Sequence record: LC788710.1
Reading direction: 5' to 3' (one strand)
DNA length: 64,000 bases
Source: Escherichia coli phage Wa28
Each line of letters starts with the position of its first letter. Within the stretch, counting starts at the first letter, position 1. The notes under the pieces were generated by a model. The model was not told where the DNA came from and ran no database searches. It worked only from the letters and a program-made list of their open reading frames with translations. Positions 1-64,000 of this stretch are shown here, one piece after another. Made by a program: the position numbers and the translations under genes.

Positions 1-111
1 GCCAACTAACTATTTCATATTATATAATATACTTATAAATTAAAGAGAAATAATAACTATAAGAAACTATCGGCTAAGTGAGAACCACTATCATTTAACT
101 TATGCACAAAG

Positions 112-208
112 TTATCCACAGCACTTTTTGACTTGACACAATAAGCAACATTTTGGCGACTTATCCACAGACTTATATACAGGTTATCCTACTGTATAAA
201 TATACAGG
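112..208. repeat. Left arm of ~100-bp imperfect inverted repeat: DnaA-box matches TTATCCACA (112-120, 161-169), TTGACTTGACA (128-138), LexA-box-like palindrome CTGTATAAATATACAG (192-207)
   Basis: Read directly; reverse complement of 4202-4309 aligns block by block. Confidence 0.8.
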
Positions 209-456
209 GTAGAATGGTAGCAGTAACAACCGCAATCAAATTTAAGCGGTCTAAAACGCGCTACACGGCGTTTTCTCACTGCTGCCCTTATTATAATAAA
301 GCCTTGTGTACGCTTACAGAGAGCTAGAAATAGAAAACGCGCGGTTATCATAAAAACAGGCAGTAAGCAAGAAATAAAAAACCTTTTCTTTTTTCTTGCC
401 CCTAGCGAACAATTATATATATCATTCACTCACCGATTAACGAGGGAGACAAAGAA

Positions 457-1458
457 ATGTCTACTGTAAGAATTGCAGTACCAGCAAACGCCACTATTAT
501 TAATGGTAGTTTGCGCAACCTGCTAGATGGTAGTAGTGCGGCAAGCGTACAACATACCGCTACTATTGTAGAAAAGATTCACGATGAAATTTTAGACAAT
601 AATGATACTCATTATTCAGTTGATGATTTCACGCTATTACTAGACCAGACAAGGGCGCTAGTAATTTTCAACCGTGATTATCACATTTTCCGTAATAGTC
701 GGGGAACTGATATTGATTTTATCATTGTTGGTTATAGTGAGTCTCATAGTGGTTACATTGCGCGATTATATAACGTGCAAGAAAAAGAGCAGGTAACAGC
801 AACAAAAGTAAATAATATCAGACTGGATAGTGTCGGATCGTTATTAAATAGTATCTGGCGTGAATTATCATCCAGTTATAAAGGTGCTGATAGTGACGCA
901 ATCGAAACAACTGGCGTATTGTGTTTTGAACGCGCTACGGGTAACATGTTGATTCCTAATGATTATTTAGAGTATGGGAATGAATCAAACGTTGCAAACG
1001 CTGGATTTACACTTCTCCCGCTTGACAATGTAGCAAAACAGGCTGTACAATCTCAAACTTCAAGCGCAAATGCGCAAACTACTGAAAATAAAGGAAATAT
1101 TATGTCTAAAGTATCTTCTATCGTTGCCGCTAATAAATCCGCCGTTATTAACGCTGCTAAACTGGAAGCGGGTAAAATTGCACTGACTCAAATCACAAAA
1201 GTAGCGGCGAAAAAAGCGCCGTTTATGATTAAAGGGTATATTGATACGCCGATTGGTCGTGTAGTGATCGCTAACCTGCTGAGTGTAGCGGTTGACCAGT
1301 ACGCCCCGACTAACCAGAAAGCGAAAGCGGTAGCAGGCGCGGCAATGGAAGCGGCAATGTTGGAAATGGTACAGAGTTTCAATATTGCTGAAATGATCGA
1401 TGAAATGGTAAAAGGCATTGACATTTCTACCTTTACCCAAAACACCGAAACAGAATAA
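457..1458 (+). CDS. hypothetical protein (333 aa)
   Basis: ORF with GAGGGAG Shine-Dalgarno 8 nt upstream; terminator hairpin follows. Confidence 0.6.
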   Translation: MSTVRIAVPANATIINGSLRNLLDGSSAASVQHTATIVEKIHDEILDNNDTHYSVDDFTLLLDQTRALVIFNRDYHIFRNSRGTDIDFIIVGYSESHSGYIARLYNVQEKEQVTATKVNNIRLDSVGSLLNSIWRELSSSYKGADSDAIETTGVLCFERATGNMLIPNDYLEYGNESNVANAGFTLLPLDNVAKQAVQSQTSSANAQTTENKGNIMSKVSSIVAANKSAVINAAKLEAGKIALTQITKVAAKKAPFMIKGYIDTPIGRVVIANLLSVAVDQYAPTNQKAKAVAGAAMEAAMLEMVQSFNIAEMIDEMVKGIDISTFTQNTETE

Positions 1459-1467
1459 TAATTACTA

Positions 1468-1492
1468 GCGGGGATTATTCCCCGCTTTACTA
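1468..1492 (+). terminator. rho-independent terminator (GCGGGGATTATTCCCCGC + T run)
   Basis: GC hairpin followed by TTT immediately after stop of 457..1458. Confidence 0.6.
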
Positions 1493-1524
1493 TTTCCCTG
1501 TTAATTGTTAGGAGACTAATTATT

Positions 1525-1836
1525 ATGCAACTGAACCAAACCATGTTGGCGCAATTAGCCGAAAAAATGCCGAATAGCCCACACGTTAATTATTCAGATG
1601 ATAAAAGCAATATTCCTGTATGGGAAAAGCAAGGGCGTCCCTTTTTATGGGAACATGTAGAAAGCGCTAATAATTATCATGCTTTCTTTGATCGTGGTTA
1701 TGGCTGGCTATGTATTTTTGTAGGTGAAACTTTGCTGGATTATGGAATGGATGAAATAGTCCGTGATGACGTAATTTTCTTGAATAAAGGATTTTACGAT
1801 GTAGCAAATTCTCTTTATTTCCCTGTTAATTGTTAG
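1525..1836 (+). CDS. hypothetical protein (103 aa)
   Basis: ORF preceded by AGGAG; 3' end lies inside second copy of a 30-bp repeat. Confidence 0.55.
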   Translation: MQLNQTMLAQLAEKMPNSPHVNYSDDKSNIPVWEKQGRPFLWEHVESANNYHAFFDRGYGWLCIFVGETLLDYGMDEIVRDDVIFLNKGFYDVANSLYFPVNC

Positions 1837-1846
1837 GAGACTAATT

Positions 1847-2341
1847 ATGTCAGAAGAAAAATATGGCTTTTCGCTAGAAAGTGTGAATGAAGCTAAACAC
1901 GATATGATCGTTTTAGTTGATTGTCATACTGGCTATTGCGGGGAGGGCTGGACGGAGGAACATTTTGTTCCCGCTGGCTGTGATCTGGACGCTTTCGCAA
2001 ACGAACACGCATATGATAATGCTTCTCGTTTCGGTAGCGATGGGGAAGAAGATGAAGAAACAGGGGAATGGATTGAAAATGATAATGTTTATGCGAGTAT
2101 TTATCATTATCAATTGAGTAAATCCGGTATTTATGTAAATGGCGGCGATCCTATTAATACCGTTATGAAACTAATTATTAAACACGGTGGCGCGGAAATA
2201 ATTGGTAACAAGGCGTTATTATATGCAAATCGATTAAAACAGCTTGTTTATATTCCTGATAATTCCCGTTGGGATGAATATGCCGTTTTACAGAAAGAAC
2301 TAAAACGCTGTTTCGGTGTGGAAGCATTAGAAATAGTCTAA
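1847..2341 (+). CDS. hypothetical protein (164 aa), Cys/His-rich N-terminal half
   Basis: ORF preceded by AGGAG in repeated leader. Confidence 0.6.
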   Translation: MSEEKYGFSLESVNEAKHDMIVLVDCHTGYCGEGWTEEHFVPAGCDLDAFANEHAYDNASRFGSDGEEDEETGEWIENDNVYASIYHYQLSKSGIYVNGGDPINTVMKLIIKHGGAEIIGNKALLYANRLKQLVYIPDNSRWDEYAVLQKELKRCFGVEALEIV

Positions 2342-2357
2342 TGTAAAGTTTTGTAAA

Positions 2358-2384
2358 GGTCGCCTATTATGGCGACCTTTTTTG
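2358..2384 (+). terminator. rho-independent terminator (GGTCGCC..GGCGACC + TTTTTT)
   Basis: Perfect 7-bp stem followed by T6 right after stop at 2341. Confidence 0.7.
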
Positions 2385-2448
2385 TTATAATGCCTTTACA
2401 CCGAAACGGTGGGTTGAAAATTTTCCCTGATTTCTAGGAGGCGTTAAA

Positions 2449-2676
2449 ATGGTACATTCATCATCTTCTGCAATTTTTAACGGTATGGAATGGGTATCCG
2501 TTCCCGCTATTGTCAGCGTTATGGTTTCTGAGTTCGGCATAGGTAAAACTTATGTTACCATTCAGGGGCTTTACGACAATGACAAGATTGACCAGCAAAC
2601 CGCCGGATTTTTGCTGGATGAATTGAAAGCTAACCATTGCACTAAAAAGCAAGCGGCAAAAATTGTTTTAATGTAA
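2449..2676 (+). CDS. hypothetical protein (75 aa)
   Basis: ORF with TTCTAGGAGG leader. Confidence 0.5.
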   Translation: MVHSSSSAIFNGMEWVSVPAIVSVMVSEFGIGKTYVTIQGLYDNDKIDQQTAGFLLDELKANHCTKKQAAKIVLM

Positions 2677-2722
2677 TTATTAAAGGGGGTATATTATCCC
2701 CTAATTTCTAGGAGCTAATAAA

Positions 2723-2872
2723 ATGGTTATTTTTCGATCTATTCTGGCTAGTATCTTGGGCGCTATTTTATCGCTGTTTGTAATAGCTTTCGGCGTTCAC
2801 GTGGTTATTATTGGAGCAGGTATCGCGGGGTTTTCTTACTTGTTAGGCTGTATGACTGGTAAAGGGGAATAA
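2723..2872 (+). CDS. small hydrophobic membrane peptide (49 aa, MVIFRSILASILGAILSLFVIAFG...)
   Basis: Not in ORF track (<60 aa); hand-translated; same TTCTAGGAG leader as upstream gene. Confidence 0.35.
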   Translation: MVIFRSILASILGAILSLFVIAFGVHVVIIGAGIAGFSYLLGCMTGKGE

Positions 2873-2874
2873 AA

Positions 2875-3087
2875 ATGTTAAAGAATGTTTCCCTTGCCCG
2901 TTCCAAAGGTTTTAAGCTGGTGGATGTTAACACGTTCGAGCGTCCAGATTGTAAAATTGAATATGTAGCACGCAACAAAAATGCTTTCCGTGTTACAGAA
3001 AAGAAGTTTGACAAGCGCGGCAATTTGGTAGCCGAAACGATTAAACACTTTGCCACCTTTTACGCTGCATTTCGTGGGGTATTATAA
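2875..3087 (+). CDS. hypothetical protein (70 aa)
   Basis: ORF tightly packed after previous gene. Confidence 0.45.
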   Translation: MLKNVSLARSKGFKLVDVNTFERPDCKIEYVARNKNAFRVTEKKFDKRGNLVAETIKHFATFYAAFRGVL

Positions 3088-3193
3088 TGGAAAGGGCAAT
3101 TGTTAAAATGTTAACTTTTGTTTGTGGCGTGTCTAGTGCTGCAATGTTGATCACGCTAGTGATTATGATTATCCGTGACGCGAGGATCTTTTA

Positions 3194-3538
3194 ATGGTAA
3201 TTTATGAGGGCAATCGCTTTATTACTAATTGCCGTCCGGCATTATTAGCAAACTATTTAAATCAGCTTTCACCAGTTTATAAAGGCGTAGTTAATATCTA
3301 TGAGGGCAAAGCACATTATAAAATTTCTGCCGTTGTCGCCCGTGAACTAGCGTTTCAATTTTTAACTTTTGGGTCTTGTGACGTTCAGGTTATGGGGGAA
3401 GCGTTAATAGCGGAAAATGAAAATGAATTTATTGACATTTTCCGCAAAGTATGTACGGAGCGCCTGATTATGAAAGGCGCATATATTCAATCAACCGCTG
3501 AAAGTATTGAAACAGCGTTTCGAAAGGTGGCGCAATGA
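3194..3538 (+). CDS. hypothetical protein (114 aa)
   Basis: ORF; stop overlaps start of next ORF. Confidence 0.55.
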   Translation: MVIYEGNRFITNCRPALLANYLNQLSPVYKGVVNIYEGKAHYKISAVVARELAFQFLTFGSCDVQVMGEALIAENENEFIDIFRKVCTERLIMKGAYIQSTAESIETAFRKVAQ

Positions 3539-3735
3539 CTAAAGATGAAGCACTAGAAAAAATGAAACAAGGTTTCAAAGTTAGTAATCAATATTTTACT
3601 AGCGATGAATTTTTGTACATGAAAGAAAACGGCGTGATCATGTCAGAAGATGGTTACAATTTTAATGATTGGTTTTTCAATATTCGCAAGGGGGAGGAAT
3701 GGAAGCTAGACGGTTGGAGCGTTTACCGTGAATAG
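3535..3735 (+). CDS. hypothetical protein (66 aa)
   Basis: ORF with ATGA-type overlap to upstream gene. Confidence 0.5.
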   Translation: MTKDEALEKMKQGFKVSNQYFTSDEFLYMKENGVIMSEDGYNFNDWFFNIRKGEEWKLDGWSVYRE

Positions 3736-3861
3736 CTGGTGGCGAAAAACACAAAGCCATAAATCTAATAATACCGCTGGGAAACATTCCCAGCGTTTAC
3801 GATTTGGTAATGGCTTTACAATGATATTGATAATCATTCTCATTCTAGGAGCGATGGCGTT

Positions 3862-4056
3862 ATGAGTGATAAAATTGTTGTAACTAAAACTACTGTTACC
3901 GTTGATACTTTCTTTGTGCCTGATACGCTGGAAAATCGGCAAGCGGTGGAGCGTGGCGATTATGATAAAGTGATTTATGATAACGATGGTTACTACCAAC
4001 ATTTGGTAGACTCCTACGGCGAAAGCGAAAAGATCACACATCGACTACCAGACTAA
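3862..4056 (+). CDS. hypothetical protein (64 aa)
   Basis: ORF with CTAGGAGCG leader; terminator follows. Confidence 0.5.
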   Translation: MSDKIVVTKTTVTVDTFFVPDTLENRQAVERGDYDKVIYDNDGYYQHLVDSYGESEKITHRLPD

Positions 4057-4063
4057 TAATAAC

Positions 4064-4090
4064 GGGGCGCAACTATCTGCCCCCTTTTCT
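4064..4090 (+). terminator. rho-independent terminator (GGGGCGCAACTATCTGCCCC + TTTT)
   Basis: Hairpin plus T run just after stop at 4056. Confidence 0.6.
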
Positions 4091-4201
4091 GGCCTCCTCC
4101 AATTTTGCCCTTATTAAAATACCTCCTCCAAAAATAAACGCGTTAGAATGCGTTACAGAGCGTTTAAAGGCTATATTAGATTATTCTCCTACTGGAATAT
4201 A

Positions 4202-4309
4202 CTGTATATTTATACAGTAGAATAACCTGTTAATAAGTCTGTTGATAACGCCTCAAAATCGCTAGGATTTTGTCAAGTCAAATCATGCTGTTAATAAACC
4301 TGTGGATAA
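4202..4309. repeat. Right arm of inverted repeat: LexA-box-like CTGTATATTTATACAG (4202-4217), DnaA-box variants (4240-4248, 4301-4309), TGTCAAGTCAA (4271-4281)
   Basis: Reverse complement matches 112-208. Confidence 0.8.
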
Positions 4310-4319
4310 CTTAAATAGC

Positions 4320-4500
4320 AGTGTTTCTCACTTCCCTTTCTAAATGCGAATCATTATCATTATGCAACTCATTCGCATTCAATTCTGTAAATGATAACCA
4401 TTCTCATTCCACTTTCTAAACGCGAATCATTATCATTCGCATTCAACTTTTTAAATGAGAATCAATCTCATTATCATTCGCATTTCGGCAGGCAGGGCAT
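4320..4500. repeat. AT-rich block of short palindromic/direct repeats (AATGCGAATCATTATCATTCGCATT, AATGAGAATCAATCTCATT)
   Basis: Read directly. Confidence 0.7.
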
Positions 4501-4522
4501 TTTCATTTTGCCCTGCGCTTTT

Positions 4523-5125
4523 GTGCAAATCCGACATTGCTCCACGGGTGTTACGTGCGGGCGTGTATGTGCGAATCCGACAATTTTTGGTAGTGTGCAA
4601 ATCCGATGGGAAATATTTTTATAGTGTGCGAATCCGACAATGAATTTTCCTAAAAACTCCAGCAATCCGCAACTGCGATGCAATCCAGCTGGATTTACTA
4701 GAGTATGTGCAAATCCGACAAGTGTTAAGGTGTGCGAATCCGATAAGATTTTTGTGATTTCGATTGGAGGGTGTGTGATTGTGTGGGTTTGGGGAGAAGT
4801 TGAGAGAGTGAGAGAAAATAAGGGTAGAAACTGGAGTGGGCAGCATGGGTGGCGTGAAACGCCTGGTTTGCTGCGTTTTTGGGGATAATGCGGGATGTTT
4901 TGGCTAGAATTGAGATTAGGGGAGATAAAGCGAAATTTTATTAGCAAAATGGGGCAAAATCGCTTGACAAGTGAAAATTCCTGTGGCTCTAAAAAACTCA
5001 GGCAAATATGGGCCTTCGGCCCGAAATAATGCTGCTATTTTCAGTGTTCCTAAAAACTTTGGAGACTCCTATCAATGTGCAAATCCGACCATAAATTTCT
5101 AGAAACACAGTGTGCAAATCCGATA
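4523..5125 (+). repeat. Eight same-orientation copies of 15-bp motif TGTGC(A/G)AATCCGA(C/T) at 4523, 4568, 4594, 4626, 4706, 4731, 5076, 5111
   Basis: Read directly; irregular spacing; no coding potential beyond repeat-derived ORFs. Confidence 0.85.
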
Positions 5126-5265
5126 GCAATTTCCAGAAATGTGTTTTGGAAAAATGTCTCCTAGAAATAACCGCCCTCCCTATAACCGCCCTGTATTAAA
5201 CCGCCTATTGCTGGAGTTTCTAGGAACATGAAAACCGCCTGAGTTGGCGAGAGTTTTCCTAGAAA
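5094..5265. repeat. Cluster of palindromic TTCCTAGAAA/TTTCTAGGAA motifs and four AACCGCC repeats
   Basis: Read directly. Confidence 0.7.
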
Positions 5266-5490
5266 CTTAGGAGTCTACTAGAAAGTGTTGTGCTATCCTA
5301 GCAGATGAGCGGCAACAGGTGTATCATCTTGAACATTAATTTATCTATTCAACAGTATTAGTTTTTATATAAGTATAAGATCCCCAGGGGATTGTGAGAG
5401 ATGCTCCACCCCTGGGATACGAATTGCGTGAGATGGTACAAAACTTCTGAAGATTTCCCTAGCCCTCCGACAAGCTACGGGGAAATAGAA

Positions 5491-5530
5491 GTTTCCCATC
5501 CACCATCCGTATCCGGGTGGATCTCTTTAT
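5491..5530 (+). terminator. hairpin (ATCCACC..GGTGGAT) followed by T-rich tract
   Basis: Stem-loop then CTCTTTATTCT on plus strand. Confidence 0.4.
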
Positions 5531-5551
5531 TCTATGTTATTTCATAGAGTT

Positions 5552-5580
5552 ATTATAACATGCAGAAATCATAACGTCAA
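5552..5580 (-). promoter_or_regulatory. sigma70-like promoter (TTGACG-17-TATAAT) firing leftward into the repeat locus
   Basis: Reverse complement gives TTGACGTTATGATTTCTGCATGTTATAAT. Confidence 0.5.
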
Positions 5581-5587
5581 GTAGAGT

Positions 5588-6478
5588 TTATTCATCGAAC
5601 ATGAGATTTCCTTTCATCCCCATCTCCGCATACTCCATGAGTTCTCCTAGGGATCTCACAGGGTAATCTACTTTACTGAAGTTATCATAGATCTTACATG
5701 AACTCTCGTACAACTCGTTAGGTATCTGCAATTTGTTATCAGTTAGCTTCTCATAACGTGTAGAAGATTTTGTACCTTCAAACAGAACTGCAATAACTGC
5801 GGCGATTTGTTTGGTAAGATCATCTGCTCCTAGAATTATTCTATTAATAGCAATCGTTACTTCATGCTTAGGTTTCACAGGTGGAAGGATAGGCTTGAGA
5901 TCCTTAGGTAAAGGTTCTGTTCCTAGGAATCCTTCTTTTGTGCGGAACCAATAATTATCTAGATCAGATATTGTCTTAGACTTATTCCATATAGTGAAGC
6001 AAGGTTTATTTCCTTCACGATCTCTGTATTCACGAACTGGAAGATAATGATCAGGGAATGAGTTGAGTGCATCATGCATTGGTGAGCCTGTCTTTTTAAA
6101 TGACAAACCGTACAACTCATTATAATTCATAACTTCATCTTCATAAACATGGAAATCTTTATATGCTGGAAGATTAAACCATTCCTGAAGTGAATGAACT
6201 GCAAAACGTTGTGCCCAAGCATGCATCACAAGAACTCTGTACTCTTTTACTTCATCTTTTGGAGAAGTACCTCTAACTGTTCTAGCTGACCGAATACAGA
6301 ACATCTCAACAACACGTCTCTCGTTTAAAGAAAGCTCAGAGTAACAACGTTCATGGCAACCTTCTAGCATTTCTAGAAGTTCACGTAGTTTCTCTACATC
6401 GACCGGTGGAAAAGGTCTCTCTTCCACCGCGAATTTACCAACTACACCTTTCGGCTTTCTATTACTATAAAATCCCAT
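5588..6478 (-). CDS. hypothetical protein (296 aa)
   Basis: Long ORF, first gene of leftward train. Confidence 0.6.
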   Translation of the reverse strand: MGFYSNRKPKGVVGKFAVEERPFPPVDVEKLRELLEMLEGCHERCYSELSLNERRVVEMFCIRSARTVRGTSPKDEVKEYRVLVMHAWAQRFAVHSLQEWFNLPAYKDFHVYEDEVMNYNELYGLSFKKTGSPMHDALNSFPDHYLPVREYRDREGNKPCFTIWNKSKTISDLDNYWFRTKEGFLGTEPLPKDLKPILPPVKPKHEVTIAINRIILGADDLTKQIAAVIAVLFEGTKSSTRYEKLTDNKLQIPNELYESSCKIYDNFSKVDYPVRSLGELMEYAEMGMKGNLMFDE

Positions 6479-7089
6479 TAACGACCTCTAGCCTTATCTG
6501 CATCAATAGCTTCGAATACTTTCGTTAACATTTCTTCAAGCTCACCTTCTTTGCTAGGATTGCTCAAACGAATAGTATATGAGTTCCTAGAAACTCCTGA
6601 GTCTTCTTGTGCTCCGCGATCTTTTGCAAAGCCCATCATTGCAACGCCAGCTTTATTCCACTCGTCTACGCTAGATGCTTCCCCAAATTTATATGATTGC
6701 GTATTGCTTACCACGCCACCACAAGGAACATTGTGCATATCCGACATTAATCTTTTATCGGAATTATTCAGCATTGCGATTGGTCCCGACTGCCACGGAT
6801 CTCGAATAGTCACTGGAGTACTCGGGCGGTTCACTTCAGTCTTCACGAGTTTGTATCCAGCATCGATTAGTGCATTAATCAGATTATCAGCCGGGATACG
6901 AGCCGTGCCAAAGATAGCACGAGCATTCATAAGCTTAGCCTGAAATTCCTTGCAACCTTGAAGATCAGTGTGCAAAAACGACAGTTGCATAGATTTAAAC
7001 TGTACTGTAGCAGTCAGATCTTTAAAGCTGTAATCCCATGTGTCGAGTTCATGATCTGCAACTACTTTAATGGTTTGTTGTGTAAACAT
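6478..7089 (-). CDS. hypothetical protein (203 aa)
   Basis: ORF, start/stop overlap with neighbours. Confidence 0.6.
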   Translation of the reverse strand: MFTQQTIKVVADHELDTWDYSFKDLTATVQFKSMQLSFLHTDLQGCKEFQAKLMNARAIFGTARIPADNLINALIDAGYKLVKTEVNRPSTPVTIRDPWQSGPIAMLNNSDKRLMSDMHNVPCGGVVSNTQSYKFGEASSVDEWNKAGVAMMGFAKDRGAQEDSGVSRNSYTIRLSNPSKEGELEEMLTKVFEAIDADKARGR

Positions 7090-7274
7090 TATTTATTCTC
7101 CAGTTTATCTAACAGCTTACGAGCTGCGATATTGTGTTGTTTAATTTCTCTGTTAAGAATCTCGTTCTCACAGTTTAACTCTAGATTCTTAGTATTAAGA
7201 CGACTGCAAATCAGTATCAAGCCTAGAATAGTTAAGAGTGAACCGCCCAGTAATATAAGAAGTAATGTTTCCAT
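7089..7274 (-). CDS. small membrane protein (61 aa, TM + coiled coil)
   Basis: ORF, hydrophobic N-terminus. Confidence 0.45.
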   Translation of the reverse strand: METLLLILLGGSLLTILGLILICSRLNTKNLELNCENEILNREIKQHNIAARKLLDKLENK

Positions 7275-7507
7275 TATTTGATTCCCATGTAACGTTTAAG
7301 ATAAACAATGAAGTCTTCCGGTGCATGCTCTAGGCTACCTTGAGCCACGAATAACTTCAGAGCTTCACGTTGTAGTTTAAGAGTCGCCACCTCGCCACGT
7401 AACTTTGTTAGATCCTCTGCTAATTCTCTGGCTCTACGCATAATAACGAAAGATACAAGTATTACTATGAATAACATAACTACTAAGACGCTTGCTACAA
7501 TTTCCAT
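7274..7507 (-). CDS. small membrane protein (77 aa)
   Basis: ORF, hydrophobic N-terminus. Confidence 0.45.
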   Translation of the reverse strand: MEIVASVLVVMLFIVILVSFVIMRRARELAEDLTKLRGEVATLKLQREALKLFVAQGSLEHAPEDFIVYLKRYMGIK

Positions 7508-7794
7508 TAGTTACCCCAAATTAACATCCAACTCTTATCAAAGTTAGATACTCTATTAATTAATTCGCCCATAGAAATGTTATTGTTGTCTATGGCTTCT
7601 TGTACAAACTCTTTACCGAAATCATCTACTAGGTATTCTGTACCATTTATAATAATCTTGTAGAGAGCTGGGACTAAAGGATGTTGATGATTAAGAGGAC
7701 TCTCGTTAACAATTATCTCATTCTTTCCCCACGTCGTCTTGAACAGTTTGTGAGAGAGTAGAGCTAAGGGGTTTGACCAGACTACGTACTCCAT
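7507..7794 (-). CDS. hypothetical protein (95 aa)
   Basis: ORF. Confidence 0.45.
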   Translation of the reverse strand: MEYVVWSNPLALLSHKLFKTTWGKNEIIVNESPLNHQHPLVPALYKIIINGTEYLVDDFGKEFVQEAIDNNNISMGELINRVSNFDKSWMLIWGN

Positions 7795-8260
7795 CTTTCT
7801 TTAACTCCTGTTTTAACTTTTGATCTTTATTATACCAAATTATGTGCTCACCGTCAACTACAAATTTGTGGAAAGGTGCTGGTACGGTGTACACTCCATA
7901 TTCTGTTAAGCGTGTCACAACTTTATGTGCACATAATCGGCAACCATGTCCTTCTAAGTGAGACCGTGCAGTTTGCAAGAAGTAACCATCATGATCTGGA
8001 CAATAGATCTCAACTTGCTGTTGCATAGTTCTATACTTAACTCTCTCGTATCCAAAGAACTTACCATGTGCTTCTACAGCTCTCCTGATAAAGATTAGAT
8101 TAAGTGCATCTTGCTGGAAGTCTGGATGAAGTTGTTTGAGTTTAATTCTATTAATAGATCCATCTGATTTAGTGAATCTATTTATGGGAAACTGTAATGC
8201 TTCCTCATAAAGTAATTCGTTTATTTTATCTCTCATAGTATACACGAAAGGCCAGAACAA
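7718..8260 (-). CDS. hypothetical protein with Cys/His cluster (180 aa)
   Basis: ORF; CPDH...GHGCRLCAH motif. Confidence 0.5.
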   Translation of the reverse strand: MFWPFVYTMRDKINELLYEEALQFPINRFTKSDGSINRIKLKQLHPDFQQDALNLIFIRRAVEAHGKFFGYERVKYRTMQQQVEIYCPDHDGYFLQTARSHLEGHGCRLCAHKVVTRLTEYGVYTVPAPFHKFVVDGEHIIWYNKDQKLKQELKKDGVRSLVKPLSSTLSQTVQDDVGKE

Positions 8261-8281
8261 TTAAGTCCTGGCCTCTAGAAA

Positions 8282-8734
8282 TTAGGTAGCGTCAATGCTC
8301 ACTAAATCCGTTATAAATTCACCTGATTCCATAGGGATAGAGATCGCAGGGTCACATTCACAGGAGGTTATCCATTCGTCCCATTTACTATCAAGTAAAG
8401 AGATAAAGCTATCAGGACTTCCTCTTTCTTTATACCTAGCTAAATATTCTTCTTTTAGCTCTCGTTCTGGATAAAGCAAAATAAAATCTATTCCAGCAGC
8501 ATGAAGAGCATCTCGTACTTCTTTATGGCTAGAAACTAAGATCAGTTTACCTTCTTCTATAGCTTGTGAAATGTGCTCAATATAGTTTGCTGGAAAGTTA
8601 TCCTTCGGGAACTTAGAAGAATCCGAATCTAGTACACGTGGAAAACACTTAGTGAAGTAAGTCTTACCGCACCCTGGAAAAGCAGATATAACATTAAATT
8701 GCATAATTATTTCCTTAATGAAGTTGCTTGCCAT
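8282..8734 (-). CDS. P-loop NTPase (putative kinase), 150 aa
   Basis: Walker A FPGCGKT near N-terminus. Confidence 0.55.
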   Translation of the reverse strand: MASNFIKEIIMQFNVISAFPGCGKTYFTKCFPRVLDSDSSKFPKDNFPANYIEHISQAIEEGKLILVSSHKEVRDALHAAGIDFILLYPERELKEEYLARYKERGSPDSFISLLDSKWDEWITSCECDPAISIPMESGEFITDLVSIDAT

Positions 8735-9164
8735 TTAAGGCCATATCAGCGGTTTCCAGAAGAGATTCAGTAATCTCACGAGAAACTAGATATTCATCAA
8801 TTGAGTGGCGGCGTTTGCAGGCATAAGCATTAACAATCAGATCTAGAGCACCAAGAACATCATGAATAGTTACTTCTTCATCCTTGTCTAACTCTTCTTT
8901 GGTAATCTCAATTAACTGGCCAACTGCCATTAAAAGCCCAAGAATATCTGCTGTTTCGCCTGCCACCAGCGGATTAGCACATCCTACTGTAAGATCGAAA
9001 GCATGATTGACAATTGACTGCCCATCAACGCTTCCTTCCTCAATCTGCTTCTCCAACTGCTTCATCTGCTCTAGCACTGGATTTTTCTTTTGTGTCATGG
9101 TAAAGATTTCCTGTATCAGTTGGAAGGAATGCCGATTGTGCCTTCGGCGGATGTTGTTTAGCAA
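8715..9164 (-). CDS. hypothetical protein (start probably internal, about 9098)
   Basis: ORF; overlaps next ORF. Confidence 0.45.
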   Translation of the reverse strand: MLNNIRRRHNRHSFQLIQEIFTMTQKKNPVLEQMKQLEKQIEEGSVDGQSIVNHAFDLTVGCANPLVAGETADILGLLMAVGQLIEITKEELDKDEEVTIHDVLGALDLIVNAYACKRRHSIDEYLVSREITESLLETADMALNGKQLH

Positions 9165-9507
9165 TCCAGTTGAGGATCAGTACACGGCTAGGAACGATAT
9201 CGGTATTATACCAGAAATCATGAACCCAATGTCGTGCATTTTCAAACTTACCGAACTTATACGCTTTCTTGAACAGCTCAAAACCAAAACAGTCAGGTGC
9301 AAAATCTACATCACGATAAGGAATTACCTTAGATCCGGTGAGATCTTGAATCGCTGCGTTAATCTCTGTATGCGAGAACTTCGTTTCATGGAAAGTATTA
9401 AAGAAGCGGTAATTAAAACGTCCGTTCGTTTCGACAAACAACTGGATGAATAAATCATTAAATTGGCCATCAAACCAGTAATTCTGTAATCTTTGCAGTG
9501 CTGTCAT
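9040..9507 (-). CDS. hypothetical protein (155 aa)
   Basis: ORF. Confidence 0.5.
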   Translation of the reverse strand: MTALQRLQNYWFDGQFNDLFIQLFVETNGRFNYRFFNTFHETKFSHTEINAAIQDLTGSKVIPYRDVDFAPDCFGFELFKKAYKFGKFENARHWVHDFWYNTDIVPSRVLILNWIAKQHPPKAQSAFLPTDTGNLYHDTKEKSSARADEAVGEAD

Positions 9508-9704
9508 TTACGAACCCCATTTATTGCTGCGATAACGCCTTCATACATGAAAGGAAGAACTTGTGAAATGTGGAAATCTTGGACTGTCCAACCAGCTTCT
9601 TGATACATAATGTTAATGATTGCACAACTTAACATAAAAGCTGGTAGAATTATAAAGTAATCCCACGTTGCTTTCTGCAAGTTAGGGTTATAAAAATTAA
9701 TCAT
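9504..9704 (-). CDS. small membrane protein (66 aa)
   Basis: ORF, hydrophobic. Confidence 0.4.
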   Translation of the reverse strand: MINFYNPNLQKATWDYFIILPAFMLSCAIINIMYQEAGWTVQDFHISQVLPFMYEGVIAAINGVRK

Positions 9705-9804
9705 CTGTTTTTAAGTCTCCGTATTACTTTGGCCTGCTCAACGATTATGAAAGCGGCAACCACTAAACCGAAGATTAGGATTGCCGTAACAGTTGTTAAA
9801 TCAA

Positions 9805-10137
9805 TCAAGGCAGACGCCAAATATAATGGGCTGTCCAAAGTGTTTCTGGTTCATCGTCATGATGCATCACTAGGGACTCTGGAGAATAACTATTAGCCAG
9901 TTCTTTACGAACCATCTCACGTTCTTCGCCAGTTTCAATATTTTTAACAATCACTTTCATATTAAGAGGAGTTAGCTCAGAAAGTGGTCGCCATAAGTCT
10001 TCCAGATCTGTTTTAGTTTTATTCTGGATGGATTGCAAGACTTCTAGTGTCTGAGGATCTACATTAATAAACCCACGTTCAGTAACAAAACCTAGAAACT
10101 CGTCCAGCAGGGTTAATTCACTAAAATTAAGCTTCAT
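9805..10137 (-). CDS. hypothetical protein (110 aa)
   Basis: ORF. Confidence 0.5.
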   Translation of the reverse strand: MKLNFSELTLLDEFLGFVTERGFINVDPQTLEVLQSIQNKTKTDLEDLWRPLSELTPLNMKVIVKNIETGEEREMVRKELANSYSPESLVMHHDDEPETLWTAHYIWRLP

Positions 10138-10372
10138 CTTTCAGAATATCCTCGATCATGTCAGAAGATTGCTGTAGTTCGTCTACAATGCGTTTAACGT
10201 CAGTTTTTGTCACTTTACAGGCCAACATCGTGAACAGCATTGCAACGATGATGATAGGAACTGGCAGAACAAACAGTGCTACTTTAGCAACGTTCTTCGG
10301 GGTCCAGGTATGATACTTAGTAACCAGAACACCAACAATAACCAGATAAAAAGCTAAGATAATTAACATCAT
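10127..10372 (-). CDS. membrane protein (81 aa)
   Basis: ORF, two hydrophobic segments. Confidence 0.45.
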   Translation of the reverse strand: MMLIILAFYLVIVGVLVTKYHTWTPKNVAKVALFVLPVPIIIVAMLFTMLACKVTKTDVKRIVDELQQSSDMIEDILKDEA

Positions 10373-10650
10373 TTCTTAATCTCCGTGATTACCTGAGCGC
10401 GCAGGACTTTAATAGGAAGTTTAGTGTTACCAACAAGAGTTTCAATATTCGTTAGCTTTTCTTTAAGAAGATCTGAGCGTCTTTGTGCTAATTCGATATC
10501 TTCTTCCTGTTCAACGAGACGTTTAACTAGCCCATCATTGGTGAGGCGCATCCTATCCATATTTTTATTAGCATTAATAATGCCAATGATTCCACCAATT
10601 GCTGCTAAAGTCGTGAGAACCAGTAATCCAATTAAAATTTCTGTTATCAT
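10369..10650 (-). CDS. membrane-anchored coiled-coil protein (93 aa)
   Basis: ORF. Confidence 0.45.
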   Translation of the reverse strand: MITEILIGLLVLTTLAAIGGIIGIINANKNMDRMRLTNDGLVKRLVEQEEDIELAQRRSDLLKEKLTNIETLVGNTKLPIKVLRAQVITEIKK

Positions 10651-11054
10651 TTAAATACTCCATTAGCACACCACATGGATGGTGGGACTTCTTCTACATT
10701 TCCATAAAATTTGATCTTAAATAAGACACTACCTTTATTTTGGCAGAAAATCTTTCCTTCCTCTACCATAATTTTTGCTTGATTTGTGTCACCAGATCTT
10801 AAAACATCTATTACTGTAACCCCTGTAAATCTGGAGAATTGTTCATCAGCATATTCACCTTGTTGACGGTGTCTCTGCTCCATTTCCATGGCTGCTTTCT
10901 TTGCCTCTTCCCATTTATCCTTATGCTGGGTTGGGGCTTCCTTAACTTCTACTTTATCACGCTGGTTAAGCATGAAATCGGTAACACCGAGTGTGATAGC
11001 TAGAGAGACTAGGGCATTCAGCCCTAGTACAAGTAAGAATTTTCCATTAGTCAT
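10647..11054 (-). CDS. membrane-anchored protein (135 aa)
   Basis: ORF. Confidence 0.5.
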   Translation of the reverse strand: MTNGKFLLVLGLNALVSLAITLGVTDFMLNQRDKVEVKEAPTQHKDKWEEAKKAAMEMEQRHRQQGEYADEQFSRFTGVTVIDVLRSGDTNQAKIMVEEGKIFCQNKGSVLFKIKFYGNVEEVPPSMWCANGVFK

Positions 11055-11323
11055 TATTTCTTACCTTTCAGTTGCTTAACTTCACGCTCAAAAGATGCTG
11101 CACGACGTTCGGCAGTTGCCTGATGCTCTTTCGCAAAACGTGCTTCTTGTTTCGCAAGGTTGAATGCCATAGCATTCTTGTTCAGAGAATCATACATCTT
11201 TTTCATTGCCGGAATAGACATCTTCATGAGCTGACCTTCAAACCCTTGCATGTCCAACAGGATAGCCAATACGTTTGCCATTTCAGTTTTAGTCATGTTT
11301 TCCATTTGAACTTCCTCTCTCAT
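11054..11323 (-). CDS. hypothetical protein (89 aa)
   Basis: ORF directly downstream of consensus promoter. Confidence 0.5.
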   Translation of the reverse strand: MREEVQMENMTKTEMANVLAILLDMQGFEGQLMKMSIPAMKKMYDSLNKNAMAFNLAKQEARFAKEHQATAERRAASFEREVKQLKGKK

Positions 11324-11337
11324 TAATTTATAAATAT

Positions 11338-11366
11338 ATTATATAAGATTTCTGGACATTTAGCAA
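11338..11366 (-). promoter_or_regulatory. early promoter TTGCTA-17-TATAAT
   Basis: Reverse complement of plus strand. Confidence 0.65.
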
Positions 11367-11371
11367 GTAAA

Positions 11372-11902
11372 TTATTTATTTAATTCTTCTAATGCTGGAA
11401 GCAACCCGCGAAAGACTTCCTTAACTGCTAGCTCTCCGTGAAGCTCTTCCCTTAGTATATTAGCTGCTTCAACAGCTAAATTTAGATCTTGGTATCTAAA
11501 GTAGCCACCATGTACTGGAGTACTTTCAGAATTTCTGGCTTGGACTCTCCATTGCTGGAGATCTTTCTTCCAGCTAACCCCTAGATATCCAGAATTAGAT
11601 TGTGCGACTTTATTACGATTATTTTCCTGAGATGTGGCATCCTTTAGATTACACCATCTGTTATCTTTTCTTATATTATTTAAGTGATGAACTAAACCTG
11701 GGATATAACCCTCCATATACAGGAAAGCTAATCTATGGGCTGCATATCTTTTTCTGTTTATCCCGATAAATATATAACCATCTTTATCGGGACTGCCAGC
11801 GATAGCTCCAGCTTTAGCTCTACCCTTACTGACTTTCCTTATAAAGTCTCCTGTATCGGGATTATATTCAAATAGTTCTTTTAGTAGTTCTTGTGTTATC
11901 AT
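11372..11902 (-). CDS. HNH homing endonuclease with AP2-like DNA-binding domain
   Basis: HHLNNIRKDNRWCNL HNH motif; SGYLGVSW AP2-like. Confidence 0.7.
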   Translation of the reverse strand: MITQELLKELFEYNPDTGDFIRKVSKGRAKAGAIAGSPDKDGYIFIGINRKRYAAHRLAFLYMEGYIPGLVHHLNNIRKDNRWCNLKDATSQENNRNKVAQSNSGYLGVSWKKDLQQWRVQARNSESTPVHGGYFRYQDLNLAVEAANILREELHGELAVKEVFRGLLPALEELNK

Positions 11903-12334
11903 TTACCAATCGTTAACGAAACCTGAGAACTCAGAAGCAAAGACTAACTCAAATTTCTCAGCAATTTCAGGATGATCTTTACAGATCAGTTCAATGCACT
12001 TCTCAGGTTCCATACCATCTTCTTCAGGATCACCGTAATACTTGTCCCAAAGATCATCAGGAATAACTTGCTCAGCTAGATCTTGGAAGTTCACTAACTG
12101 ATAGCGTGGAGTATCCTCATTAATAAAGATCTCATGCAATTCCTCAGATACTTCTCCCTTATAATCGGAAATTAGCAGAGCATTGCAAGCAAAACATTCC
12201 CACATCATCAAACGCTCAGAAATCGGGTTCGATTTGTCTTGAACATAGGACTGAAAGACTGCCTTAAAAGTAGCTTTAACTTGCTCAAACTTATCTGCTG
12301 TTGCGATTAAAAGTGCTTTATCAATCTTTTGCAT
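11903..12334 (-). CDS. hypothetical protein (143 aa)
   Basis: ORF downstream of promoter. Confidence 0.55.
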   Translation of the reverse strand: MQKIDKALLIATADKFEQVKATFKAVFQSYVQDKSNPISERLMMWECFACNALLISDYKGEVSEELHEIFINEDTPRYQLVNFQDLAEQVIPDDLWDKYYGDPEEDGMEPEKCIELICKDHPEIAEKFELVFASEFSGFVNDW

Positions 12335-12364
12335 TTTGATTCCTTCTCATCAATTTATAAAGTA

Positions 12365-12393
12365 ATTATACAGAAAACTAAGCATTTTAGCAA
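12365..12393 (-). promoter_or_regulatory. early promoter TTGCTAA-17-TATAAT
   Basis: Motif read. Confidence 0.65.
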
Positions 12394-12399
12394 ATGAAG

Positions 12400-12428
12400 T
12401 TTTAAAATAAAAGGCCTAAGCCTAGGCC
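12400..12428 (-). terminator. rho-independent terminator (GGCCTAAGCCTAGGCC + U run on minus)
   Basis: Hairpin preceded on plus by A run. Confidence 0.6.
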
Positions 12429-12495
12429 CGTAAAGAAAGAGATAAGAACTACTATCCCTATTGCTATAAATATCTCACGAGCCATGCCATCAAAA

Positions 12496-13086
12496 TCAAA
12501 CATTGATATCTCCCCTCAATACCGCTGCCACATCTTCATCGATTTGGAGTATTTCACCAGTAGTGCAGTTAACCACTTTATCATAGCTTGTGAACTTGCC
12601 AGACACAATATCCTCTAGAGGAATAGGAGTCTTGCTCATCTCAAAAGAGACGTTGATATAACGTGGGTCACGCACAGAATTGGTGTGCACATGTCCGTGA
12701 ATGTTTAGCTTACCACGAAGTTCTGCTTCGTGCAATGGACAATGTGACAGCCAAAACTTCTTGCCACCACCTGTTTGCTTACCTAGAGCCTGAATATCAT
12801 CATAAACGTCTACAAGATCTTTAATACGCAGACCCTGACGTTCAGCATCGTGGTTGCCCATGATTAATTGGTTAGGCACATTGTAGATAACCGACTTCAA
12901 TTTAGCCAACCCTTCACGCCCCACGGCAATATCTCCTAGCAATACAAGTTTTGTACGCTTGCCAATGTGCTTGGACAAAGTATCTAGGATATATTCATCG
13001 TGCTCTTTCCTGTTCTTAAACCACGGACGGAAGCGAAGAGTTCCAGGATGGTCTAGGTGCAAATCCGACCAGAATTTAACTTTCAT
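12496..13086 (-). CDS. calcineurin-like metallophosphoesterase
   Basis: SDLHLD, GDIAVG, GNHD motifs. Confidence 0.7.
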   Translation of the reverse strand: MKVKFWSDLHLDHPGTLRFRPWFKNRKEHDEYILDTLSKHIGKRTKLVLLGDIAVGREGLAKLKSVIYNVPNQLIMGNHDAERQGLRIKDLVDVYDDIQALGKQTGGGKKFWLSHCPLHEAELRGKLNIHGHVHTNSVRDPRYINVSFEMSKTPIPLEDIVSGKFTSYDKVVNCTTGEILQIDEDVAAVLRGDINV

Positions 13087-13292
13087 TACTTATTCCTTAC
13101 ACAAGTTGAGGTAATAGTATAACTATCGTAGAATATACCTTTTGTGAGTCCAATTTGGATGCTGGAATTATCCAGCTTACCTCCAGCTACGTCACACAAG
13201 TGTCTAGTATCTTCTGCGGTGAATCTCATACTATTATCATAAGGATCACATCCAGCTAGTATTAGTACTGATACTAGTAGTAATCTCTTCAT
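13086..13292 (-). CDS. putative lipoprotein (68 aa)
   Basis: Signal peptide with LAGC lipobox. Confidence 0.5.
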   Translation of the reverse strand: MKRLLLVSVLILAGCDPYDNSMRFTAEDTRHLCDVAGGKLDNSSIQIGLTKGIFYDSYTITSTCVRNK

Positions 13293-13660
13293 TACAGAAC
13301 TTCCTCCGCATATTTATTCCAACCCTGACAATAACTACTAATACCACGAAGTTTGAATATTTCATCATAAACCTCATGGTGCTCTTTTGCTTCTTGATAT
13401 CCTTTGTCAAGTTCTTCTTGTCGTGCTTGCTCAAAATCAACACGATTCTCTAGCATTTTCCAGACTTTTTCATACTCTGGCCAGTCATGCTCTACCACAA
13501 CGGTTTTGAGATCCTCTTTTCCACGTTGTGCTCGACTATACCACAGTTTGGATAAGATATGTTCCAAAGTGGTAAAGTTGCTTTGAGTGATATGCCCTAA
13601 TTCTAGGGCTTTCTCAATATCAGACAACTTTATAACTACATAACGTTCTTCACGTTCCAT
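13292..13660 (-). CDS. hypothetical protein (122 aa)
   Basis: ORF. Confidence 0.55.
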   Translation of the reverse strand: MEREERYVVIKLSDIEKALELGHITQSNFTTLEHILSKLWYSRAQRGKEDLKTVVVEHDWPEYEKVWKMLENRVDFEQARQEELDKGYQEAKEHHEVYDEIFKLRGISSYCQGWNKYAEEVL

Positions 13661-14523
13661 TATAGAATCCTCTGTACACCACAGCTATCATTTTTATCTG
13701 TGGTAAATGTCAAGATCTTACCAGCTTCATCATTAACTTGCGCAACCGTCAACTGCCCGTTGAAAACACCGCCAGTATCGAGATAAACACGGTTCTTGTA
13801 CAGAATTGGGTAAGGAACACCAGTGTGGCCATGGAATACGAAATCTACACTTTCAACTTCTGGCACTTCCACAGTCAGTTCATCTTTAAATCCTGCATAA
13901 CGCTGGAAATAGGGGTGCTCTGCACCTTGCTTAGACAGATGAAAACCAATTTCCTGAATTACATCACGATCCCATAGATATGGCTCAATGTAATAACTAG
14001 GATGATCATTAGGATCATTTTCACTTGCAGCGATATGATCAATAATATCATCCCAATTAGGTGTATGTACATCGAATCCCGCATCTTTATACTGGAATGG
14101 TATTCCACCATGAACAACACCATATTTCTTGCCACGATGGAGTACAGTCATGAATACTGGCATTTTAACTGCCATATCTTCTGCGATACCTTTAATTGTA
14201 TCGGTATCTAGATCATTCATTGCCCACATTCCACCATTATACATCCAGTTGGCGTAGTCACCAGCAATCATAAACTGATCATGGTTGCCACGAACGCTGC
14301 GGAAGCGTGGGTTATATAAGAATTTGGCTAGAACCTGTAAGTTCTGCGGGCCACGGTCAATTAAGTCGCCAACACAGACAACATAGTCACGCTTCTCTTT
14401 ATATCCTGCTAGTTTAAGAGCATCTTCCAGCATATCATTACAGCCGTGAATATCTCCTACGAAGAACAGGTTAACATCGTCTGGTACTACTAACATTTCA
14501 TGCAGGTTAAATTCTTTTTTCAT
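13660..14523 (-). CDS. Ser/Thr protein phosphatase (PPP family)
   Basis: GDIHG, GDLIDRG, GNHD motifs. Confidence 0.8.
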   Translation of the reverse strand: MKKEFNLHEMLVVPDDVNLFFVGDIHGCNDMLEDALKLAGYKEKRDYVVCVGDLIDRGPQNLQVLAKFLYNPRFRSVRGNHDQFMIAGDYANWMYNGGMWAMNDLDTDTIKGIAEDMAVKMPVFMTVLHRGKKYGVVHGGIPFQYKDAGFDVHTPNWDDIIDHIAASENDPNDHPSYYIEPYLWDRDVIQEIGFHLSKQGAEHPYFQRYAGFKDELTVEVPEVESVDFVFHGHTGVPYPILYKNRVYLDTGGVFNGQLTVAQVNDEAGKILTFTTDKNDSCGVQRIL

Positions 14524-14554
14524 TATCTGGTTCCTTTCTCAAGTTTATAGGTAT

Positions 14555-14583
14555 ATTATATCAAAATTTTAAGCGTTTAGCAA
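14555..14583 (-). promoter_or_regulatory. early promoter TTGCTAA-17-TATAAT
   Basis: Motif read. Confidence 0.65.
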
Positions 14584-14586
14584 ATA

Positions 14587-14617
14587 AAGAAAAACCCAGA
14601 TCAGCTAAGATCTGGGT
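14587..14617 (-). terminator. rho-independent terminator (CCCAGATC..GATCTGGG)
   Basis: Hairpin with flanking A/T runs. Confidence 0.65.
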
Positions 14618-14625
14618 TGGATTTA

Positions 14626-14916
14626 TTAATCTTCTGGATTATCTTCCAGGAAGTTTTTGATTGCATCGTGCATAGTTTCCTTACGAAGCTGACGACCAAT
14701 CAGAATGTGGTTGGCTTCCACACGACCATTCGGTAGACGATCTGCTAGAACTACTACAGGAACTTGTCTAACACCGAACTTCTGCATAAGTTCTGTATTA
14801 TCAGTCTCTTTATGAACTTCTAGACTGTAGCCCTGTACTACTTTATCGAATACAGGCTCGAAAAGTTTACATGGGTTGCAAGTGGAACCTTTTAATAGAT
14901 ATATTAATTTACTCAT
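14626..14916 (-). CDS. thioredoxin/glutaredoxin-like protein
   Basis: CNPC redox motif, 96 aa. Confidence 0.6.
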   Translation of the reverse strand: MSKLIYLLKGSTCNPCKLFEPVFDKVVQGYSLEVHKETDNTELMQKFGVRQVPVVVLADRLPNGRVEANHILIGRQLRKETMHDAIKNFLEDNPED

Positions 14917-15319
14917 GTTTATTAATGGCCTCCAAAAAGCCTTTCATTACCTTGACAGTTGCAGTGCTAAGATCTAAGGTAGCACCTAAGCACTCGGATA
15001 CAGCAGCTTGATAAGGGGCTTTTAGCCTGCCTTCCGGTACTTGTACTTTCTTATAGGTTTTCTTCTTGACTTTATCCAGCATCGTTTCAAGAACATTGAG
15101 AGGCAACTTCTGACCTTCAATATTCACGCCAAGCTCTTCCATTAGCATGGTATTTAAGTCAATACGAGTAAGTTTCTTGCCCTTGCTAGACATACGAATT
15201 CCCGCCTTTTTCTCAAGTTTTGCACGCTCTGGTGAATCGAGGTCACGTAATGCGATGTTCAATTCATACGGAGCCATATTGTAATGGTTAGCCATCTGAG
15301 TATAGTAACGATCTGACAT
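14909..15319 (-). CDS. hypothetical protein (136 aa)
   Basis: ORF. Confidence 0.55.
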   Translation of the reverse strand: MSDRYYTQMANHYNMAPYELNIALRDLDSPERAKLEKKAGIRMSSKGKKLTRIDLNTMLMEELGVNIEGQKLPLNVLETMLDKVKKKTYKKVQVPEGRLKAPYQAAVSECLGATLDLSTATVKVMKGFLEAINKHE

Positions 15320-15352
15320 TTGTGAAACTCCTCTGATTCAATTTATATAAAT

Positions 15353-15381
15353 ATTATATAAAAATTTCAGCGGAAAGTCAA
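15353..15381 (-). promoter_or_regulatory. early promoter TTGACT-17-TATAAT
   Basis: Motif read. Confidence 0.6.
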
Positions 15382-15394
15382 CTACTTTTTTATA

Positions 15395-15811
15395 TTAGTG
15401 TGCTTGATGTGGGAATCTCTTCCTAACTAAGTACATAGTTATTGGATATATTGAATACATAAGTATAGGGGAGAAAAGGGTGAAATAAGCCGTGACTCCC
15501 CCAGCTAACATTAGTGGTATCAATGCTAGAGTAAGGGCCATAAGAATCATACCGAATGAGACAGCCAGGGCTACTGTGATGCAGTTCTCTAACTCCATCC
15601 AAAGCCAACAATATTTCGTATTCCTCTGGCAGTTGCATTTGCAAACGCCGAATGTGCCCATAATTATATACTCTAGCCCATGAACGACTTTCTTTAATGT
15701 ATCATTTTGGGTAACTAGTGCGACAACAGTGAGAATTATCATTAAGATGAAAATTACTAGGCTTATTTTCCATATTCCTAGTAATATCATGGTGAATAGT
15801 TCTGCAAACAT
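15395..15811 (-). CDS. multi-pass membrane protein (138 aa)
   Basis: ORF, 3-4 hydrophobic segments. Confidence 0.5.
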   Translation of the reverse strand: MFAELFTMILLGIWKISLVIFILMIILTVVALVTQNDTLKKVVHGLEYIIMGTFGVCKCNCQRNTKYCWLWMELENCITVALAVSFGMILMALTLALIPLMLAGGVTAYFTLFSPILMYSIYPITMYLVRKRFPHQAH

Positions 15812-15850
15812 GGCTTTCTCCTATCATTAAGTTTTTAAAGCCCCCTTTGC

Positions 15851-15876
15851 TTTAAAAGGCGGGAATTACCCCGCCT
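15851..15876 (-). terminator. rho-independent terminator (GGCGGG..CCCGCC)
   Basis: Hairpin with A run on plus. Confidence 0.55.
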
Positions 15877-15886
15877 TGATTTATTA

Positions 15887-16300
15887 TCAGACTAATTCTA
15901 CGTGACCACCGTCGTAAGTACCACGATCGATCTCATCATGATAATCACCAGAACTATTCCAGTCGGCACCAAAACGAAGTTTGACACCAAGTTCCTTACC
16001 GGCTTGTTCAAAAGCCTTCTTAACAGCCCAAAATGCTTCCAGATCTTTCCAATCAATCTTTCCATTAATATATGGTGCAAAATCGATAGCGTCTCCAGTT
16101 ACATGCTTACTCTTGCTAGGGTCTTTCAAAAATGAAGTACCATTAGCAATGTTTTGGGCACTTTGTGCTACTGTACGAATACCCTGTACGATTGTGAAAT
16201 CATATGGAGATAATTCTAAAGCCCTACGAGCTACCTTTTGTAGCTCGGGCTTAACAGTTGCTAATTGTTTTTCGCTATTTTTACCAAATTTAAAACTCAT
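15887..16300 (-). CDS. lys: endolysin, L-alanyl-D-glutamate peptidase (M15-like), 137 aa
   Basis: Near-identical to remembered T5 endolysin N-terminus MSFKFGKNSEKQLATVKPELQK. Confidence 0.85.
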   Translation of the reverse strand: MSFKFGKNSEKQLATVKPELQKVARRALELSPYDFTIVQGIRTVAQSAQNIANGTSFLKDPSKSKHVTGDAIDFAPYINGKIDWKDLEAFWAVKKAFEQAGKELGVKLRFGADWNSSGDYHDEIDRGTYDGGHVELV

Positions 16301-16953
16301 ATAGATCTACCTAATGATCTCCGTTGTGGGGAACAGAGCTTTGCTAAGTACTCATTAAATTGTTCCGAATCAGCTGTATCTACGGGTTTATCCTTCCATG
16401 CAATACCTATGTATCCAGCATAGATATTATTTAGGTTGAAATATGGACAAGTGTAGACGTAATTAAAAGTAATGTTCTTAAATGCTGGTATATTTGACCC
16501 TGTATATTTATTTACTTTTACACTTAAATCCGCAGCGTAGTTAAAGCCTTCCAGGTGACGTCTATAAAGTTCAGACGTCTTATTTACTGCTTTATCGGCC
16601 AAGTCAGCCCTATCCAATTGCGCATTGCTTTCCCATGCAATAATGTTTGAATAATCATTTATAGCATCTGGTTTATACTTTACTACAAAAACGGCATCCG
16701 CACCAGTCTGGGAGAAAAGAACCATACTCTTTTCTCGTGCTACATTAGGAAAGTTATCTATCCTTTGGGTTTGAACATCCTGTAAAACCGAAGACGTGGA
16801 GAAAGTCTTTAAAAATGACATCACCTCGCTAGTGTTACTTACAAACAAGAAAATAATGACAGCAACTAAGATAGTTAGCAGACGTTTTAGTAGTGAAGCT
16901 GGATCTTTCGCTTCTTGTAGCAGTATCGTTAATAGTTGTATAAACTTTTCCAC
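16297..16953 (-). CDS. putative holin (218 aa, single TM)
   Basis: Directly upstream of endolysin with overlapping stop/start; one TM segment. Confidence 0.5.
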   Translation of the reverse strand: MEKFIQLLTILLQEAKDPASLLKRLLTILVAVIIFLFVSNTSEVMSFLKTFSTSSVLQDVQTQRIDNFPNVAREKSMVLFSQTGADAVFVVKYKPDAINDYSNIIAWESNAQLDRADLADKAVNKTSELYRRHLEGFNYAADLSVKVNKYTGSNIPAFKNITFNYVYTCPYFNLNNIYAGYIGIAWKDKPVDTADSEQFNEYLAKLCSPQRRSLGRSI

Positions 16954-17068
16954 TTGTAACCTCCTCTAACCACTACCATTATACTAATTCTAGAGTAAAA
17001 TTACAATGTGTTTTTTAAGATCACTTCTGGAGCACAATTTTTTGTCGTTGTCAAGAAGAATTTTAGGC

Positions 17069-17100
17069 AAAAGAAAAGCCAGAGTCGTTAAACTCTGGCT
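17069..17100 (-). terminator. rho-independent terminator (GCCAGAGT..ACTCTGGC)
   Basis: Hairpin preceded by A run on plus. Confidence 0.65.
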
Positions 17101-17109
17101 TAAAACTAC

Positions 17110-17709
17110 TTACACTTCTCCATGTTCTTCTGGATGCGGGGCTTGAGCTTTACTACACTGCTCTTTACGATAATTCGCCAAAATTTCAATACGCTTATTG
17201 ATTTCTTTGCTGTTGAGATAGATATTCTTATTCTCTTTTACCATGTCCTCGATTTCGTCGACAGAGAAGAACGGAAAGTAAATATCTAGCATCATATCTT
17301 CTACAAACTGGTTGTAGGATTCATATGCTTTCTTGATTTCTTGACCTTTCTCGCAGAATCCGCCAGAGAACGTATGTCCCATAAGCGTAGCATGTGGATG
17401 TACAACCCAACCGTGGCAAGATAGGAAGATTGTGCAGTAAGCAGAAGCACTAGGACCGAGTAGGTGTCCAATAACAGTTCCACGACAGTTAGCGATTAGG
17501 TTAGATAGTTGTGCAGCAGTATCAACGTAACCACCCGGCCCATTAATCATCAGATTAATTTCATCATCTTCACCAGCCTGCATCAGTATCATGGATAGGT
17601 CACGATACTCATCCGGTGAGCCTAATTCTTCATCAAAGAAAAAGGTATATTCGTTAGATTGGCGAACAGTGTGAAACAGGTTAGTCTTTTCTTCTTTCTT
17701 GTTAGTCAT
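17110..17709 (-). CDS. ClpP-like serine peptidase
   Basis: NGPGG and GPSASA / MGHTFSGG motifs resembling ClpP. Confidence 0.6.
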   Translation of the reverse strand: MTNKKEEKTNLFHTVRQSNEYTFFFDEELGSPDEYRDLSMILMQAGEDDEINLMINGPGGYVDTAAQLSNLIANCRGTVIGHLLGPSASAYCTIFLSCHGWVVHPHATLMGHTFSGGFCEKGQEIKKAYESYNQFVEDMMLDIYFPFFSVDEIEDMVKENKNIYLNSKEINKRIEILANYRKEQCSKAQAPHPEEHGEV

Positions 17710-17721
17710 AGTGATCCTTAA

Positions 17722-18474
17722 TTATCCAACTAGTGGTTCTAGCTCTAAGTCACAGAAGTGGTACACATCGGTACGAAGTGCATCAAGTCCGTTGAAGGTA
17801 TTCTCAAATTTATGAGAAATATATTTTTCAGGAATACCGCTTTCAGACGGATGATCTGTCTCGATGCGATACTTATTAGTAATACCAGATTCAACCTTAA
17901 TAAGCATGGAATCCATATCTAGAGTATTGGTTTCCATGATTAGTTCTCCCTCATTGGGGAAACGCACATCGGTAACGATTGCGACGTCTGGGTCGTCTTT
18001 ATCGATGGATTGCTCCAGAATTATGAGCCAAATGCGTTCATGCACCAGCTGCCTTCCTAACTCAGTACCTACAAGCTGTAGCATTTTTCTTGGGGAGATA
18101 AATACGCTATACAGCGCATCATCAGCTTGCCCAATTAACTGCTGAGGATCAAGGTATTTTCCTTCAAATATCGGCCAAACGTACGAGAAGTCCTCAAACT
18201 TATCGATACCATACTTAAACCATACGTCTCTAGCTCGCTCCAATTGAGATTGTGTGACTGTAAACCATTGGTCAATCTCTTTTCCCCTGCGCTCTCCCAG
18301 AAACTCTGGAGTTACCCCGAGGATTACGGATGCAAGTTCGTAAACGGGTTTAGCAAAACTGTAACGACGGGATAAACACGTTGGGAACGTGTCATTACAC
18401 CAGTCAATCATTAATTCTGCAACGGTATCTTTTCCCGCACCAGCCTCACCATGTAAACCGACTAATACTGACAT
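17722..18474 (-). CDS. deoxynucleoside monophosphate kinase
   Basis: P-loop GEAGAGKDT close to N-terminus, as in T4 dNMP kinase. Confidence 0.65.
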   Translation of the reverse strand: MSVLVGLHGEAGAGKDTVAELMIDWCNDTFPTCLSRRYSFAKPVYELASVILGVTPEFLGERRGKEIDQWFTVTQSQLERARDVWFKYGIDKFEDFSYVWPIFEGKYLDPQQLIGQADDALYSVFISPRKMLQLVGTELGRQLVHERIWLIILEQSIDKDDPDVAIVTDVRFPNEGELIMETNTLDMDSMLIKVESGITNKYRIETDHPSESGIPEKYISHKFENTFNGLDALRTDVYHFCDLELEPLVG

Positions 18475-18827
18475 TAATCTTTCCTATTTGTAATGGGTGG
18501 ATAGTAAACTAAGCAACGTTTTTCTTGTAAATCTTGACGATAGAAGCAAACCATACCAGTCAGTCGTGAAATGTAAGAGTAAACTGCTTCCTCGCATTTT
18601 GCTTTTGCATTCCAATCTTTGTAAGGTACAACAACTACTACGCCATCTTCGCCATTCGTAGCTAATTTCTTTTCGAATTTGAAATCAAAGCTACACGGCT
18701 GAAGTCCTTTAGGCCAGTCAACATGGGCTTGCTTTAACTCATGTGAAGGCTCTGGTTTTATTTCTTCTGCACAGCCTGTGATTGTGATTGCGGCTGCGAG
18801 CAGTACTCCAAGTTTCCAGTTAAGCAT
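18474..18827 (-). CDS. lipoprotein, candidate outer-membrane spanin
   Basis: Signal peptide ITGC lipobox; start embedded in preceding gene. Confidence 0.45.
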   Translation of the reverse strand: MLNWKLGVLLAAAITITGCAEEIKPEPSHELKQAHVDWPKGLQPCSFDFKFEKKLATNGEDGVVVVVPYKDWNAKAKCEEAVYSYISRLTGMVCFYRQDLQEKRCLVYYPPITNRKD

Positions 18828-19207
18828 GCTAATCTTTCCTCGAACTCCTTACTCTGCTTTTTAGCAATTAATGTAACCAATCCAGGCTTTGCAGCTATAA
18901 TGTCTTGACGACTAAGTGCTTTATCAAGCTGACTAATTTTCTTGTCTAGATCTGCTTGGGAAACATTATTCATTGTGAAATACTGATTCATACGAGTTTC
19001 ACGAAGTTCACTTTCAGCTTTCACATTATTAAGGGAAGTCTCTAGGGACGTAATCTTTTTAGTAGCTACTGCAAGATCACCTGCTAGAGTCTCAACCTTA
19101 TTTACTAAGTGATAAGCACCGAATCCGATACCTATCGCAAGACCAGCTCCCAGGATATACCACTTACCTTGCCATATTCCTGAAAGAAGTTTTTGTATCA
19201 AATCCAT
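18758..19207 (-). CDS. N-terminal TM + coiled-coil protein, candidate inner-membrane spanin
   Basis: TM helix then long coiled coil; overlaps lipoprotein gene. Confidence 0.45.
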   Translation of the reverse strand: MDLIQKLLSGIWQGKWYILGAGLAIGIGFGAYHLVNKVETLAGDLAVATKKITSLETSLNNVKAESELRETRMNQYFTMNNVSQADLDKKISQLDKALSRQDIIAAKPGLVTLIAKKQSKEFEERLACLTGNLEYCSQPQSQSQAVQKK

Positions 19208-19862
19208 GTGCTGCTAACCTGTCTTTATCTGATACGGTAATCATATCAGGCTCACCAGTTCCTAGTACACCGAAGATATACTGTTCGAGAACTTGGTGTA
19301 AACGGTATAAGTTACTTTCAATTTCCTGCCACGGAATACCTGACTGGTGGAAACGAATGTTTGTCTGAATTACGAAGTTACGAACATCATCGTTATCGTT
19401 CTTCTTAATACCTTTCACATATGCAATTGGTACGCGCAGTTCAGATAAGATACGTTCTGCTTTAGGTTTTGCTTCAACCAACATATCTCGCATGGTTTCA
19501 CGAACATCACCACGATTCTTGTCTAGTAAGTAAGAACGGGCATGTAATCCCATTTCTTCCATTTTATCAAATACAGCATCGATGTTGAACGTTTTGAAAC
19601 TGAATGCCGGATGCCAGCAGGACAGCTCATGTAACCAGTAAACTTCACCTGCAATAAACAGCGGATTTACTGAGTATTCGAAATCACCACGGAAGGATAA
19701 GGAACCTTCACGAAACACCTGACGATTATGAACAATATTCTTTTCTACATCGTCGGTTACTTTTACTCGCAGCTCTTCAGTTTTACGCTCCCAGACACGA
19801 TCTGGATCAAATAAACTATTCTGCAAATCGTATACATCATTGAACTTTGAAATGATTCTCAT
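19164..19862 (-). CDS. hypothetical protein (232 aa)
   Basis: ORF. Confidence 0.55.
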   Translation of the reverse strand: MRIISKFNDVYDLQNSLFDPDRVWERKTEELRVKVTDDVEKNIVHNRQVFREGSLSFRGDFEYSVNPLFIAGEVYWLHELSCWHPAFSFKTFNIDAVFDKMEEMGLHARSYLLDKNRGDVRETMRDMLVEAKPKAERILSELRVPIAYVKGIKKNDNDDVRNFVIQTNIRFHQSGIPWQEIESNLYRLHQVLEQYIFGVLGTGEPDMITVSDKDRLAAHGFDTKTSFRNMAR

Positions 19863-19937
19863 AAATTATCCTTTTGCCTCAATCTATAAACATATTATAC
19901 AATACTTGTGGCATCTGAGCAACTGAAATTTTATTAC

Positions 19938-19972
19938 AAAAATAGCCCAGTCGCAAAATTGCAGGCTGGGCT
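19938..19972 (-). terminator. hairpin terminator (AGCCCAG..CTGGGCT)
   Basis: Hairpin with flanking A/T. Confidence 0.5.
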
Positions 19973-20007
19973 TTGTCATTATTATTCTTGCTAGGAGGTG
20001 ATTATCA

Positions 20008-20397
20008 TCACTCTTGTTTACTTAATTCTCTAGCACGACGTAGCGATCCAGCGGTTCTCCATAGTTTAATGTCGTCAACAACTTCTTTGTAGGGAGCAAT
20101 AGTAAGACCTAGCGGCCCCGCTACCAACAGTCCAAAGAAACCAATTACACGCATGTAAAGCAAGCATTCTTTGGGAGTCATTGACTGGACAGCCTGTCTT
20201 TCCTCAGCACTGTCGAACTCGTGTTCTCGATCGTCTAAACGTAGGTACTTAATAAACCATTCAGCAGAATATTCATCCAGATGACGAATAACTGCAATAG
20301 CATAGCCTAAACCAATAATAAACCATGCTGCTACAATGAATAAAATAAAGCTCATGATATCTCCAGTTAAAGTTGAGGTCAGCGACCAACTCACCAC
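20008..20397 (-). CDS. membrane protein (129 aa)
   Basis: ORF. Confidence 0.5.
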   Translation of the reverse strand: MVSWSLTSTLTGDIMSFILFIVAAWFIIGLGYAIAVIRHLDEYSAEWFIKYLRLDDREHEFDSAEERQAVQSMTPKECLLYMRVIGFFGLLVAGPLGLTIAPYKEVVDDIKLWRTAGSLRRARELSKQE

Positions 20398-20472
20398 TTA
20401 CCGCACTAAAGGGGCACGACTCCCTTATCCGTAACAGTTGCAGGTGACGCAACTCGGTCCTACGCGAGTTCT

Positions 20473-20757
20473 TTACTTGCTCTGCATTTCAGCGCGAAAC
20501 TTTTTCATCTTACGAGTTTTACGGAAGAAGAAGTAAGTAGCTACTGGCCCGAACAAGGTGTCCATGATAAGCATACCTGACATAATGAATTTGAACATCT
20601 TTTCATCGTCAAATTCTGCTAATTCTGGTGGACGATATTTGTTTATAACATAAAGAATAACATCTTTATTTTTAGAGATATACAGATCATCAATCAGGCT
20701 GTAAATCGCGACAACTGCACCAATAACAAACCACAAAGCAAATGGAGAGATAATCAT
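20473..20757 (-). CDS. membrane protein (94 aa)
   Basis: ORF. Confidence 0.45.
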   Translation of the reverse strand: MIISPFALWFVIGAVVAIYSLIDDLYISKNKDVILYVINKYRPPELAEFDDEKMFKFIMSGMLIMDTLFGPVATYFFFRKTRKMKKFRAEMQSK

Positions 20758-21047
20758 TTAAGATCCTTTTCATCAATTAGAATAGTAACAAACAATGGTA
20801 CACAACCTGGGCACAAATCTTTACCAAACTTTTCCATCACATCCCAAAGTGGTAAAGTAATCACACCATTCTTAACTCTAGAATCTGTATACTCAGCTAT
20901 TCGTTTATTTGCAAAATCAGTAGCTAAATCTGAGTTATGCTCGTAGCTATAATCAGTCCAGAATTTAACATGATCCTTTCTAAGATATTCTAGCACAGCA
21001 TCAGTTGCTGGAATCTGTACTAGACTGTTGAGATTTAGCTCTTTCAC
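20754..21047 (-). CDS. hypothetical protein (97 aa)
   Basis: ORF. Confidence 0.5.
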   Translation of the reverse strand: MKELNLNSLVQIPATDAVLEYLRKDHVKFWTDYSYEHNSDLATDFANKRIAEYTDSRVKNGVITLPLWDVMEKFGKDLCPGCVPLFVTILIDEKDLK

Positions 21048-21498
21048 GTTCTTCTCTCCGACGTTTGCGTTCTTTCATCATGTAAGCTGCTACAACTTCA
21101 TGGTAGTAGTCGTTAATGTTACCTTCAGGCAAGAAATGCTTAATCGTTTCTAGCTGGCAGACAACACGGTAAAGATGTTTATTTGGTAAACATAATTTCA
21201 TGCCCATAACAAATCCAGAGAAGCCTGGAACACTGAACATGGGTTGGGCTTCTACGTTGCCCTCTGGATTGATACTAAGTTCAATCGAGATGCCCATTTT
21301 CATGCTATAAAGCTGACAGCCTTCACCATTGCCAAATCTTGACCAAACAGTGAAGTCCTCATCTATCTGATCTTGGATTTCTTCGACTGCATGTTTAATT
21401 CTAGGGTCTAAATTACTCATCTTCACCTTCAAAGCCGCAGTCATAACGGCAAGTAAAAGAATCAGAACTATTAGTACGTTGAGTAGTGATTTCACCAC
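21001..21498 (-). CDS. hypothetical protein (true start may be 21420)
   Basis: ORF; internal Met with GAAGGTGAAG SD. Confidence 0.5.
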   Translation of the reverse strand: MVKSLLNVLIVLILLLAVMTAALKVKMSNLDPRIKHAVEEIQDQIDEDFTVWSRFGNGEGCQLYSMKMGISIELSINPEGNVEAQPMFSVPGFSGFVMGMKLCLPNKHLYRVVCQLETIKHFLPEGNINDYYHEVVAAYMMKERKRRREERERAKSQQSSTDSSN

Positions 21499-21712
21499 GT
21501 TTACTAACAGTAATAGCCGGAGTAGAGAAGTTTTTATTAGTATAGATTTCTACTTTGCCATTACGTTCTTTAACATCACGTACTTTACCATATTCGGTGG
21601 TAATGCCGTTCTGCTGAACTTTAACATTACCATTTTTCATAGAAACTTTGGTAGATGCCAGAGAACCGAAACTAACTGCTGAAATTACCAGAGCAATAAT
21701 AAACTTATTCAT
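21413..21712 (-). CDS. secreted protein (signal peptide MNKFIIALVISAVSFGSLAS)
   Basis: Start moved to internal Met with GAGGAAG SD. Confidence 0.45.
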   Translation of the reverse strand: MNKFIIALVISAVSFGSLASTKVSMKNGNVKVQQNGITTEYGKVRDVKERNGKVEIYTNKNFSTPAITVSKRGEITTQRTNSSDSFTCRYDCGFEGEDE

Positions 21713-21986
21713 CAGGATCTTCCTCATTACAGTCACGGCATACATCATAATCGTTGTAAGAATGTTCGTGCGCTTCACACCACCAGCCACATTCGTCACA
21801 CAGAAAGATTTCGGTCTTTTCAATGGCTTGGCCTAGTAATTCGTAGGCTTCATCATGTGTAATCTTCAGGCTACAAACATCAGCTACTTGTTGAACAATC
21901 AGACTCCCTACTTTGTGGTAGGACATGCAGGTTCCTTGTGCATCATGCTCAAGGACGTGGATAGCACAGTCTAAGCGATTTTTCAT
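21705..21986 (-). CDS. Cys-rich zinc-binding protein (93 aa)
   Basis: CDECGWWC...CRDC. Confidence 0.5.
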   Translation of the reverse strand: MKNRLDCAIHVLEHDAQGTCMSYHKVGSLIVQQVADVCSLKITHDEAYELLGQAIEKTEIFLCDECGWWCEAHEHSYNDYDVCRDCNEEDPDE

Positions 21987-22016
21987 TTCAAAGCCCTCTC
22001 ATCAATTTATATAAAT

Positions 22017-22045
22017 ATTATATCAAAAGGAGAGGGTTTTAGCAA
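22017..22045 (-). promoter_or_regulatory. early promoter TTGCTAA-17-TATAAT
   Basis: Motif read. Confidence 0.65.
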
Positions 22046-22062
22046 ATGAATTATTTACGAAA

Positions 22063-22458
22063 TTAGTCGTAAACCCACCATAACCCACGCTTACGCAGGT
22101 CATGATCACGGTTATAGTCATAATTTTCTGGATCTTTCAGTACACGGTGAAGTTCGCGACGGCTTCCCTGACGAACCATTTTGTTAGAATGCCACTTAAC
22201 ACTTCTGCTAATAGAATCCCACCAGTGTCCATCTTTCTTCTCGTTACGGATGATATTTTCCTGAATCTCCTTCTCAATTTCATCCCAAGTTTTAGCCCAT
22301 GCTTCATTGGAGCGAACTTGATAATATTTCCACTGCTTACCATCCCTATCCGTGTAGATATACGGAATACGGATATTAGTGCTATGAAAATTATAAGTAG
22401 AACGATGTGCAGCACGCCAGTGACGATCACCAGATTGTTTACGGTATGTACGGCTCAT
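22063..22458 (-). CDS. hypothetical protein (131 aa)
   Basis: ORF. Confidence 0.55.
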   Translation of the reverse strand: MSRTYRKQSGDRHWRAAHRSTYNFHSTNIRIPYIYTDRDGKQWKYYQVRSNEAWAKTWDEIEKEIQENIIRNEKKDGHWWDSISRSVKWHSNKMVRQGSRRELHRVLKDPENYDYNRDHDLRKRGLWWVYD

Positions 22459-22516
22459 ATTACCTCCATTAAGTCTTTTAAATTAACTTAATGTGGGCGA
22501 ACTTCAAAATATAACA

Positions 22517-22702
22517 TCAGTAATCTCCGTTGTCGTTGTATACTACCCCACTGCTGGGGAGTTCTTCTACTGTCACATTTTCGAATTCTATAGAACTTCT
22601 ATGGTTTCTAGCCAGTTCGATTGCTTCTTCCGCAGTTTCTGCAACGACAATAGCTGTACCACCTAACCACAGACCTCTATAGCTCACTTTAAAAATTTTC
22701 AT
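22517..22702 (-). CDS. hypothetical protein (61 aa)
   Basis: ORF. Confidence 0.4.
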   Translation of the reverse strand: MKIFKVSYRGLWLGGTAIVVAETAEEAIELARNHRSSIEFENVTVEELPSSGVVYNDNGDY

Positions 22703-22720
22703 TTCGAAAATCCTATATAC

Positions 22721-22756
22721 AAGAAAACCCCAGACTACTTATTCAATAGCTGGGGT
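22721..22756 (-). terminator. rho-independent terminator (CCCCAG..CTGGGG)
   Basis: Hairpin with A run on plus. Confidence 0.55.
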
Positions 22757-22766
22757 TTGTTATTAA

Positions 22767-23066
22767 TTAGATAATTTCTACAATATCCTGAGTTACAAAA
22801 CCGTCGAATTCATCAGAGATACCACCTGTAAAGGTGATGCCCATAATCATTGCATCCATCTTTTTAATCTCCGAGATTTTCATGCCTGCTTTACTATTCT
22901 TATAGTATTTGCGAGGATTCCCACACATCCAACAAGAACAGATGCAAGGAGTGGTAGTGATAATGCCTAACCGCTTAGGACTTTCTTCATGTGGGAAGAC
23001 TGTCCAATACTTTTTGCGATTGTTTTTCACACGTTGCCGGTGATGGCGTCTTAATGCTCGATCCAC
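22767..23066 (-). CDS. zinc-finger protein (CICSCWMC)
   Basis: ORF. Confidence 0.5.
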   Translation of the reverse strand: MDRALRRHHRQRVKNNRKKYWTVFPHEESPKRLGIITTTPCICSCWMCGNPRKYYKNSKAGMKISEIKKMDAMIMGITFTGGISDEFDGFVTQDIVEII

Positions 23067-23147
23067 ACATTTCTCCTAAAACTTGGGAGATAAATGGAGT
23101 TTGCTCGACTACCTTGCGTAGTTGGTAGAAATCGTACCCAAACCCCA

Positions 23148-23516
23148 TTACATCGCCTGAGTAAATGTACGACTAATAACGTCGTTCTGTTGTTCACGCG
23201 TCAATGCGTTAAATCGAACAGCATAGCCAGAGACACGGATGGTCAACTGAGGATATTTTTCAGGATGTTTCTGTGCATCCAAAAGCTGATCACGGCTTAA
23301 CACATTGACATTTAGGTGCTGACCACCCTCGACTTGAGGAACCACTTCCACATCTACAATGCGAAAGGCCTCAGGGTCAAAGTGAGGTGTGATACCTTCT
23401 AGATCTTCGACTAGAACTTTCTGTTTAAGTTCACCATCTTTAGAATATAGTTGAATGATCTGATTGTTATGAACAATGTTAATTACGCCAGACTTAAGAC
23501 TTTGATATGCTTTCAT
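23148..23516 (-). CDS. hypothetical protein (122 aa)
   Basis: ORF. Confidence 0.55.
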
Positions 23517-23881
23517 TAGATCTCCCTGATGTTAGAATTTGGCTCAGCTTTTTGTTAACCCAGAAGCAAGATAAAAACTGGAAGGCAGGCTTGCTTATTA
23601 AGTGAATACCCGATAATCGCTCGTAGTCCGGCTTGTGGATTGATAGTCCCATTCAGTTTAATAAGCACAGGAGCTTTGATTTTAACGTTGCGATCTTCCA
23701 GGTCTGTTGCAACTACGTGATTGCTCACGCTAAGACAATGGCTATCTAAAGTCTTAGCTTCTACATTTATACTCCTGGATAGCATGGAGTTGCAGTCTAC
23801 TTCCTGCTGTCACGCCCGGCCATTTATAGAATGTGGACTCTCTTCTCAGCAGGATCTGGTACAATGACCTGATCCTCTGTT

Positions 23882-23957
23882 TGGTAGTTAGTAGTGGATT
23901 TGAACCACTGTAGTCGCTCCGTATGAAGGAGGTGCATAACCACTCTGCCAACTAACT
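23882..23957 (-). tRNA. tRNA-Met-type (anticodon CAU)
   Basis: Hand-folded: T-arm AGTGG/ATTTGAA/CCACT, anticodon loop gives codon ATG, encoded CCA. Confidence 0.7.
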
Positions 23958-23963
23958 ATAATT

Positions 23964-24039
23964 TGGTACTCCGACTTGGGATCGAACCAAGATTTGACGA
24001 TTATCGGTCGCCTGTTCTAACCGTTTGAACTATCGGAGC
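23964..24039 (-). tRNA. tRNA-Ile (GAU), atypical C33
   Basis: Hand-folded cloverleaf; loop sense CCGAUAA. Confidence 0.55.
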
Positions 24040-24040
24040 A

Positions 24041-24334
24041 TTACATCATTTCGTCTAAGTAAGAAGTATACTGGTATTTAGCTTCTCCAGTTTTATCTAC
24101 TTCGACTTCTGTTCTAGGTACTTTTCGTACCAGACCGTGAATCATCTTGTACTGAATAGACTTAGATGGTTCGTGATCTTTTGGAAATACTTGTTTAACC
24201 GTTACTACTTTGAAGCCTTCACGAGGTGTTAGCACAACAACTTGATCACCTTCTTTTATTTTCCAAGACTCAGGAAATTCGTAAGTGTAGCGTTGACCAC
24301 CCGTTTGGAACACGACAGAAAGATAACGTTTCAT
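24041..24334 (-). CDS. hypothetical protein (97 aa)
   Basis: ORF downstream of promoter. Confidence 0.5.
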   Translation of the reverse strand: MKRYLSVVFQTGGQRYTYEFPESWKIKEGDQVVVLTPREGFKVVTVKQVFPKDHEPSKSIQYKMIHGLVRKVPRTEVEVDKTGEAKYQYTSYLDEMM

Positions 24335-24364
24335 TTGGTTTCCCTCTCATTAATTTATGTAAAT

Positions 24365-24393
24365 ATTATAACAAGAAATAAGAGAGAAGGCAA
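24365..24393 (-). promoter_or_regulatory. early promoter TTGCCT-17-TATAAT
   Basis: Motif read. Confidence 0.6.
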
Positions 24394-24408
24394 ATGAATT
24401 TTTAAATT

Positions 24409-24483
24409 TGGTGCTCCCACCAGGAATCGAACCCGGTTCAGATGCTTACAAGGCAACTGCATCGCCAGCAATGCTTTAGGAGC
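24409..24483 (-). tRNA. tRNA-Thr (UGU)
   Basis: Hand-folded cloverleaf. Confidence 0.65.
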
Positions 24484-24650
24484 AATAAACCCGTTATTTC
24501 AACGGAATTTCTTTTTCAAATACAGGAGACTTATCAGACATTACTGTCATAGCCAACTGCTGTAGAAATTCGAATGAGAGTTTTAAACGTTCTTCACCCA
24601 ACTCAACCTCAACACACTTCATTTGCTTATCAACCTTTAGCTTTAGATTA

Positions 24651-24872
24651 TCAGCCCTCTTCGGGTTCTCTTTGCTCAGCTATTGCTAGCCAGTCTGGTA
24701 AAAGAAACTTAGTACGAAATTCTTCATATGTTTCTTCTGGATGAAAGCTATAGCCTTGCTTTTCATCATTTAATAAAACCGAACCGTCTTCCTGTTCATA
24801 AGCTCGGTATGTTTCACCAATAATTAAAACTCGTCTATTGGGGTTTTTATTACGAAACTCAAAAACGTCCAT
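24651..24872 (-). CDS. hypothetical protein (73 aa)
   Basis: ORF. Confidence 0.45.
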   Translation of the reverse strand: MDVFEFRNKNPNRRVLIIGETYRAYEQEDGSVLLNDEKQGYSFHPEETYEEFRTKFLLPDWLAIAEQREPEEG

Positions 24873-24887
24873 AACGTTTCCTTAAGT

Positions 24888-24962
24888 TGGTGCGGGATAC
24901 GAGAGTCGAACTCGTGTCTACTGGTTGGAAGCCAGTTATTCTAGCCACTGAACTAATCACGC
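24888..24962 (-). tRNA. tRNA-Gly (UCC)
   Basis: Hand-folded; perfect T-arm and anticodon stem. Confidence 0.75.
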
Positions 24963-24968
24963 ATAAAT

Positions 24969-25044
24969 TGGCTGGAGAAGGAGGAATCGAACCTACCATT
25001 AACGGAGTCAAAGGCCGTTGTGCTAACCGTTACACTACTCTCCA
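24969..25044 (-). tRNA. tRNA-Gln (UUG)
   Basis: Hand-folded. Confidence 0.65.
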
Positions 25045-25050
25045 AGTATT

Positions 25051-25126
25051 TGGCTGGGATGCCACGGATCGAACGTGGAACCTTCGGAGTCAGAGGCCGA
25101 CGATCTGCCAATTGATCTACATCCCA
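25051..25126 (-). tRNA. tRNA-Gln (CUG)
   Basis: Hand-folded; exact acceptor pairing. Confidence 0.7.
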
Positions 25127-25133
25127 ATAATTT

Positions 25134-25334
25134 TTATTCTACAGGAACCGTGGCAATTGGATCTGGTTCTTCTAGACGTTTACCATTATGGTCAACACGA
25201 ATAATACCACAACCTTCACAGATTACAACAGCACCATAGCCTTCTTTAACTTCGGCTTCTGTAATCAGACCAGAAAGATCACCAGTATCTTTGCCCCACA
25301 TATCGATAGAGCATTCTTTGCAGAAATCAGCCAT
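25134..25334 (-). CDS. small zinc-ribbon protein (66 aa)
   Basis: CKEC...CEGC. Confidence 0.45.
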   Translation of the reverse strand: MADFCKECSIDMWGKDTGDLSGLITEAEVKEGYGAVVICEGCGIIRVDHNGKRLEEPDPIATVPVE

Positions 25335-25358
25335 ATTTTAGTTCCTGTATAAGTTAAT

Positions 25359-25433
25359 TGGTGCATCCTCAGGGAATCGAACCCCGATCGTAAAGTTCGT
25401 AGCTTTACATTCTTTCCGTTGAAATAAGGACGC
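25359..25433 (-). tRNA. tRNA-Arg (ACG)
   Basis: Hand-folded; perfect anticodon stem. Confidence 0.7.
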
Positions 25434-25438
25434 ATATT

Positions 25439-25515
25439 TGGGGTGGCTAGTGGAATTCGAATCCACATAGGCCTGATTCACAATCAGGATCATTAACCAA
25501 TTATGATATAGCCAC
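25439..25515 (-). tRNA. tRNA-His (GUG)
   Basis: Hand-folded; 77 nt consistent with extra 5' G. Confidence 0.8.
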
Positions 25516-25896
25516 AATTGAATACTATTAGGGGATGATCAGTCCTCCATTTGGCCGTCTAAGGTACCAAAGTTAGTCATTCTGCGCACAGGTTTTTCTC
25601 CTGATTCTTTATTGCGAATGCTCTCTAATAATACTCAATTGTGGCGGCTCTCCGAAACTCTTCTACTCTAGCCTTAGCAGCTTACTCCCGAACGCATGTC
25701 GGGAAAGTCTTACTAAGAACATCAAATAGCACCGTTACACTTTGAGCCATTAATGTATCAAGAAGCAGAAGGACTTGAACCTTCACGAGATAGACCATTT
25801 ATCTCAGCCTCGTTTTCGGGTATCTTATGAGGAGTGGATGTTCCCCTTACGCCCTTTAGGAAGCCCCGTCTACCGATTCCGGCATACTTCAAGATT

Positions 25897-25986
25897 TGGC
25901 AGAAGATAATGGAGTCGAACCATCACCGTATCACTACAGCGGGCCGGTTTTCAAGACCGGTTACGTACCACTACGTCCTATCTTCT
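25897..25986 (-). tRNA. tRNA-Ser (UGA), type II
   Basis: Hand-folded; long variable arm. Confidence 0.7.
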
Positions 25987-26213
25987 AGTATTTGTTCTAC
26001 TTCTTTTCGAAGATCTTCTGGATTATCATGATAGGTTGTTTGCCATACATAAATAACTCCAGTATCACATGCTTTATCAAATATTTCTCGCTCAGGAAGT
26101 TTCATGCCCATTGCGTACTTGATATGAAACTCTAAAGCTTGCTTACTAGGGAATGTATGACGCAAGAAAAACTTATCATTAACTAAATCCAACATCATAA
26201 TCTTGACTTTCAT
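25971..26213 (-). CDS. hypothetical protein (80 aa)
   Basis: ORF. Confidence 0.45.
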   Translation of the reverse strand: MKVKIMMLDLVNDKFFLRHTFPSKQALEFHIKYAMGMKLPEREIFDKACDTGVIYVWQTTYHDNPEDLRKEVEQILEDRT

Positions 26214-26234
26214 TTATATTCCCTATTAGTTGTT

Positions 26235-26327
26235 TGGCGGAAGAAGAGAGATTCGAACTCTCAAGCCTGCTTTAACAAGTCAGCCACTTTCCAAGCGGTT
26301 TTCGTCACCTAATCGATTTGCTCTTCC
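26235..26327 (-). tRNA. tRNA-Ser (GGA), type II
   Basis: Hand-folded; variable-arm hairpin; one weak anticodon-stem pair. Confidence 0.55.
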
Positions 26328-26501
26328 GTAGATCTCAGGATTAAATCATAAACTTCATTAGCAGATACTGGAAGTATGAGATTATACATCTTTTGGTCAT
26401 ACCTCTGACCATACTCTATAAACACATACTCTTTAGTTAATGTATTAACAGCTAACCAGATATCAGTTATAGGAGTTTTCATCATGAGTTAATCCAATGT
26501 T

Positions 26502-26582
26502 TGGTAGGGATGGAGGGACTCGAACCCACACCCGAAGACTAGAACCTAAATCTAGCGCGTCTGCCAATTTCGCCACATCCCC
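26502..26582 (-). tRNA. tRNA-Leu (UAG)
   Basis: Hand-folded; perfect anticodon stem; 9-nt variable region. Confidence 0.6.
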
Positions 26583-26589
26583 ATTTTAT

Positions 26590-26808
26590 TTAGTTAGAAA
26601 TAAATAGTAACCCTGCAACAATGGAACCTATGCCACTGAATACCATTATCAGCATAGCTTCTAAGCTGATAAAGCGGACGTTATATGGAGCGCCCCAAGA
26701 ATAATCAGTAAAGAAAGTTTTCTTTTCTTTAGCTAAATCTTTAATAGTTCTAAAATAGATAGCTAGTGCTAAAGCTACAAGAACTACAGAGGCTGCTAAG
26801 AATACCAT
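26590..26808 (-). CDS. small membrane protein (72 aa)
   Basis: ORF. Confidence 0.4.
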   Translation of the reverse strand: MVFLAASVVLVALALAIYFRTIKDLAKEKKTFFTDYSWGAPYNVRFISLEAMLIMVFSGIGSIVAGLLFISN

Positions 26809-26827
26809 ATTATTTCCTTAATTTGTT

Positions 26828-26903
26828 TGGTGGAGTCACTCAGAATTGAACTGAGTTCCACTGCTTGCAAGGCAGTAAGTTTAACCAAATAACCTATGAC
26901 CCC
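26828..26903 (-). tRNA. tRNA-Ala (UGC)
   Basis: Hand-folded; G3-U70 in acceptor stem. Confidence 0.75.
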
Positions 26904-26908
26904 GAATT

Positions 26909-26987
26909 TGGTGGAGAATAAGAGATTCGAACTCTTCTGATATCCTCGGTGCAAGCGAGGTGTCCACTCCAAGCAGACCCATTCCCC
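26909..26987 (-). tRNA. tRNA-Ala (UGC), second copy
   Basis: Hand-folded; G3-U70 present. Confidence 0.6.
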
Positions 26988-27249
26988 AAAATCTTTAAGT
27001 TTACTAAGGCTATTAGCTCGGTGTGCGTATTACCCTCAGACATTAGCCAGTAGAGGATAACCGCTCTTCACAAACCCGATACACTATTCAGTTGCCGCTG
27101 AATCTAGTGGACTAATCTAGAACTTATTGCAAAGTATCCCCCGCCATTAAGGGTCTACTTGCAATTGTGCTTTTTGGCAGCCAGTCCTAGGTCGAGCTAA
27201 TACCTTAGTGAACTTTGATGAGGATTTCTCCTCATCAATTTATATAAAT

Positions 27250-27278
27250 ATTATAACAAGAAATTAAGCATCAAGCAA
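27250..27278 (-). promoter_or_regulatory. early promoter TTGCTT-17-TATAAT
   Basis: Motif read. Confidence 0.7.
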
Positions 27279-27630
27279 GTACATTTTTAGCGATTTCTTG
27301 TATTTCCTTAACGTCACTAACGAAAAGGTAATCAGAGCTTCCAGAGTGCATACTCTGCATAACCACACCATCCTCTGGTGCATCTTCTTTCAAAGTAATA
27401 CCTAACCAGAACTCGGCAAAACTAGGTGTTACCTCACCTTGACTTGCCTTGAATACATCGGCTTCTGTGATCTCCTGACCAGTAGAGAGTCCCATGTACG
27501 GTACGTTCAGATCAATATCTTTGTAAAACTCAGCTAGATCTTGTTCGAAGTCCCAACCTTTAGAGATAGCGAACTCCATTGTTACATGACCGAAATAGCC
27601 TTGAACCTTGCTTGATAATTGCATTTGCAA
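27271..27630 (-). CDS. hypothetical protein (119 aa)
   Basis: ORF. Confidence 0.55.
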   Translation of the reverse strand: MQMQLSSKVQGYFGHVTMEFAISKGWDFEQDLAEFYKDIDLNVPYMGLSTGQEITEADVFKASQGEVTPSFAEFWLGITLKEDAPEDGVVMQSMHSGSSDYLFVSDVKEIQEIAKNVLA

Positions 27631-27649
27631 TTCCTTATTTTGAGTTAAT

Positions 27650-27723
27650 TGGTACTCGGTGATAGAATCGAACTATCGCAACCGCCGTGTAAAGACGGGG
27701 TTCTCCCATTAAACTAACCGAGC
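27650..27723 (-). tRNA. tRNA-Val (UAC)
   Basis: Hand-folded. Confidence 0.65.
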
Positions 27724-27727
27724 AATT

Positions 27728-27805
27728 TGGTGGATTGCCTGGGATTCGAACCCAGAACTGACGGATTAAAGGTCCGCTACTCTTATCCGGTTGAGCTAGC
27801 AATCC
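27728..27805 (-). tRNA. tRNA-Lys (UUU), atypical C33
   Basis: Hand-folded; exact acceptor pairing, GCUC D-stem; loop sense CCUUUAA. Confidence 0.6.
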
Positions 27806-28269
27806 AATTTTTCTACTAATAATTTAAAAGCATCTAGTACAGGTACTTCAAACCATTCCCCGGATACTCTGTAGTCTTTGAGAAGATTATGTAACTCTTT
27901 CTCCGTACGTCTTTTATCTGACGAAAATCTGAAATGGTGTAGCTTGTAGTCTCTATTAGGTGAATAGGTTTGATAACTTGCTAACCTCTCATTTACATCT
28001 ATAGTCATACCTATTTTATACATGCCTGGCCATGCGGGATTACCGATTACATATACAAAACCTTCCGTTATAGGTATTTTATGTTCTCTTTTGTATTTTA
28101 AGAGATTTAAAGCTGCCATTCGATAACAGAATTTAAATTCTGAAGTTTTTAACTTACCCTCTTTACCAGAAATTTCATTATATTTGCTCATATAAGCTCT
28201 TATAAGCTTATCATCTATAATAAAATTATCAGGAAGGTTTAAGGCAGCTAAAACTTTATTAATTAGCAT
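27796..28269 (-). CDS. T5orf172-domain (GIY-YIG-like) protein
   Basis: GFVYVIGNPAWPGMYKIGMT...YQTYSP motif. Confidence 0.65.
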   Translation of the reverse strand: MLINKVLAALNLPDNFIIDDKLIRAYMSKYNEISGKEGKLKTSEFKFCYRMAALNLLKYKREHKIPITEGFVYVIGNPAWPGMYKIGMTIDVNERLASYQTYSPNRDYKLHHFRFSSDKRRTEKELHNLLKDYRVSGEWFEVPVLDAFKLLVEKLDC

Positions 28270-28444
28270 AAACTTCCTTAATAGAGTAGACTTTCAAGTA
28301 AGGATGATTAATACCAAATTCCGCCATTACTTCATTTTCATCTTTACCATAATGGGCTAGTGGATACTTCTTACGATCTTTACTAGAACGTAAATCACTT
28401 ACTTTTAAACGAAATAATTTCATTTCGAAATCCTTCTATTAAAT

Positions 28445-28522
28445 TGGAAGCGGGTGCAGGAATCGAACCTACCTCTTTCTAGCTTATGAGACTAGCGATC
28501 TCTACCAGAGATCTAACCCGCA
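28445..28522 (-). tRNA. tRNA with CAU anticodon (Met, fMet or Ile2)
   Basis: Hand-folded. Confidence 0.6.
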
Positions 28523-28528
28523 ATTGTT

Positions 28529-28606
28529 TGGTCTCCGTGGGAGGATTTGAACCCCCGACCCTATCGCCCCAAACGAAACGCTCTAGCCAAACTGAGCTAC
28601 ACGGAG
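28529..28606 (-). tRNA. tRNA-Pro (UGG)
   Basis: Hand-folded; exact acceptor pairing. Confidence 0.65.
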
Positions 28607-28638
28607 AATATTCTTTGTTAACTCACTTTATAAAATAT

Positions 28639-28667
28639 ATTATACAGAGAATTAAGCTAAATAGCAA
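28639..28667 (-). promoter_or_regulatory. early promoter TTGCTA-17-TATAAT
   Basis: Motif read. Confidence 0.65.
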
Positions 28668-28921
28668 CTACATTTTTTAATAAATTTACTTATTGCGTAG
28701 GCCACCTGGAGGGTTCAAGCCCCACGGCTGACAAAGAAGTTTGCGAGACTTCTCTTAAACGCCAGAATAGACCCGCCGATCTATCGGAACCTACTCAATA
28801 AGTAAACTTTCGTTTACCTACACCTACCTGGTCGGGAGGATTTTCAGCGACTAGAACCGGCCGGAAACTCATCGCCTTGTTTATCTAGGAGTCCGTTCTC
28901 TAGGAAGCAGAAACCTAAATT

Positions 28922-28995
28922 TGGTGCGGTCGGAGGGAATCGAACCCTCAACTTCTGGTTGGCAACCAAAAATTATACCTTTTAACTACGAACGC
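28922..28995 (-). tRNA. tRNA-Gly (GCC)
   Basis: Hand-folded. Confidence 0.7.
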
Positions 28996-29001
28996 ATAAT
29001 A

Positions 29002-29130
29002 AGTCAATCTAGGCAGGACTTGAACCTGCTATCACTTGTGCGGATTTACGAGAACCATTCTTTCACTCGAATCGAACGAGCTTCTACCCTCGGCAAGCTG
29101 GTGTCCCCTCTCCACCACGCTAGAATGATA
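29002..29130 (-). other. two degenerate tRNA-like elements (T-arm-like GCAGG/ACTTGAA/CCTGC and CTCG/AATCGAA/CGAG) lacking full cloverleaf
   Basis: T-arms found; no pairing acceptor or canonical anticodon arm. Confidence 0.3.
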
Positions 29131-29208
29131 ATTAGTGCCTGCTCCTTTGAATCAAGAAGTCCACCCCGGACTTTGGGTCTTTGCAGTACATCACGCTGCT
29201 CTGATGTT

Positions 29209-29285
29209 TGGTACACCCACTAGGACTTGAACCTAGAACCTACCGCTTAAGAGGCGGTAGCTCTAACCAATTGAGCTATGGATGT
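29209..29285 (-). tRNA. tRNA-Lys (CUU)
   Basis: Hand-folded; perfect anticodon stem. Confidence 0.7.
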
Positions 29286-29291
29286 ATAATT

Positions 29292-29366
29292 TGGCGGTAC
29301 TAAGGGTAATCGAAACCCTACCTCTCCCGTGACAGGGGAGTATCCTAACCGTTAGACTATAGTACC
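29292..29366 (-). tRNA. tRNA-Asp (GUC)
   Basis: Hand-folded; exact acceptor pairing. Confidence 0.75.
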
Positions 29367-29938
29367 TTTAACTTTTTAAGTTCTTTAGGATTGCCTCCTA
29401 AAGAAGTGTATCTTTTACGCAACCCATTATCTGAATAACTTAACTTTCTCCCTGCACCTGACCAGCCTAGCTCTCTTACTGTAACCTCGATTATTTCTTT
29501 AGTTATAGAGATATCTTTTGGTTTATGTGAAGAGCACTCCTGACATTTTTCAGCTTTTAAAGAAATAGCTTTACCACAATCCTTACAACAATTATCATGG
29601 TTTAGTTTACTAAATCCTTTATCTTTTAAAGTCTTTTCTAGATGCTGCTCTTTTGTGAGCACTTGTAAGTTATTAAGACCCCAATAAGTAATGTCTGTGT
29701 TAATATGGTCAACTTCTAGTTCAGAGTCTAGACTTGGTAATTTCTTAAATGCACATGCTAAAATCCTATGTACACCGGTATTTCTCTGTTGACCATTTTT
29801 ATGGAGACGTATAGATAAGTATCCGTAATTACTGGTTATTTGGGTTAGTATTTTGTTTGATTTGATACTAAATACTAACCCATCCAAACTTACTAAGTAC
29901 TCCTCAAACCCTGGAATGGGTAAGGATATTCCGTGCAT
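29357..29938 (-). CDS. HNH homing endonuclease
   Basis: NGYLSIRL...HRILACAF...VDHIN motifs; Cys cluster. Confidence 0.65.
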   Translation of the reverse strand: MHGISLPIPGFEEYLVSLDGLVFSIKSNKILTQITSNYGYLSIRLHKNGQQRNTGVHRILACAFKKLPSLDSELEVDHINTDITYWGLNNLQVLTKEQHLEKTLKDKGFSKLNHDNCCKDCGKAISLKAEKCQECSSHKPKDISITKEIIEVTVRELGWSGAGRKLSYSDNGLRKRYTSLGGNPKELKKLKVL

Positions 29939-29941
29939 AAT

Positions 29942-30127
29942 TTACTCAGTTTTGAGTTTTTCGATAGCTTCCTCAACCTCTTTTAGAGCTTCACGACGCT
30001 CTACTTGACCTTGAAGTTCTTCAAGAAGTTCAGCTTTCAGAGCCTTAATAATATTACCACGAACCTTAATATTATTAATCAGATTATCACGATCAGCTTC
30101 TAGTCGAGCAATTGCACGAGTTGTCAT
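29942..30127 (-). CDS. small coiled-coil protein (61 aa)
   Basis: ORF. Confidence 0.4.
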   Translation of the reverse strand: MTTRAIARLEADRDNLINNIKVRGNIIKALKAELLEELQGQVERREALKEVEEAIEKLKTE

Positions 30128-30230
30128 ATCTATTTCCTCAGTTGTTAATGAAAAATGGTATCTGTGACTGAATTCGATATCAGCAATGATAGCTGGTTGG
30201 CTACCGGTTTACTTAACTCTACACAGAATA

Positions 30231-30313
30231 TGGCGGGCCGTGTAGGATTCGAACCTACGTTGTCTTTCGACATGGATTAACAGTCCACCGCCAAACCGCT
30301 TGGCTAACGACCC
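30231..30313 (-). tRNA. tRNA-Asn (GUU) with unusually long (13-nt) variable region
   Basis: Hand-folded. Confidence 0.55.
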
Positions 30314-30320
30314 TAAAATT

Positions 30321-30396
30321 TGGACGACCGCATGAGATTCGAACTCACATAAGGAGGTTTTGCAGGCCTCCGCCTAAGCCATTCAGCCAACGGTCG
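30321..30396 (-). tRNA. tRNA-Cys (GCA)
   Basis: Hand-folded. Confidence 0.6.
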
Positions 30397-30574
30397 ATTT
30401 ATCTTGCTTTTCGAGATTAGTAAACTCTAGATCTTTAGAATGTCCTATAGATCTAGCATAATAGCCATCTCCAGCATCGTAGCCTGATTTACCGCACTCA
30501 CACATCTTAAACTCTCTATAATGAGTGAAAATATGTTCAGAACCACAACACTTAAATTTAACTAACATTTTCAT
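30383..30574 (-). CDS. small zinc-ribbon protein (63 aa)
   Basis: CCGSEH...CECG. Confidence 0.4.
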   Translation of the reverse strand: MKMLVKFKCCGSEHIFTHYREFKMCECGKSGYDAGDGYYARSIGHSKDLEFTNLEKQDKSTVG

Positions 30575-30813
30575 TTAACACGCTCCGGTAAATCTTCGAG
30601 TTTATATTGAGTAGCCACATTAGCAGCATCTAGTAACAAACCCATATGTTTAAGAATCCTAGTGATAGCCTCGCCTTCTGCTTCTTCTACAAAAGTGCGT
30701 AGTTGAATGAAGTCAATACCCCCATCCATACCAGAGAAAATGTTTAGTAAGCGAAGCATTACCAGCTTACGTTCTTTCAATTCTTGTTCTGTCATGTTGC
30801 TTCTCCAGTTCAA
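30571..30813 (-). CDS. hypothetical protein (80 aa)
   Basis: ORF downstream of promoter. Confidence 0.45.
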   Translation of the reverse strand: MNWRSNMTEQELKERKLVMLRLLNIFSGMDGGIDFIQLRTFVEEAEGEAITRILKHMGLLLDAANVATQYKLEDLPERVK

Positions 30814-30824
30814 TTTATGTAATA

Positions 30825-30853
30825 ATTATACAGAACTTTAAGCGGTTAAGCAA
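30825..30853 (-). promoter_or_regulatory. early promoter TTGCTT-17-TATAAT
   Basis: Motif read. Confidence 0.65.
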
Positions 30854-31124
30854 CTACATTTTTTAAGAATTTGATGCCTTTCTTTTTCTTCTTATATTTC
30901 CACGTTAACGGGTTCTGTCGATTATGAACGCTTGAGATCTTTGTCTCGTCAAAGTTCTTCAAAACCATGTAATCACAGGCCAACTGTTCTAGTGGGATGT
31001 GATCTCCATCAAAAGCATAAACATAAGGCTGTTGACTAGCACGATAATGATAGACTTTGTTAATTCTGCGTTTCAGTGACTTATCCGCACAGTAAATAAA
31101 GAAGTTTTCAGGATGCATCAGCAT
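30846..31124 (-). CDS. hypothetical protein (92 aa)
   Basis: ORF. Confidence 0.45.
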   Translation of the reverse strand: MLMHPENFFIYCADKSLKRRINKVYHYRASQQPYVYAFDGDHIPLEQLACDYMVLKNFDETKISSVHNRQNPLTWKYKKKKKGIKFLKNVVA

Positions 31125-31135
31125 CTCCTTAAAAT

Positions 31136-31210
31136 TGGTGCACCCTGTTCGTATCGAACGAACCTCTCAAGCTCTTCAGGCAAGCGCTAATCCATCTCAG
31201 CTAAAGGTGC
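31136..31210 (-). tRNA. tRNA-Phe (GAA), weak anticodon stem
   Basis: Hand-folded; two U-U mismatches in anticodon stem. Confidence 0.5.
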
Positions 31211-31216
31211 AAATAT

Positions 31217-31293
31217 TGGCAAACCTACTAGGACTCGAACCTAGACCGTACGGTTTTGGAGACCGACATGCTGTCCAGTAACACTCTAGGAAT
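31217..31293 (-). tRNA. tRNA-Trp (CCA)
   Basis: Hand-folded; acceptor stem 5/7 paired. Confidence 0.55.
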
Positions 31294-31301
31294 GCAGAAA
31301 T

Positions 31302-31378
31302 TGGCGTCCTGTGCGGGGATCGAACCCGCAAACCCCACCTTGAAAGGGTGGTGACTTTACCAGTTTGTCTAACAGGAC
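31302..31378 (-). tRNA. tRNA-Glu (UUC)
   Basis: Hand-folded; all stems perfect. Confidence 0.8.
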
Positions 31379-31860
31379 TTAAATTGTTTATTGGATAGAT
31401 TGTTAAACTCGGAAAGTATGTCGTCTACACTTCTGTCTAACACTACCCATTCATTAAGCCGTTCAGGAAAGCTATTATGAAGCATTTTCTCCGCTTCTCT
31501 AGCATTAAACCAAAATGACCAATGTATTAACTTATAATCACGTAAGGGAGAATAAGTTTGGTAATTTCCTAATCTTGTTTTAGGATCAGAAGACATACCA
31601 ATTTTTACATAGTTATCCCACGCTGGGTTAGTTATTGCATAAATAAAACCACAGCTGGATTTTTCTCCAATACTTTTGTTATACTTGATAAAAGATAGGG
31701 CAGATAACTTCAAGCTATATCGACGATTACTATCGCGACCAAAGTTAGCTGTACCAAATGTGAGGCTTTCTAATATTAGATCTTTGTTTATATCGGCGGG
31801 TGAACCCAACTGTATAATACCTCTATTTGCAGCTTCTTGAATTATCCGATCAATATACAT
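31369..31860 (-). CDS. T5orf172-domain (GIY-YIG-like) protein
   Basis: GFIYAITNPAWDNYVKIGMS...YQTYSP motif. Confidence 0.65.
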   Translation of the reverse strand: MYIDRIIQEAANRGIIQLGSPADINKDLILESLTFGTANFGRDSNRRYSLKLSALSFIKYNKSIGEKSSCGFIYAITNPAWDNYVKIGMSSDPKTRLGNYQTYSPLRDYKLIHWSFWFNAREAEKMLHNSFPERLNEWVVLDRSVDDILSEFNNLSNKQFKSC

Positions 31861-31877
31861 ATCCTTTACCTTTAATT

Positions 31878-31965
31878 TGGTGGGCGTTAATGGAGTCGAA
31901 CCACTCGAGTCGCAATGACCAGGGATTTACAATCCCCTCCGCTACCACTTACGGAATAAACGCCC
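31878..31965 (-). tRNA. tRNA-Tyr (GUA), type II
   Basis: Hand-folded; long variable arm. Confidence 0.7.
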
Positions 31966-32094
31966 ATATTTAGAAGTATTCAAATACTTGTTTAAACACT
32001 TTTAAATATGTTTTCCAAATTAGATATCTATTATATCAAGTTTTGAAGGACTGAGCAAGTCAAATTTTAAAGAACTTGCTCAGTGCTACATCAG

Positions 32095-32370
32095 TTACTC
32101 GAAGCTAGGAGTGACGCTCAGTTTGAATGGAAGCTCGAACACTTCTTCATAATCATCATTGAGCGTAATTACACGACCTTCTAGCTTAGTCATGGTGATT
32201 TCGATATCAGCCCTTGCATCAGGAGCCATACCAGCTTCCACACATTTAGCTTTAACTTCCGGCAGAAGTTCTACGTCGTAGAAATAAAGCCATTCAATCT
32301 CACCTTCCCAGCCACCCCAGGATTTACAAACAGCACTTTCAACACCAGTTGCAGTAACACGTTTTGACAT
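32095..32370 (-). CDS. hypothetical protein (91 aa)
   Basis: ORF. Confidence 0.5.
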   Translation of the reverse strand: MSKRVTATGVESAVCKSWGGWEGEIEWLYFYDVELLPEVKAKCVEAGMAPDARADIEITMTKLEGRVITLNDDYEEVFELPFKLSVTPSFE

Positions 32371-32400
32371 TCGTTAACTCCTTCATCAATTTATATAACT

Positions 32401-32430
32401 ATTATAACAGAAATCTTAAGTAAAAAGCAA
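32401..32430 (-). promoter_or_regulatory. early promoter TTGCTT-18-TATAAT
   Basis: Motif read. Confidence 0.6.
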
Positions 32431-32460
32431 GTACATTTTTAAAATTTCTGCTTGGAGGAG

Positions 32461-32733
32461 TTAAACTCCTGATTCTTCAGCCAGATCAAGCCCAACCAAC
32501 GTGATTGCCATAATAGCCGCGCCATGTTCTTTCTCCCCTAGCTCTTTGGCTTGAGCGAGAATATTGAGGAATTGCTTTTGAAAATCTGCAACTTCTTCTG
32601 TCATGCCTGCTTCAGCAATAATTCCTTTAAGCATAAAGCGTTGTGCCGTAATTTCAGGATTAGCCATTTGTTTTCTCCAGTTATTTAGAATGTAAGCCAA
32701 ACTTAGGATCATAGCGATCGTAAGTCGTACCAT
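32461..32733 (-). CDS. hypothetical protein (90 aa)
   Basis: ORF. Confidence 0.5.
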   Translation of the reverse strand: MVRLTIAMILSLAYILNNWRKQMANPEITAQRFMLKGIIAEAGMTEEVADFQKQFLNILAQAKELGEKEHGAAIMAITLVGLDLAEESGV

Positions 32734-32818
32734 TAGTTGAAGCCTTAATGCTATGGAAACGACAGTACATAAATTTACGTAGTGCTTTCTTAATAGCTTT
32801 CATTTTATTTCCTTAATT

Positions 32819-32895
32819 TGGTAGGGGTGGTGGGATTCGAACCCACAAAACCTGAATTTTAAGTCCAGTACCTATGCCAATTCGATTACACCCCC
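32819..32895 (-). tRNA. tRNA-Leu (UAA), short variable loop
   Basis: Hand-folded; D-arm poorly paired. Confidence 0.55.
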
Positions 32896-32903
32896 ATGTA
32901 ATC

Positions 32904-33257
32904 TTAGCGAATCTCTAAACCCTGGAAATATCGAGGGAATGGAGAGCCAACTTCAAAATTGATGCCCCAATTAAGTTCAACGAGTTCAGATTTATTAAGA
33001 TCTAGGCCATTACCTTCAAAGATATAGCCGTAAACCGCAGGAAACATAGCTGCTAGATCTTCCATATCGGAATGAGCATTGTGTTCTTCACGGAACTGCT
33101 CAAACTCTTCAAAGAACTTTTCTAGGAAGAACTCAGGTACGATGAACGTTACCACATCAGTAGAATCATCGGTACGATACACCGTAGCTTGGAACAAGCC
33201 AACACCTAAAAGGTTTATTGCCGGAGTAGTAAAAATATCCATCTTAGCCTCGCTCAA
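32904..33257 (-). CDS. hypothetical acidic protein (117 aa)
   Basis: ORF. Confidence 0.5.
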   Translation of the reverse strand: MSEAKMDIFTTPAINLLGVGLFQATVYRTDDSTDVVTFIVPEFFLEKFFEEFEQFREEHNAHSDMEDLAAMFPAVYGYIFEGNGLDLNKSELVELNWGINFEVGSPFPRYFQGLEIR

Positions 33258-33429
33258 TGTCTAGACAAATTGCATATTCAGGGTTGATACCAGTACCTTT
33301 ACATGTAGGACATTCCCATTCTCTACAGAAAATACCCCCCGGTTCTGCATCATCCTGCCTACCACCACCATGACAGTCCTTACACCGACATTCTTCTAAT
33401 GCTTTCTTCATTTCATAGAATCTAGACAT
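33244..33429 (-). CDS. small zinc-ribbon protein (61 aa)
   Basis: CRCKDCHG...CREWECPTC. Confidence 0.45.
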   Translation of the reverse strand: MSRFYEMKKALEECRCKDCHGGGRQDDAEPGGIFCREWECPTCKGTGINPEYAICLDIERG

Positions 33430-33446
33430 ATAGTCTCCTGGTTAAT

Positions 33447-33524
33447 TGGTGGCTCCCGGAGGATTCGAACCTACCTACCTTTCGCTTATGAGGCGACGGC
33501 TCATACCAAATGAGCTTGAGAACC
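33447..33524 (-). tRNA. tRNA with CAU anticodon (Met, fMet or Ile2), third copy
   Basis: Hand-folded; anticodon loop identical to 28445-28522. Confidence 0.6.
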
Positions 33525-33529
33525 AAATT

Positions 33530-33623
33530 TGGAGGAAGATGCCAGACTCGAACTGGCACACCGTGTCTCCACAGCTACTGGCTGTTTAGCAAACAGCTCC
33601 CTTACCTTTAGGGTTAATCTTCC
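33530..33623 (-). tRNA. tRNA-Ser (GCU), type II
   Basis: Hand-folded; perfect anticodon stem, exact acceptor pairing. Confidence 0.7.
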
Positions 33624-33637
33624 GAATTTATGAATAT

Positions 33638-33666
33638 ATTATACAGAAAATTTCGGCATTAAGCAA
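33638..33666 (-). promoter_or_regulatory. early promoter TTGCTT-17-TATAAT
   Basis: Motif read. Confidence 0.65.
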
Positions 33667-33674
33667 GTGAAATT

Positions 33675-33971
33675 TTACTGAACACTGCACTGATACACTT
33701 GTTTGATACGTGTCACTGACTTCTTAGTTGGATTGATAGAAGAACCTTGCCACCAACGTGACTCTGAGCTAAGAACAGCGCCAGGAACAGCCTGCTCTTT
33801 TGGCAGAACAATATCAAAACACTGTTCACCCATATTATCTTTAATGTGTGACCAAATATCCAAAGTAAATCGTTCTAACTTATTACAAACCTGAACTTGA
33901 CAAAGTTCCTGTTGCGGAGCAGCAAATACAGAAGTAGATACTAGAGCCAATGCAAGTACAATGCGTTTCAT
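33675..33971 (-). CDS. secreted protein (signal peptide), 98 aa
   Basis: MKRIVLALALVSTSVFAAP. Confidence 0.5.
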   Translation of the reverse strand: MKRIVLALALVSTSVFAAPQQELCQVQVCNKLERFTLDIWSHIKDNMGEQCFDIVLPKEQAVPGAVLSSESRWWQGSSINPTKKSVTRIKQVYQCSVQ

Positions 33972-34001
33972 GTTTGATTCCTCTCTCGAATTTATAAATA
34001 T

Positions 34002-34030
34002 ATTATACAGAAATTTTCTATATTAAGCAA
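34002..34030 (-). promoter_or_regulatory. early promoter TTGCTT-17-TATAAT
   Basis: Motif read. Confidence 0.65.
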
Positions 34031-34077
34031 GTGAAAATTTCTGTATAATAGCCCTCGCTTAGAGGGCTATAACTACT

Positions 34078-34770
34078 TTATTTGTTAACGCGTACAAAGT
34101 ATCCTTTATAAGCTCCAAGAATAGAGTTGCCTAAGAATACTAGCCACATTGCTAGGATTGCGTAAGATGCACCTGTAGATTGAGCAGTTACAAGCCAAAT
34201 GTACACAGTACCAATGTTAATAGCAATCCAAATCAGCCATTGTTCAGCATATTGTTTGACCATAAGCCACATAGCAATCACACTACCAACCGCAGTAAAT
34301 GCATCCAACATTGGGAATGGATCAGCCGTAGTAGCAAGGAAACTACCATAACCTAACGTGGCTACTGCTAAAATCCCTAGAGTCAGCAAAGCTTGAGCTT
34401 TTGTCAGAACTTTAGTTGGAACATCCGGTAGATTACTTGGCTTATTTTTATGCCACAAGTACATTCCGTAGAACTGCATAGGAACGTAGTACAATAGGTT
34501 TAGTGCTGCGTTACCATAAAGATCAGCATTTAGAGCTGTAATACCGTAGGTCAGAACACCTACCAAACCCCAGACATAGTTGGAAACACGTCCTTTTGCA
34601 ACCAGAATAACACAAACCACATTGGTTATTGCAGTAGCCCAATCTAGAGCTGTACCATTATAGTTTGCTAAACTAATGAAGACAACCGCTATGAACAGCC
34701 ACAGATATTCCAGAGGTTTCCAGTTTTTAAAGTCATTTACGAGATAGTTAGTCATATTAAAACTCTCCAA
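34078..34770 (-). CDS. pnuC: PnuC-family nicotinamide riboside/NMN transporter
   Basis: Multi-TM; EQWLIWIAINIGTVYIW resembles E. coli PnuC ENWLLWVIINVISVVIF. Confidence 0.75.
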   Translation of the reverse strand: MESFNMTNYLVNDFKNWKPLEYLWLFIAVVFISLANYNGTALDWATAITNVVCVILVAKGRVSNYVWGLVGVLTYGITALNADLYGNAALNLLYYVPMQFYGMYLWHKNKPSNLPDVPTKVLTKAQALLTLGILAVATLGYGSFLATTADPFPMLDAFTAVGSVIAMWLMVKQYAEQWLIWIAINIGTVYIWLVTAQSTGASYAILAMWLVFLGNSILGAYKGYFVRVNK

Positions 34771-35830
34771 CGTTAAAGTGATGAATCAGCCAGTCTACTG
34801 CGTTTACTGCTTCGTCCATACGAACTTTGTAGTCCGGAGAGTCGATGTAAACAGTACGCCCTTCAGGGAACTGATTTGGAAATTCTTTCTTCATCTGCTC
34901 GAACAGTTCAGAAGTAATTGAACGATCGGAGTTAATACGTAAACCATCATCTACCCACTTGACAGTAGGCGCTAGAACAATTACTAAATCGTAATGTTCT
35001 TCTTTTGCAATTGCTGTAACCACAGGGTTCTTACTATGTTCATAAAGTCTGTGGTAGAACTCAGTAATAAAAGCATTTGTATCCACAAACATGATCTTAT
35101 TTGCAGTACGTTCTGCTTCAAACTCTAGCTCTTTGTGTCTGAACGCAATTTTACTATAGTCTTCGCTGGTAAGCAGATTTTCGTTACCAACTAGATCAAC
35201 TTCACAATACGTTCGGCCATATTCTTCTACCCACGAAGTGTTGTATAGCTTCGCAAGGTATTTTGTTAAAGTAGTCTTTCCTGAGCTTTCAGTCCCAATG
35301 ATTACAACCTTACGCACGTAATCTTTACGAGCTACGCTAGGAAGAAACTCCCAATACTTCATAAGATCATTACGAATCATTGTAGCTGAGATTGGAACAC
35401 GAGTCCGATCAGAATCTACAATATAATGACCAAACTTCGGCAGATATTTCTTATATTCTGCATCATAGTCTAGTTCGCTAGAGAAAATGGTGATCTCAGG
35501 CAAATGTCCGTAATTTTCATTAAGGATTCTAGCATATTCCGGCCAACCATTCGGATATTCAGGAATATCATCTTCAATAATGTACTCTACCGAAATGTGC
35601 TCAATATCCGCGTAAGTTTGTTCTAACCAACGAAGTCGATTCTTTAACTGTAATACTTCCTGATCACGAGTGTTCTGCTTATCCAGCCAACGATTATCAT
35701 GACTAACTACAACAATAACTCGTTCACACATAGTTGCTGCTGTGTTTATTAGGTTAATATGACCACGCGTTAATGGCGCGAACTTACCAATTACTAGACC
35801 AGTCTTAATCATATTTGATTCCTCTCTCAA
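34757..35830 (-). CDS. nadR: NadR-like bifunctional NMN adenylyltransferase / ribosylnicotinamide kinase
   Basis: N-terminal GKFAPLTRGH nucleotidyltransferase motif; central GTESSGKTT P-loop. Confidence 0.75.
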   Translation of the reverse strand: MREESNMIKTGLVIGKFAPLTRGHINLINTAATMCERVIVVVSHDNRWLDKQNTRDQEVLQLKNRLRWLEQTYADIEHISVEYIIEDDIPEYPNGWPEYARILNENYGHLPEITIFSSELDYDAEYKKYLPKFGHYIVDSDRTRVPISATMIRNDLMKYWEFLPSVARKDYVRKVVIIGTESSGKTTLTKYLAKLYNTSWVEEYGRTYCEVDLVGNENLLTSEDYSKIAFRHKELEFEAERTANKIMFVDTNAFITEFYHRLYEHSKNPVVTAIAKEEHYDLVIVLAPTVKWVDDGLRINSDRSITSELFEQMKKEFPNQFPEGRTVYIDSPDYKVRMDEAVNAVDWLIHHFNVGEF

Positions 35831-35842
35831 ATTTATAAATAT

Positions 35843-35871
35843 ATTATACAGAGAATTTAGCGTTCAAGCAA
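35843..35871 (-). promoter_or_regulatory. early promoter TTGCTT-17-TATAAT
   Basis: Motif read. Confidence 0.65.
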
Positions 35872-36024
35872 TCGAATTTTTAAACTTTTTAGTGGAAAAA
35901 TCTCAAGGCATTTAGTGGTAGCACGTTGTTGCTACAATAATAGTATATGATTCTAAAGAATTAAAGAATTAAATACTAAAGACCTTAGTTGAATAACTTA
36001 TGGGCTTTTCTTTTGCCTTAAATA

Positions 36025-36059
36025 CAGAAAAGCCCGCGCTCTCGGAGGAAACGCGGGCT
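36025..36059 (-). terminator. rho-independent terminator (GCCCGCG..CGCGGGC)
   Basis: 7-bp GC stem with A run on plus. Confidence 0.7.
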
Positions 36060-36083
36060 TGGTTCGAAGATTACGTGTAACTA

Positions 36084-37028
36084 TTACTTGTTACGCATAT
36101 CCATGATCATTTGACCATCGTAGCCAGTACCAACAACAGTCTGCGGTACACCACCTTGGTATTTTTCAGCACGAAGCATTTCAACTTCCAGCTGCTTCCA
36201 ACGAATCATTTCAGGAGTAATGGTACGTTGCAGCGCGGCGTTAGCTTCAGCTTCTTTCTTAGCTGCGTACAGTTTAGCATCTGCGTCACGTTCGTTAGCT
36301 ACTGCCATGTTTTCACGAGCAGAACGATCAGCTTCAGCTTGCTTAACTTTCTGCTGTGCTTCTTGTTCAACACGAGCCAATTCAGCTTTAGCGGCGTTAA
36401 CTTGTTCTTCACGAACTTTTGTGTTTTGTACCTGTTCCATGATTACAGGTGGCAGAGTAATATCCTGAAGGAATACTTGCTTAACCGTGTAACCATAAGG
36501 ACGCGCGTACTCTTCTACTTCTTGCTGAATAGCAGTTTGCAGTTGAGCCTGAATCTTAGCGTCGAACAGATCTTGTGCTTTTGGTACAGACTTACCAAAC
36601 TCACGAATCGTAGATAGCATCTTCTCTTCAACGTACTTGTTCAGAGCTTGATCCTGAGTACCTGCGTTAACACGGTTCATAGGAGCTTTAGCACCATCAA
36701 ACTGCAACATAACGGTAATGTCAACAGTGGACTTAAACTTATCCTGGCTAGGAACCTGGAGTTTATCCAGTTTCATAGAAATATCTTTCGTACTAAAAGT
36801 ATCAAAAGAGGCGAATGGGTTGACAATATGGAACCCCGGCAATACAGGATTAGGACTAACTTTACCCAGGAAAGTCTGAGTTTTAACCGTACCGTCCTGA
36901 ACAACTGTATAGGAATTGAGAGCCAGAATAAGAGCGCCAAGACCAACTACAGCACCAACACCCCAACGTTTAATAGTACGAATTACTTTTTGATCGGAAG
37001 TCAGTTCTTTAGTGTTTTTAGTAAACAT
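36084..37028 (-). CDS. SPFH/band-7 (prohibitin/HflC-like) membrane protein
   Basis: N-terminal TM, SPFH core, Ala/Glu/Lys-rich coiled-coil tail. Confidence 0.75.
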   Translation of the reverse strand: MFTKNTKELTSDQKVIRTIKRWGVGAVVGLGALILALNSYTVVQDGTVKTQTFLGKVSPNPVLPGFHIVNPFASFDTFSTKDISMKLDKLQVPSQDKFKSTVDITVMLQFDGAKAPMNRVNAGTQDQALNKYVEEKMLSTIREFGKSVPKAQDLFDAKIQAQLQTAIQQEVEEYARPYGYTVKQVFLQDITLPPVIMEQVQNTKVREEQVNAAKAELARVEQEAQQKVKQAEADRSARENMAVANERDADAKLYAAKKEAEANAALQRTITPEMIRWKQLEVEMLRAEKYQGGVPQTVVGTGYDGQMIMDMRNK

Positions 37029-37039
37029 ATATTTCCTTA

Positions 37040-37240
37040 TTATTTAGAAGAGTTAGCTACTACAGTTACTTTAGTTGCAGAAATAAACAGGCTAGCATCC
37101 ACAGCAAATTCAGGAGCTTTGATATCTCCGTTATGAAATATGACTATACCGGAGACTACTTCAAATGCTAGCGCTGTAACATCGGTGGTATTTACTTGTG
37201 AATGTTCACCTACTACTTTTACTATATATCGTGTTTTCAC
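37040..37240 (-). CDS. small protein, possible NfeD-like partner of SPFH
   Basis: 66-aa ORF immediately upstream of SPFH gene; beta-rich composition. Confidence 0.35.
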   Translation of the reverse strand: MKTRYIVKVVGEHSQVNTTDVTALAFEVVSGIVIFHNGDIKAPEFAVDASLFISATKVTVVANSSK

Positions 37241-37266
37241 TTTATTTTCCTAGCAGTTAATAAAAT

Positions 37267-37341
37267 TGGCCGAGGTGACAGGATTCGAACCTGCATAAAG
37301 GAATTTAGAAGACTCCTGCCTATCCCTTAGACTACACCCCG
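37267..37341 (-). tRNA. tRNA-Arg (UCU)
   Basis: Hand-folded. Confidence 0.65.
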
Positions 37342-38195
37342 TTTAGGTATTTTTAAGAACTCTTATAAAAGCTCTTAAAGATACCAGACGGTAGGTAGGG
37401 TCAGCCCCCTCAGATTAAGCTCTGCAGCCCTTCCGTCAGACAATATCTTCCAGTTTAAGTCAGGGTGACTTTGTGGTTATGTTCTCCGTATGTGAAGAAC
37501 TCGGTTAGGCTTAGGTCATGACTCCCAGCCTACTGCTGCCGCTCAACAGGAATTATCGCGAATTACCTGTACTATTGGGCACCATTAGTGACATCTCTCA
37601 TGTCAGCGTTTCCCACTCTCATATTCACGCGGTCTGTTAGAATCGCACCTCCGATTTTCGATGCGAAGCTGGATGCCTAGTCTCAGGTTAAACGGGGCAC
37701 ACACTAGGCAGTGATCCCGAGTTCCGAGTTTGGTTGAGGCCGTCAGGTTTCCTCGTGGTTTAGCTGTTTCGATTCTAACCTAATACTGATCAGGTGGCGT
37801 ACCTCCTGAACCGTCATAGTATGTACTCCAGCAGCGAATGCTTATCCGGTATAAGCCCGAGTTATCTGATTCTTTCCGACCGCAGGATTCGAACCTGCAT
37901 CTTCCACCAGTTACGGTTTGATATTACCGTTTATACTAGGACGGCAGTGTTATCACATAAGTCAGTTCGACACCCCACTAACATAAACTAGAGAAGAGTT
38001 TACGAGATTTCGGGACAGCTCCCGAGTTTTCCGCAGATTTTCAGTTCCCTATCAATAGCAATAAGCGTTAGCTCGTAGCCTCTCTCAGAGTACTTACTAG
38101 TCTCCAACTCACCGACTCTATTCAGTGGAATAGCTATCCTAGTAGGAATCACTAAACTCACTCAGCGTAATCGGCTCGCTGTTCTCTAATTTATG
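37342..38195 (-). ncRNA. about 850-nt ORF-free, hairpin-rich region transcribed from promoter at 38201-38229; candidate large structured RNA / leader
   Basis: No ORF >60 aa on minus; contains tRNA-like T-arm at 37882-37898. Confidence 0.35.
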
Positions 38196-38200
38196 AATCT

Positions 38201-38229
38201 ATTATACAGAATTTTGAGGCGTTTAGCAA
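38201..38229 (-). promoter_or_regulatory. early promoter TTGCTA-17-TATAAT
   Basis: Motif read. Confidence 0.65.
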
Positions 38230-38237
38230 ATCAATTT

Positions 38238-38681
38238 TTAATTAAATTCGCCAGCAACCTGAGCAGCAATGCCACCGTCGTAACGACCAGGAAACTCTTC
38301 CTTAATCGCTTTCATCAGCATACCTTTTGTAATCCCAGGGTTCAACTTAACTAATTCTGCAAAGTATTTGCGAATCTCAGAATCAGATAACTGAGGCGGC
38401 AGATACTGTTGTAGCCATTTGTTCAGTATATACTCATACTGAGCAGACTGCAAGCTATAATTATCAAGGTCTTGACCGTGAAGTTTAGCTTTCGTCTGAT
38501 TAATGCTTTTCAGTTGAGCTTTTAGATAAGATACAAACTGTTCAGAAGTAATGAAGTCTTTATCAACACGCTGAAGATCTCCGATTATGGTCTGGTAGCT
38601 TTTAGCTACTTCTTTATCAGAACCATCAACCTTAGATTCCTGCAAAGCCCTACGCAAAACATCTAGAATATTCTCTTCCAT
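38238..38681 (-). CDS. GatB/YqeY-like domain protein (147 aa)
   Basis: Helical protein; weak resemblance to YqeY family. Confidence 0.45.
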   Translation of the reverse strand: MEENILDVLRRALQESKVDGSDKEVAKSYQTIIGDLQRVDKDFITSEQFVSYLKAQLKSINQTKAKLHGQDLDNYSLQSAQYEYILNKWLQQYLPPQLSDSEIRKYFAELVKLNPGITKGMLMKAIKEEFPGRYDGGIAAQVAGEFN

Positions 38682-38881
38682 TATTTAATTCCCAGTGCTT
38701 GGTTAAAAGATTGTTCTGTCATAACTGCCGAGACTTTAGCGAAATCAAACTTCTTAGGGTTTGTAGTAATTTCAGCAACGTTAGTAGTTTTAACTGTTTT
38801 CGTAGTACGGATACCACGAGTATTAACACCAATAATTACAACTGATTTCATATTTCGCTTCCTCTCATTAATTTATGAAAG

Positions 38882-38910
38882 TATTATACAGAAATTTAAG
38901 GCTTTAAGCA
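38882..38910 (-). promoter_or_regulatory. early promoter TTGCTT-17-TATAAT
   Basis: Motif read. Confidence 0.65.
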
Positions 38911-38919
38911 ATCGAATTT

Positions 38920-39387
38920 TTAAGTTTTCTTAACCACAGGCTTGTAGAACGTATGGCCTTGAATCTTCGTTGTTTTCTTAAACTTCTTTGTCCAGTACGG
39001 TTTATCTTTACCACTATGGAAGTATAACGCTCCATGTGTTGGATCTTGTGGTAAATCAACGTAGTATATCACTCTAGCTAAATTCTTAGCAACTTGCCAA
39101 GCCTCATCGGTTTTATCAACTTTTGGTCTCTTGGCCACCCAAGAGAACTGGTTAGACTGATATACTACTTTACAGTAAGAATCAGGAAAAGTACCAGAGT
39201 TAACACGGTTTTTAGTAACCTGTGCAACTGCGATCATTCCTTTAGTGCCCTCACCTCGTGCTTCGAAGTAGATATTTTTTGCAATGCAATCAATCTGCTT
39301 TGAGTCGTAGGTCGCATGACTATTGAAGCTATAGGTTAGGGCAGCTATTAAAAGCAAAGCTGCCTTCATTTTATTTACTCCGGCCAA
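38920..39387 (-). CDS. secreted SleB-like cell-wall hydrolase
   Basis: Signal peptide; NIYFEARGEG...VAQVTKNRV motif. Confidence 0.5.
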   Translation of the reverse strand: MAGVNKMKAALLLIAALTYSFNSHATYDSKQIDCIAKNIYFEARGEGTKGMIAVAQVTKNRVNSGTFPDSYCKVVYQSNQFSWVAKRPKVDKTDEAWQVAKNLARVIYYVDLPQDPTHGALYFHSGKDKPYWTKKFKKTTKIQGHTFYKPVVKKT

Positions 39388-39692
39388 TCGTACTCAATAC
39401 GATTAGGGCTTTCTTGATACCCTTCGTCTAAGAGATCATTACGCATGGTCTCTTTAGCTACTGGGTTCGAGGTTACTAGTACCACTTTCTTGGGTCTCTG
39501 ACCAAATTCTAGGAGTAAACGAAGAATTTGATAACCTTCCATACCATCTACAGCCAGATCGTTATCCATATAAACGAAATGACCTGTGGTATCGGTTTTA
39601 TTCAGAAACTCAACAGCGGCTTCGGGGGTTCGAATGATAATGTCCATTCCATGAAGGTTACGCACATCATCAATCAGAATATGAAAAATCAT
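39375..39692 (-). CDS. CheY-like receiver-domain protein (putative)
   Basis: ILIDDV...MDNDL..GMEGYQ pattern. Confidence 0.35.
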   Translation of the reverse strand: MIFHILIDDVRNLHGMDIIIRTPEAAVEFLNKTDTTGHFVYMDNDLAVDGMEGYQILRLLLEFGQRPKKVVLVTSNPVAKETMRNDLLDEGYQESPNRIEYDWPE

Positions 39693-39722
39693 AATAGCCT
39701 CGTCTCATCAATTTAAAAATAT

Positions 39723-39751
39723 ATTATACAGAAAACTAAACTAATTAGCAA
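39723..39751 (-). promoter_or_regulatory. early promoter TTGCTA-17-TATAAT
   Basis: Motif read. Confidence 0.65.
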
Positions 39752-40131
39752 ATACATTTTTAAATTGAGAGACTAGTAAACCGATAAACAGCCTAGAGGC
39801 GCCACAGGCCATATCTTATGAGCCATGTACCTTTGATCTAGGGTTTGAATCATCAACGAATACTTTGCATCTTTTAGCTTTAGAAGGTTAGAAGTTTGAG
39901 TGCTTTTAACTTTTCAGCTTTCATACTTGAGCGTTGATCTTTGAAGTTGTGTTGGTACTACCAACGACCGTTTTTACAGTTCAGCTTAAGAGGCTGGTGT
40001 AATAAACATAATCTCCAATAGATTATACTTTATAGTATGGTCAGCGGTCTTATTTAACCTCGTATTTCAACCGCTGCTGCGAGGTAAGATGCTTGGGCTT
40101 TCGTCTACCGATTTACTAGTCTTTTAAATTA

Positions 40132-40770
40132 TTACTCTACTTCGATAAAAGTAGAGGCGTTGGACTCAGATAGAACAAAGTCAACGTTAGTTGCAAAGTC
40201 CTGGTACTCTTCGTCGTGTTGCTTGATCAGCTTTTCCAGCCCCAGCGGATCGATCAGGAACGGAGTGTTCTTGAGTTCCAGCAGGTTAAGCTGCATCTTA
40301 ACTTCATCCTCGGAAGTCTTCTTGTCGCGGGTAGCCATGGTATCCTGCAAACGCTCATACTTAGCATCAAACTGAGCTTTCTGAGTGTTAAACTTAACAG
40401 TAGCAGCATGGAACTGCTTACGCATGTTAGCCAGCAACTGAGCTTTGAGTTCCATAGAACGCTTAGCTTCGATTGCTTCCGCAACAGTCATAGAGCGCGA
40501 ACCGATCTCTACAACAGTTTCAGCATTGCTCTTGATCAGCGCAGCTTTCAGACGATCACGCTGGGACATCATATCCAGCAGAGACTGGAAATCAGTCTTA
40601 ATACGGGTAGACAGAGCATCTACTTCGATTGCAGCGCCAACGACAACTTGGTTCTTGTCCTTACCTTCACCAACAGCGATCAAAAGCTGTTGTTCAGTAG
40701 CTTTACGGATTTTAGCTTCCAGAGACTTGATAGTTGCCAGAGCACGAGTTTTAGAGATACGAGTAGTCAT
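40132..40770 (-). CDS. hypothetical protein (212 aa, helical)
   Basis: ORF. Confidence 0.55.
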   Translation of the reverse strand: MTTRISKTRALATIKSLEAKIRKATEQQLLIAVGEGKDKNQVVVGAAIEVDALSTRIKTDFQSLLDMMSQRDRLKAALIKSNAETVVEIGSRSMTVAEAIEAKRSMELKAQLLANMRKQFHAATVKFNTQKAQFDAKYERLQDTMATRDKKTSEDEVKMQLNLLELKNTPFLIDPLGLEKLIKQHDEEYQDFATNVDFVLSESNASTFIEVE

Positions 40771-40823
40771 TATTTGCTTCCTTATATGAAGTTTGAGATT
40801 TGAATTTGTTTAAAAACGGCCTA

Positions 40824-41006
40824 TTACAGACCGATTGCCAGCATAGTGTGCAGAACAGTATCAGAACTGTTATCAATATTCGGATTGGCGCGATTCAGTA
40901 CATTAAAGATTTTCTGGATGCCGGACTGACGTTCAGCCATACGACGCAGACCCAGGTTACGTTTTGCTACTTTACCATTTTTACGGACGTTTTTAGATAC
41001 TGGCAT
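40824..41006 (-). CDS. small basic protein (60 aa)
   Basis: ORF. Confidence 0.4.
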   Translation of the reverse strand: MPVSKNVRKNGKVAKRNLGLRRMAERQSGIQKIFNVLNRANPNIDNSSDTVLHTMLAIGL

Positions 41007-41046
41007 AATTGTTTTCCTTTTGTTGTTCTCTCAAATTTATGAATAT

Positions 41047-41075
41047 ATTATACAGAATTTTGGAGCTGAAAGCAA
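41047..41075 (-). promoter_or_regulatory. early promoter TTGCTT-17-TATAAT
   Basis: Motif read. Confidence 0.65.
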
Positions 41076-41076
41076 A

Positions 41077-41778
41077 TCAAATTTTGATTTTTTCGATCAT
41101 GACGGCTACACAATAACTTTCAACTAAAGCATCGAATGCTGGATCATGCTTCACAGGATAGATTCCATAACGAATGGTGTCCATCTTTTCCATTTTAGCT
41201 TTTGCCCAGCTAGCACCTTCGGCTTCTAGATCTTTATAGCTATAACCAGCTTGCATCCACTGATTACGGAAAGATCGAACGTTACCTAAGTTCCAGAATT
41301 TCCACGGAACTATTTCTTCATGGGTTCCGGCATGGAACGTATTTGCAGAGTAGATTGTCATATCAAACTCTGGGCCATTGCCGTAGTACAGAGCATTATC
41401 TCCTAGAGACAATTCCATAATGTTCTGAGCCATAGAGAAGGCAGCATAATTAGAGCCTACGTCATTAGTGCAGTGATGCTTACCATCACGGAAGGCAATC
41501 AGTTTAGGATTACGACCATTTAGAGCCTCCATAATATGGAGCGCAGATGGACTGTTTTTAGCTTGATCCATCCAGAATGCAATAGTAGAGGCAGTTACCT
41601 TAGCACCCGCATTAAGCTGATCTTGAACGTCTAGAGTAACGAATACCAGATCAGGATCTTTATCAATTCCGTGCATCGCTACAAAAGCGAAAGAAGGCAT
41701 TGCAATATGAGTAGTACCGCAATTTCCTGGAGTACCTAGAGATTCAATGTCCAGCATACCAAAGGGCTTGAATTTCAT
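41077..41778 (-). CDS. hypothetical protein, possible DnaQ-like 3'-5' exonuclease
   Basis: N-terminal GMLDIESLG resembles Exo I motif D-x-E. Confidence 0.4.
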   Translation of the reverse strand: MKFKPFGMLDIESLGTPGNCGTTHIAMPSFAFVAMHGIDKDPDLVFVTLDVQDQLNAGAKVTASTIAFWMDQAKNSPSALHIMEALNGRNPKLIAFRDGKHHCTNDVGSNYAAFSMAQNIMELSLGDNALYYGNGPEFDMTIYSANTFHAGTHEEIVPWKFWNLGNVRSFRNQWMQAGYSYKDLEAEGASWAKAKMEKMDTIRYGIYPVKHDPAFDALVESYCVAVMIEKIKI

Positions 41779-41808
41779 AATTATGTCCTTTATTGTTGTA
41801 GAAAACTA

Positions 41809-42021
41809 TTAAAGAGCTGTCTCTTTAATAGACTCCCACTGTTTGGGGTCTTTCAGAGGAAGTTCCTCTTCTTCAAACAGGTCTGTTCCATTTTCACTAA
41901 CATCCCAGTTTTCTTCCATGATTTCTTCTAGAAGCTCATGTTTAGAAAGACGAGTGTAGTCTCTAGCAGACTTGTGAGTGCTAGCACGGTTAAAATCATT
42001 CTTTGCAACGAAGTTACGCAT
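41809..42021 (-). CDS. hypothetical protein (70 aa)
   Basis: ORF. Confidence 0.45.
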   Translation of the reverse strand: MRNFVAKNDFNRASTHKSARDYTRLSKHELLEEIMEENWDVSENGTDLFEEEELPLKDPKQWESIKETAL

Positions 42022-42029
42022 AGTTTCTC

Positions 42030-42054
42030 CAAATAAGAGGGGCTTTCGCCCCCT
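42030..42054 (-). terminator. rho-independent terminator (GAGGGGCTTTCGCCCC)
   Basis: Hairpin. Confidence 0.6.
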
Positions 42055-42062
42055 GATTTAAA

Positions 42063-42278
42063 TTACTTGCCCAGCAGTTTAAGGATATTTTCCTTAATAG
42101 TTTGAGCAGATTTTTCACTCTTATTGGTTTCAGCCAGTTTCAGAGCGAGTTCTTCCTGCTGTTTCTGAATATCAGCAGCAGTTTTCTGGTCAGCTTCAAT
42201 ACGAGCTTGAAGTTCATCAGTAATAGTGGTAAAGGAAGCAACGATTTCAGTAACGGAACGTGGTTTCTTAGAGAACAT
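42063..42278 (-). CDS. hypothetical protein (71 aa)
   Basis: ORF. Confidence 0.45.
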   Translation of the reverse strand: MFSKKPRSVTEIVASFTTITDELQARIEADQKTAADIQKQQEELALKLAETNKSEKSAQTIKENILKLLGK

Positions 42279-42299
42279 AAAAATATCCTTAATTAGTCA

Positions 42300-42324
42300 G
42301 AGAAAGAGTTAGTATATGGGGCTT
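42300..42324 (-). terminator. rho-independent terminator (ATGGGGCTTTCGCCCCAT)
   Basis: Hairpin. Confidence 0.6.
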
Positions 42325-42339
42325 TCGCCCCATCAATCA

Positions 42340-42864
42340 TTACTTCGCTTTACGCTTACGAGCAGGTTTAGTGGATTTAGTGGATTTACGATCAGAAGCA
42401 CCAGTAAACTTAATACCGATACCATAGCACAGAGCGCGAACGTTGTCACGGCTATACTCTACCCCGAAGATATTCGGTTTAACGGAGCCAAACTGTCCAC
42501 GGGATTCACGCATTACGTCAGCCATTGGCTTACGCTTCTGATTGACTGCTTTTTCGTAATCTTTCAGAGCCATACCGTTGCGGGCGAACATCTCAGCACC
42601 TCCGTTAAAGCTCAGAGTTACCGGTACAGACTTATGACCTTCACCCTTGATGAACACAACCTGCTTAGCAGTTGCGCGAGTGGAGTTCTTAGCCTTCGGC
42701 TTCTGACGAATCGGAGCCGGAGACTTCAGAGCAGTCTGAGCCTGAGCATCGCTAGGATGCTTACGCAGATGACGTTCCAGACGAGCCTTACGATTGGCTT
42801 CGGTCTGAGCGAAAGTTTTAACTGCCGGAGCTGCCTGAGTTTTTGCGTTTTTCTGCTTAGCCAT
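42340..42864 (-). CDS. highly basic protein (174 aa), possible nucleic-acid binding
   Basis: Lys/Arg-rich termini. Confidence 0.55.
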   Translation of the reverse strand: MAKQKNAKTQAAPAVKTFAQTEANRKARLERHLRKHPSDAQAQTALKSPAPIRQKPKAKNSTRATAKQVVFIKGEGHKSVPVTLSFNGGAEMFARNGMALKDYEKAVNQKRKPMADVMRESRGQFGSVKPNIFGVEYSRDNVRALCYGIGIKFTGASDRKSTKSTKPARKRKAK

Positions 42865-42902
42865 TATTTGTTTTCCTTTTTGTTGATCAATTTATGAGAT
42901 AT

Positions 42903-42931
42903 ATTATACTAAATTTTGAAGCGTTTAGCAA
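42903..42931 (-). promoter_or_regulatory. early promoter TTGCTA-17-TATAAT
   Basis: Motif read. Confidence 0.65.
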
Positions 42932-42947
42932 ATGAATTTTTTAAAAA

Positions 42948-43226
42948 TTATCTGCCGATCATCTTAGCTTGTTCCTCACTGGAAACGTATTGATAACCAC
43001 CCTTGTTATACGCAGGAGCAGTACACAGTTTCTTACGCTCAATTTCTTCTTGAGCTTTGCGTTCCCTTTCGGCTAACTCTTCATCTAGGTAAACTAGACG
43101 TTGCTCCGGAGGTGGTGGAAGCCTAGTTTCTGGCTCACCAATATTTGCCTTTCTGATCTGACGCGGAGATTGTGCGCGTTTTCTCAAAGGTTTAAATCCT
43201 AATGAATTTGAGTTGTAAATTCGCAT
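42948..43226 (-). CDS. hypothetical protein (92 aa)
   Basis: ORF. Confidence 0.45.
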   Translation of the reverse strand: MRIYNSNSLGFKPLRKRAQSPRQIRKANIGEPETRLPPPPEQRLVYLDEELAERERKAQEEIERKKLCTAPAYNKGGYQYVSSEEQAKMIGR

Positions 43227-43253
43227 AAAGCCCTCCTCACTTTCAATACGAAT

Positions 43254-43282
43254 ATTATACTAAATTCGAGGGCTTTAAGCAA
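43254..43282 (-). promoter_or_regulatory. early promoter TTGCTT-17-TATAAT
   Basis: Motif read. Confidence 0.65.
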
Positions 43283-43302
43283 GTGAATTTTTAATTTATT
43301 TA

Positions 43303-43791
43303 TTACATCTCAGCAAGTTCTTGCTCAGTAATTACAGTATTGCATAGAGCATCAACTTCTTCATTACCACGAATACCTGAGTGACCTTTAACCTTAACAA
43401 AGGTTGGATTGGTATCATGGAAGTTAATGTACTGTTGGGTTAGTTTAAATGCTTCTTGCCAGAGTTCTAGATTAAGAGGGGTTTCACCATCTCCCTTCTT
43501 CCAGCCTTTCTTCTGCCAAGACCACATCCAGCTTTCCATACCATTTTTGCAGTAAGCAGAATCAGTGTAGATAATTACTGGACGATTATCTTTCTTAGTA
43601 GACCAACGAAGAACTTCTACAATTGCAGTAAGTTCCATTTCGTTATTAGTAGTTTTAGGGCTGAAGCCAGATTTAGAGCCAATACGATCATCATTATCAT
43701 TATAGACAACGAATCCCCACGCACCTAAACCAGGATTGCCTTTACATGCACCATCTGTATATATGTGGAAAACCGACATTATTTGCTCCAA
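43303..43791 (-). CDS. rnhA: ribonuclease H
   Basis: HIYTDGACKGNPG, ELTA, YTDS, GHSG..GNEEVD motifs. Confidence 0.8.
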   Translation of the reverse strand: MEQIMSVFHIYTDGACKGNPGLGAWGFVVYNDNDDRIGSKSGFSPKTTNNEMELTAIVEVLRWSTKKDNRPVIIYTDSAYCKNGMESWMWSWQKKGWKKGDGETPLNLELWQEAFKLTQQYINFHDTNPTFVKVKGHSGIRGNEEVDALCNTVITEQELAEM

Positions 43792-44048
43792 TCAATTTCA
43801 AGCCAAAAACCTTCACGCTGTTCATACTTAGCTTCTACAACATAACCTAGTTTGCTAAGTTTTTGCATGACGCTATTTCTAGCGTTTTCTGAGTATTCAG
43901 TTAATCCCTGGATGTGACAATTAAATTCTTTATCTTTAATAGCTTTGTCAATCTCTACGGCAATAAGTGATTCTAGGTCAATTACTTCCTTTTTAATGCT
44001 AGCAATAGTATTTTGTTTTGCTTCTAAAGCAGATAAAAGAATAGACAT
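43779..44048 (-). CDS. hypothetical protein (89 aa)
   Basis: ORF. Confidence 0.45.
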   Translation of the reverse strand: MSILLSALEAKQNTIASIKKEVIDLESLIAVEIDKAIKDKEFNCHIQGLTEYSENARNSVMQKLSKLGYVVEAKYEQREGFWLEIDWSK

Positions 44049-44050
44049 AT

Positions 44051-44629
44051 TTATTCTCCAATTACTAAAATATCATGTTGAGAAGATACACCACACATAT
44101 AATCTGCACAATGCGTAAAAGCCAGATCAATGATTTCAAATATATCATCTACATCTAAATCTGTGGCTCGACAATCCGCAATAGCTAAACCTGTACGAAT
44201 ACTGGAAAGTACATCTTCTCCTCCACAGCCTACACCGGCATATTCAACTTCTAGAATAGAAGCATTAGATTGGAAAATAAAGATTCTTCCTTTGTAGAGC
44301 ATAATAAATTGTCCCAGATTAGGTTCAGCATATTTTTCATTTTTCTTTTCGCCAAAATCTTTCTGGTTAAACATATCACGTAATTTAGGTACTATTTCCG
44401 TATATAAATATTTATCATCAGAAATATCTGCTAAACGTGGTGGTACAGTAAAGCTATGCTCTAGTAATTGTCCCATGTAGAAGGAACTAGTGTATCCGAA
44501 GCACAAATCATCAGAGATTTTGAATACTTTCGGATTTTTAACCAGCAGTTTCGTATAGCCATTAGAACCCATACGATCACCGGCTAAGTATACTTTATCT
44601 TTATATTTAAATGCTACTATGGCTGTCAT
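44051..44629 (-). CDS. Ntn-hydrolase (HslV/proteasome-beta-like) peptidase, putative
   Basis: Thr directly after initiator Met (MTAIVAFKYKDKVYLAGD). Confidence 0.45.
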   Translation of the reverse strand: MTAIVAFKYKDKVYLAGDRMGSNGYTKLLVKNPKVFKISDDLCFGYTSSFYMGQLLEHSFTVPPRLADISDDKYLYTEIVPKLRDMFNQKDFGEKKNEKYAEPNLGQFIMLYKGRIFIFQSNASILEVEYAGVGCGGEDVLSSIRTGLAIADCRATDLDVDDIFEIIDLAFTHCADYMCGVSSQHDILVIGE

Positions 44630-44659
44630 TATTAAATCCTTCTGTCAAATTAGAAGTAT

Positions 44660-44688
44660 ATTATATTTGAATTTCACTCAGTAAGCAA
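44660..44688 (-). promoter_or_regulatory. early promoter TTGCTT-17-TATAAT
   Basis: Motif read. Confidence 0.65.
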
Positions 44689-44727
44689 ATGAAATTTAAA
44701 TATAATAGCCCCGAAGGGCTATTTGAA

Positions 44728-45081
44728 TTAGATTATAATCAAGATTATTAGGGCGTATGTCAGATAATGCAGTAACTGATCAAATCCTAAAGCTATCCAA
44801 AACTTAGCATCGCTTATAGCGTATTTACAGCGTTGTGCTTTCCAATAATCTATAATAAAGTGTAGAATTAATTCCATAATAGCTAAAGCTATAGACATTC
44901 CTGGTGATGTGAATAGGATTAGAATTGCAAATGTTAATCCAGCATGTACTAGCGAATGGGTTAATAATGGAAGTTTCCACCCTATTTTATGCGTCTTTCT
45001 TAGCATATATGGTGTTTGGAGTGGATAATCGGCCATAAAATGTTTTAGAAAGAATATGACAAATAATAGTATAATTAACAT
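44728..45081 (-). CDS. membrane protein (117 aa)
   Basis: ORF, 3 hydrophobic segments. Confidence 0.5.
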   Translation of the reverse strand: MLIILLFVIFFLKHFMADYPLQTPYMLRKTHKIGWKLPLLTHSLVHAGLTFAILILFTSPGMSIALAIMELILHFIIDYWKAQRCKYAISDAKFWIALGFDQLLHYLTYALIILIII

Positions 45082-45084
45082 ATG

Positions 45085-45939
45085 TTACACCGTAAATGGA
45101 TATGCAATAGCAGGATGGTGTTCATAGCCACGAACAGTAAAATCATCCTTACTTACCCACGTTAATACATCATCCAAAGTTCTAATATTTGGATTGATTT
45201 CTAAAGTAGGAGGTGCAAAAGGTTCACGATCGAATTGCTTGTGCTCCATCAGAACATTATACTGATCTTCATAGATATGAAGATTAATAATCTTTTGACG
45301 AGCAATACCTGGCTTAAGACCTGTAATCTGTGCCATAATAGCTAGAAGTGCATAGCATTGCACCATATTAAATACTTGGCCCAGCAAGAAATCATTAGAC
45401 CTCTGGAAAGAGTTTAGGTATAGTGTATCACCTAAAATAGAGAATTGATGGGTATGCATACACGGACGTAGGCATCCTTTACGAAATTCCCCAGGGTTCC
45501 AAAAAGTTAAAATTTCTCCACGATCGTCAATCCCTCTTTTCAAATTATGATAGACTTTGGCTAACTGATCAAATACCATACCATCAGAATTAGTCCAATG
45601 ACGTCCTTGAACACCATAGACTCGTCCCATATCATCCTCGCCTTTACGGAATGGATTACCTAGCCAGGCAATATTTTCATTTGCATTAGCATTCCATGTA
45701 TTAACACCAATAGCGCGGAATTGTGCTGCTGAGTCGTACCCACGGAGATATCCGATCATTTCCATTATTGCTTGTTTAGCAAATGCTTTACGAGTAGTTA
45801 CTAGCGGCAGTTCTCCTGCTCCTACGTTAAAGGTAAAGTCTGCATCAATAATGGTTAGGCAACGAACCCCTGTTCTAGGATTCGTTACCCATACACCCTC
45901 TTCAAGAATACGTTTTCCAGTTTCAATATATTGCTTCAT
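45085..45939 (-). CDS. thyA: thymidylate synthase
   Basis: 284 aa; ThyA-like core; adjacent to DHFR and nrd genes. Confidence 0.8.
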
Positions 45940-46466
45940 TTAAATATCACCAATTCTTGTAAGAATGAAAGCGTTTTATCTGCATTCTGTCCTGCTACAT
46001 AATCCATTCTAGTTGCCATTGAATTAGTTAAAGTAATGTGATGATGCAGATGTACATCAGCAGATAATGGTGTAGCTGAAGTAATAGTAGAGATATACGC
46101 CATATCTAGATGATTTTTGACATACATTTCAAGAAGCAGAGTTGCTCCCCCTAATACTACAGTTACTTCTTCCTTGAGGAAATCAGGTAGACTGTATCCA
46201 ATGTTACTTATGCGTGTGGCTGATCCTACAGAGTTAGGTAGTGGTCTATTTGCATAAATAAATAGGTCAGAATCTCCTAGTATTCTTTTTTGCAGAGTCT
46301 CAGGGAAGGCTAACCAAGTTCCTGCACCTACAATAATATTATCAGGTGCTAGAGAATCCAAAGTAGTATAGAAGATATCTAGTTCTTCTTTGAAAGAACC
46401 CCAGGGGAGCTTACCATTGAGGCCGAACTCCCCATTCGGCCCAGTTGCATAGATTGCTGCTATCAT
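45936..46466 (-). CDS. dihydrofolate reductase
   Basis: [23 protein letters not shown]-terminus. Confidence 0.75.
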
Positions 46467-47611
46467 TAGAACATGCCCTCAAATTCGTTACCCAGATCTT
46501 TCAGGGTATCAGCAGAAGTTTCAGTTACCTGACCCACACGATATGCTGCACCAATCTGGATTTCTTGTGGGGCAGGCTGTAAGGAAGTAGTATCCAGCCA
46601 GTTCATAATCCACGGAATAGGGTTCTTAGTAATTACAGGTAAGTGGCTTGGCCATTCTACACCAATGTGCATAAATGCGTTACGTCCTACAAAGTAAAGG
46701 TATTCTTCAAGCAGTTCTGCATTCAAACCAATCAGACTACGGCCTTTAAAGATAAAGTGACCCCATTCAATCTCAGTTTTCAGAGTTTTCAGGAGTTGTG
46801 CTGGTGCTTTAGCTAATGCTTCATCTACCAGATCTTTATCAAACTGCTGGAACATAATCTGGATGATAGCTTTAGACATTTGAGTATGCAGAGCTTCATC
46901 TTTAGCGATTAATTGCAGGTTCTTAGCAATACCTTGCAGAATATCGTTCTCTGCTAGAGCAAAGGTACATGCAAAAGATGCGTAGAACTGCATTGCTTCC
47001 AGACCGTAGATTGCAAAGTAAGCATCTAACAGCTTAGCCTGAGTTTCACGTTTAACTTCAGGGAACTCAGTTTCTGGATAAGTATTATCACCACGATGAT
47101 CACGTACTGCAAGGAAATACTGACCTAACAGATACAATTCATCAAACAGTTCAACAGAATCTGCGATACGTGCAAATGCTTCTTGGTTTTTAGTTACAGA
47201 ATCAATAAATTCTGCTGGGTCAGTCAGAACGTTACGAATAATGTTACTATACGCACGGCTATGTAGATCTTCGAAGTAGCTCCACTGCTTGAGCATACCT
47301 TCCAATTCAGGACGGCTTACAAGTGGCATAATAGCTGCCTCAGGAGCACGACTAATGAAAGAATCTGTTTGAACCTGCCAAGCTAAGTTCAGCAGAGTGA
47401 TTTCTTGTATTTCTCTTGGAAGATTAGGCCATTGCTTTTTGTCACTTTCTAGACTGATTTCAGTTTCAGTCCAAAACTGGCTCCTCTGTAATAGTGCGAG
47501 TCGTTCTAGCTCTGGATGAGCAACACGAACATAGTCTGCTACTCCCAGGGCATCTCCGAGAAATAGCTCTTCAGAATCAGGATTCCAGTTCAGATTTAGT
47601 AAGGTTGTCAT
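46466..47611 (-). CDS. nrdB: ribonucleotide reductase class Ia beta subunit
   Basis: 381 aa; di-iron NrdB-like motifs. Confidence 0.85.
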   Translation of the reverse strand: MTTLLNLNWNPDSEELFLGDALGVADYVRVAHPELERLALLQRSQFWTETEISLESDKKQWPNLPREIQEITLLNLAWQVQTDSFISRAPEAAIMPLVSRPELEGMLKQWSYFEDLHSRAYSNIIRNVLTDPAEFIDSVTKNQEAFARIADSVELFDELYLLGQYFLAVRDHRGDNTYPETEFPEVKRETQAKLLDAYFAIYGLEAMQFYASFACTFALAENDILQGIAKNLQLIAKDEALHTQMSKAIIQIMFQQFDKDLVDEALAKAPAQLLKTLKTEIEWGHFIFKGRSLIGLNAELLEEYLYFVGRNAFMHIGVEWPSHLPVITKNPIPWIMNWLDTTSLQPAPQEIQIGAAYRVGQVTETSADTLKDLGNEFEGMF

Positions 47612-47614
47612 TAA

Positions 47615-48133
47615 TTATTCTCCATTATTAGCGTATTCGCCATGAAATTCTTTAAGTTTAATATCTCTATGTTCTAGAGCTTTTTCTAGAGGCATTGCGG
47701 AAGATCTGTAAACAGTACCGTTGTGTGTTATCCTAACCCTCCAGTTTCCTGAACTAAGAGGCTCTAGGTTTTTATGTCCATGGGTATTGTTTTTACCGGC
47801 TCCCCTATTTTGGGCATTACCAGCATCGGTTGATTCTCGTAGATTTAAAGGATGGTTATTAAGTTTATTTGTATCTTTATGGTCTACTGTCTTAGTTGGG
47901 TAATATCCATAATAGAGACAGAAGATTACTACATGATTTCTTAATTCCCATCTATAACCTTCCACGTTAAGTCGGAAGCATAGGTAGCCATTTCCATTGA
48001 CGGCTCCTACAGGTTTTCCAGCAAATCTAGTATTAAATCCACCTTTATTAGTCTCTCTTGGCTTCCAATAGAGAGTATCTTCTCTGAGTTCTAGATATTT
48101 CTCTAGAAATTCTTTTGTTAGTTGAGGTTTCAC
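47615..48133 (-). CDS. HNH homing endonuclease between nrdB and nrdA
   Basis: VDHKDTNKLNNHPLNL HNH motif. Confidence 0.7.
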   Translation of the reverse strand: MKPQLTKEFLEKYLELREDTLYWKPRETNKGGFNTRFAGKPVGAVNGNGYLCFRLNVEGYRWELRNHVVIFCLYYGYYPTKTVDHKDTNKLNNHPLNLRESTDAGNAQNRGAGKNNTHGHKNLEPLSSGNWRVRITHNGTVYRSSAMPLEKALEHRDIKLKEFHGEYANNGE

Positions 48134-48196
48134 AGTATATCTCCTTAATATAGAGATATTATAGCAAATCTGGTAGCGATTAGCAAGTAAAATTTC

Positions 48197-48224
48197 AAAG
48201 AAAAAGGAGACCCGAAGATCTCCT
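48197..48224 (-). terminator. rho-independent terminator (GGAGATC..GATCTCC)
   Basis: Hairpin with T/A runs both sides. Confidence 0.55.
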
Positions 48225-48232
48225 TGTTTTTA

Positions 48233-50623
48233 TTATAGGTTACAACCACCGGATGCACAACCTGCTGCTTCTTCACCAGCTCCACCACCATTTTCAGTGT
48301 TGAAGTTAGCGTAGTACCAAGTTTTCCAACCATACTTAACAGCAGTCATGAAGTCACGAACTACTACTGGGCCAGGAATAATTTCATTCTCAAACTTGGT
48401 GTAGTCATAGTACATATTCGTACTTATAGACTGACTGAAGAATTTCTGCATGGTTGCTACCCATTTGATCCACTCGATACGATCTACATCATAAGCCAGT
48501 TTATAGCTCATTAATGTATCCCAATCAGTTGCACCTGGAGCAATTGCAATTACTTTATTCACTGCACTACCCTTGATAGATACAATCTTACGAGGCGGTT
48601 CAATAGAGTTAGTAACACCTAGCAGTACAGAGGAACTTTCACCCGGCATCTGAGCAGTCAGAACGGAGTTACGCATACCATATTTCAGGATATCTGCACG
48701 CAGAGATTCCCAATCCATTTCTAGATCAACAGTTACCAGTTCATCAACAGTTTTCTTGTACGTGTCGATTACCAGAGTCCCTTTGGATGGCTTAGTACGA
48801 TTAAACCAGTCACATGCACCTTGTTCTTTAGCCAGACGTACAGAGGCTTTGTGCAGGAAGTAGGACAGCTTCTCAGCTTCACGGTGAATCCAGTTACGGG
48901 CTTCAACACCTTCATAAGCCAAACCTTCTGCTGCCATTGCACCTGCTGCATTCATCAGACCAATACCAACGTTACGACGTTTCTTAGCCGTGTATTCCAT
49001 GGTTGGGAATGGATAATCCTGAATCTCGATGATTGTATCAACGAATTTCAGAAGGATGTAGCAAGTTTTCTCCCATTCAGCCAGAGATTCCATGCGACCT
49101 AGTACAACACCACCTAAGTTACACAGAGATACTTCACCAATGTCCTCTGGACGCATATCGTCTAACTGATCTTGGGTCTTATACAGTTCCGTAATGTGAT
49201 GGAATGGACGGGTTGGCTGAGTAATTTCAACACAAAGGTTGGTCATACGAATCGGGTCAAGGAAGTTACCATGACGGTTAGATTCACCAATGTGATGAGC
49301 ATACATACGCCCTGTTTCCATACGGATACGTAACCAAGTATCTAGGATTTCTTTTGCAGAGATTCTAGGAGCTGCTGGAATTGTTTTTCCTTCGTGGTCG
49401 ATCTTTGTAAGAGATGCCACACGTTTCTCCGCTGCCACGTAGATTTCTTCAAACTTAGCCTCATCTTCATCATAAAACGCTTCATGAACTTCTGGTGCGT
49501 AGAAGTAGGACATTAGCGTAATATCTTCGTTTTTCAGGTAACGTTTTAACAGAAGGTTGTTAAAGCTCAGAGAGTAATCCATTTTATCGATTTTATTCTC
49601 GTCTGTAGCACGTTGTTGTTTAACCTGCATCAATTGAATGATTTCAGGATCGAAGTATGGATAAGACACAGTAGCAGAACCGCCACGGGTTTGCTGAGTG
49701 TTAGCTTTTACTGAACGGTCAATGTGTCGATAATATGGCAGTTTTCCGGAATGCGGGAATGCCCCATTTCGCACCGGATCAGCAATTGATCGGCTTTCAA
49801 GATGATACCCGATTCCCGCTCGGGCTGCGACCATTTTGAAGACGATATGCTCGGCTGTGTCGATTGAATCGAGGGTATCAGTACTATCAACAAGACAACA
49901 AGAAGCAAAACCGCGGTCGCTGCTCCTAAGACCCACGAGAGGTGGAGTCGGCACGTTGATTTTATGGAGTGACATTGCGTTGTAGAGGTCGATTGCATCG
50001 AGAATTGTCCAGTTAGGTTGAGATAACATCGCCATTGCCATACCCATATAGGCAAACTGCGGGGTTTCATAAATTTCACCAGTTGCAATATTACGACGAG
50101 AATACTTGTCGAAGAACTGTTTCAGTCCACCACTGGTGAATAAACGATCACGATCATGATCAATAACTTGGTTCAGAGCGTCAAACTGATCATCGCTAAT
50201 CCATGCACTCATGTCTTCCCAAGCGCCTGCACGAACCATATGATCGTGGAAGAAACGCAGAGAAGGAGGTTCAAAGGAATCATATAGGCGTTTACGCATC
50301 TGCGCAAGACGTAATTCCTTTGCTACAGTATCATATGCTGGGTTGTCTTTGATAAGACCTTCAGCGGCTTTAATTAACACATCTTGGAGTGTATCGGAGT
50401 CTACAACACCTTTGGGTAGATTTTTCAGGGCAGCCATAACTACGGCAGACCAACTTACGTCAGTATCTTTACATGCCCATGCAGCCCAATCATTGAGTTT
50501 TTCAGGAGCAAAGTCCTGAACAGTACCGTCACGTTTAATTACTTTTTCGATGCGATGGCTCATTTGGCTTTCCTTTTTGTAGTTATCAGGATTTAGGAAA
50601 TATTCTACTTTGTTTTGGGTCAT
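48233..50623 (-). CDS. nrdA: ribonucleotide reductase class Ia alpha subunit
   Basis: 796 aa; ATP-cone N-terminus, C-terminal Cys pair. Confidence 0.9.
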   Translation of the reverse strand: MTQNKVEYFLNPDNYKKESQMSHRIEKVIKRDGTVQDFAPEKLNDWAAWACKDTDVSWSAVVMAALKNLPKGVVDSDTLQDVLIKAAEGLIKDNPAYDTVAKELRLAQMRKRLYDSFEPPSLRFFHDHMVRAGAWEDMSAWISDDQFDALNQVIDHDRDRLFTSGGLKQFFDKYSRRNIATGEIYETPQFAYMGMAMAMLSQPNWTILDAIDLYNAMSLHKINVPTPPLVGLRSSDRGFASCCLVDSTDTLDSIDTAEHIVFKMVAARAGIGYHLESRSIADPVRNGAFPHSGKLPYYRHIDRSVKANTQQTRGGSATVSYPYFDPEIIQLMQVKQQRATDENKIDKMDYSLSFNNLLLKRYLKNEDITLMSYFYAPEVHEAFYDEDEAKFEEIYVAAEKRVASLTKIDHEGKTIPAAPRISAKEILDTWLRIRMETGRMYAHHIGESNRHGNFLDPIRMTNLCVEITQPTRPFHHITELYKTQDQLDDMRPEDIGEVSLCNLGGVVLGRMESLAEWEKTCYILLKFVDTIIEIQDYPFPTMEYTAKKRRNVGIGLMNAAGAMAAEGLAYEGVEARNWIHREAEKLSYFLHKASVRLAKEQGACDWFNRTKPSKGTLVIDTYKKTVDELVTVDLEMDWESLRADILKYGMRNSVLTAQMPGESSSVLLGVTNSIEPPRKIVSIKGSAVNKVIAIAPGATDWDTLMSYKLAYDVDRIEWIKWVATMQKFFSQSISTNMYYDYTKFENEIIPGPVVVRDFMTAVKYGWKTWYYANFNTENGGGAGEEAAGCASGGCNL

Positions 50624-50686
50624 TTTGCAAGTACAATTTTACAGATAAAAAGAGCCCGGATATTTTCATACCCAGGCTCGTCTGTC

Positions 50687-50929
50687 TTACCATTTAAGTT
50701 TATCGGTCATATCAGTTAGTTTCTGTCGTATTTCCTTAGCCATAAGAATGTCTATAGAAGTACTCAGTTCATTATAGTTGAAAGGCCGATTTGGATTAGA
50801 GGCTACAATTTTCCACGCTAGGGTAGTCTTAGGACTTTCTTCTCCTTCCTTACGTGTAATCATATTAGCAGCACTCAATGAAGTACGGTGGATCTTAGTT
50901 TTGCGGTGCAGATGTACGACGTTTTCCAT
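50687..50929 (-). CDS. hypothetical protein (80 aa)
   Basis: ORF. Confidence 0.45.
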   Translation of the reverse strand: MENVVHLHRKTKIHRTSLSAANMITRKEGEESPKTTLAWKIVASNPNRPFNYNELSTSIDILMAKEIRQKLTDMTDKLKW

Positions 50930-50930
50930 A

Positions 50931-51692
50931 TTACACCTTCCCCATATCCTTAAAGATATCGTAGAATGCTTTAGACTCTGGTGAGCGAACGTTGTCGATC
51001 AGTTCGATCATAGAGAAAGGAGAGTTTTCGTACTTCTCATAGACTTCCATAAGAAGTGCTAGACCTGAATCACCCTTGATGTCTTTCTGAGCTATATCTC
51101 CACAGATAATTAGACGACAATCTTGTCCGACACGAGTCAAGAGACAGATCATTGCTTCAACGGAGATATTCTGAGCTTCATCGACAATTACATAGGAGTT
51201 GTTGAAAGTTCGGCCACGGGCATGTTCGATAGCCAGGAATTTAATTTTCTGACGTTCGACATATCCTTTGTAGGCGTGATCACCGATTGCCCATTTCATG
51301 CCATCGGCTATTGGTTCCAACCAAGGCTCTAGCTTTTCTGCCAGATCACCTGGGAGCATACCAAGAGATTTACCTAGAGGTTCGTTTGGACGCACGAGGA
51401 TCACTTGCTCAATATCTGAGTGAATGTCTACGAGTTCCTGAGCTGCAAGAACGGATGGAATAAAGGTTTTACCAGTACCTGGCTCACCAATACCCACAGT
51501 CACTGTGTTGTTCTTGATCATATTGATATATGATTTTTGCTCACGGTTTTTACCAACTAGGGATTTAGCAACTGGATTGGCGTAATCACCAGAGAAATCT
51601 GCTTGAATTACGTTACTCTCGTACTTGTTGCCACGCTTTCTTGAACCATTGCGGTTCTCTCTTTTTTGACGTGCTTTTCCCATAAATAACAC
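50931..51692 (-). CDS. phoH: PhoH-like ATPase
   Basis: Walker A GEPGTGKT, Walker B VIVDEAQN. Confidence 0.85.
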   Translation of the reverse strand: MLFMGKARQKRENRNGSRKRGNKYESNVIQADFSGDYANPVAKSLVGKNREQKSYINMIKNNTVTVGIGEPGTGKTFIPSVLAAQELVDIHSDIEQVILVRPNEPLGKSLGMLPGDLAEKLEPWLEPIADGMKWAIGDHAYKGYVERQKIKFLAIEHARGRTFNNSYVIVDEAQNISVEAMICLLTRVGQDCRLIICGDIAQKDIKGDSGLALLMEVYEKYENSPFSMIELIDNVRSPESKAFYDIFKDMGKV

Positions 51693-51756
51693 TCCTATAG
51701 TGTACTTCGCTAACAGAGGATCAACAAAAAGATCTTGTTTATCAACTTACAAATAT

Positions 51757-51785
51757 ATTATACCAATATATGCGGGAGAAAGCAA
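51757..51785 (-). promoter_or_regulatory. early promoter TTGCTT-17-TATAAT for phoH train
   Basis: Motif read. Confidence 0.65.
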
Positions 51786-51987
51786 CTACAATTTTAAATA
51801 AGCCTATGATATTGCATTTAAATAAAAAATTTGCTTGCTTTTATTGGGAGATGTATGGTACTAGATAATCATTTTATATCGCGTACACGGGTGCGTGATT
51901 ATACTATTTTTAGTAGAGGTTGGCAAATAAAATTTTTTGACTCAGATCAATTTACAGAATGTTATAGTAAAATATTGTTGACATCCG

Positions 51988-52016
51988 CCTTCGAATGAGT
52001 TATAATAGTAGTCTTA
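51988..52016 (+). promoter_or_regulatory. consensus sigma70 promoter TTGACA-17-TATAAT for nrdD
   Basis: Motif read. Confidence 0.75.
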
Positions 52017-52035
52017 GTTAGAGAAGGAGGGTATA

Positions 52036-53910
52036 ATGAATCGCAATGAAGAACTAAAGTATAAAGGAATGCAGTCCTTGATTCGAAACTGCAAAGAAAT
52101 TATCGAAGGTTCAGCAGATGAAGAGCTGCTGTTTAATAATGCCAATAAGCCCTCAGAACGTTTCCCTACACAAAGGGATATGCTTGCAGGGGAATTGAGT
52201 AAATATCTGATTCTGGAAGAAATGCCGATCCAGATTCGAAATGCTCACATGATTGGTGATATTCACTTCCATGATGCTGATTACGCTGCGTTAGGTATGA
52301 CTAACTGTTGCCTGGTTGCTTTGGAAGATATGTTGAAGAATGGTATGAAGGTTGGTAATGCTGAAATCAGTACGCCAAACTCTATCACTACTGCGGCTGC
52401 TATTACAGCTCAGATTATCACTCAGGTTAGCTCACACCAATATGGTGGTACTTCTGTAGACCGATTAGATGAAGTATTGGCTCCTTATGTTCGTAAGTCT
52501 TATGATAAGAATCATGCGTTTGCAAAACGTTGGACTAAGGATGAAGCCAAAGCATCTGTAATGGCTACGGAAATGACTGAGAAAGAAGTTTACGATGCCT
52601 GCCAGGGTCTAGAGTACGAAATCAATACGATGTTCAACTCTAATGGTCAGAGTCCATTTATTACCTTTGGTTTCGGTTTAGGAACTTCTTGGGAAGCACG
52701 TCTTGTACAGAAAGCAATCTTAGAAGTGCGTATGGATGGTTTGGGTATCAATAAACGTACTGCTATCTTCCCTAAACTGGTATTTGTTCTACGTGACGGC
52801 GTAAACATGAAACCTGGCGATGTTAACTATGATATCAAGAAGTTAGCTATGAAGTGTACTGCTGAACGTATGTATCCGGACTATATCAGCTATGATAAGG
52901 TTGTAGAAGTTACGGGGGACTACAAAGTCTCTATGGGCTGTCGTTCATTCCTGGCTGCTGCGGAAGATGGTGAAACTTCTGGTCGTAACAACTTAGGCGT
53001 TGTTTCCGTAAACCTTCCTCGAATCGCTATCGAAGCGGAAGGAAATATTGATCTATTCTTCGATCTGCTTGAGCTGCGTGTGGATACCGCGTTAAAAGCA
53101 TTGGAGTGGAGGGTTGATCGCTTAAAATACATTCAAGCTAAAGCTGCGCCCATCCTCTATATGTCAGGAGCCTTTGGATTACGTCTGGGGCCAGATGAAT
53201 ATGTATTTGATCATTTCTACAAGCGTGCTTCTGTATCCCTAGGATATATTGGCTGCCACGAAATGTTGCAGCTCATGTTTGGTAAAGATGTAGATACAAT
53301 GTCTGAGTCTTGTATCAAGTTCGTTCAACGTGTGCTACAATACATGCGTGATCGTGCTGATCAGAAGAAGGAAGAGACTCAATTAGGGTATAGTCTGTAT
53401 GCTACACCATCTGAATCTCTATGTGATCGCTTCTGTCGCCTAGACCGTGAGTATTTCCCAGAGCATGAAGATATTCTGGCTAAAGGATATTACACTAATT
53501 CCCATCACCTTGATGTAGAACGTAAGGTTGCTCCAAATGTGAAGTTTGATTATGAGTCTAACTTTACTCCTATTGCTTCTGGTGGGTGCATTTCCTATGT
53601 GGAATTACCTGATATGAAACGATTCCCTGATGCATTGGAATGGGTTATTAACTATGCTGCAAGTAAAGTTCATTACTTCGGTATTAATACTCCAGTAGAC
53701 TCTTGTGGGGAATGCGGGTTCTTGGGTGAAACTATAGCTTCTGAGGATGGTTTCAAATGTCCAATTTGTGGCAATCATGATCCTGAGACTCTTGAGGTAA
53801 CTCGTCGAGTTTGTGGATATCTTGGAAATCCAGGTGCTCGTCCGTTTAACCCAGGTAAACAACATGAGGTTATGGGTCGAGTGAAACATCAAGACATTCG
53901 CGCTAAATAA
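52036..53910 (+). CDS. nrdD: anaerobic ribonucleoside-triphosphate reductase (class III)
   Basis: 624 aa; C-terminal CGECGF...CPICG zinc site and RVCGYLG glycyl-radical motif. Confidence 0.9.
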   Translation: MNRNEELKYKGMQSLIRNCKEIIEGSADEELLFNNANKPSERFPTQRDMLAGELSKYLILEEMPIQIRNAHMIGDIHFHDADYAALGMTNCCLVALEDMLKNGMKVGNAEISTPNSITTAAAITAQIITQVSSHQYGGTSVDRLDEVLAPYVRKSYDKNHAFAKRWTKDEAKASVMATEMTEKEVYDACQGLEYEINTMFNSNGQSPFITFGFGLGTSWEARLVQKAILEVRMDGLGINKRTAIFPKLVFVLRDGVNMKPGDVNYDIKKLAMKCTAERMYPDYISYDKVVEVTGDYKVSMGCRSFLAAAEDGETSGRNNLGVVSVNLPRIAIEAEGNIDLFFDLLELRVDTALKALEWRVDRLKYIQAKAAPILYMSGAFGLRLGPDEYVFDHFYKRASVSLGYIGCHEMLQLMFGKDVDTMSESCIKFVQRVLQYMRDRADQKKEETQLGYSLYATPSESLCDRFCRLDREYFPEHEDILAKGYYTNSHHLDVERKVAPNVKFDYESNFTPIASGGCISYVELPDMKRFPDALEWVINYAASKVHYFGINTPVDSCGECGFLGETIASEDGFKCPICGNHDPETLEVTRRVCGYLGNPGARPFNPGKQHEVMGRVKHQDIRAK

Positions 53911-53917
53911 TGAATCA

Positions 53918-53950
53918 GCCAGGTTGCTAGTCGACCTGGCTTTTATTTTA
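53918..53950 (+). terminator. rho-independent terminator (GCCAGGT..ACCTGGC + T run)
   Basis: Hairpin plus TTTTATTTTATTT. Confidence 0.7.
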
Positions 53951-53951
53951 T

Positions 53952-53980
53952 TTGCTTTCGAGCTAAAACTTATGTATAAT
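53952..53980 (+). promoter_or_regulatory. early promoter TTGCTT-17-TATAAT
   Basis: Motif read. Confidence 0.7.
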
Positions 53981-54008
53981 TGATTTATAAATTTGAGAGG
54001 AGAAAGCT

Positions 54009-54290
54009 ATGAGCGAATTGCTTCCGAAAGTAGATGTTTCCCATCTTGTAGAGCCTAGTGAAGAACGTAAGGCTCTAGATTGGTTGGGCGGATTTGATTA
54101 TCGTCGTGTTGTTGCAACATGGAATGATAAGAAAGTTAAGAAGTTTCGGGTACATTATGTAGGTAAAGACAAGTGGCTCTGGATTGATTATGAAGAATCG
54201 AAGGGGTCTACTAAGGCTGTGAAAATTTATCGTATGTATGGGTATTATTATGCTCACTGTGATAAGAATGAATTTACAGTACAGAACTAA
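54009..54290 (+). CDS. hypothetical protein (93 aa)
   Basis: ORF with GAGAGGAG SD. Confidence 0.5.
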   Translation: MSELLPKVDVSHLVEPSEERKALDWLGGFDYRRVVATWNDKKVKKFRVHYVGKDKWLWIDYEESKGSTKAVKIYRMYGYYYAHCDKNEFTVQN

Positions 54291-54299
54291 GGAACAAGA

Positions 54300-54503
54300 A
54301 TGAAAAACGTAAAACATCTTAAATATCGCTTAATTTACAACGGACGTATGGAAACAGAAGATCTAGCTCAGCTAGCGATCAATTCAGATGAAGTTACAGT
54401 TCGTGCTTTGTCCATCGAGAAGCTGCGTGCTTCTTACGAAAATCGTATTATGGAATTGGAGGAAAAACTTTATGGACTTCTTGAATCAGAATCTAAAAAG
54501 TAA
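54300..54503 (+). CDS. hypothetical protein (67 aa)
   Basis: ORF. Confidence 0.45.
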   Translation: MKNVKHLKYRLIYNGRMETEDLAQLAINSDEVTVRALSIEKLRASYENRIMELEEKLYGLLESESKK

Positions 54504-54666
54504 TTTAGAAAATATGCTTATGGAGCAGTGGAATGCTGGGTATAATGCTGGAGTAGCTACCTGTATTGCTGGTTTGGATATGCTTATTAAGCAAGAGAAG
54601 GTTCGCCCAGAAGAAGCAATTCTGCTCCAAAATATCATCGAAGGATTCAAGCAAGGAATCGTATAA
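54471..54666 (+). CDS. hypothetical protein (65 aa; start MDFLNQ)
   Basis: Internal Met of track ORF 54388..54666 with GGAGG SD. Confidence 0.4.
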
Positions 54667-55517
54667 TGCGTAGACTAATCGTTGTTAGTGGTGCAGGTTT
54701 GAGTGTAGATAGTGGTGTTCGTGCTTTCCGTACTGATACTGCTAGTGGGAAATCCTTATGGGATGAGTACGATCTAGAGGAAGTATGTAGCTTGCCTAAC
54801 TTTGAAGCTGGCTTCCGTCGCTTCTGTGGTGAAGATGATCCTAACTACTTCAGTGCTCGTTTCCCTGGCATTGATGAAGATGGTAACGATCTGTATCTCA
54901 AGACTCATGAGTTCTACAACATGCGTCGTCAGGAATTACAGACTGTTGAGCCTAACATTGCCCATCTGCGAATTGCAGAATGGTTCCAGCGTTATGGTGC
55001 GGATAGCGTGAAGAACTTCACTACTAACGTTGATGACCTTCTGGAACGTGCTGGTATCCCTCGTGATGAAATCATTCACGCTCACGGGTACTTGAAAGAG
55101 GTGATCTATCGTCAGGGTCGCAACCAAATCATTGAAGATGTTGGGTATACTGCGATTGCCCCTGAGGATTACGAATGGGTAAAACCAAACGTAACATTCT
55201 TTGGTGAGACGGCTCCGTGGTATATGGGTCAGATTAACCTGTTTGATACACTTACTAGCAATGATATGGTTATTGTAGTAGGTTGTAGCAACCAAGTAAT
55301 CGACTTCAACTGGGAGCTATTTCCTGCTGTATGTCGTGGAACTAAGATGATGGTTGTTAACCCACAAGTTCGTTATGACGAACAGCTTGAGTATGAGAAA
55401 CGTGGTGTTACTGTATGGCGTGCTGGAGCTGCCGAAGTTTTTGGTAATAAACACTTTATTGATCAAGTTGAAGCTTTTATGGAGGGAAATATTTATGTCC
55501 CAGAAAAGCATGTGTGA
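54666..55517 (+). CDS. Sir2-family (sirtuin-like) NAD-dependent enzyme, no zinc-ribbon
   Basis: GAGLSVDSGVRAFR, TTNVDDLLERAG, HAHG, FFGE, VVGCS motifs. Confidence 0.7.
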   Translation: MRRLIVVSGAGLSVDSGVRAFRTDTASGKSLWDEYDLEEVCSLPNFEAGFRRFCGEDDPNYFSARFPGIDEDGNDLYLKTHEFYNMRRQELQTVEPNIAHLRIAEWFQRYGADSVKNFTTNVDDLLERAGIPRDEIIHAHGYLKEVIYRQGRNQIIEDVGYTAIAPEDYEWVKPNVTFFGETAPWYMGQINLFDTLTSNDMVIVVGCSNQVIDFNWELFPAVCRGTKMMVVNPQVRYDEQLEYEKRGVTVWRAGAAEVFGNKHFIDQVEAFMEGNIYVPEKHV

Positions 55518-55677
55518 TCTTTTAGTATGGCCAGACGGTAGTTGGTGCTACCGTTTCGAATTTGCTACTGATGACTTCTCATGGAAGAGTGATGATTTCT
55601 GCGTTATCTATGAGGATACAGCAGAATGGAAAGAGTTCCTTATTAAGGAGGGAGAATATGGTGAAGAAGATTTTTAA
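55494..55677 (+). CDS. hypothetical protein (60 aa)
   Basis: Internal Met of track ORF with GGAGGG SD. Confidence 0.4.
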
Positions 55678-55843
55678 GGGTATCTGGAAAGGTCTAGTAT
55701 GGTTTGTTAACCTAATCGGTATGATTACCATTTATTCTCTGTTCCTATCTGTTATGTGGGGTAAAGGTGAGCTGAAGGTTCCAATTCCTTTTACTGATGA
55801 AGTTAAAGTCTGGACGTGGGATGCTACTGGTGGAAATAAGTAA
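55655..55843 (+). CDS. small membrane protein (62 aa)
   Basis: Internal Met with AGGAGGG SD. Confidence 0.4.
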   Translation, partial: NMVKKIFKGIWKGLVWFVNLIGMITIYSLFLSVMWGKGELKVPIPFTDEVKVWTWDATGGNK

Positions 55844-56336
55844 TACTCCTATAATTTTTCTGGATATTGATGGAGTGCTCAATTCGAGCATCTCTCACCA
55901 TCATGCTCCAGATAGTGAAAAGCTATTCTTTGGTAGTGATTGGGTTTATAAGCCCTTACTCCAGGCTTTTCAGAACTTCCTTAAACCTTCTCCAATAATG
56001 ATTGTTGGGGTATCTTCGTGGTTTTCTGTACGAAACGAGATGGAGAACGTCCAGATTATGACCGGACTCGGTTTGATCGATCGTTTTCTTGGTACTACAG
56101 ATTTTACTGGAGGTGGTTTATATCGAGGTAATTCTGTCTTACGTTTCGTAGAAAAACATAAGCTCAAGCATTGGTGCGTCCTAGATGATGCTGGTGCTAT
56201 GATGTACCAATTTCCTACTGTTATTGTAAATGGCAGGAATGGAATAAACCTTCAAGATTTAAATGCTATAAGCTATATGCTGGAATTTAGTCCAGATCTT
56301 GAAATGTGTAAGGCTCTTCAGAAACTTAAGGTATAA
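55797..56336 (+). CDS. HAD-superfamily hydrolase (start uncertain)
   Basis: IIFLDIDGVLN motif I. Confidence 0.55.
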   Translation: MKLKSGRGMLLVEISNTPIIFLDIDGVLNSSISHHHAPDSEKLFFGSDWVYKPLLQAFQNFLKPSPIMIVGVSSWFSVRNEMENVQIMTGLGLIDRFLGTTDFTGGGLYRGNSVLRFVEKHKLKHWCVLDDAGAMMYQFPTVIVNGRNGINLQDLNAISYMLEFSPDLEMCKALQKLKV

Positions 56337-56338
56337 GC

Positions 56339-56767
56339 ATGTTCAATAATATTTTCATGAAAGAGGTAAATCCTATGCTCCTCAACTTCTGGCGTTCTCT
56401 CCCTAATGGTATGTACAATGAAACCATCAATCTGCTTAAGATTTGGTGTGAGAATAACGATATCTTCCTGTCTTTTAAAGGCCCACTAGAGGAAGCTCCG
56501 TGTATTGGAGTTAGCGTGGATTTAGGGGAGGGAGTAGAAGAAATTGTAGACTGGAAAGAACTCGATGAAATGGGTCTGGTTTTTGCCTTGAACCATAAGC
56601 TGTTTATGCCTGCAAATCACCGTCTTATTGTAAACTATCGCACTGGTGAAGCTCCTGCTTTCCAGGTAAATGAACGTGAGGGCTGGTCATATTCGCCCGA
56701 AGAAGTAAATGAGGGGATTCAGAAACTTCGTCGTTTCGGGTATATGATCCCAGGTTTAACTGCTTAA
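56339..56767 (+). CDS. hypothetical protein, paralog A (142 aa)
   Basis: Shares WxELxxMGLxxALN...GExP...PGL pattern with next ORF. Confidence 0.55.
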   Translation: MFNNIFMKEVNPMLLNFWRSLPNGMYNETINLLKIWCENNDIFLSFKGPLEEAPCIGVSVDLGEGVEEIVDWKELDEMGLVFALNHKLFMPANHRLIVNYRTGEAPAFQVNEREGWSYSPEEVNEGIQKLRRFGYMIPGLTA

Positions 56768-56776
56768 GGAGGCAGA

Positions 56777-57172
56777 ATGGAACAAGTATTTTGGCGTCAG
56801 ATAGATCCTAGTTTGGTAGAGCGTGCTGAAGGGCTCCTTGCACGTTGGTGGGGGGTTGACAAGGTTAGTGTAACATTTCCGTTTACTTCTGTAACAGACC
56901 CTAGTGTAGGTGTCTTTGTGGACGAAGATGAAGATGATGGTTGGGAAGCTGACTGGAATGAATTGTCCAGTATGGGCTTGATTGTTGCCCTCAACTTCTC
57001 TATATTCCACCCACGTGGTTTAGCTATTACACGTGATCCCGAAACCGGTGAATCCCCTTATCTTTTGCAAGTAGAAGATGATATTTGGGAGTACACCGAA
57101 GATATTCTCGAAGAAGCTAAAGGTCAATTAAATCGCATTGGGATCTATGTTCCAGGCCTAAATGATGATTGA
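56777..57172 (+). CDS. hypothetical protein, paralog B (131 aa)
   Basis: Tandem paralog of 56339..56767. Confidence 0.55.
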   Translation: MEQVFWRQIDPSLVERAEGLLARWWGVDKVSVTFPFTSVTDPSVGVFVDEDEDDGWEADWNELSSMGLIVALNFSIFHPRGLAITRDPETGESPYLLQVEDDIWEYTEDILEEAKGQLNRIGIYVPGLNDD

Positions 57173-57196
57173 TTTTCATTAGTCCAATCCTGATTA

Positions 57197-57220
57197 CCGA
57201 GTCATTTTGGCTCGGTTTTC
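57197..57220 (+). terminator. rho-independent terminator (CCGAG..CTCGG + TTTT)
   Basis: Hairpin plus T run. Confidence 0.6.
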
Positions 57221-57263
57221 TCTGTGCTCAAAGACACTGATAGCACCTTCGGAAAAATTTTAC

Positions 57264-57292
57264 TTGCAGGATGGTCAAAATCTTGATATAAT
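57264..57292 (+). promoter_or_regulatory. promoter TTGCAG-17-TATAAT
   Basis: Motif read. Confidence 0.55.
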
Positions 57293-57788
57293 ATTTATAT
57301 TGAATTGAGAGACATTAGTAAAAATTGATTTTGCTAATTTTTCTTGTTTACAATCCGCAATACGGAACAGTTAGGCTGCCCCATTAAGGGTTGTTTTAAC
57401 TATTACTAGTGTTTATACTGCATTAGTTAATTATCAATTAAGTGATCTGCGTACCCTGAATTCGGAAAGGTAAATCCAAACCGTGCATATTTAGCTCGTT
57501 ATATAGGCAGAGCTTTATATGGGGGTGCGAACGAAAAGAGCAGCGAATGGTGACACGTCCAGTAGCCACCTACCAATAGGATAGTGAGGGCAATCAGAAT
57601 CGGCTTAGCGGCCAATGACCTAGGTTCTGATCTGGATAAGAGTTAAGAGAGCGCAGCACTGAGGTATGATAACTTATTCATACTGCTTGATGATGATTAA
57701 TGTTTGTGTAAATGGTAGTAATAGTTGTTCTATTCTTTTGAATAGTCCTAAAGAAAGATATTCGAATAACCAACATAGGAGTATTGTT

Positions 57789-60578
57789 GTGTTCTCAATC
57801 CTACAAGGTCACGCAGGATTTTCCAGAGATAAAGCTACTGGCATCTGGAAAGAGATCAAAGTGGAAGATTACACCTTTGCAAAGCGATTCTCTAAAGAGC
57901 ATCCAGAAGGTAAACCAGCTTCCATGCCCTTCAAATTTGATGTACTTGAAGAACTTGACCCGCAAAACCTTGCTGAAATGTTACCTATCATGCGTCGTCT
58001 TACCAAAGACCCGCATATTGTAGCTATTCGTGGTAAATGTTTAGCTCCAAAAGATAATGTGCGTCGTACCAGAGGAAACTTTAACGTATCCAATCCTAGT
58101 CATATTATTGCTATGGACGTGGACGGTATTGTAGATACTGGTGGCTATGACAAGTTTAATCTTGTTGGCATGGCACGTCATATTATTAAGATGTTGAATA
58201 GTATTAGTGAGGATATGTTTCCTCTTGATGCAGGGTTTATTGCTCATGCATCGTCTTCGGCTGGCCTAAAACCAGGTATCCGAATGCACTTAATGCTAGA
58301 ATCTAATGTCAAGGTAACGCAGGGACAATTAAAATTCTTATTTACATCCATCAATGACAGTAGTAAGCAAAAGTATGGCTTTGATATTGCTGACTTAGCT
58401 TATTATTCTTCTGTTCAGCTTCACTATTTCGCAGATCCCTTATTTGATGATGGTATAGTCGATCCGTTTAAAGCGGAGAATAAACCACGTCTTGTGTATG
58501 TTAAGGGTTCGAAAGTGAATCTACCCAATAACCTAGTTGACTTTGAAACAACTAGAGGTGAGTTTAAAGAAGAATTCTACTCCTTACTTGACCAAATTAA
58601 AGGCAAGAAGGCTGCATCTGATAAAGTGGAAGAAACCATCAGCGAACTAGAAGAAGCTGAGGATGGGGTGTACCTGCGTATTATTCCAAAACTTTACCAC
58701 AGAGCGTTAGAAGATGGTGTTGACTTTACATGGTTAGAACGTGAGATTAAACCAGCTTTATCTGAATATATTGCAACTAAAGATAATAGTCGTAATATTC
58801 AAGATTACTTTAATAACGGTCGTAAGCAGGCTCTCAAAGCCTTTGTAAATAACTCCAAACGTGAGATTCCACCCAACTTAAAAGGTGTACCATTAAAACG
58901 TCTGGACACAGATTCTCCACCAGAAGTTCCATACCTGAAAATTAATATTGTACCACCAAAAGGACATTTAACATTTGTTAAGGCAAGTCTTGGTACGGGT
59001 AAAACTACAGCAGTAACTAAGTGGCTAGATGCAGGTGTTCTTCCAGGAAACTTTATTGCAATCACAAATACTAGGGCACTTGTATCTTCTAACGCGAAGA
59101 AATTCGGTGCTGGTCAGTATGATAAGTCAGTTGATATGCTGAACTTCAAACGTGGTGCCATTGATCGTATGTCTTCAACTATTCACTCTATCCATAAGTT
59201 CAAGAGCTTTGTGGGTCAGATTGATACGATCTTTATTGATGAATGTGACGCAGTAATGAATGATCTGTTATTCGCTCCGGTTGTTAAAAATCGTCGTGAA
59301 TGTATTCAGGTTCTTCGTGATATCCTTATTACTGCTAAAACTGTTATCTTATCCGATGGTGATATTAGTGCAGAAACGATTGAAGCCTATGGTTCTTTGA
59401 TTGATTTTGATAAACCAGTCGCATTTTATAATCACCACCGTAAAATGCTGGCGAAAGCTCATGCTTATGAATTCCCTGATGAATCCAGTATTTGGGTTGC
59501 ACTTCAAACATCTTTAGAGATGGGGGGGAAATCAATCCTAGTATCTGACTGTGGCCCGGATGAACTGAATGAGAAGGGAATGGCATTACGTCGTAATACT
59601 GGTGCGTTAGTTAAAGAAATTCACTCAAACTCTACGTCTGATGTAGATATCCGACGTATTCTGGATTATACAACTAATGAGCTAATTGATCAACAGATTG
59701 ATTGTTTATTATGTAGTCCATCTGTAACGAGTGGTGTTGACTTTAACTATTTTGATAACGTATTCGTAATCACTAGAACCTCAAACCAAGCGCCAAACAT
59801 GCGTTTTCAAGCAATCAGGCGCGACCGTGGTGCTCAGAACATTTATTATTTTATTGATAAATCTACGAGTGGATTTTCTGCGGGTTCCGAGCAATATAAT
59901 ATTGACGAAGGTTGGATTGAGTTAGCCCAACAACTGTACGCACGTCGTCGTGAGCTGGAATCTAGAAACTATACCAGTACTTTGCGGTATTATCTTCTCG
60001 ATCAAGGTGCAACTATTGATATTTTCAGTGAAAGCTGGGGAACTATCGAAGGTGCAGGCAAAGAGTATACAGAAGAGCGAATCAAAGCTATTTTGCACTC
60101 AACTCCTGAATATTGCGCACCACGTCATGCAGACGCATATGAAGCTAAATTGCTTCTGGTTCGCTATTATCATCTGGATTCTATCAAAGATGTAACAATG
60201 GAACATGTTGAACAGTATATCAAGGATAAACCGAATGATCGAGCTGCATTTTTCCACAAGATGCACGACATGTTCTGGGAAGATATTAAAAAGTGTTCAA
60301 ACGTAACAATCAAACCGTTTATCGAAGCTCTTAAGAATAAGAAGAAGGATTTCTTCCTTAAGACAGGTCAGAGCGCTAACCCAAAATATGCTCGTATGTA
60401 TCTTGGCATGATGGGTATCGGTAAAGATCTGGATACGGAAAAGATTGTGGACTGGTACAGAACTTACTGTAAGATCGAATGTATGCCGATTCCAGTTAAG
60501 TTTATGACAGACGAAGAACGTCAGATGCACGAGGAAGCTCTTGCTGAATTGGGAGCTAGAAATGACAGTGAAGAATAA
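57789..60578 (+). CDS. large Walker A/B NTPase, putative replication origin-binding / SF2 helicase-like protein
   Basis: GTGKTT Walker A, IFIDECD Walker B; GTG start with TAGGAG SD preferred over track ATG at 57666 (low-complexity N-term). Confidence 0.55.
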   Translation: MFSILQGHAGFSRDKATGIWKEIKVEDYTFAKRFSKEHPEGKPASMPFKFDVLEELDPQNLAEMLPIMRRLTKDPHIVAIRGKCLAPKDNVRRTRGNFNVSNPSHIIAMDVDGIVDTGGYDKFNLVGMARHIIKMLNSISEDMFPLDAGFIAHASSSAGLKPGIRMHLMLESNVKVTQGQLKFLFTSINDSSKQKYGFDIADLAYYSSVQLHYFADPLFDDGIVDPFKAENKPRLVYVKGSKVNLPNNLVDFETTRGEFKEEFYSLLDQIKGKKAASDKVEETISELEEAEDGVYLRIIPKLYHRALEDGVDFTWLEREIKPALSEYIATKDNSRNIQDYFNNGRKQALKAFVNNSKREIPPNLKGVPLKRLDTDSPPEVPYLKINIVPPKGHLTFVKASLGTGKTTAVTKWLDAGVLPGNFIAITNTRALVSSNAKKFGAGQYDKSVDMLNFKRGAIDRMSSTIHSIHKFKSFVGQIDTIFIDECDAVMNDLLFAPVVKNRRECIQVLRDILITAKTVILSDGDISAETIEAYGSLIDFDKPVAFYNHHRKMLAKAHAYEFPDESSIWVALQTSLEMGGKSILVSDCGPDELNEKGMALRRNTGALVKEIHSNSTSDVDIRRILDYTTNELIDQQIDCLLCSPSVTSGVDFNYFDNVFVITRTSNQAPNMRFQAIRRDRGAQNIYYFIDKSTSGFSAGSEQYNIDEGWIELAQQLYARRRELESRNYTSTLRYYLLDQGATIDIFSESWGTIEGAGKEYTEERIKAILHSTPEYCAPRHADAYEAKLLLVRYYHLDSIKDVTMEHVEQYIKDKPNDRAAFFHKMHDMFWEDIKKCSNVTIKPFIEALKNKKKDFFLKTGQSANPKYARMYLGMMGIGKDLDTEKIVDWYRTYCKIECMPIPVKFMTDEERQMHEEALAELGARNDSEE

Positions 60579-60795
60579 AAAGTGGGAAACAAGGAAGTTT
60601 CCAGTAAAAGAACGTAAAACTTCTGTTTACGATACTGCGGAGAAACTATGTAGGGTTGTACCACCTCGTCTCGCTGGCATCCCTAATGTCTCCATATGGT
60701 TACTTAAACAACGGAAGACTCGTGTGTCTCTTCGCATTGGCTTTGAGTTAGATAAAGTCTATGCTGAACTTGCTTCTTTGCTCAAAGAATCATAA
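60562..60795 (+). CDS. hypothetical protein (77 aa)
   Basis: Internal Met overlapping upstream stop. Confidence 0.45.
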   Translation: MTVKNKKWETRKFPVKERKTSVYDTAEKLCRVVPPRLAGIPNVSIWLLKQRKTRVSLRIGFELDKVYAELASLLKES

Positions 60796-60804
60796 AAATT
60801 TTAT

Positions 60805-60833
60805 TTGCTTTCAGGAAAAATTTTCTGTATAAT
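60805..60833 (+). promoter_or_regulatory. promoter TTGCTT-17-TATAAT, near-exact match to classical T5 PN25
   Basis: Sequence CATAAAAATTTTATTTGCTTTCAGGAAAAATTTTCTGTATAATAGATTCATAAATTTGAGAGAGGAG recalled from PN25. Confidence 0.85.
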
Positions 60834-60864
60834 AGATTCATAAATTTGAGAGAGGAGTTTAAAT

Positions 60865-61569
60865 ATGGCTGGTTCTCGTAGAAAGAAACTTATCCATGAA
60901 ATCCCTGATGAAACCTTTAAAAAGGTTATTGAACATCTGGAGAATGGTGGTACTAAGAAAGCAGCATGTGAGATGCTCGGTGTTTCTTCTAACCCAACTA
61001 TGGAACGAATGATCGAGGAATGGAGAGATCGTCAGGTTCAAGTTGCGGAAATGAAAAAGAAGAAGCGCGGAACACTAATTGAAGGTGTTGAGCTTGCAAA
61101 CGTAATTGAACAGTATCTTTCTGGTGATTCTTTTGAAGAAATCGCAGATCGTAACTATCGTTCTGTAGCGATGATTAAATCTGTTCTGGAACGTTATGGT
61201 GCTCTGCTTCGTTTAAACGATATTGTTGATCCATTGAATCCTCCATTGATTCCTGATGATGCAATGGCAGAAGAATTTGAAGTTGGAGAACTTGTTTGGG
61301 TTCCCGGCTACCAGTGTATTGGTGAAATCAAGAAAGCAATGACTAACCCAGTTGGCTGCTACCGTGTTTGGTTGTTATCAGAAGGTAAACAACAGAACGT
61401 TCATTATATGCACTACGAATTAGCTTCTGTTAAACATCTGGAAAAGCTGGGAGTTAATGTTAAAGCTCTGGGCTTTAAATGGAGCCGTGAAGAAGTTATC
61501 ACGTTGGTTAATGAAGCTGTTAAAGCCGCCCTGAAACTCGATAAAGAGAAAGGAAAACGTCGTGAGTAA
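60865..61569 (+). CDS. HTH DNA-binding protein (234 aa)
   Basis: N-terminal GGTKKAACEMLGVSSNPTMERMIEEW helix-turn-helix-like. Confidence 0.55.
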   Translation: MAGSRRKKLIHEIPDETFKKVIEHLENGGTKKAACEMLGVSSNPTMERMIEEWRDRQVQVAEMKKKKRGTLIEGVELANVIEQYLSGDSFEEIADRNYRSVAMIKSVLERYGALLRLNDIVDPLNPPLIPDDAMAEEFEVGELVWVPGYQCIGEIKKAMTNPVGCYRVWLLSEGKQQNVHYMHYELASVKHLEKLGVNVKALGFKWSREEVITLVNEAVKAALKLDKEKGKRRE

Positions 61570-61795
61570 ACTAACTGATCTGTTAAAAGCTGGAGACGTG
61601 AAATATCTCCAGCGAGATAGCTGGAAGAACACCCGAGACTTTACATTCTTGTTAAAATTTGATGTAGATAGTGACACTGTTAAGCTATATGAGTGGCCTA
61701 GTATACACTGCGTACGCCCGATAGTAACAGTAGTTAATCTTAGTCTAGAAGAAGCTCTGGCCGACGATTGGGAGATCGTTGAACTAGATGTGTAG
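61562..61795 (+). CDS. hypothetical protein (77 aa)
   Basis: ORF overlapping upstream stop. Confidence 0.45.
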   Translation: MSKLTDLLKAGDVKYLQRDSWKNTRDFTFLLKFDVDSDTVKLYEWPSIHCVRPIVTVVNLSLEEALADDWEIVELDV

Positions 61796-61814
61796 CAGTT
61801 ACTGAAAAATTTCA

Positions 61815-61843
61815 GTTGCTTAATCCTGTAATTCTTGATATAA
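61815..61843 (+). promoter_or_regulatory. early promoter TTGCTT-17-TATAAT
   Basis: Motif read. Confidence 0.7.
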
Positions 61844-61902
61844 TATTCTCATAGTTTGAAAGAACTATTCTGTTTAATTCTTAATTAAGGAAATCGAAAA
61901 AT

Positions 61903-62313
61903 ATGACTACTCCAACTCAGTGGACTGATGAACTGTTCGAAAAAATGTCTTCCGACTACGTTGCTCGTATGGAGCAATTCCCAGAAGACGAGCGTCCGGG
62001 CGTTAGCATGGAAATTGTTAGCGAAATTGCTCAGGAAAATGGTGTAACTCCGAACGGTTTCCGTATGAAGCTGACCAAAGCAGGTCTGTATATCAAGAAA
62101 GCTGCTGGCTCTACTTCTAAATCAAGCGCATCTACTGGAGAAAAAGCTTCTGGTGGTTCTCGTACTTCCAAAGCTCAGGCTCACTCCGATCTTCGCTCTG
62201 CATTCTCTGATGCTGGCTTAGCACCGGACTTCCTGGACGACGCAATCATCGACAAGCTGACCGGTAAAGCAGCTGCTCATCTGGCAGAAGCTATCCGAGC
62301 TATCACTAAGTAA
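61903..62313 (+). CDS. hypothetical protein (136 aa)
   Basis: ORF. Confidence 0.55.
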   Translation: MTTPTQWTDELFEKMSSDYVARMEQFPEDERPGVSMEIVSEIAQENGVTPNGFRMKLTKAGLYIKKAAGSTSKSSASTGEKASGGSRTSKAQAHSDLRSAFSDAGLAPDFLDDAIIDKLTGKAAAHLAEAIRAITK

Positions 62314-62349
62314 TTCTTAGATAAATCCACCAACACAAGGAATACAGTT

Positions 62350-62646
62350 ATGAATAAAGCTGAAATTATTGCTCAATGCGAAAAATTTGGTGAGTTTTAT
62401 CTTCATTACGAAAAACTTCGTCAGAAAGGAACCACGTACCTTCAGGGTACGATGGAGTTTGATCCAGCTCAGGATAAATACCTGGCTGAGCGTATTAAAC
62501 GTGAGCGCATCCGTAAGCCGAAAGAAGATGAAATCCTCGTTTTCTCTCGTACTAACGATAGCTTCCGTTTCATTCCTGTTGCGAAAGTTCGCCGTGTGAC
62601 GAGCCTCCAGTCAGAGTTAGATCGTGCTTCTCCAGTAGGCCGATAA
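62350..62646 (+). CDS. hypothetical protein (98 aa)
   Basis: ORF with AAGGAA SD. Confidence 0.5.
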   Translation: MNKAEIIAQCEKFGEFYLHYEKLRQKGTTYLQGTMEFDPAQDKYLAERIKRERIRKPKEDEILVFSRTNDSFRFIPVAKVRRVTSLQSELDRASPVGR

Positions 62647-62656
62647 GAAACCAATT

Positions 62657-62680
62657 AGCCCCTATATGGGGCTTTTTGTG
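62657..62680 (+). terminator. rho-independent terminator (AGCCCCTATATGGGGCT + TTTT)
   Basis: Hairpin plus T run. Confidence 0.7.
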
Positions 62681-62696
62681 TATTTGGGATATGTAA

Positions 62697-63005
62697 ATGA
62701 GCGATCAGGTAAATCAAAACTATGAAGGACACATTGACGACCAGTCCATCATGCTTTGGGAGAAGGACGGGGAACAAGTAAGACTAACCGTATCTGAATT
62801 TCGTGGGAATCTATACATGGGAATTCGTTACTGGCTCCAAGATATTACTGGAGAGTGGTTTCCAACGAAATCCGGCTTCTCTTTTCCTTATACCCTAGAA
62901 ACTACATCACAGCTATTTTACGCTTTTACGCAAATCCTCAGTGAATCCGAGGTCTTGCATGAAATACAGAAACGAGCTGAAGAACTCAAAGCCAAGAATG
63001 CCTAG
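62697..63005 (+). CDS. hypothetical protein (102 aa)
   Basis: ORF. Confidence 0.5.
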   Translation: MSDQVNQNYEGHIDDQSIMLWEKDGEQVRLTVSEFRGNLYMGIRYWLQDITGEWFPTKSGFSFPYTLETTSQLFYAFTQILSESEVLHEIQKRAEELKAKNA

Positions 63006-63032
63006 TTCTTGGCTTTTTCTTTATAAATGTAC

Positions 63033-63061
63033 TTGCTTTCGACTCAGTTTTGTTATATAAT
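63033..63061 (+). promoter_or_regulatory. early promoter TTGCTT-17-TATAAT
   Basis: Motif read. Confidence 0.7.
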
Positions 63062-63093
63062 ATTTATATAAATTGATGAGAGATATAAATAAA

Positions 63094-64000
63094 TGACTAA
63101 TGTAAAAGAATTTATTAAACGCTGTCAAGAAGCATATTATCAAGGTATGTCTTTAATCTCTGACGAAGAATATGATCGTCTGATTAAAAGATTCCCACTA
63201 GAGGAAGAAATCGGACCGAAAGGTGATATTCCTCATTTGTATCGTATGTATTCTTTGCAGAAAGTCTATTACGGTCGCGGTGATAAAGCTCCATTCAATC
63301 CATTAGGTCAGGTTGAAACTGATAAGTTAGATGGTTGTGCGATTTCTCTATTATATATTAATGGTGAATTTGTTCAAGCGTTAACTCGTGGTAACGGTAT
63401 TCTAGGGAATGATGTAACGCATAATGTTAAAATGCTGAACATCCCCAAAACTATTTCCCAAAAAGTACCAACTCAAATCACTGGTGAAGTTCTCATTACT
63501 AAAGAAGTAGAGAACAAACGTAACTACGCTTCGGGTGCTATTAACCTGAAAGACAGCGATGATTTCATCCAACGTATTGGTGAAGGTGGTTTAATCTTCG
63601 TTGCATACGGTATCCAGTGTTCAGCGGAAACAGTCGGTATTACAGAAGCCTATTTAAAAGATATGCTTTGGCTAGAGAATGAGAACTTCTTGACAGTTGT
63701 TAATGTTCGTTCCTTCTTTAAATGGATTCCGACAGATGGTAAAGTTGTTCGCATTAACGACAACAATAAATTCTTCCGTGAAGGTTGGACTAATAAATTT
63801 CCTCGTGGTGCATTTGCTATTAAAGAGGATGAAGAAGGCGAAATTACCACACTTGTTAAAGTTGAATGGCAAGTAGGGGCTTCTGGTAAAGTAACTCCAG
63901 TTGGTTATTTCGAACCGGTGATTATTGATGATGCCACAATCGTTAAAGCAACTCTTAATAACGTTGATTATATTAACGCTCTCGATTTAGAGATCGGTTG
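63094..64000 (+). CDS. ligA: NAD-dependent DNA ligase, N-terminal part (runs off window)
   Basis: Adenylation-site motif KLDGCAISLLY (KxDG) as in LigA-type ligases. Confidence 0.7.

Follow-up and report, generated by a model that had tools for sequence, protein, structure and literature searches.

A zinc-less, CobB-derived sirtuin and an adjacent HAD_SAK_2 phosphatase in a T5-like phage: a possible NAD+-dependent RNA-end healing module

Introduction

The locus described here raises the question of which reaction a sirtuin without a zinc module may perform in a lytic phage, and whether the phosphatase-like gene encoded shortly downstream takes part in it. The gene was found in a stretch of 64,000 nucleotides from Escherichia coli phage Wa28 (LC788710.1), referred to below as the window, and the lytic setting assumed in the initial annotation was correct, as the window belongs to a virulent T5-like phage (Epseptimavirus). 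The gene annotation, the sirtuin clade, and the HAD neighbourhood with its proposed role were already known: Iyer, Burroughs, Anantharaman, and Aravind (2022, Viruses 14:1977, PMC9503650) described a phage sirtuin clade together with the HAD genes beside it and suggested that it serves RNA repair in the manner of KptA/Tpt1. Our literature searches found no experimental papers on the sirtuins of T5-like or other phages.

Organization of the Locus

The Sir2 ORF (54666-55517, + strand) begins with ATG and encodes a protein of 283 aa that shows 100% identity to the GenBank entry 'putative Sir2-like protein [Salmonella phage gmork]'. 'Sir2-like' is the usual annotation of the gene in T5-like Epseptimavirus genomes, and homologues were found in 978 phage records. 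The Pfam scan returned PF02146 (SIR2; E 1.4e-21, 77.7 bits, cut-off 24), and the PHROGs search matched phrog_2162 (E 2.5e-107). The features of the locus are as follows.

51978-52006, + strand: sigma-70-type consensus promoter (TTGACA-17-TATAAT, 12/12), 5' of nrdD
52036-53910, + strand: NrdD-like anaerobic ribonucleotide reductase, upstream neighbour
53917-53941, + strand: terminator-like hairpin (10 bp stem, then T-run), directly 3' of nrdD
54009-54290, + strand: small ORF of 93 aa, phrog_7953, also 3' of NrdD in locus L069
54300-54503, + strand: small ORF of 67 aa, phrog_5236 (PHROGs)
54472-54666, + strand: small ORF of at most 64 aa, phrog_5827, start uncertain, abutting the Sir2 start
54666-55517, + strand: Sir2, zinc-less CobB-derived sirtuin, 283 aa (Pfam, PHROGs, alignments, fold search)
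55510-55677, + strand: small acidic ORF of 55 aa, phrog_5116, its ATG overlapping the Sir2 stop (ATGTGTGA)
55658-55843, + strand: small ORF of 61 aa with one hydrophobic helix, phrog_11166, overlapping the HAD start
55821-56336, + strand: predicted HAD_SAK_2 phosphatase, 171 aa (179 aa from an alternative upstream start at 55797)
56339-56767, + strand: DUF7415 protein of 142 aa, first tandem paralogue (Pfam)
56777-57172, + strand: DUF7415 protein of 131 aa, second tandem paralogue (Pfam)
57196-57216, + strand: terminator-like hairpin closing the gene block 54009-57172

The promoter was the sole strong promoter-like site 5' of the Sir2 block. NrdD recurs near members of the Sir2 clade across several unrelated phage lineages, and the tandem DUF7415 paralogues always lie 3' of the Sir2/HAD genes in T5-likes. 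The clustering with small ORFs reported initially was readily recovered, those at 54472-54666, 55510-55677, and 55658-55843 flanking the Sir2 and HAD genes. The stop codon of the phrog_5827 ORF runs into the start codon of Sir2 (TAATG), an arrangement suggestive of translational coupling. The gap between Sir2 and HAD is filled by the two remaining conserved small ORFs. The first, phrog_5116, is missing from the RefSeq NC_048811 annotation; it is conserved directly 3' of Sir2 in T5-likes, including those without a HAD gene, and in L069, and its product is a candidate Sir2 partner. The second, phrog_11166, has a strong AAGGAGG ribosome-binding site and was found in only some T5-likes.

Elsewhere in its genome the phage carries 29 tRNA genes, a NAD-dependent DNA ligase, and PnuC-like and NadR-like genes situated 19 kb from Sir2 on the opposite strand; the homologues of the latter pair in phage Bas30 rebuild NAD+ (PMC13464706). 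In the T5-like genome, RNA ligase and polynucleotide kinase genes were found neither among the annotations nor by tblastn with Mydovirus proteins. The Sir2 locus of T5-likes holds two divergent alleles at one site, and phage DT57C bears a natural deletion of the gene, indicating that it is dispensable.

Catalytic Residues and Loss of the Zinc Ligands

The motifs G9-A10-G11-x-S13, F21-R22, N121-x-D123, H140-G141, F179-G-E181, G206-x-S208, and N232 were invariant in 28 homologues, which together with the PF02146 match upholds the assignment to the Sir2 family. When 13 distant sequences were considered along with the 28 close ones, GAGxS, FR, N121, D123, H140-G141, G206-S208, and N232 were still invariant. 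Because the predicted catalytic residues H140, N121, and D123 and the NAD-binding motifs are preserved to this extent, the protein very probably functions as an NAD+-consuming enzyme. The possibility of an inactive remnant was rejected on the invariance of the catalytic residues (28 close and 13 distant sequences aligned; 978 records with a homologue).

The initial annotation spoke of a full Rossmann-type motif set; the motifs are indeed present, but the set is not quite full, as the Gln of TQNxD is T120 (TTNVDD) in the window protein, a replacement seen without exception in the clade. Gln is retained at this position of TQN in the zinc-bearing relatives L061 and L062, while among 150 representatives the TTN variants mostly had 0 Cys in the zinc-ribbon region. 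The four longest of these representatives (427-528 aa) were of the zinc-bearing TQN type, and the nine longest of the set, which came from a deep HMM search, carry the SIR2 domain only, plus one WG repeat, when scanned for domain fusions.

The missing zinc module was likewise verified. No Cys occurs between H140-G141 and K173-P174-N175, a Cys4 zinc ribbon is absent between the HG and FGE motifs, and the remnant of the ribbon comprises residues 141-172; in the alignment to E. coli CobB, C155 is replaced by Y148, and C174/C177 fall within a deletion. In CobB, the substrate is bound through the Zn domain (PMC8603916), so truncation of this module in the window protein would alter the substrate cleft. 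The class III acyl-pocket residues of CobB, A76/Y92/R95, correspond to C41/Y84/R87. Y84 was invariant in both the close and the distant alignments, and R87 in the 28 close homologues, two of the distant sequences, BF and L062, having Leu there. The Y-x-x-R pair of class III sirtuins such as SIRT5 and CobB is an anion-binding site. The window protein also carries a variable insert of 30 aa (residues 48-77) and, like all clade members examined, is acidic (pI 4.6-5.4, net charge -10 to -23).

Relationship to CobB and to Defence Sir2 Domains

The closest match of the window protein among sequences of solved structures was E. coli CobB (E 1.7e-16). The initial annotation had allowed for a non-sirtuin Rossmann fold; structure comparison instead revealed a sirtuin fold in the predicted model, and the top 50 Foldseek matches were all canonical deacylase sirtuins, with CobB first (E 2.6e-16, TM 0.83). 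In the same predicted structure, defence Sir2 domains were farther from the window protein than the deacylases are. PF02146 was the sole Pfam match, SIR2_2 being absent, and the PADLOC defence models gave zero matches at E <= 0.1. No sensor or partner of the SLOG, HerA, pAgo/APAZ, or STAND type is fused or adjacent to this standalone protein of 283 aa, whose neighbours are NrdD, the small ORFs, the HAD gene, and DUF7415. The NCBIfam matches were all CobB-type deacylase models, with scores of 87.7, 71.7, and 71.3 bits that do not reach the CobB equivalog cut-offs of 243, 318, and 320. The earlier placement of the protein with defence-type Sir2 NADases rather than with CobB finds no support in these matches or in the retained class III pocket. 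The loss of zinc is a derived change within a large, phage-specific lineage of CobB-like (class III) descent and does not indicate kinship with ThsA or DSR.

The HAD_SAK_2 Neighbour

The start of the HAD gene at 55821 is likelier than that at 55797; depending on the start, the gene lies 280-304 bp after the Sir2 stop codon. This agrees with the phosphatase-like HAD gene announced some 300 bp downstream, and its product matched PF18143 (HAD_SAK_2; Pfam, E 6e-18). Its invariant HAD residues (motifs I-IV) are DxD (D15, D17), S65, R102, and D122-D123, and the predicted fold is that of a small, apparently capless HAD (pLDDT 94). A fold search with this model gave weak matches (E >= 3.5e-3) to capless HADs, PNKP phosphatase domains included. 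The 'RNA repair' label of HAD_SAK_2 is one that we take to be a context-based prediction only. As a separate observation, the HAD gene itself goes under the label 'Sir2 (NAD-dependent deacetylase)' in many RefSeq records of T5-like phages, which is an annotation error.

Gene Neighbourhoods of the Sir2 Clade

The HAD gene is present in Escherichia/Salmonella T5-likes with either Sir2 allele. A HAD with 44% identity is linked to Sir2 in L014, one with 40% identity occurs in the order HAD-x-x-Sir2 in L069, and in the marine contigs L072 and L073 Sir2 and a NadR-like gene are followed by HAD_SAK_2 2.3 kb downstream. The Sir2-HAD_SAK_2 linkage therefore holds across independent, diverged lineages and differing gene orders. 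HAD_SAK_2 is also found without Sir2, near an Rnl2-type ligase, in L070; conversely, Klebsiella T5-likes and L017 have Sir2 without the HAD gene, and some lineages have Sir2 with neither HAD nor any RNA-repair gene.

In eight Vequintavirinae-type loci, Sir2 is situated within an RNA-repair cassette composed of Metallophos, an Rnl1-type RNA ligase (PF09511, 2.9e-13), cREC (4e-17), an AAA_33 kinase, Sir2, and an ATP-dependent DNA ligase, in that order. RlaP and NADAR adjoin Sir2 in one lineage, with NADAR next to it in L074; RlaP and NAMPT adjoin it in another, and NAMPT or NadR-like genes do so in L060, L072, and L076. In Serratia phage BF, Sir2 lies amid NAMPT/NMNAT-like genes, an Acb1-like 2H phosphodiesterase (PF23474, 3.6e-15), and Nudix. 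These RlaP, NADAR, NAMPT, 2H, Nudix, and NMNAT-like neighbours are RNA-repair, ADP-ribose-processing, and NAD-salvage genes. In Phapecoctavirus, an Acb2/Tad1-hairpin gene lies 4 kb upstream of Sir2. The DUF7275/7277, 227-aa, and 217-aa neighbours in this group gave no sign of a relation to Rnl1, Metallophos, AAA_33 kinase, or cREC in hhalign (probabilities <= 0.7%), and Pfam and PHROGs returned nothing useful for them or for a 157-aa protein scanned by these two only. No macrodomain was found in any Sir2 neighbourhood examined, and a SirTM-type toxin/antitoxin was rejected for want of a macrodomain operon or fusion.

A Proposed Role in RNA-End Healing

The reading we favour, with a probability of roughly 40%, is that Sir2 and HAD form an NAD+-dependent RNA-end healing module. 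The most likely job of Sir2 would then be other than general protein deacetylation, namely one step in the healing of damaged RNA, probably tRNA, in which the adjacent capless HAD_SAK_2 phosphatase would act jointly with it. Sir2 would move ADP-ribose from NAD+ to the phosphate at a broken or re-joined RNA end, for example a 2'-phosphate, with a phosphate oxygen substituting for the acyl-lysine carbonyl oxygen of the ordinary sirtuin reaction. H140 could subsequently activate the ribose 2''-OH, so that the RNA would be expelled and ADP-ribose 1'',2''-cyclic phosphate formed, as in KptA/Tpt1 chemistry. The HAD enzyme may act on RNA ends, taking off terminal 2'/3'-phosphates, or else on the by-product, ADP-ribose phosphate, which it would dephosphorylate, and NAD+ might be supplied by the phage's own PnuC/NadR genes.

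Family assignment, intact catalytic residues, zinc-ligand loss, and conserved neighbourhoods are the observed basis of this model; the RNA substrate, the 2'-phosphate as the attacked group, and the HAD substrate we only infer, following the idea of PMC9503650, where the same model was independently reached. In its favour are the Sir2-HAD_SAK_2 linkage in varied orders, the eight repair cassettes, the RlaP, NADAR, NAMPT, 2H/Acb1-like, Nudix, and NMNAT-like neighbours of other lineages, and the HAD_SAK_2 gene near an Rnl2-type ligase. The invariant H140, N121, D123, and NAD-binding motifs, the Y84/R87 anion site combined with a substrate cleft altered by the truncated Zn module, and the tRNA, PnuC-like, and NadR-like genes of the phage point the same way. 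The ADP-ribose/NAD metabolite processing module suggested initially comes close to this best-supported reading.

Several observations weigh against it. The acidic pI of the clade is atypical of RNA-binding enzymes, the full class III acyl-lysine machinery (FGE loop, C41/Y84/R87) is retained, and repair in a T5-like genome without a detectable RNA ligase or polynucleotide kinase would have to borrow RtcB from the host or rely on a different ligase. The HAD gene is missing beside Sir2 in Klebsiella T5-likes and L017, the Phapecoctavirus neighbours gave no sign of a relation to RNA-repair genes, and adjacency may exaggerate functional linkage, since phage early regions crowd auxiliary genes. In the T4-type Pnkp/Rnl1 pathway, no 2'-phosphate is left for removal, and to our knowledge no sirtuin acts on RNA. 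A bolder version, which we hold to be doubtful, would make this the first nucleic-acid sirtuin: a zinc-less, CobB-derived enzyme that removes a 2'-phosphate or other terminal phosphate from damaged tRNA with NAD+, a convergent replacement of Tpt1/KptA that would work with the capless HAD and the 55-aa partner in answer to tRNA-cleaving host defences. Were the RNA-repair model true, sirtuin chemistry would take in RNA phosphate as well as acyl-lysine, phages would have a new class of enzyme with which to counter anticodon nucleases and similar defences, and the 'deacetylase' gene in close to a thousand sequenced phages would be explained.

Alternative Readings

A protein lysine deacylase of the CobB/SIRT5 kind (deacetylase, desuccinylase, or demalonylase), with HAD merely a neighbour, is rather unlikely in our estimation and is the strongest of the alternatives. 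Such an enzyme might, during infection, remove inhibitory acyl groups from proteins of the host or the phage, such as those of translation, transcription, or nucleotide metabolism; virulent phages would then reset host lysine acylation. By sequence and by fold the protein comes nearest to CobB and class III sirtuins, the NCBIfam matches are all CobB-type, the His/Asn/Asp residues, FGE peptide-binding loop, and C41/Y84/R87 pocket are conserved across the clade, and some lineages lack both HAD and RNA-repair genes beside Sir2. However, the zinc module that binds the cognate substrate in CobB is short of its ligands and of part of its length, the NAD-ribose-binding TQN motif bears an invariant Q-to-T change, and scores of 72-88 bits are far under the equivalog cut-offs of 243-320. 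The repeated linkage to HAD_SAK_2, Rnl1, cREC, RlaP, NADAR, Nudix, and 2H would also be left unexplained.

A takeover of the cell by NAD+ depletion or by modification of host proteins, after the fashion of T4 Alt/Mod or SirTM, would make the window protein an NADase or a protein ADP-ribosyltransferase; this is improbable, and nothing in the evidence favours the NAD+-consuming effector of the initial annotation above the other readings. The zinc module is likewise missing from NADase-type Sir2 domains, and the gene shares an early block, all on one strand, with replication genes; against this, the predicted structure lies closer to the deacylases than to NADase Sir2 domains of any kind, PADLOC and SIR2_2 matches are lacking, and a macrodomain partner is absent, unlike in SirTM systems. 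Wholesale NAD+ depletion would be self-defeating for a genome that carries NAD+-rebuilding PnuC/NadR genes and a NAD-dependent DNA ligase, and the gene is dispensable, as its deletion in DT57C indicates.

Least probable is a counter-defence enzyme that, with NAD-salvage genes, would destroy or recycle NAD-derived immune signals or by-products (ADP-ribose derivatives of TIR/Sir2 defences) rather than act on RNA: the Serratia phage BF neighbourhood, the NAMPT/NadR-like neighbours in L060, L072, and L076, the Acb2/Tad1-hairpin gene of Phapecoctavirus, and NADAR in L074 are consistent with it, but NAD-salvage neighbours are equally expected of any NAD+-consuming enzyme, the window's salvage genes are 19 kb off on the other strand, and we know of no sirtuin chemistry that degrades cyclic ADP-ribose signals.

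Comparison with Known Systems

With CobB and SIRT5, the window protein shares GAGxS, FR, NxD, HG, FGE, and GxS-N, the anion-binding Y-x-x-R, and a small residue at the site of CobB A76 / SIRT5 A86 (here C41). It differs from them in the missing zinc ligands and shortened ribbon, Thr in place of the conserved Gln, the variable insert, and a clade context of phage RNA-repair and NAD genes; in addition, it is acidic whereas CobB is near neutral. With the defence Sir2 NADases (ThsA, DSR1/2, Sir2-HerA, SPARSA, Avs5) it has in common the Rossmann core of the Sir2 superfamily, the absence of a Cys4 zinc ribbon, and NAD+ binding, which is predicted for the window protein. The HAD_SAK_2 protein resembles the phosphatase domain of T4 Pnkp in being of the DxD type and apparently capless in its predicted fold, the fold matches to the T4 and mammalian PNKP phosphatase domains being weak (E >= 3.5e-3); unlike T4 Pnkp, it has no kinase domain.

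KptA/Tpt1 enzymes transfer ADP-ribose from NAD+ to a phosphate, after which attack by the 2''-OH releases nicotinamide and ADP-ribose 1'',2''-cyclic phosphate. The same reaction is proposed for the window protein as a mechanistic analogy, and both are encoded near RNA ligases and 2H/cREC/phosphatase genes, whereas the folds are unrelated (ART for KptA/Tpt1, Rossmann-type sirtuin here).

The closest counterpart is the type 3 neighbourhood of the phage RNA-repair sirtuin clade, with Escherichia phage SP15 as its exemplar (PMC9503650): like the window, it is found in a T5-like phage and pairs a distinct sirtuin with a HAD phosphatase of the 'Swiss-army-knife' type and lacks a neighbouring macrodomain. 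The window protein is a member of that clade, which extends across proteobacterial phages, and shows 35-58% identity to Phapecoctavirus homologues and to the exemplars from Serratia BF and Mydovirus; it differs in nothing essential, and our analysis recovered the type 1 and type 2 neighbourhoods independently. To this earlier description we add the coupling of zinc-ligand loss to the TQN-to-TTN change, the retained class III Y-x-x-R pocket, the acidic pI, the conserved phrog_5116 ORF, the two divergent alleles, and new lineages in which the order of HAD is altered.

Genomic context of the Sir2 gene

Phage NBSal002 and Salmonella phage EH3 share 99.9% identity with the 3.2 kb around the Sir2 gene, a stretch that matched 465 phage records, nearly all T5-like. 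The top RefSeq match was Salmonella phage 1-29 (Demerecviridae, Markadamsvirinae, Epseptimavirus), whose record labels the gene "Sir2 (NAD-dependent deacetylase)"; a GenBank "putative Sir2-like protein" is identical to the window protein. Based on these matches, the window derives from a virulent T5-like phage whose Sir2 gene was annotated long since. The gene belongs to a tightly packed + strand block (54009-57172) flanked by two terminator-like hairpins:

53917-53941, terminator-like hairpin, upstream end of the block
54472-54666, + strand, 64-aa ORF (phrog_5827)
54666-55517, + strand, Sir2 ORF, 283 aa
55510-55677, + strand, 55-aa acidic ORF (phrog_5116)
55658-55843, + strand, 61-aa ORF (phrog_11166)
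55821-56336, + strand, HAD_SAK_2 gene (likely start)
56339-57172, + strand, tandem DUF7415 paralogues, 142 aa and 131 aa
57196-57216, terminator-like hairpin, downstream end of the block

The 64-aa ORF stops in TAATG at the Sir2 start, the 55-aa ORF begins in ATGTGTGA, overlapping the Sir2 stop codon, and the 61-aa ORF, with one hydrophobic helix, overlaps the start of the HAD gene, which is likely 55821 in preference to 55797. In the majority of T5-like loci inspected, among them HAD-less Klebsiella phages, and also in the distant locus L069, Sir2 was directly followed by the phrog_5116 ORF, which is left without annotation in RefSeq NC_048811 and may encode a partner or regulator of Sir2. 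The DUF7415 pair always followed Sir2/HAD in T5-like phages, also in those lacking HAD. The sole strong promoter-like site upstream of the block is the consensus one preceding nrdD. A near-consensus sigma-70 promoter on the + strand (51978-52006, 12/12) lies back to back with one on the - strand (51926-51898, 11/12), and both coding strand and GC skew flip at this pair, at about 52 kb; the stretch 51898-52006 looks like a region of divergent early promoters separating the PhoH/Nrd block from the NrdD/Sir2/replication block.

A zinc-less sirtuin of the CobB type

The 283-aa protein matched PF02146 SIR2 (E 1.4e-21) and phrog_2162 (E 2.5e-107). Across an alignment of 28 close homologues (56-79% identity), G9-A10-G11-x-S13, F21-R22, N121, D123, H140-G141, F179-G-E181, G206-x-S208, and N232 were invariant (28/28). 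Sir2 retains all the residues required for NAD+ binding and nicotinamide cleavage. The initial annotation had credited it with the full motif set, which stood for these NAD-binding and catalytic residues but overlooked the replacement of the conserved Gln of TQNxD by Thr (TTNVDD). Its description of a sirtuin without zinc cysteines was borne out by alignment with E. coli CobB (reference sequence from NC_000913): the zinc ligand C155 corresponds to Y148, C174 and C177 fall within a deletion, and the stretch from the HG motif to the KPN motif (K173-P174-N175) is free of cysteine. Residues 141-158 form a confident beta-hairpin in the AF2 model (pLDDT 87.4), representing the predicted remnant of the zinc ribbon.

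A Sir2 profile search of 1.84 billion representative proteins returned 4735 matches at E <= 1e-3. Within the 150 top-ranked of these 4735, TTN[VI]D went with zero zinc-region cysteines and TQN with four, with few exceptions in the set P0007, P0148-P0296, running in both directions (for example, TTN with four cysteines in P0211 and P0266; TQN with none in P0180 and P0263). The jumbo-phage relatives L061 and L062, 33-35% identical to Sir2, retain TQN and four cysteines. These patterns point to a derived change within the CobB-like lineage, in which zinc-ligand loss and the TQN-to-TTN substitution arose together; the zinc-less form is now found in 978 phage records and makes up dozens of clusters at 50% identity. 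The zinc module of CobB serves substrate binding (PMC8603916), and its loss has remodelled the substrate cleft of the phage clade.

CobB was also the nearest solved-structure sequence (E 1.7e-16), and structure comparison returned a sirtuin fold, with canonical deacylase sirtuins filling all 50 of the top 50 Foldseek hits, led by CobB (E 2.6e-16, TM 0.83). Pairwise values against Sir2 were 21.3 for Sir2Af1, 19.3 for PfSir2A, 18.0 for SIRT4, 17.7 for SIRT2, 17.6 for SIRT1, 14.6 for SirTM, 14.4 for SIRT6, 13.5 for PsSIR2, 12.2 for HerA-Sir2, 11.4 for ThsA, and 9.3-9.9 for Avs5. The NCBIfam models matched were of the CobB type, with scores far under their cut-offs, and none of the PADLOC defence models matched Sir2. 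Class III sirtuins (SIRT5, CobB) bear the signature Y-x-x-R plus a small first-position residue, a binding site for the carboxylate group in succinyl- or malonyl-lysine; the acyl-pocket residues A76, Y92, R95, I131, and V187 of CobB correspond to C41, Y84, R87, V122, and V176. Because of these sequence, fold, and pocket matches and the lack of a PADLOC match, Sir2 is a divergent class III-like sirtuin without kinship to defence NADases. The initial annotation had thus listed the parts correctly and misjudged the subtype in likening Sir2 to defence-type NADases.

The HAD gene and its mislabelling

The neighbouring gene is a HAD gene as previously described (PF18143 HAD_SAK_2, E 6e-18), with invariant DxD, Ser, Arg, and DD motifs. 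Many T5-like RefSeq records call it "Sir2 (NAD-dependent deacetylase)", an annotation error that has spread. The label probably traces to phrog_18062, which is confined to the C-terminal part of HAD (residues 88-179 in the 179-aa ORF) and was itself probably named after a 90-aa remnant in phage DT57C, annotated "Sir2-like protein (defective)" (NC_027356.1 46493-46765; L078 2468-2740), in which a deletion fused Sir2 residues 197-250 to HAD residues 139-179. Since DT57C carries only this remnant, the module is dispensable on laboratory hosts, consistent with a role that is accessory or conditional.

Neighbourhoods in other phages

Escherichia and Salmonella T5-like phages showed the invariable order NrdD, small ORFs, Sir2, HAD, two DUF7415 genes, and origin-binding helicase. 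Two strongly diverged Sir2 alleles occupy this locus in Markadamsvirinae (L023-L043, L051, L052, L056), one sharing about 100% and the other about 51% identity with the window protein, and the HAD protein is 87-98% identical even beside the latter, which presumably is the allele of phage T5 itself (L033). With 58-63% identity, Klebsiella T5-like and Phapecoctavirus proteins resemble the window allele more than the second allele does. The second allele has a C-terminal insert in common with L053/L054-type phages, and the pattern as a whole suggests gene replacement through recombination between phage groups.

HAD (44% identity) is linked to Sir2 in L014, L069 has the genes rearranged and reads PhoH, NrdD, phrog_7953, HAD, two further genes, Sir2, and phrog_5116, and in the marine contigs L072/L073 a NadR-like gene overlaps Sir2, with HAD_SAK_2 2.3 kb downstream. 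Klebsiella T5-like phages and L017 have Sir2 without HAD linkage, and Phapecoctavirus neighbours were uninformative. Eight Vequintavirinae-type loci have a Metallophos/Rnl1-type RNA ligase/cREC/AAA_33-kinase cassette on one side of Sir2 and an ATP-dependent DNA ligase on the other, and a MazG-like gene follows downstream. One lineage has RlaP, Sir2, NADAR, another RlaP, further on NAMPT, and further on again Sir2, EndoVII, NrdD, and Serratia phage BF has NMNAT-like, NAMPT, 2H/Acb1-like, Sir2, Nudix, PhoH. The clade is linked time and again to RNA-repair, ADP-ribose-processing, and NAD-salvage genes.

At least five phage lineages that differ in other respects (including L059, L060, L069, and L076) have NrdD (52036-53910 in the window) within a few kb of a Sir2 of this clade, often with PhoH nearby, reflecting either functional linkage or a shared "nucleotide metabolism" module structure.

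Possible function and comparison with known systems

According to Iyer, Burroughs, Anantharaman and Aravind (2022; PMC9503650), the majority of viral sirtuins form a distinct clade with three neighbourhood types, one of them represented by T5-like phage SP15, which has a "Swiss-army-knife" HAD phosphatase, and the sirtuin was proposed to remove RNA 2'-phosphates in a KptA-like manner. Our neighbourhoods reproduce all three types and add further lineages. The feature is already known and carries a published functional hypothesis; our literature search turned up no experimental work on a phage sirtuin.

We tentatively favour RNA-end repair (probability about 0.4), in which Sir2 and HAD would act on damaged RNA. 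The acceptor would be an RNA phosphate, H140 may activate the ribose 2''-OH in a Tpt1-like course, and HAD may trim phosphates of RNA or of the by-product, ADP-ribose phosphate. However, the clade is acidic throughout (pI 4.6-5.4), no RNA ligase was found in the T5-like genome, the role of HAD_SAK_2 is only predicted, and the class III acyl pocket is intact in Sir2; a plain lysine deacylase is a somewhat weaker contender. A host-directed NADase or ADP-ribosyltransferase seems improbable. In phage BF, a gene beside Sir2 that is annotated "RNA ligase" (L064 5281-5727) fits the anti-CBASS Acb1 family (PF23474, 3.6e-15) more closely than it fits the 2'-5' RNA ligases, and with its Acb1-like, NAMPT, and NMNAT-like genes the region resembles an anti-defence island; a counter-defence role against NAD signals is nonetheless the least probable of these readings.

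Large tRNA clusters are typical of T5-like phages. ARAGORN identified 29 tRNA genes in a single cluster (23882-37341, - strand) with interleaved small ORFs, a finding of relevance to any strategy of tRNA repair or replacement. Two further genes concern NAD+:

34078-34770, - strand, PnuC-like nicotinamide riboside/NMN transporter (PF04973, 4.4e-43)
34757-35830, - strand, NadR-like NMNAT plus kinase (AAA_28, CTP_transf_like)

Both are homologous to members of the NARP3 pair with which T5-like phage Bas30 rebuilds NAD+ (PMC13464706); together with Sir2, the phage would therefore both consume and rebuild NAD+.

What the first reader, a model, noticed from the sequence alone, without database searches (positions are those of the whole stretch)
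57180..57788. About 600-bp leader upstream of the origin-binding/helicase-like gene: candidate replication origin or cis-regulatory RNA
After a terminator (57197-57220) and promoter (57264-57292) there are about 500 nt before the best-supported start (GTG 57789) of the 930-aa Walker A/B protein. The track's ATG at 57666 would add a low-complexity Cys/Asn-rich N-terminus that looks non-coding. A long structured leader next to an initiator-like protein is a typical origin arrangement.
Basis: inference. Interest (0 to 1): 0.55.

Follow-up and report, generated by a model that had tools for sequence, protein, structure and literature searches.

The report
Large structured RNA before T5 helicase gene
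The roughly 490-base untranslated stretch in front of the replication helicase gene (D2) of this T5-like phage holds a conserved, intricately folded RNA of about 330 bases that matches no catalogued RNA family and whose function is still unknown.

Summary
The window is an Epseptimavirus, a T5-like phage. A terminator (57196-57220) and a strong early promoter (57264-57292) are followed by about 490 nt with stop codons in all six frames, ahead of the conserved GTG 57789 start of D2 (T5.108). The ATG at 57666 is not a real start: relatives have stops or ACG there, and active T5 D2 was expressed from the GTG.

The leader is not a simple spacer. Positions 57397-57727 form a multi-helix RNA domain closed by a 38-bp basal stem. 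Compensatory changes support it in seven lineages. On a plain MAFFT alignment 82% of cells pair, against 36-48% in slid controls, and 42 of 83 pairs change on both sides. In the core, 40 of 58 pairs do.

G·U pairs and the fold energies indicate an RNA read from the + strand. Rfam gives no match. One hairpin loop (UUAGCG, 57605-57610) is invariant.

There are no iterons, no antisense promoter, no attenuator and no anti-Shine-Dalgarno pairing. An origin role is therefore unsupported by sequence. It is not excluded, because the locus lies at about 48.5% of the T5 genome, where origins have been mapped. My best guess is a protein-recognised, cis-acting processing or regulatory module for D2 mRNA.

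The parts
57196..57220 (+). Intrinsic terminator that ends the upstream DUF7415 operon.
   Evidence: A 9-bp stem (5 G-C pairs) followed by a T-run. It is conserved, with compensatory changes in the stem, in relatives. T5 annotates the equivalent site.
57264..57292 (+). T5-type early sigma-70 promoter: TTGCAG, 17 nt, TGnTATAAT. The inferred start is about 57299.
   Evidence: Sequence. The CTTGC...TTGnTATAAT core is kept in all lineages, including those at 55-65% D2 identity. T5 annotates a promoter here. The transcription start is inferred, not mapped.
57299..57788 (+). The whole 5' leader of the D2 mRNA, about 490 nt and non-coding.
   Evidence: The distance from the -10 box to the start codon is 474-500 nt in most lineages, and 594-619 nt where there are insertions. 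Stops close all six frames. No terminator-like site lies inside it.
57307..57345 (+). 5'-proximal hairpin H1: GAGAGA/UUUCUU stacked on AUUAGUAAAA/UUUUGCUAAU.
   Evidence: Present in the folds. Pairing is kept in My1, L065 and Sugarland with different sequences (alignment; helices 1-2 are 82-87% paired).
57360..57384 (+). Highly conserved leader box AUACGGAACAGUUAGGCUGCCCCAU. It is conserved in sequence and shows no covariation.
   Evidence: About 20 invariant columns across the 12 sequences of alignment A2. It is the most conserved stretch of the leader.
57397..57727 (+). Structured RNA domain of about 330 nt and at least 15 helices.
   Evidence: Covariance model R1 finds exactly one copy in the window, at E = 2e-101.
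57397..57437 (+). 5' strand of the basal stem (P1 57397-57408, P1b 57410-57418, P2 57420-57429, P2b 57431-57437).
   Evidence: It pairs with 57687-57727 for 38 bp, with three single mismatches or bulges. In helices 3-4, 18 of 37 pairs change on both sides.
57687..57727 (+). 3' strand of the basal stem.
   Evidence: As for the 5' strand. Inverted repeat I1 is part of this stem.
57441..57660 (+). Core closed by P3 (AGUG..CUGCGU 57441-57452 pairs with GCGCAG..CACU 57651-57660). It holds the P4 arm (57453-57526), P7 (57527-57541), the joiner GCGAAUGG (57543-57550; GAGAAGUG in other lineages) and the P8/P9 arm (57551-57645).
   Evidence: P3 is 100% paired, with 5 of 9 pairs changed on both sides. 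Model R3, built without the window sequence, hits 57445-57658 at E = 1e-13. The P4-P7 assignment in this A-type sequence is the least certain part.
57593..57631 (+). P11/P12 hairpin: AUCAGAAUC pairs with GGUUCUGAU and encloses GGC-UUAGCG-GCC. The UUAGCG loop at 57605-57610 is invariant.
   Evidence: In helices 6-7, 7 of the 9 P11 pairs change on both sides while the loop never varies. The same hairpin is the only local match found in Providencia (and, at E = 0.017). In one search it also gives weak local matches in Proteus and Aeromonas relatives, which do not stand out from the background of that unfiltered search. CTTAGCGG occurs only once in the 64-kb window.
57663..57684 (+). P13 hairpin, located between P3 and P2b. 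The false ATG 57666 lies inside it.
   Evidence: Stem pairs covary across lineages (helix 6, helix 8). The loop differs between the A-type and the other lineages.
57730..57745 (+). Hairpin H3 (CUAUUC-UUUU-GAAUAG), immediately 3' of the domain. It is not a terminator.
   Evidence: A hairpin sits at the same place with a different sequence in L065 (CUUUCC/GGAAAG) and Sugarland. No T-run follows it.
57777..57781 (+). Shine-Dalgarno sequence AGGAG, 7 nt before the GTG.
   Evidence: Conserved in all close relatives.
57789..60578 (+). D2 / T5.108 'replication origin binding protein', a UL9-like SF2 helicase of 929 aa with a GTG start.
   Evidence: Pfam Herpes_ori_bp matches residues 391-533 only. 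PDB sequence matches are weak and limited to chains named 'Replication origin-binding protein'. Biochemistry is in PMC3632103.
57666..57788 (+). In-frame ATG extension used by some annotations. Rejected as coding.
   Evidence: Relatives have stops 48-90 nt upstream of the GTG, or ACG in place of the ATG. The stretch overlaps P13 and the 3' strand of the basal stem.

Best explanation
SHOWN. The region is the roughly 490-nt 5' leader of the early mRNA for the D2 replicative helicase. Its centre (57397-57727) is an independently folding RNA domain of about 330 nt. A 38-bp basal stem closes a multi-branched core. Conserved single-stranded elements are displayed on that core, above all an invariant UUAGCG hairpin loop. 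Selection acts on the + strand RNA, not on the DNA.

INFERRED. The domain works in cis on the transcript that carries D2. A trans-acting factor, most plausibly an early phage replication protein such as D2 itself, recognises the conserved loops. The long basal stem, which has the length of an RNase III substrate, serves as a processing or stabilising element. Together these would set how much translatable D2 mRNA is present. D2 is made from a weak GTG start 60 nt downstream of the domain.

By sequence criteria the region is not a DNA replication origin.
For: Structure:
- On a plain MAFFT alignment, with helices taken from the window sequence, 82.4% of cells pair against 36-48% in slid controls. 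42 of 83 pairs change on both sides, and 0 of 500 shuffles reach the observed values.
- On model-fitted alignments the figures are 91.4% paired with 24 of 43 pairs changed, and 95.2% paired with 40 of 58 pairs changed.
- With only P3 enforced, constrained folds give the same overall architecture across the seven lineages, most clearly in L024, L065 and My1. Unconstrained folds of the core do the same for those three.
- Model R3, built without the window sequence, finds the window at E = 1e-13 and Sugarland at E = 0.005.

RNA and strand:
- Each sequence has 5-8 G·U pairs against 0-1 A·C pairs.
- The + strand folds at -144.6 kcal/mol (z = -4.15). The - strand folds at -111.8 kcal/mol (z = -2.7).

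Cis linkage:
- The domain always lies directly upstream of D2.
- Its 3' end sits a near-constant 50-62 nt before the start codon in five lineages.
- No terminator lies between the domain and D2.

Recognition surface: the UUAGCG loop is invariant while its stem covaries.

Basal stem: 38 bp.

Precedent, from general knowledge: phage replication genes are often controlled through RNA operators (T4 genes 32 and 43), and phage early mRNAs are often processed at long stems (T7 RNase III sites).
Against: - No expression platform was found. There is no attenuator. Pairing between the 5' flank and the Shine-Dalgarno region is no better than for shuffled sequence.
- The domain ends 50 nt before the Shine-Dalgarno sequence, unlike known translational operators.
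- About 330 nt and 15 helices is far more than a repressor operator needs.
- In Proteus phage Stubb a consensus promoter (TTGACA-18-TATAAT) sits between the structured region and D2.
- In Aeromonas phage TS3 the non-coding region ends in a strong terminator before D2. If those RNAs are homologous, the RNA need not be on the D2 message. That homology is shown only for a UUAGCGG-loop motif (seen by eye, with weak local matches). A core-model search of the TS3 region found nothing.
- No transcript, processing or binding data exist.
Confidence: 0.45

Rival explanations
1. Origin transcript. The promoter at 57264-57292 drives a structured RNA that stays hybridised as an R-loop or is processed into a primer, as with ColE1 RNA II or the T4 and T7 promoter-origins. 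This would mark a primary T5 origin where D2 is loaded.
For: - The element is next to the gene for the UL9-like helicase thought to be the T5 initiator (PMC3632103).
- The locus lies at 48.4-48.9% of the T5 genome, and origins are reported near the centre of T5 DNA (10.1101/866236).
- In Vibrio and Aeromonas relatives the long non-coding region is the divergent gap between nrdD (- strand) and D2 (+ strand).
- In TS3 the RNA has its own terminator.
- ColE1 RNA II is a precedent for a structured primer RNA of about 550 nt (general knowledge).
Against: - There are no iterons or repeated boxes, and no antisense promoter.
- No DNA unwinding element is distinct from the promoter.
- The GC-skew minimum and strand switch are at 51.7-52.0 kb, not here.
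- The elaborate conserved loops are not explained by priming alone.
- T5 has multiple origins by electron microscopy (cited).
Confidence: 0.2
2. Stand-alone non-coding RNA. The domain is cut out of the leader at its basal stem, or transcribed on its own in some relatives. It then acts in trans, for example as a partner or scaffold of a replication protein, or as a decoy against a host factor or defence system. Co-transcription with D2 would be incidental.
For: - Its size, helix count and conserved loops resemble large stand-alone structured RNAs more than leaders.
- The 38-bp closing stem resembles the processing stems that release rRNAs (general knowledge).
- Separate promoter or terminator arrangements occur in Proteus and Aeromonas relatives.
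- The interior of the domain is only 43-45% identical between A-type and B-type phages, while the 5' flank is 98-100% identical. That pattern suggests cassette exchange or fast, arms-race-like evolution.
Against: - Synteny with D2 is strict and the spacing to its start is constant in five lineages.
- There is no terminator after the domain in the enterobacterial phages.
- No complementary target for the conserved loop exists in the window.
- No expression data exist.
Confidence: 0.2
3. Metabolite- or tRNA-sensing riboswitch-like leader that tunes D2 synthesis to nucleotide supply.
For: It is a 5' leader with a P1-closed multi-helix aptamer-like domain and conserved junction nucleotides. The neighbourhood is rich in nucleotide-metabolism genes such as nrdA, nrdB, nrdD, thy and frd.
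Against: There is no match to any Rfam riboswitch or T-box. No terminator or anti-Shine-Dalgarno platform was found. The domain is larger than typical riboswitch aptamers (general knowledge). Its interior sequence is very variable, at 43-45% identity between close phages, unlike ligand pockets.
Confidence: 0.07
4. Purely DNA-level element such as a cruciform or protein-binding site, or coding sequence (an N-terminal extension of D2 or small ORFs as annotated in some records).
For: Some GenBank records annotate D2 from the upstream ATG, or place 33-43-aa ORFs in the leader. Long inverted repeats exist.
Against: - G·U pairs greatly outnumber A·C pairs and the fold energy is strand-asymmetric.
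- Stops close all frames in seven lineages.
- The ATG extension is not conserved.
- The annotated small ORFs differ between records.
Confidence: 0.03

Closest known systems
ColE1 RNA II (pre-primer RNA of ColE1-type plasmids)
   Same: A structured transcript of about 500 nt from a strong constitutive promoter in a replication control region. In ColE1 the function depends on the RNA fold.
   Different: No antisense RNA I-type promoter is present. There is no evidence of an R-loop or an RNase H site. The transcript continues into a translated gene. The host here is a lytic phage with its own replication proteins. There is no sequence or Rfam match.
Promoter-dependent phage origins (T4 ori(uvsY) and ori(34); T7 primary origin)
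   Same: A host-RNA-polymerase or phage promoter whose transcript is used at an origin close to replication genes.
   Different: From general knowledge, those origins are a promoter plus a short unwinding element, with no large conserved RNA fold. Here the conserved feature is the RNA fold, and no separate unwinding element is seen.
Autogenous translational operators of phage replication genes (T4 gene 32 pseudoknot, gene 43 hairpin operator)
   Same: An RNA structure in the 5' leader of a replication protein gene, and a conserved hairpin loop as a candidate protein site.
   Different: Those operators are tens of nucleotides long and overlap or abut the ribosome-binding site (general knowledge). 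This domain is about 330 nt and ends 50 nt before the Shine-Dalgarno sequence.
Large structured non-coding RNAs often carried by phages (GOLLD, ROOL)
   Same: Size class, many helices and phage genomes.
   Different: Those families gave no match to this leader at E up to 10 in Rfam. From general knowledge they are usually found near tRNA genes, not as the leader of a helicase gene. This RNA is confined, as far as shown, to Markadamsvirinae-type T5-like phages.
RNase III processing stems (rRNA precursor stems, T7 early mRNA R sites)
   Same: A long, nearly perfect duplex (38 bp) formed by sequences that flank a folded RNA.
   Different: Cleavage has not been tested. From general knowledge, T7 sites are single hairpins and do not enclose a 250-nt domain.
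Riboswitch and T-box leaders
   Same: A 5' leader with a P1-closed multi-stem domain and conserved junction nucleotides.
   Different: There is no Rfam match, no expression platform and no known ligand. The interior sequence varies strongly.

Membership tests
Any Rfam 15 family | Covariance-model score at or above the family's gathering threshold. | tested here: not met
   In the gathering scan of the window only tRNAs pass. In the E-value scan of 57100-57900 the only match is Hrs1 at 19.8 bits against a threshold of 56.4, on the - strand at the terminator. Seven relatives and the insert-bearing L036 give nothing relevant.
Iteron or box-type replication origin | Several direct or inverted copies of an initiator-binding motif. 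| tested here: not met
   The repeat finder with seed 6 gives only two-copy families of 9-17 nt at 73-100% identity, scattered through the region. CTTAGCGG occurs once.
Iteron or box-type replication origin | An AT-rich DNA unwinding element next to the binding sites. | tested here: inconclusive
   GC falls to 24% at 57250-57349, but that stretch is the AT-rich T5-type promoter and the start of the transcript.
Iteron or box-type replication origin | Replication initiates there, and the initiator binds the DNA. | not testable with these tools
   Only positional data are available: the locus is at 48.4-48.9% of T5, and origins are reported 'near the centre'.
ColE1-type primer RNA | A structured transcript of several hundred nt reading into the origin. 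| tested here: inconclusive
   A structured transcript is present. The position of any origin is unknown.
ColE1-type primer RNA | An antisense regulator RNA transcribed from the opposite strand. | tested here: not met
   No promoter-like site lies on the - strand between 57127 and 58477.
Riboswitch | A conserved aptamer fold supported by covariation. | tested here: met
Riboswitch | An expression platform: a terminator or a Shine-Dalgarno-sequestering helix that alternates with P1. | tested here: not met
   No terminator-like site lies in the leader. Duplex energy between the 5' flank and the Shine-Dalgarno region is not better than for shuffles in six lineages.
Riboswitch | Specific ligand binding. 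| not testable with these tools
   This needs in-line probing or SHAPE.
Autogenous translational operator (T4 gene 32 / gene 43 type) | The operator overlaps or abuts the ribosome-binding site. | tested here: not met
   The domain ends at 57727, hairpin H3 ends at 57745 and the Shine-Dalgarno sequence is at 57777.
RNase III-processed stem | A duplex of about 20 bp or more. | tested here: met
   P1, P1b, P2 and P2b together make 38 bp with three single interruptions. The stem length is similar in other lineages.
RNase III-processed stem | Cleavage in vivo or in vitro. | not testable with these tools
   This needs RNA end mapping in wild-type and rnc hosts.
D2 / T5.108 protein family (downstream gene) | Full-length similarity to T5 D2, with Walker A at K405 counted from the GTG start. 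| tested here: met
   phrog_3712 covers residues 1-929. Identity to T5 over the first 300-500 residues is 93%. G402-T406 are invariant. The K405E mutant is described in PMC3632103.

The most novel reading that the evidence does not exclude
The folded RNA is the cis-acting heart of the long-sought primary replication origin of T5. In this reading, a host-polymerase transcript whose structure directs R-loop or primer formation is recognised, through the invariant UUAGCG hairpin, by the UL9-like D2 helicase. That would be a ColE1-RNA II-like, RNA-guided initiation mechanism in a virulent phage, with an RNA-binding 'origin-binding protein'.
Probability: 0.15. Interest if true: 0.85.

Novelty: new member of a known kind. 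Interest (0 to 1): 0.62.

Why it matters
T5 is a classic model phage, yet its replication origin and the control of its replication genes remain undefined. This study finds a large RNA with strong covariation support directly upstream of the essential D2 helicase gene. The leader and its gap are conserved in hundreds of sequenced T5-like phages of Escherichia and Salmonella, and the fold itself was traced in seven lineages, including phages of Klebsiella and Pectobacterium. It matches no family in Rfam.

The RNA is a concrete, testable handle on two questions: how D2 expression is set, and where and how T5 replication starts. T5 and purified D2 are both experimentally tractable.

It also has practical value for annotation. 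D2 should start at the GTG, and the small ORFs annotated inside the leader should be removed.

The interior of the RNA differs sharply between otherwise near-identical phages while the fold is kept. That pattern suggests modular exchange or rapid co-evolution with a partner.

Tried and rejected
1. Known RNA families. Rfam gathering and E-value scans of the window, seven relatives and the insert-bearing locus found nothing.
2. Iterons and boxes. None were found, and the conserved loop motif is unique in the window.
3. The ATG 57666 start and small ORFs. Rejected on conservation and stop codons.
4. Long-range anti-Shine-Dalgarno pairing. RNAalifold proposed a helix between UUCUUGU (57344) and the Shine-Dalgarno sequence. 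Duplex energies are no better than for shuffles in six lineages, so this was rejected.
5. Internal promoters. The site at 57643-57670 is not conserved in T5 or B-type phages. The site at 57325-57354 is split by the 97-nt insert carried by 51 phages.
6. Extending the family with covariance models. In Providencia only the UUAGCG hairpin matches, weakly. In Proteus and Aeromonas only very weak local matches to that hairpin appeared in one unfiltered search. In Vibrio there was nothing. Homology of those long leaders is therefore unproven.
7. Full-length covariance model.
8. Metagenome scan for D2 relatives. It added only one new lineage, L085.
9. The N-terminal 390 aa of D2. No Pfam or PDB sequence match was found. 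The large protein search gave only two hits. The single-sequence AlphaFold model has pLDDT 35.6 and is unusable. My idea that this region is an archaeo-eukaryotic-type primase domain therefore stays untested.
10. Literature. No paper in the held library describes this RNA. The catalogue of more than 10,000 phage structured RNAs (PMC10690425) does not mention it in the text, and its tables are not held.
Full report
**Where we are.** The window is a T5-like phage. The 801 bases around the finding are 100% identical to Salmonella phages S116 and SE18 and 99.9% identical to EPS7 (genus Epseptimavirus, family Demerecviridae). 522 phage records hold a match to this query. The gene downstream is T5 D2 / T5.108, annotated 'replication origin binding protein'. 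D2 is a UL9-like SF2 helicase that has been characterised biochemically (PMC3632103). Its only Pfam match is Herpes_ori_bp, over residues 391-533. The first 390 residues match no family.

**Checking the observation.** The terminator is real: a 9-bp stem at 57196-57216 followed by a T-run. The promoter is also real: TTGCAG at 57264-57269, a 17-nt spacer, then TGnTATAAT ending at 57292. The T5 reference record annotates a terminator and a promoter at the equivalent positions, and starts T5.108 at the GTG that corresponds to 57789.
- In 31 related loci the GTG (ATG in one) and the AGGAG before it are kept. The in-frame extension to ATG 57666 is closed by stop codons 48-90 nt upstream, or the ATG reads ACG.
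- Wong et al. cloned D2 from this GTG and obtained an active helicase. Their K405 Walker A lysine matches numbering from the GTG.
- The leader has 4-19 stops in each of the six frames in seven lineages.
- A gap of 530-890 nt upstream of D2 is kept in every relative, down to 55% D2 identity. The distance from the -10 box to the start codon is 474-500 nt in most.

**What fills the leader.** A MAFFT alignment of the intergenic regions shows compensatory changes at several long-range pairs. RNAalifold on 12 leaders recovers these pairs. The + strand folds at -144.6 kcal/mol (z = -4.15). The complement folds at -111.8 kcal/mol (z = -2.7).

I built three covariance models.
- R1 covers the outer stems and one inner hairpin. 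It finds exactly one copy in the window, at 57395-57730 (E = 2e-101), and one upstream of D2 in each enterobacterial, Pectobacterium (My1) and Klebsiella (Sugarland-type) relative and in a metagenomic lineage, L085.
- R2 models the 213-nt core from B-type phages only, with a structure taken from their fold plus comparison. It still hits L085 (1e-32), L065 (2e-20), My1 (2e-11) and T5 (0.005) over its full length.
- R3 was rebuilt from those hits. It finds the window, which was not in its seed, at E = 1e-13, and Sugarland at E = 0.005.

**Covariation.** Three alignments were scored.

| Alignment | Cells paired | Slid controls | Pairs changed on both sides |
|---|---|---|---|
| R1-fitted | 91.4% | 34-49% | 24 of 43 |
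| Core (R2-fitted) | 95.2% | 35-41% | 40 of 58 |
| Plain MAFFT, helices from the window sequence | 82.4% | 36-48% | 42 of 83 |

The plain MAFFT alignment was never fitted to a structure, so it carries no alignment bias. On it, 0 of 500 shuffles reach any of the five measures. With only P3 enforced, folds of L024, L065 and My1 give the same layout on their own, and the other lineages are broadly similar. Paired positions hold 5-8 G·U pairs per sequence against 0-1 A·C. That asymmetry, together with the energy asymmetry, means selection acts on a + strand RNA and not on DNA hairpins.

**Anatomy in window coordinates.**
- The inferred start is near 57299.
- A 5' hairpin, H1, lies at 57307-57345.
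- A sequence-conserved box without covariation, AUACGGAACAGUUAGGCUGCCCCAU, lies at 57360-57384.
- The domain spans 57397-57727 and is closed by a 38-bp basal stem. P1, P1b, P2 and P2b (57397-57437) pair with 57687-57727.
- Inside, P3 (57441-57452 with 57651-57660) closes a core with two arms. One arm is P4 (57453-57526). The other is P8/P9 (57551-57645), which carries P11/P12 with the loop UUAGCG at 57605-57610.
- The arms are separated by the small hairpin P7 and a conserved joiner, GCGAAUGG here and GAGAAGUG in other lineages.
- Hairpin P13 (57663-57684) branches off between P3 and P2b and contains the false ATG.
- After the domain come hairpin H3 (57730-57745), an A-rich spacer, AGGAG (57777-57781) and the GTG.
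- The P4-P7 assignment in this A-type sequence is my least certain part, because model R3 aligns it poorly there.

**Range and variation.** The interior of the domain is only 43-45% identical between A-type phages (window, T5) and B-type phages (for example L024). The 5' leader is 98-100% identical and the 3' part 82-85%. The fold is thus kept across a cassette-like replacement or a very fast-evolving stretch.

A 97-nt insert, flanked by a repeated TTTTTCTT, sits after 57345 in 51 phage records and always at this site.

More distant relatives also have long non-coding regions before D2.
- Proteus phage Stubb has 695 nt with z = -4.56.
- Providencia has about 615 nt with z = -1.6.
- Aeromonas phage TS3 has about 1.4 kb.
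- Vibrio phages have up to 1.1 kb.

The models detect at most a UUAGCG(G)-loop hairpin in these: clearly only in Providencia (E = 0.017), and as very weak local matches in Proteus and Aeromonas in one unfiltered search. Nothing was found in Vibrio. Homology of those leaders is therefore open. If they are related, two details matter. Stubb has a consensus promoter between the structured region and D2. TS3 has a strong terminator and a second promoter-like site there, and shows the UUAGCGG loop on two or three hairpins.

**Tests of the origin idea.** The evidence against:
- There are no iterons or repeated boxes.
- The conserved loop motif is unique in 64 kb.
- No antisense promoter is present.
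- The only AT-rich stretch is the promoter.
- The cumulative GC-skew minimum and the switch of gene orientation lie at the phoH(-)/nrdD(+) gap, 51692-52036, 5 kb upstream.

In favour are only context and position. The neighbour is the putative initiator helicase, and the locus is at 48.4-48.9% of the T5 genome. [quoted passage not shown] I rate an origin-transcript role at about 0.2.

**Tests of the cis-regulatory idea.** No attenuator is present. The helix that RNAalifold proposed between a pyrimidine tract and the Shine-Dalgarno sequence does not beat shuffled controls in six lineages. The domain stops 50 nt before the Shine-Dalgarno sequence. None of the standard expression platforms is therefore present.

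What remains is this:
- strict synteny with D2 and a near-constant 50-62 nt between the domain and the start codon;
- a weak GTG start;
- an invariant hairpin loop on a covarying stem, which is the signature of a site read by a trans-acting factor;
- a 38-bp closing duplex of the size RNase III cuts.

From these I infer a protein-recognised processing or regulatory module acting on the D2 message, with confidence about 0.45. I rate the existence of the structured RNA itself at about 0.9. A released, trans-acting RNA (0.2), an origin transcript (0.2) and a ligand sensor (0.07) are the rivals.

**Comparison with what is known.** Rfam 15 has no match for the window region or for relatives. Searches of the held literature found no description. 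A catalogue of more than 10,000 candidate phage RNAs may contain it, but its tables are not available here.

In what it may work like, the nearest precedents are ColE1 RNA II, phage promoter-origins, T4 translational operators, RNase III processing stems and large phage-borne RNAs such as GOLLD and ROOL. It fails at least one defining feature of each family that could be tested, so I file it under none of them. It is a new RNA family of a known general kind: a large structured leader or non-coding RNA.

**Verdict.** Its 'origin' reading is unproven. Interest is 0.62. This is an uncatalogued large RNA, well supported by covariation, in a model phage, next to an essential replication gene, and clear experiments could settle what it does.

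Noticed in passing
window 57407-57715, compared with L024 2116-2430: The interior of the RNA domain is only 43-45% identical between A-type phages (window, T5) and B-type phages. The 5' leader is 98-100% identical and the fold is kept. This looks like cassette exchange or very fast evolution of the RNA. L031 combines an A-type domain with a B-type 3' spacer.
   Followed up: partly
after window 57345; L019 1949-2045, L036 1946-2042: An optional 97-nt insert, flanked by a duplicated TTTTTCTT, sits in the leader of 51 phage records and always at this one site. It has no Rfam match and is absent from the window. It may be an extra RNA module or a small mobile insertion.
   Followed up: partly
L075 (Aeromonas phage TS3) 857-2309: About 1.4 kb of non-coding sequence lies between a promoter-like site and D2. 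It ends in a strong terminator (2185-2226), followed by a second promoter-like repeat. CUUAGCGG is displayed on two or three hairpins (1198, 1442, 2018). This may be a much larger stand-alone relative of the RNA.
   Followed up: partly
L068 (Proteus phage Stubb) 1703-2500: A 695-nt strongly structured region (z = -4.56) has its own promoter. A second, consensus promoter (TTGACA-18-TATAAT, about 2430-2464) lies directly before D2. A GCCUUAG motif recurs three or four times.
   Followed up: partly
window 57789-58958 (D2 residues 1-390): The N-terminal 390 residues match no Pfam or PDB family. From memory, IIAMDVDG (about residues 106-113) and HASSSAG (about 153-159) look like the DxD and sxH motifs of archaeo-eukaryotic primases, and some records call the protein 'DNA primase C'. 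This was not tested: the single-sequence AlphaFold model was unusable, with pLDDT 35.6.
   Followed up: partly
window 51692-52036: A divergent gap between phoH (- strand) and nrdD (+ strand) holds facing promoters in T5 and coincides with the cumulative GC-skew minimum of the window. It is an alternative candidate for an origin region.
   Followed up: no
window 55797-57172: Three genes lie just upstream. One protein has a HAD domain of 'Swiss Army Knife' RNA-repair proteins (55797-56336). Two are paralogous DUF7415 proteins (56339-56767 and 56777-57172). In some relatives a different 168-aa gene replaces the last one.
   Followed up: no
window 57525-57532: GTGCGAAC is the reverse complement of GTTCGCAC, which I recall as the core of the herpes simplex UL9 recognition box. 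It lies in P7 of A-type phages only and is absent from the B-type, so it is probably chance.
   Followed up: no
window 23882-37341, - strand: A cluster of 29 tRNA genes, as expected for a T5-like phage.
   Followed up: no
public records MH631454.2, PP810245.1, OR122687.1, MT074465.1: Annotations of this region disagree. D2 is started at the upstream ATG in some records. ORFs of 33-43 aa are called on either strand inside the leader, and one record marks a 'repeat_region'. These are likely mis-annotations of the RNA.
   Followed up: partly
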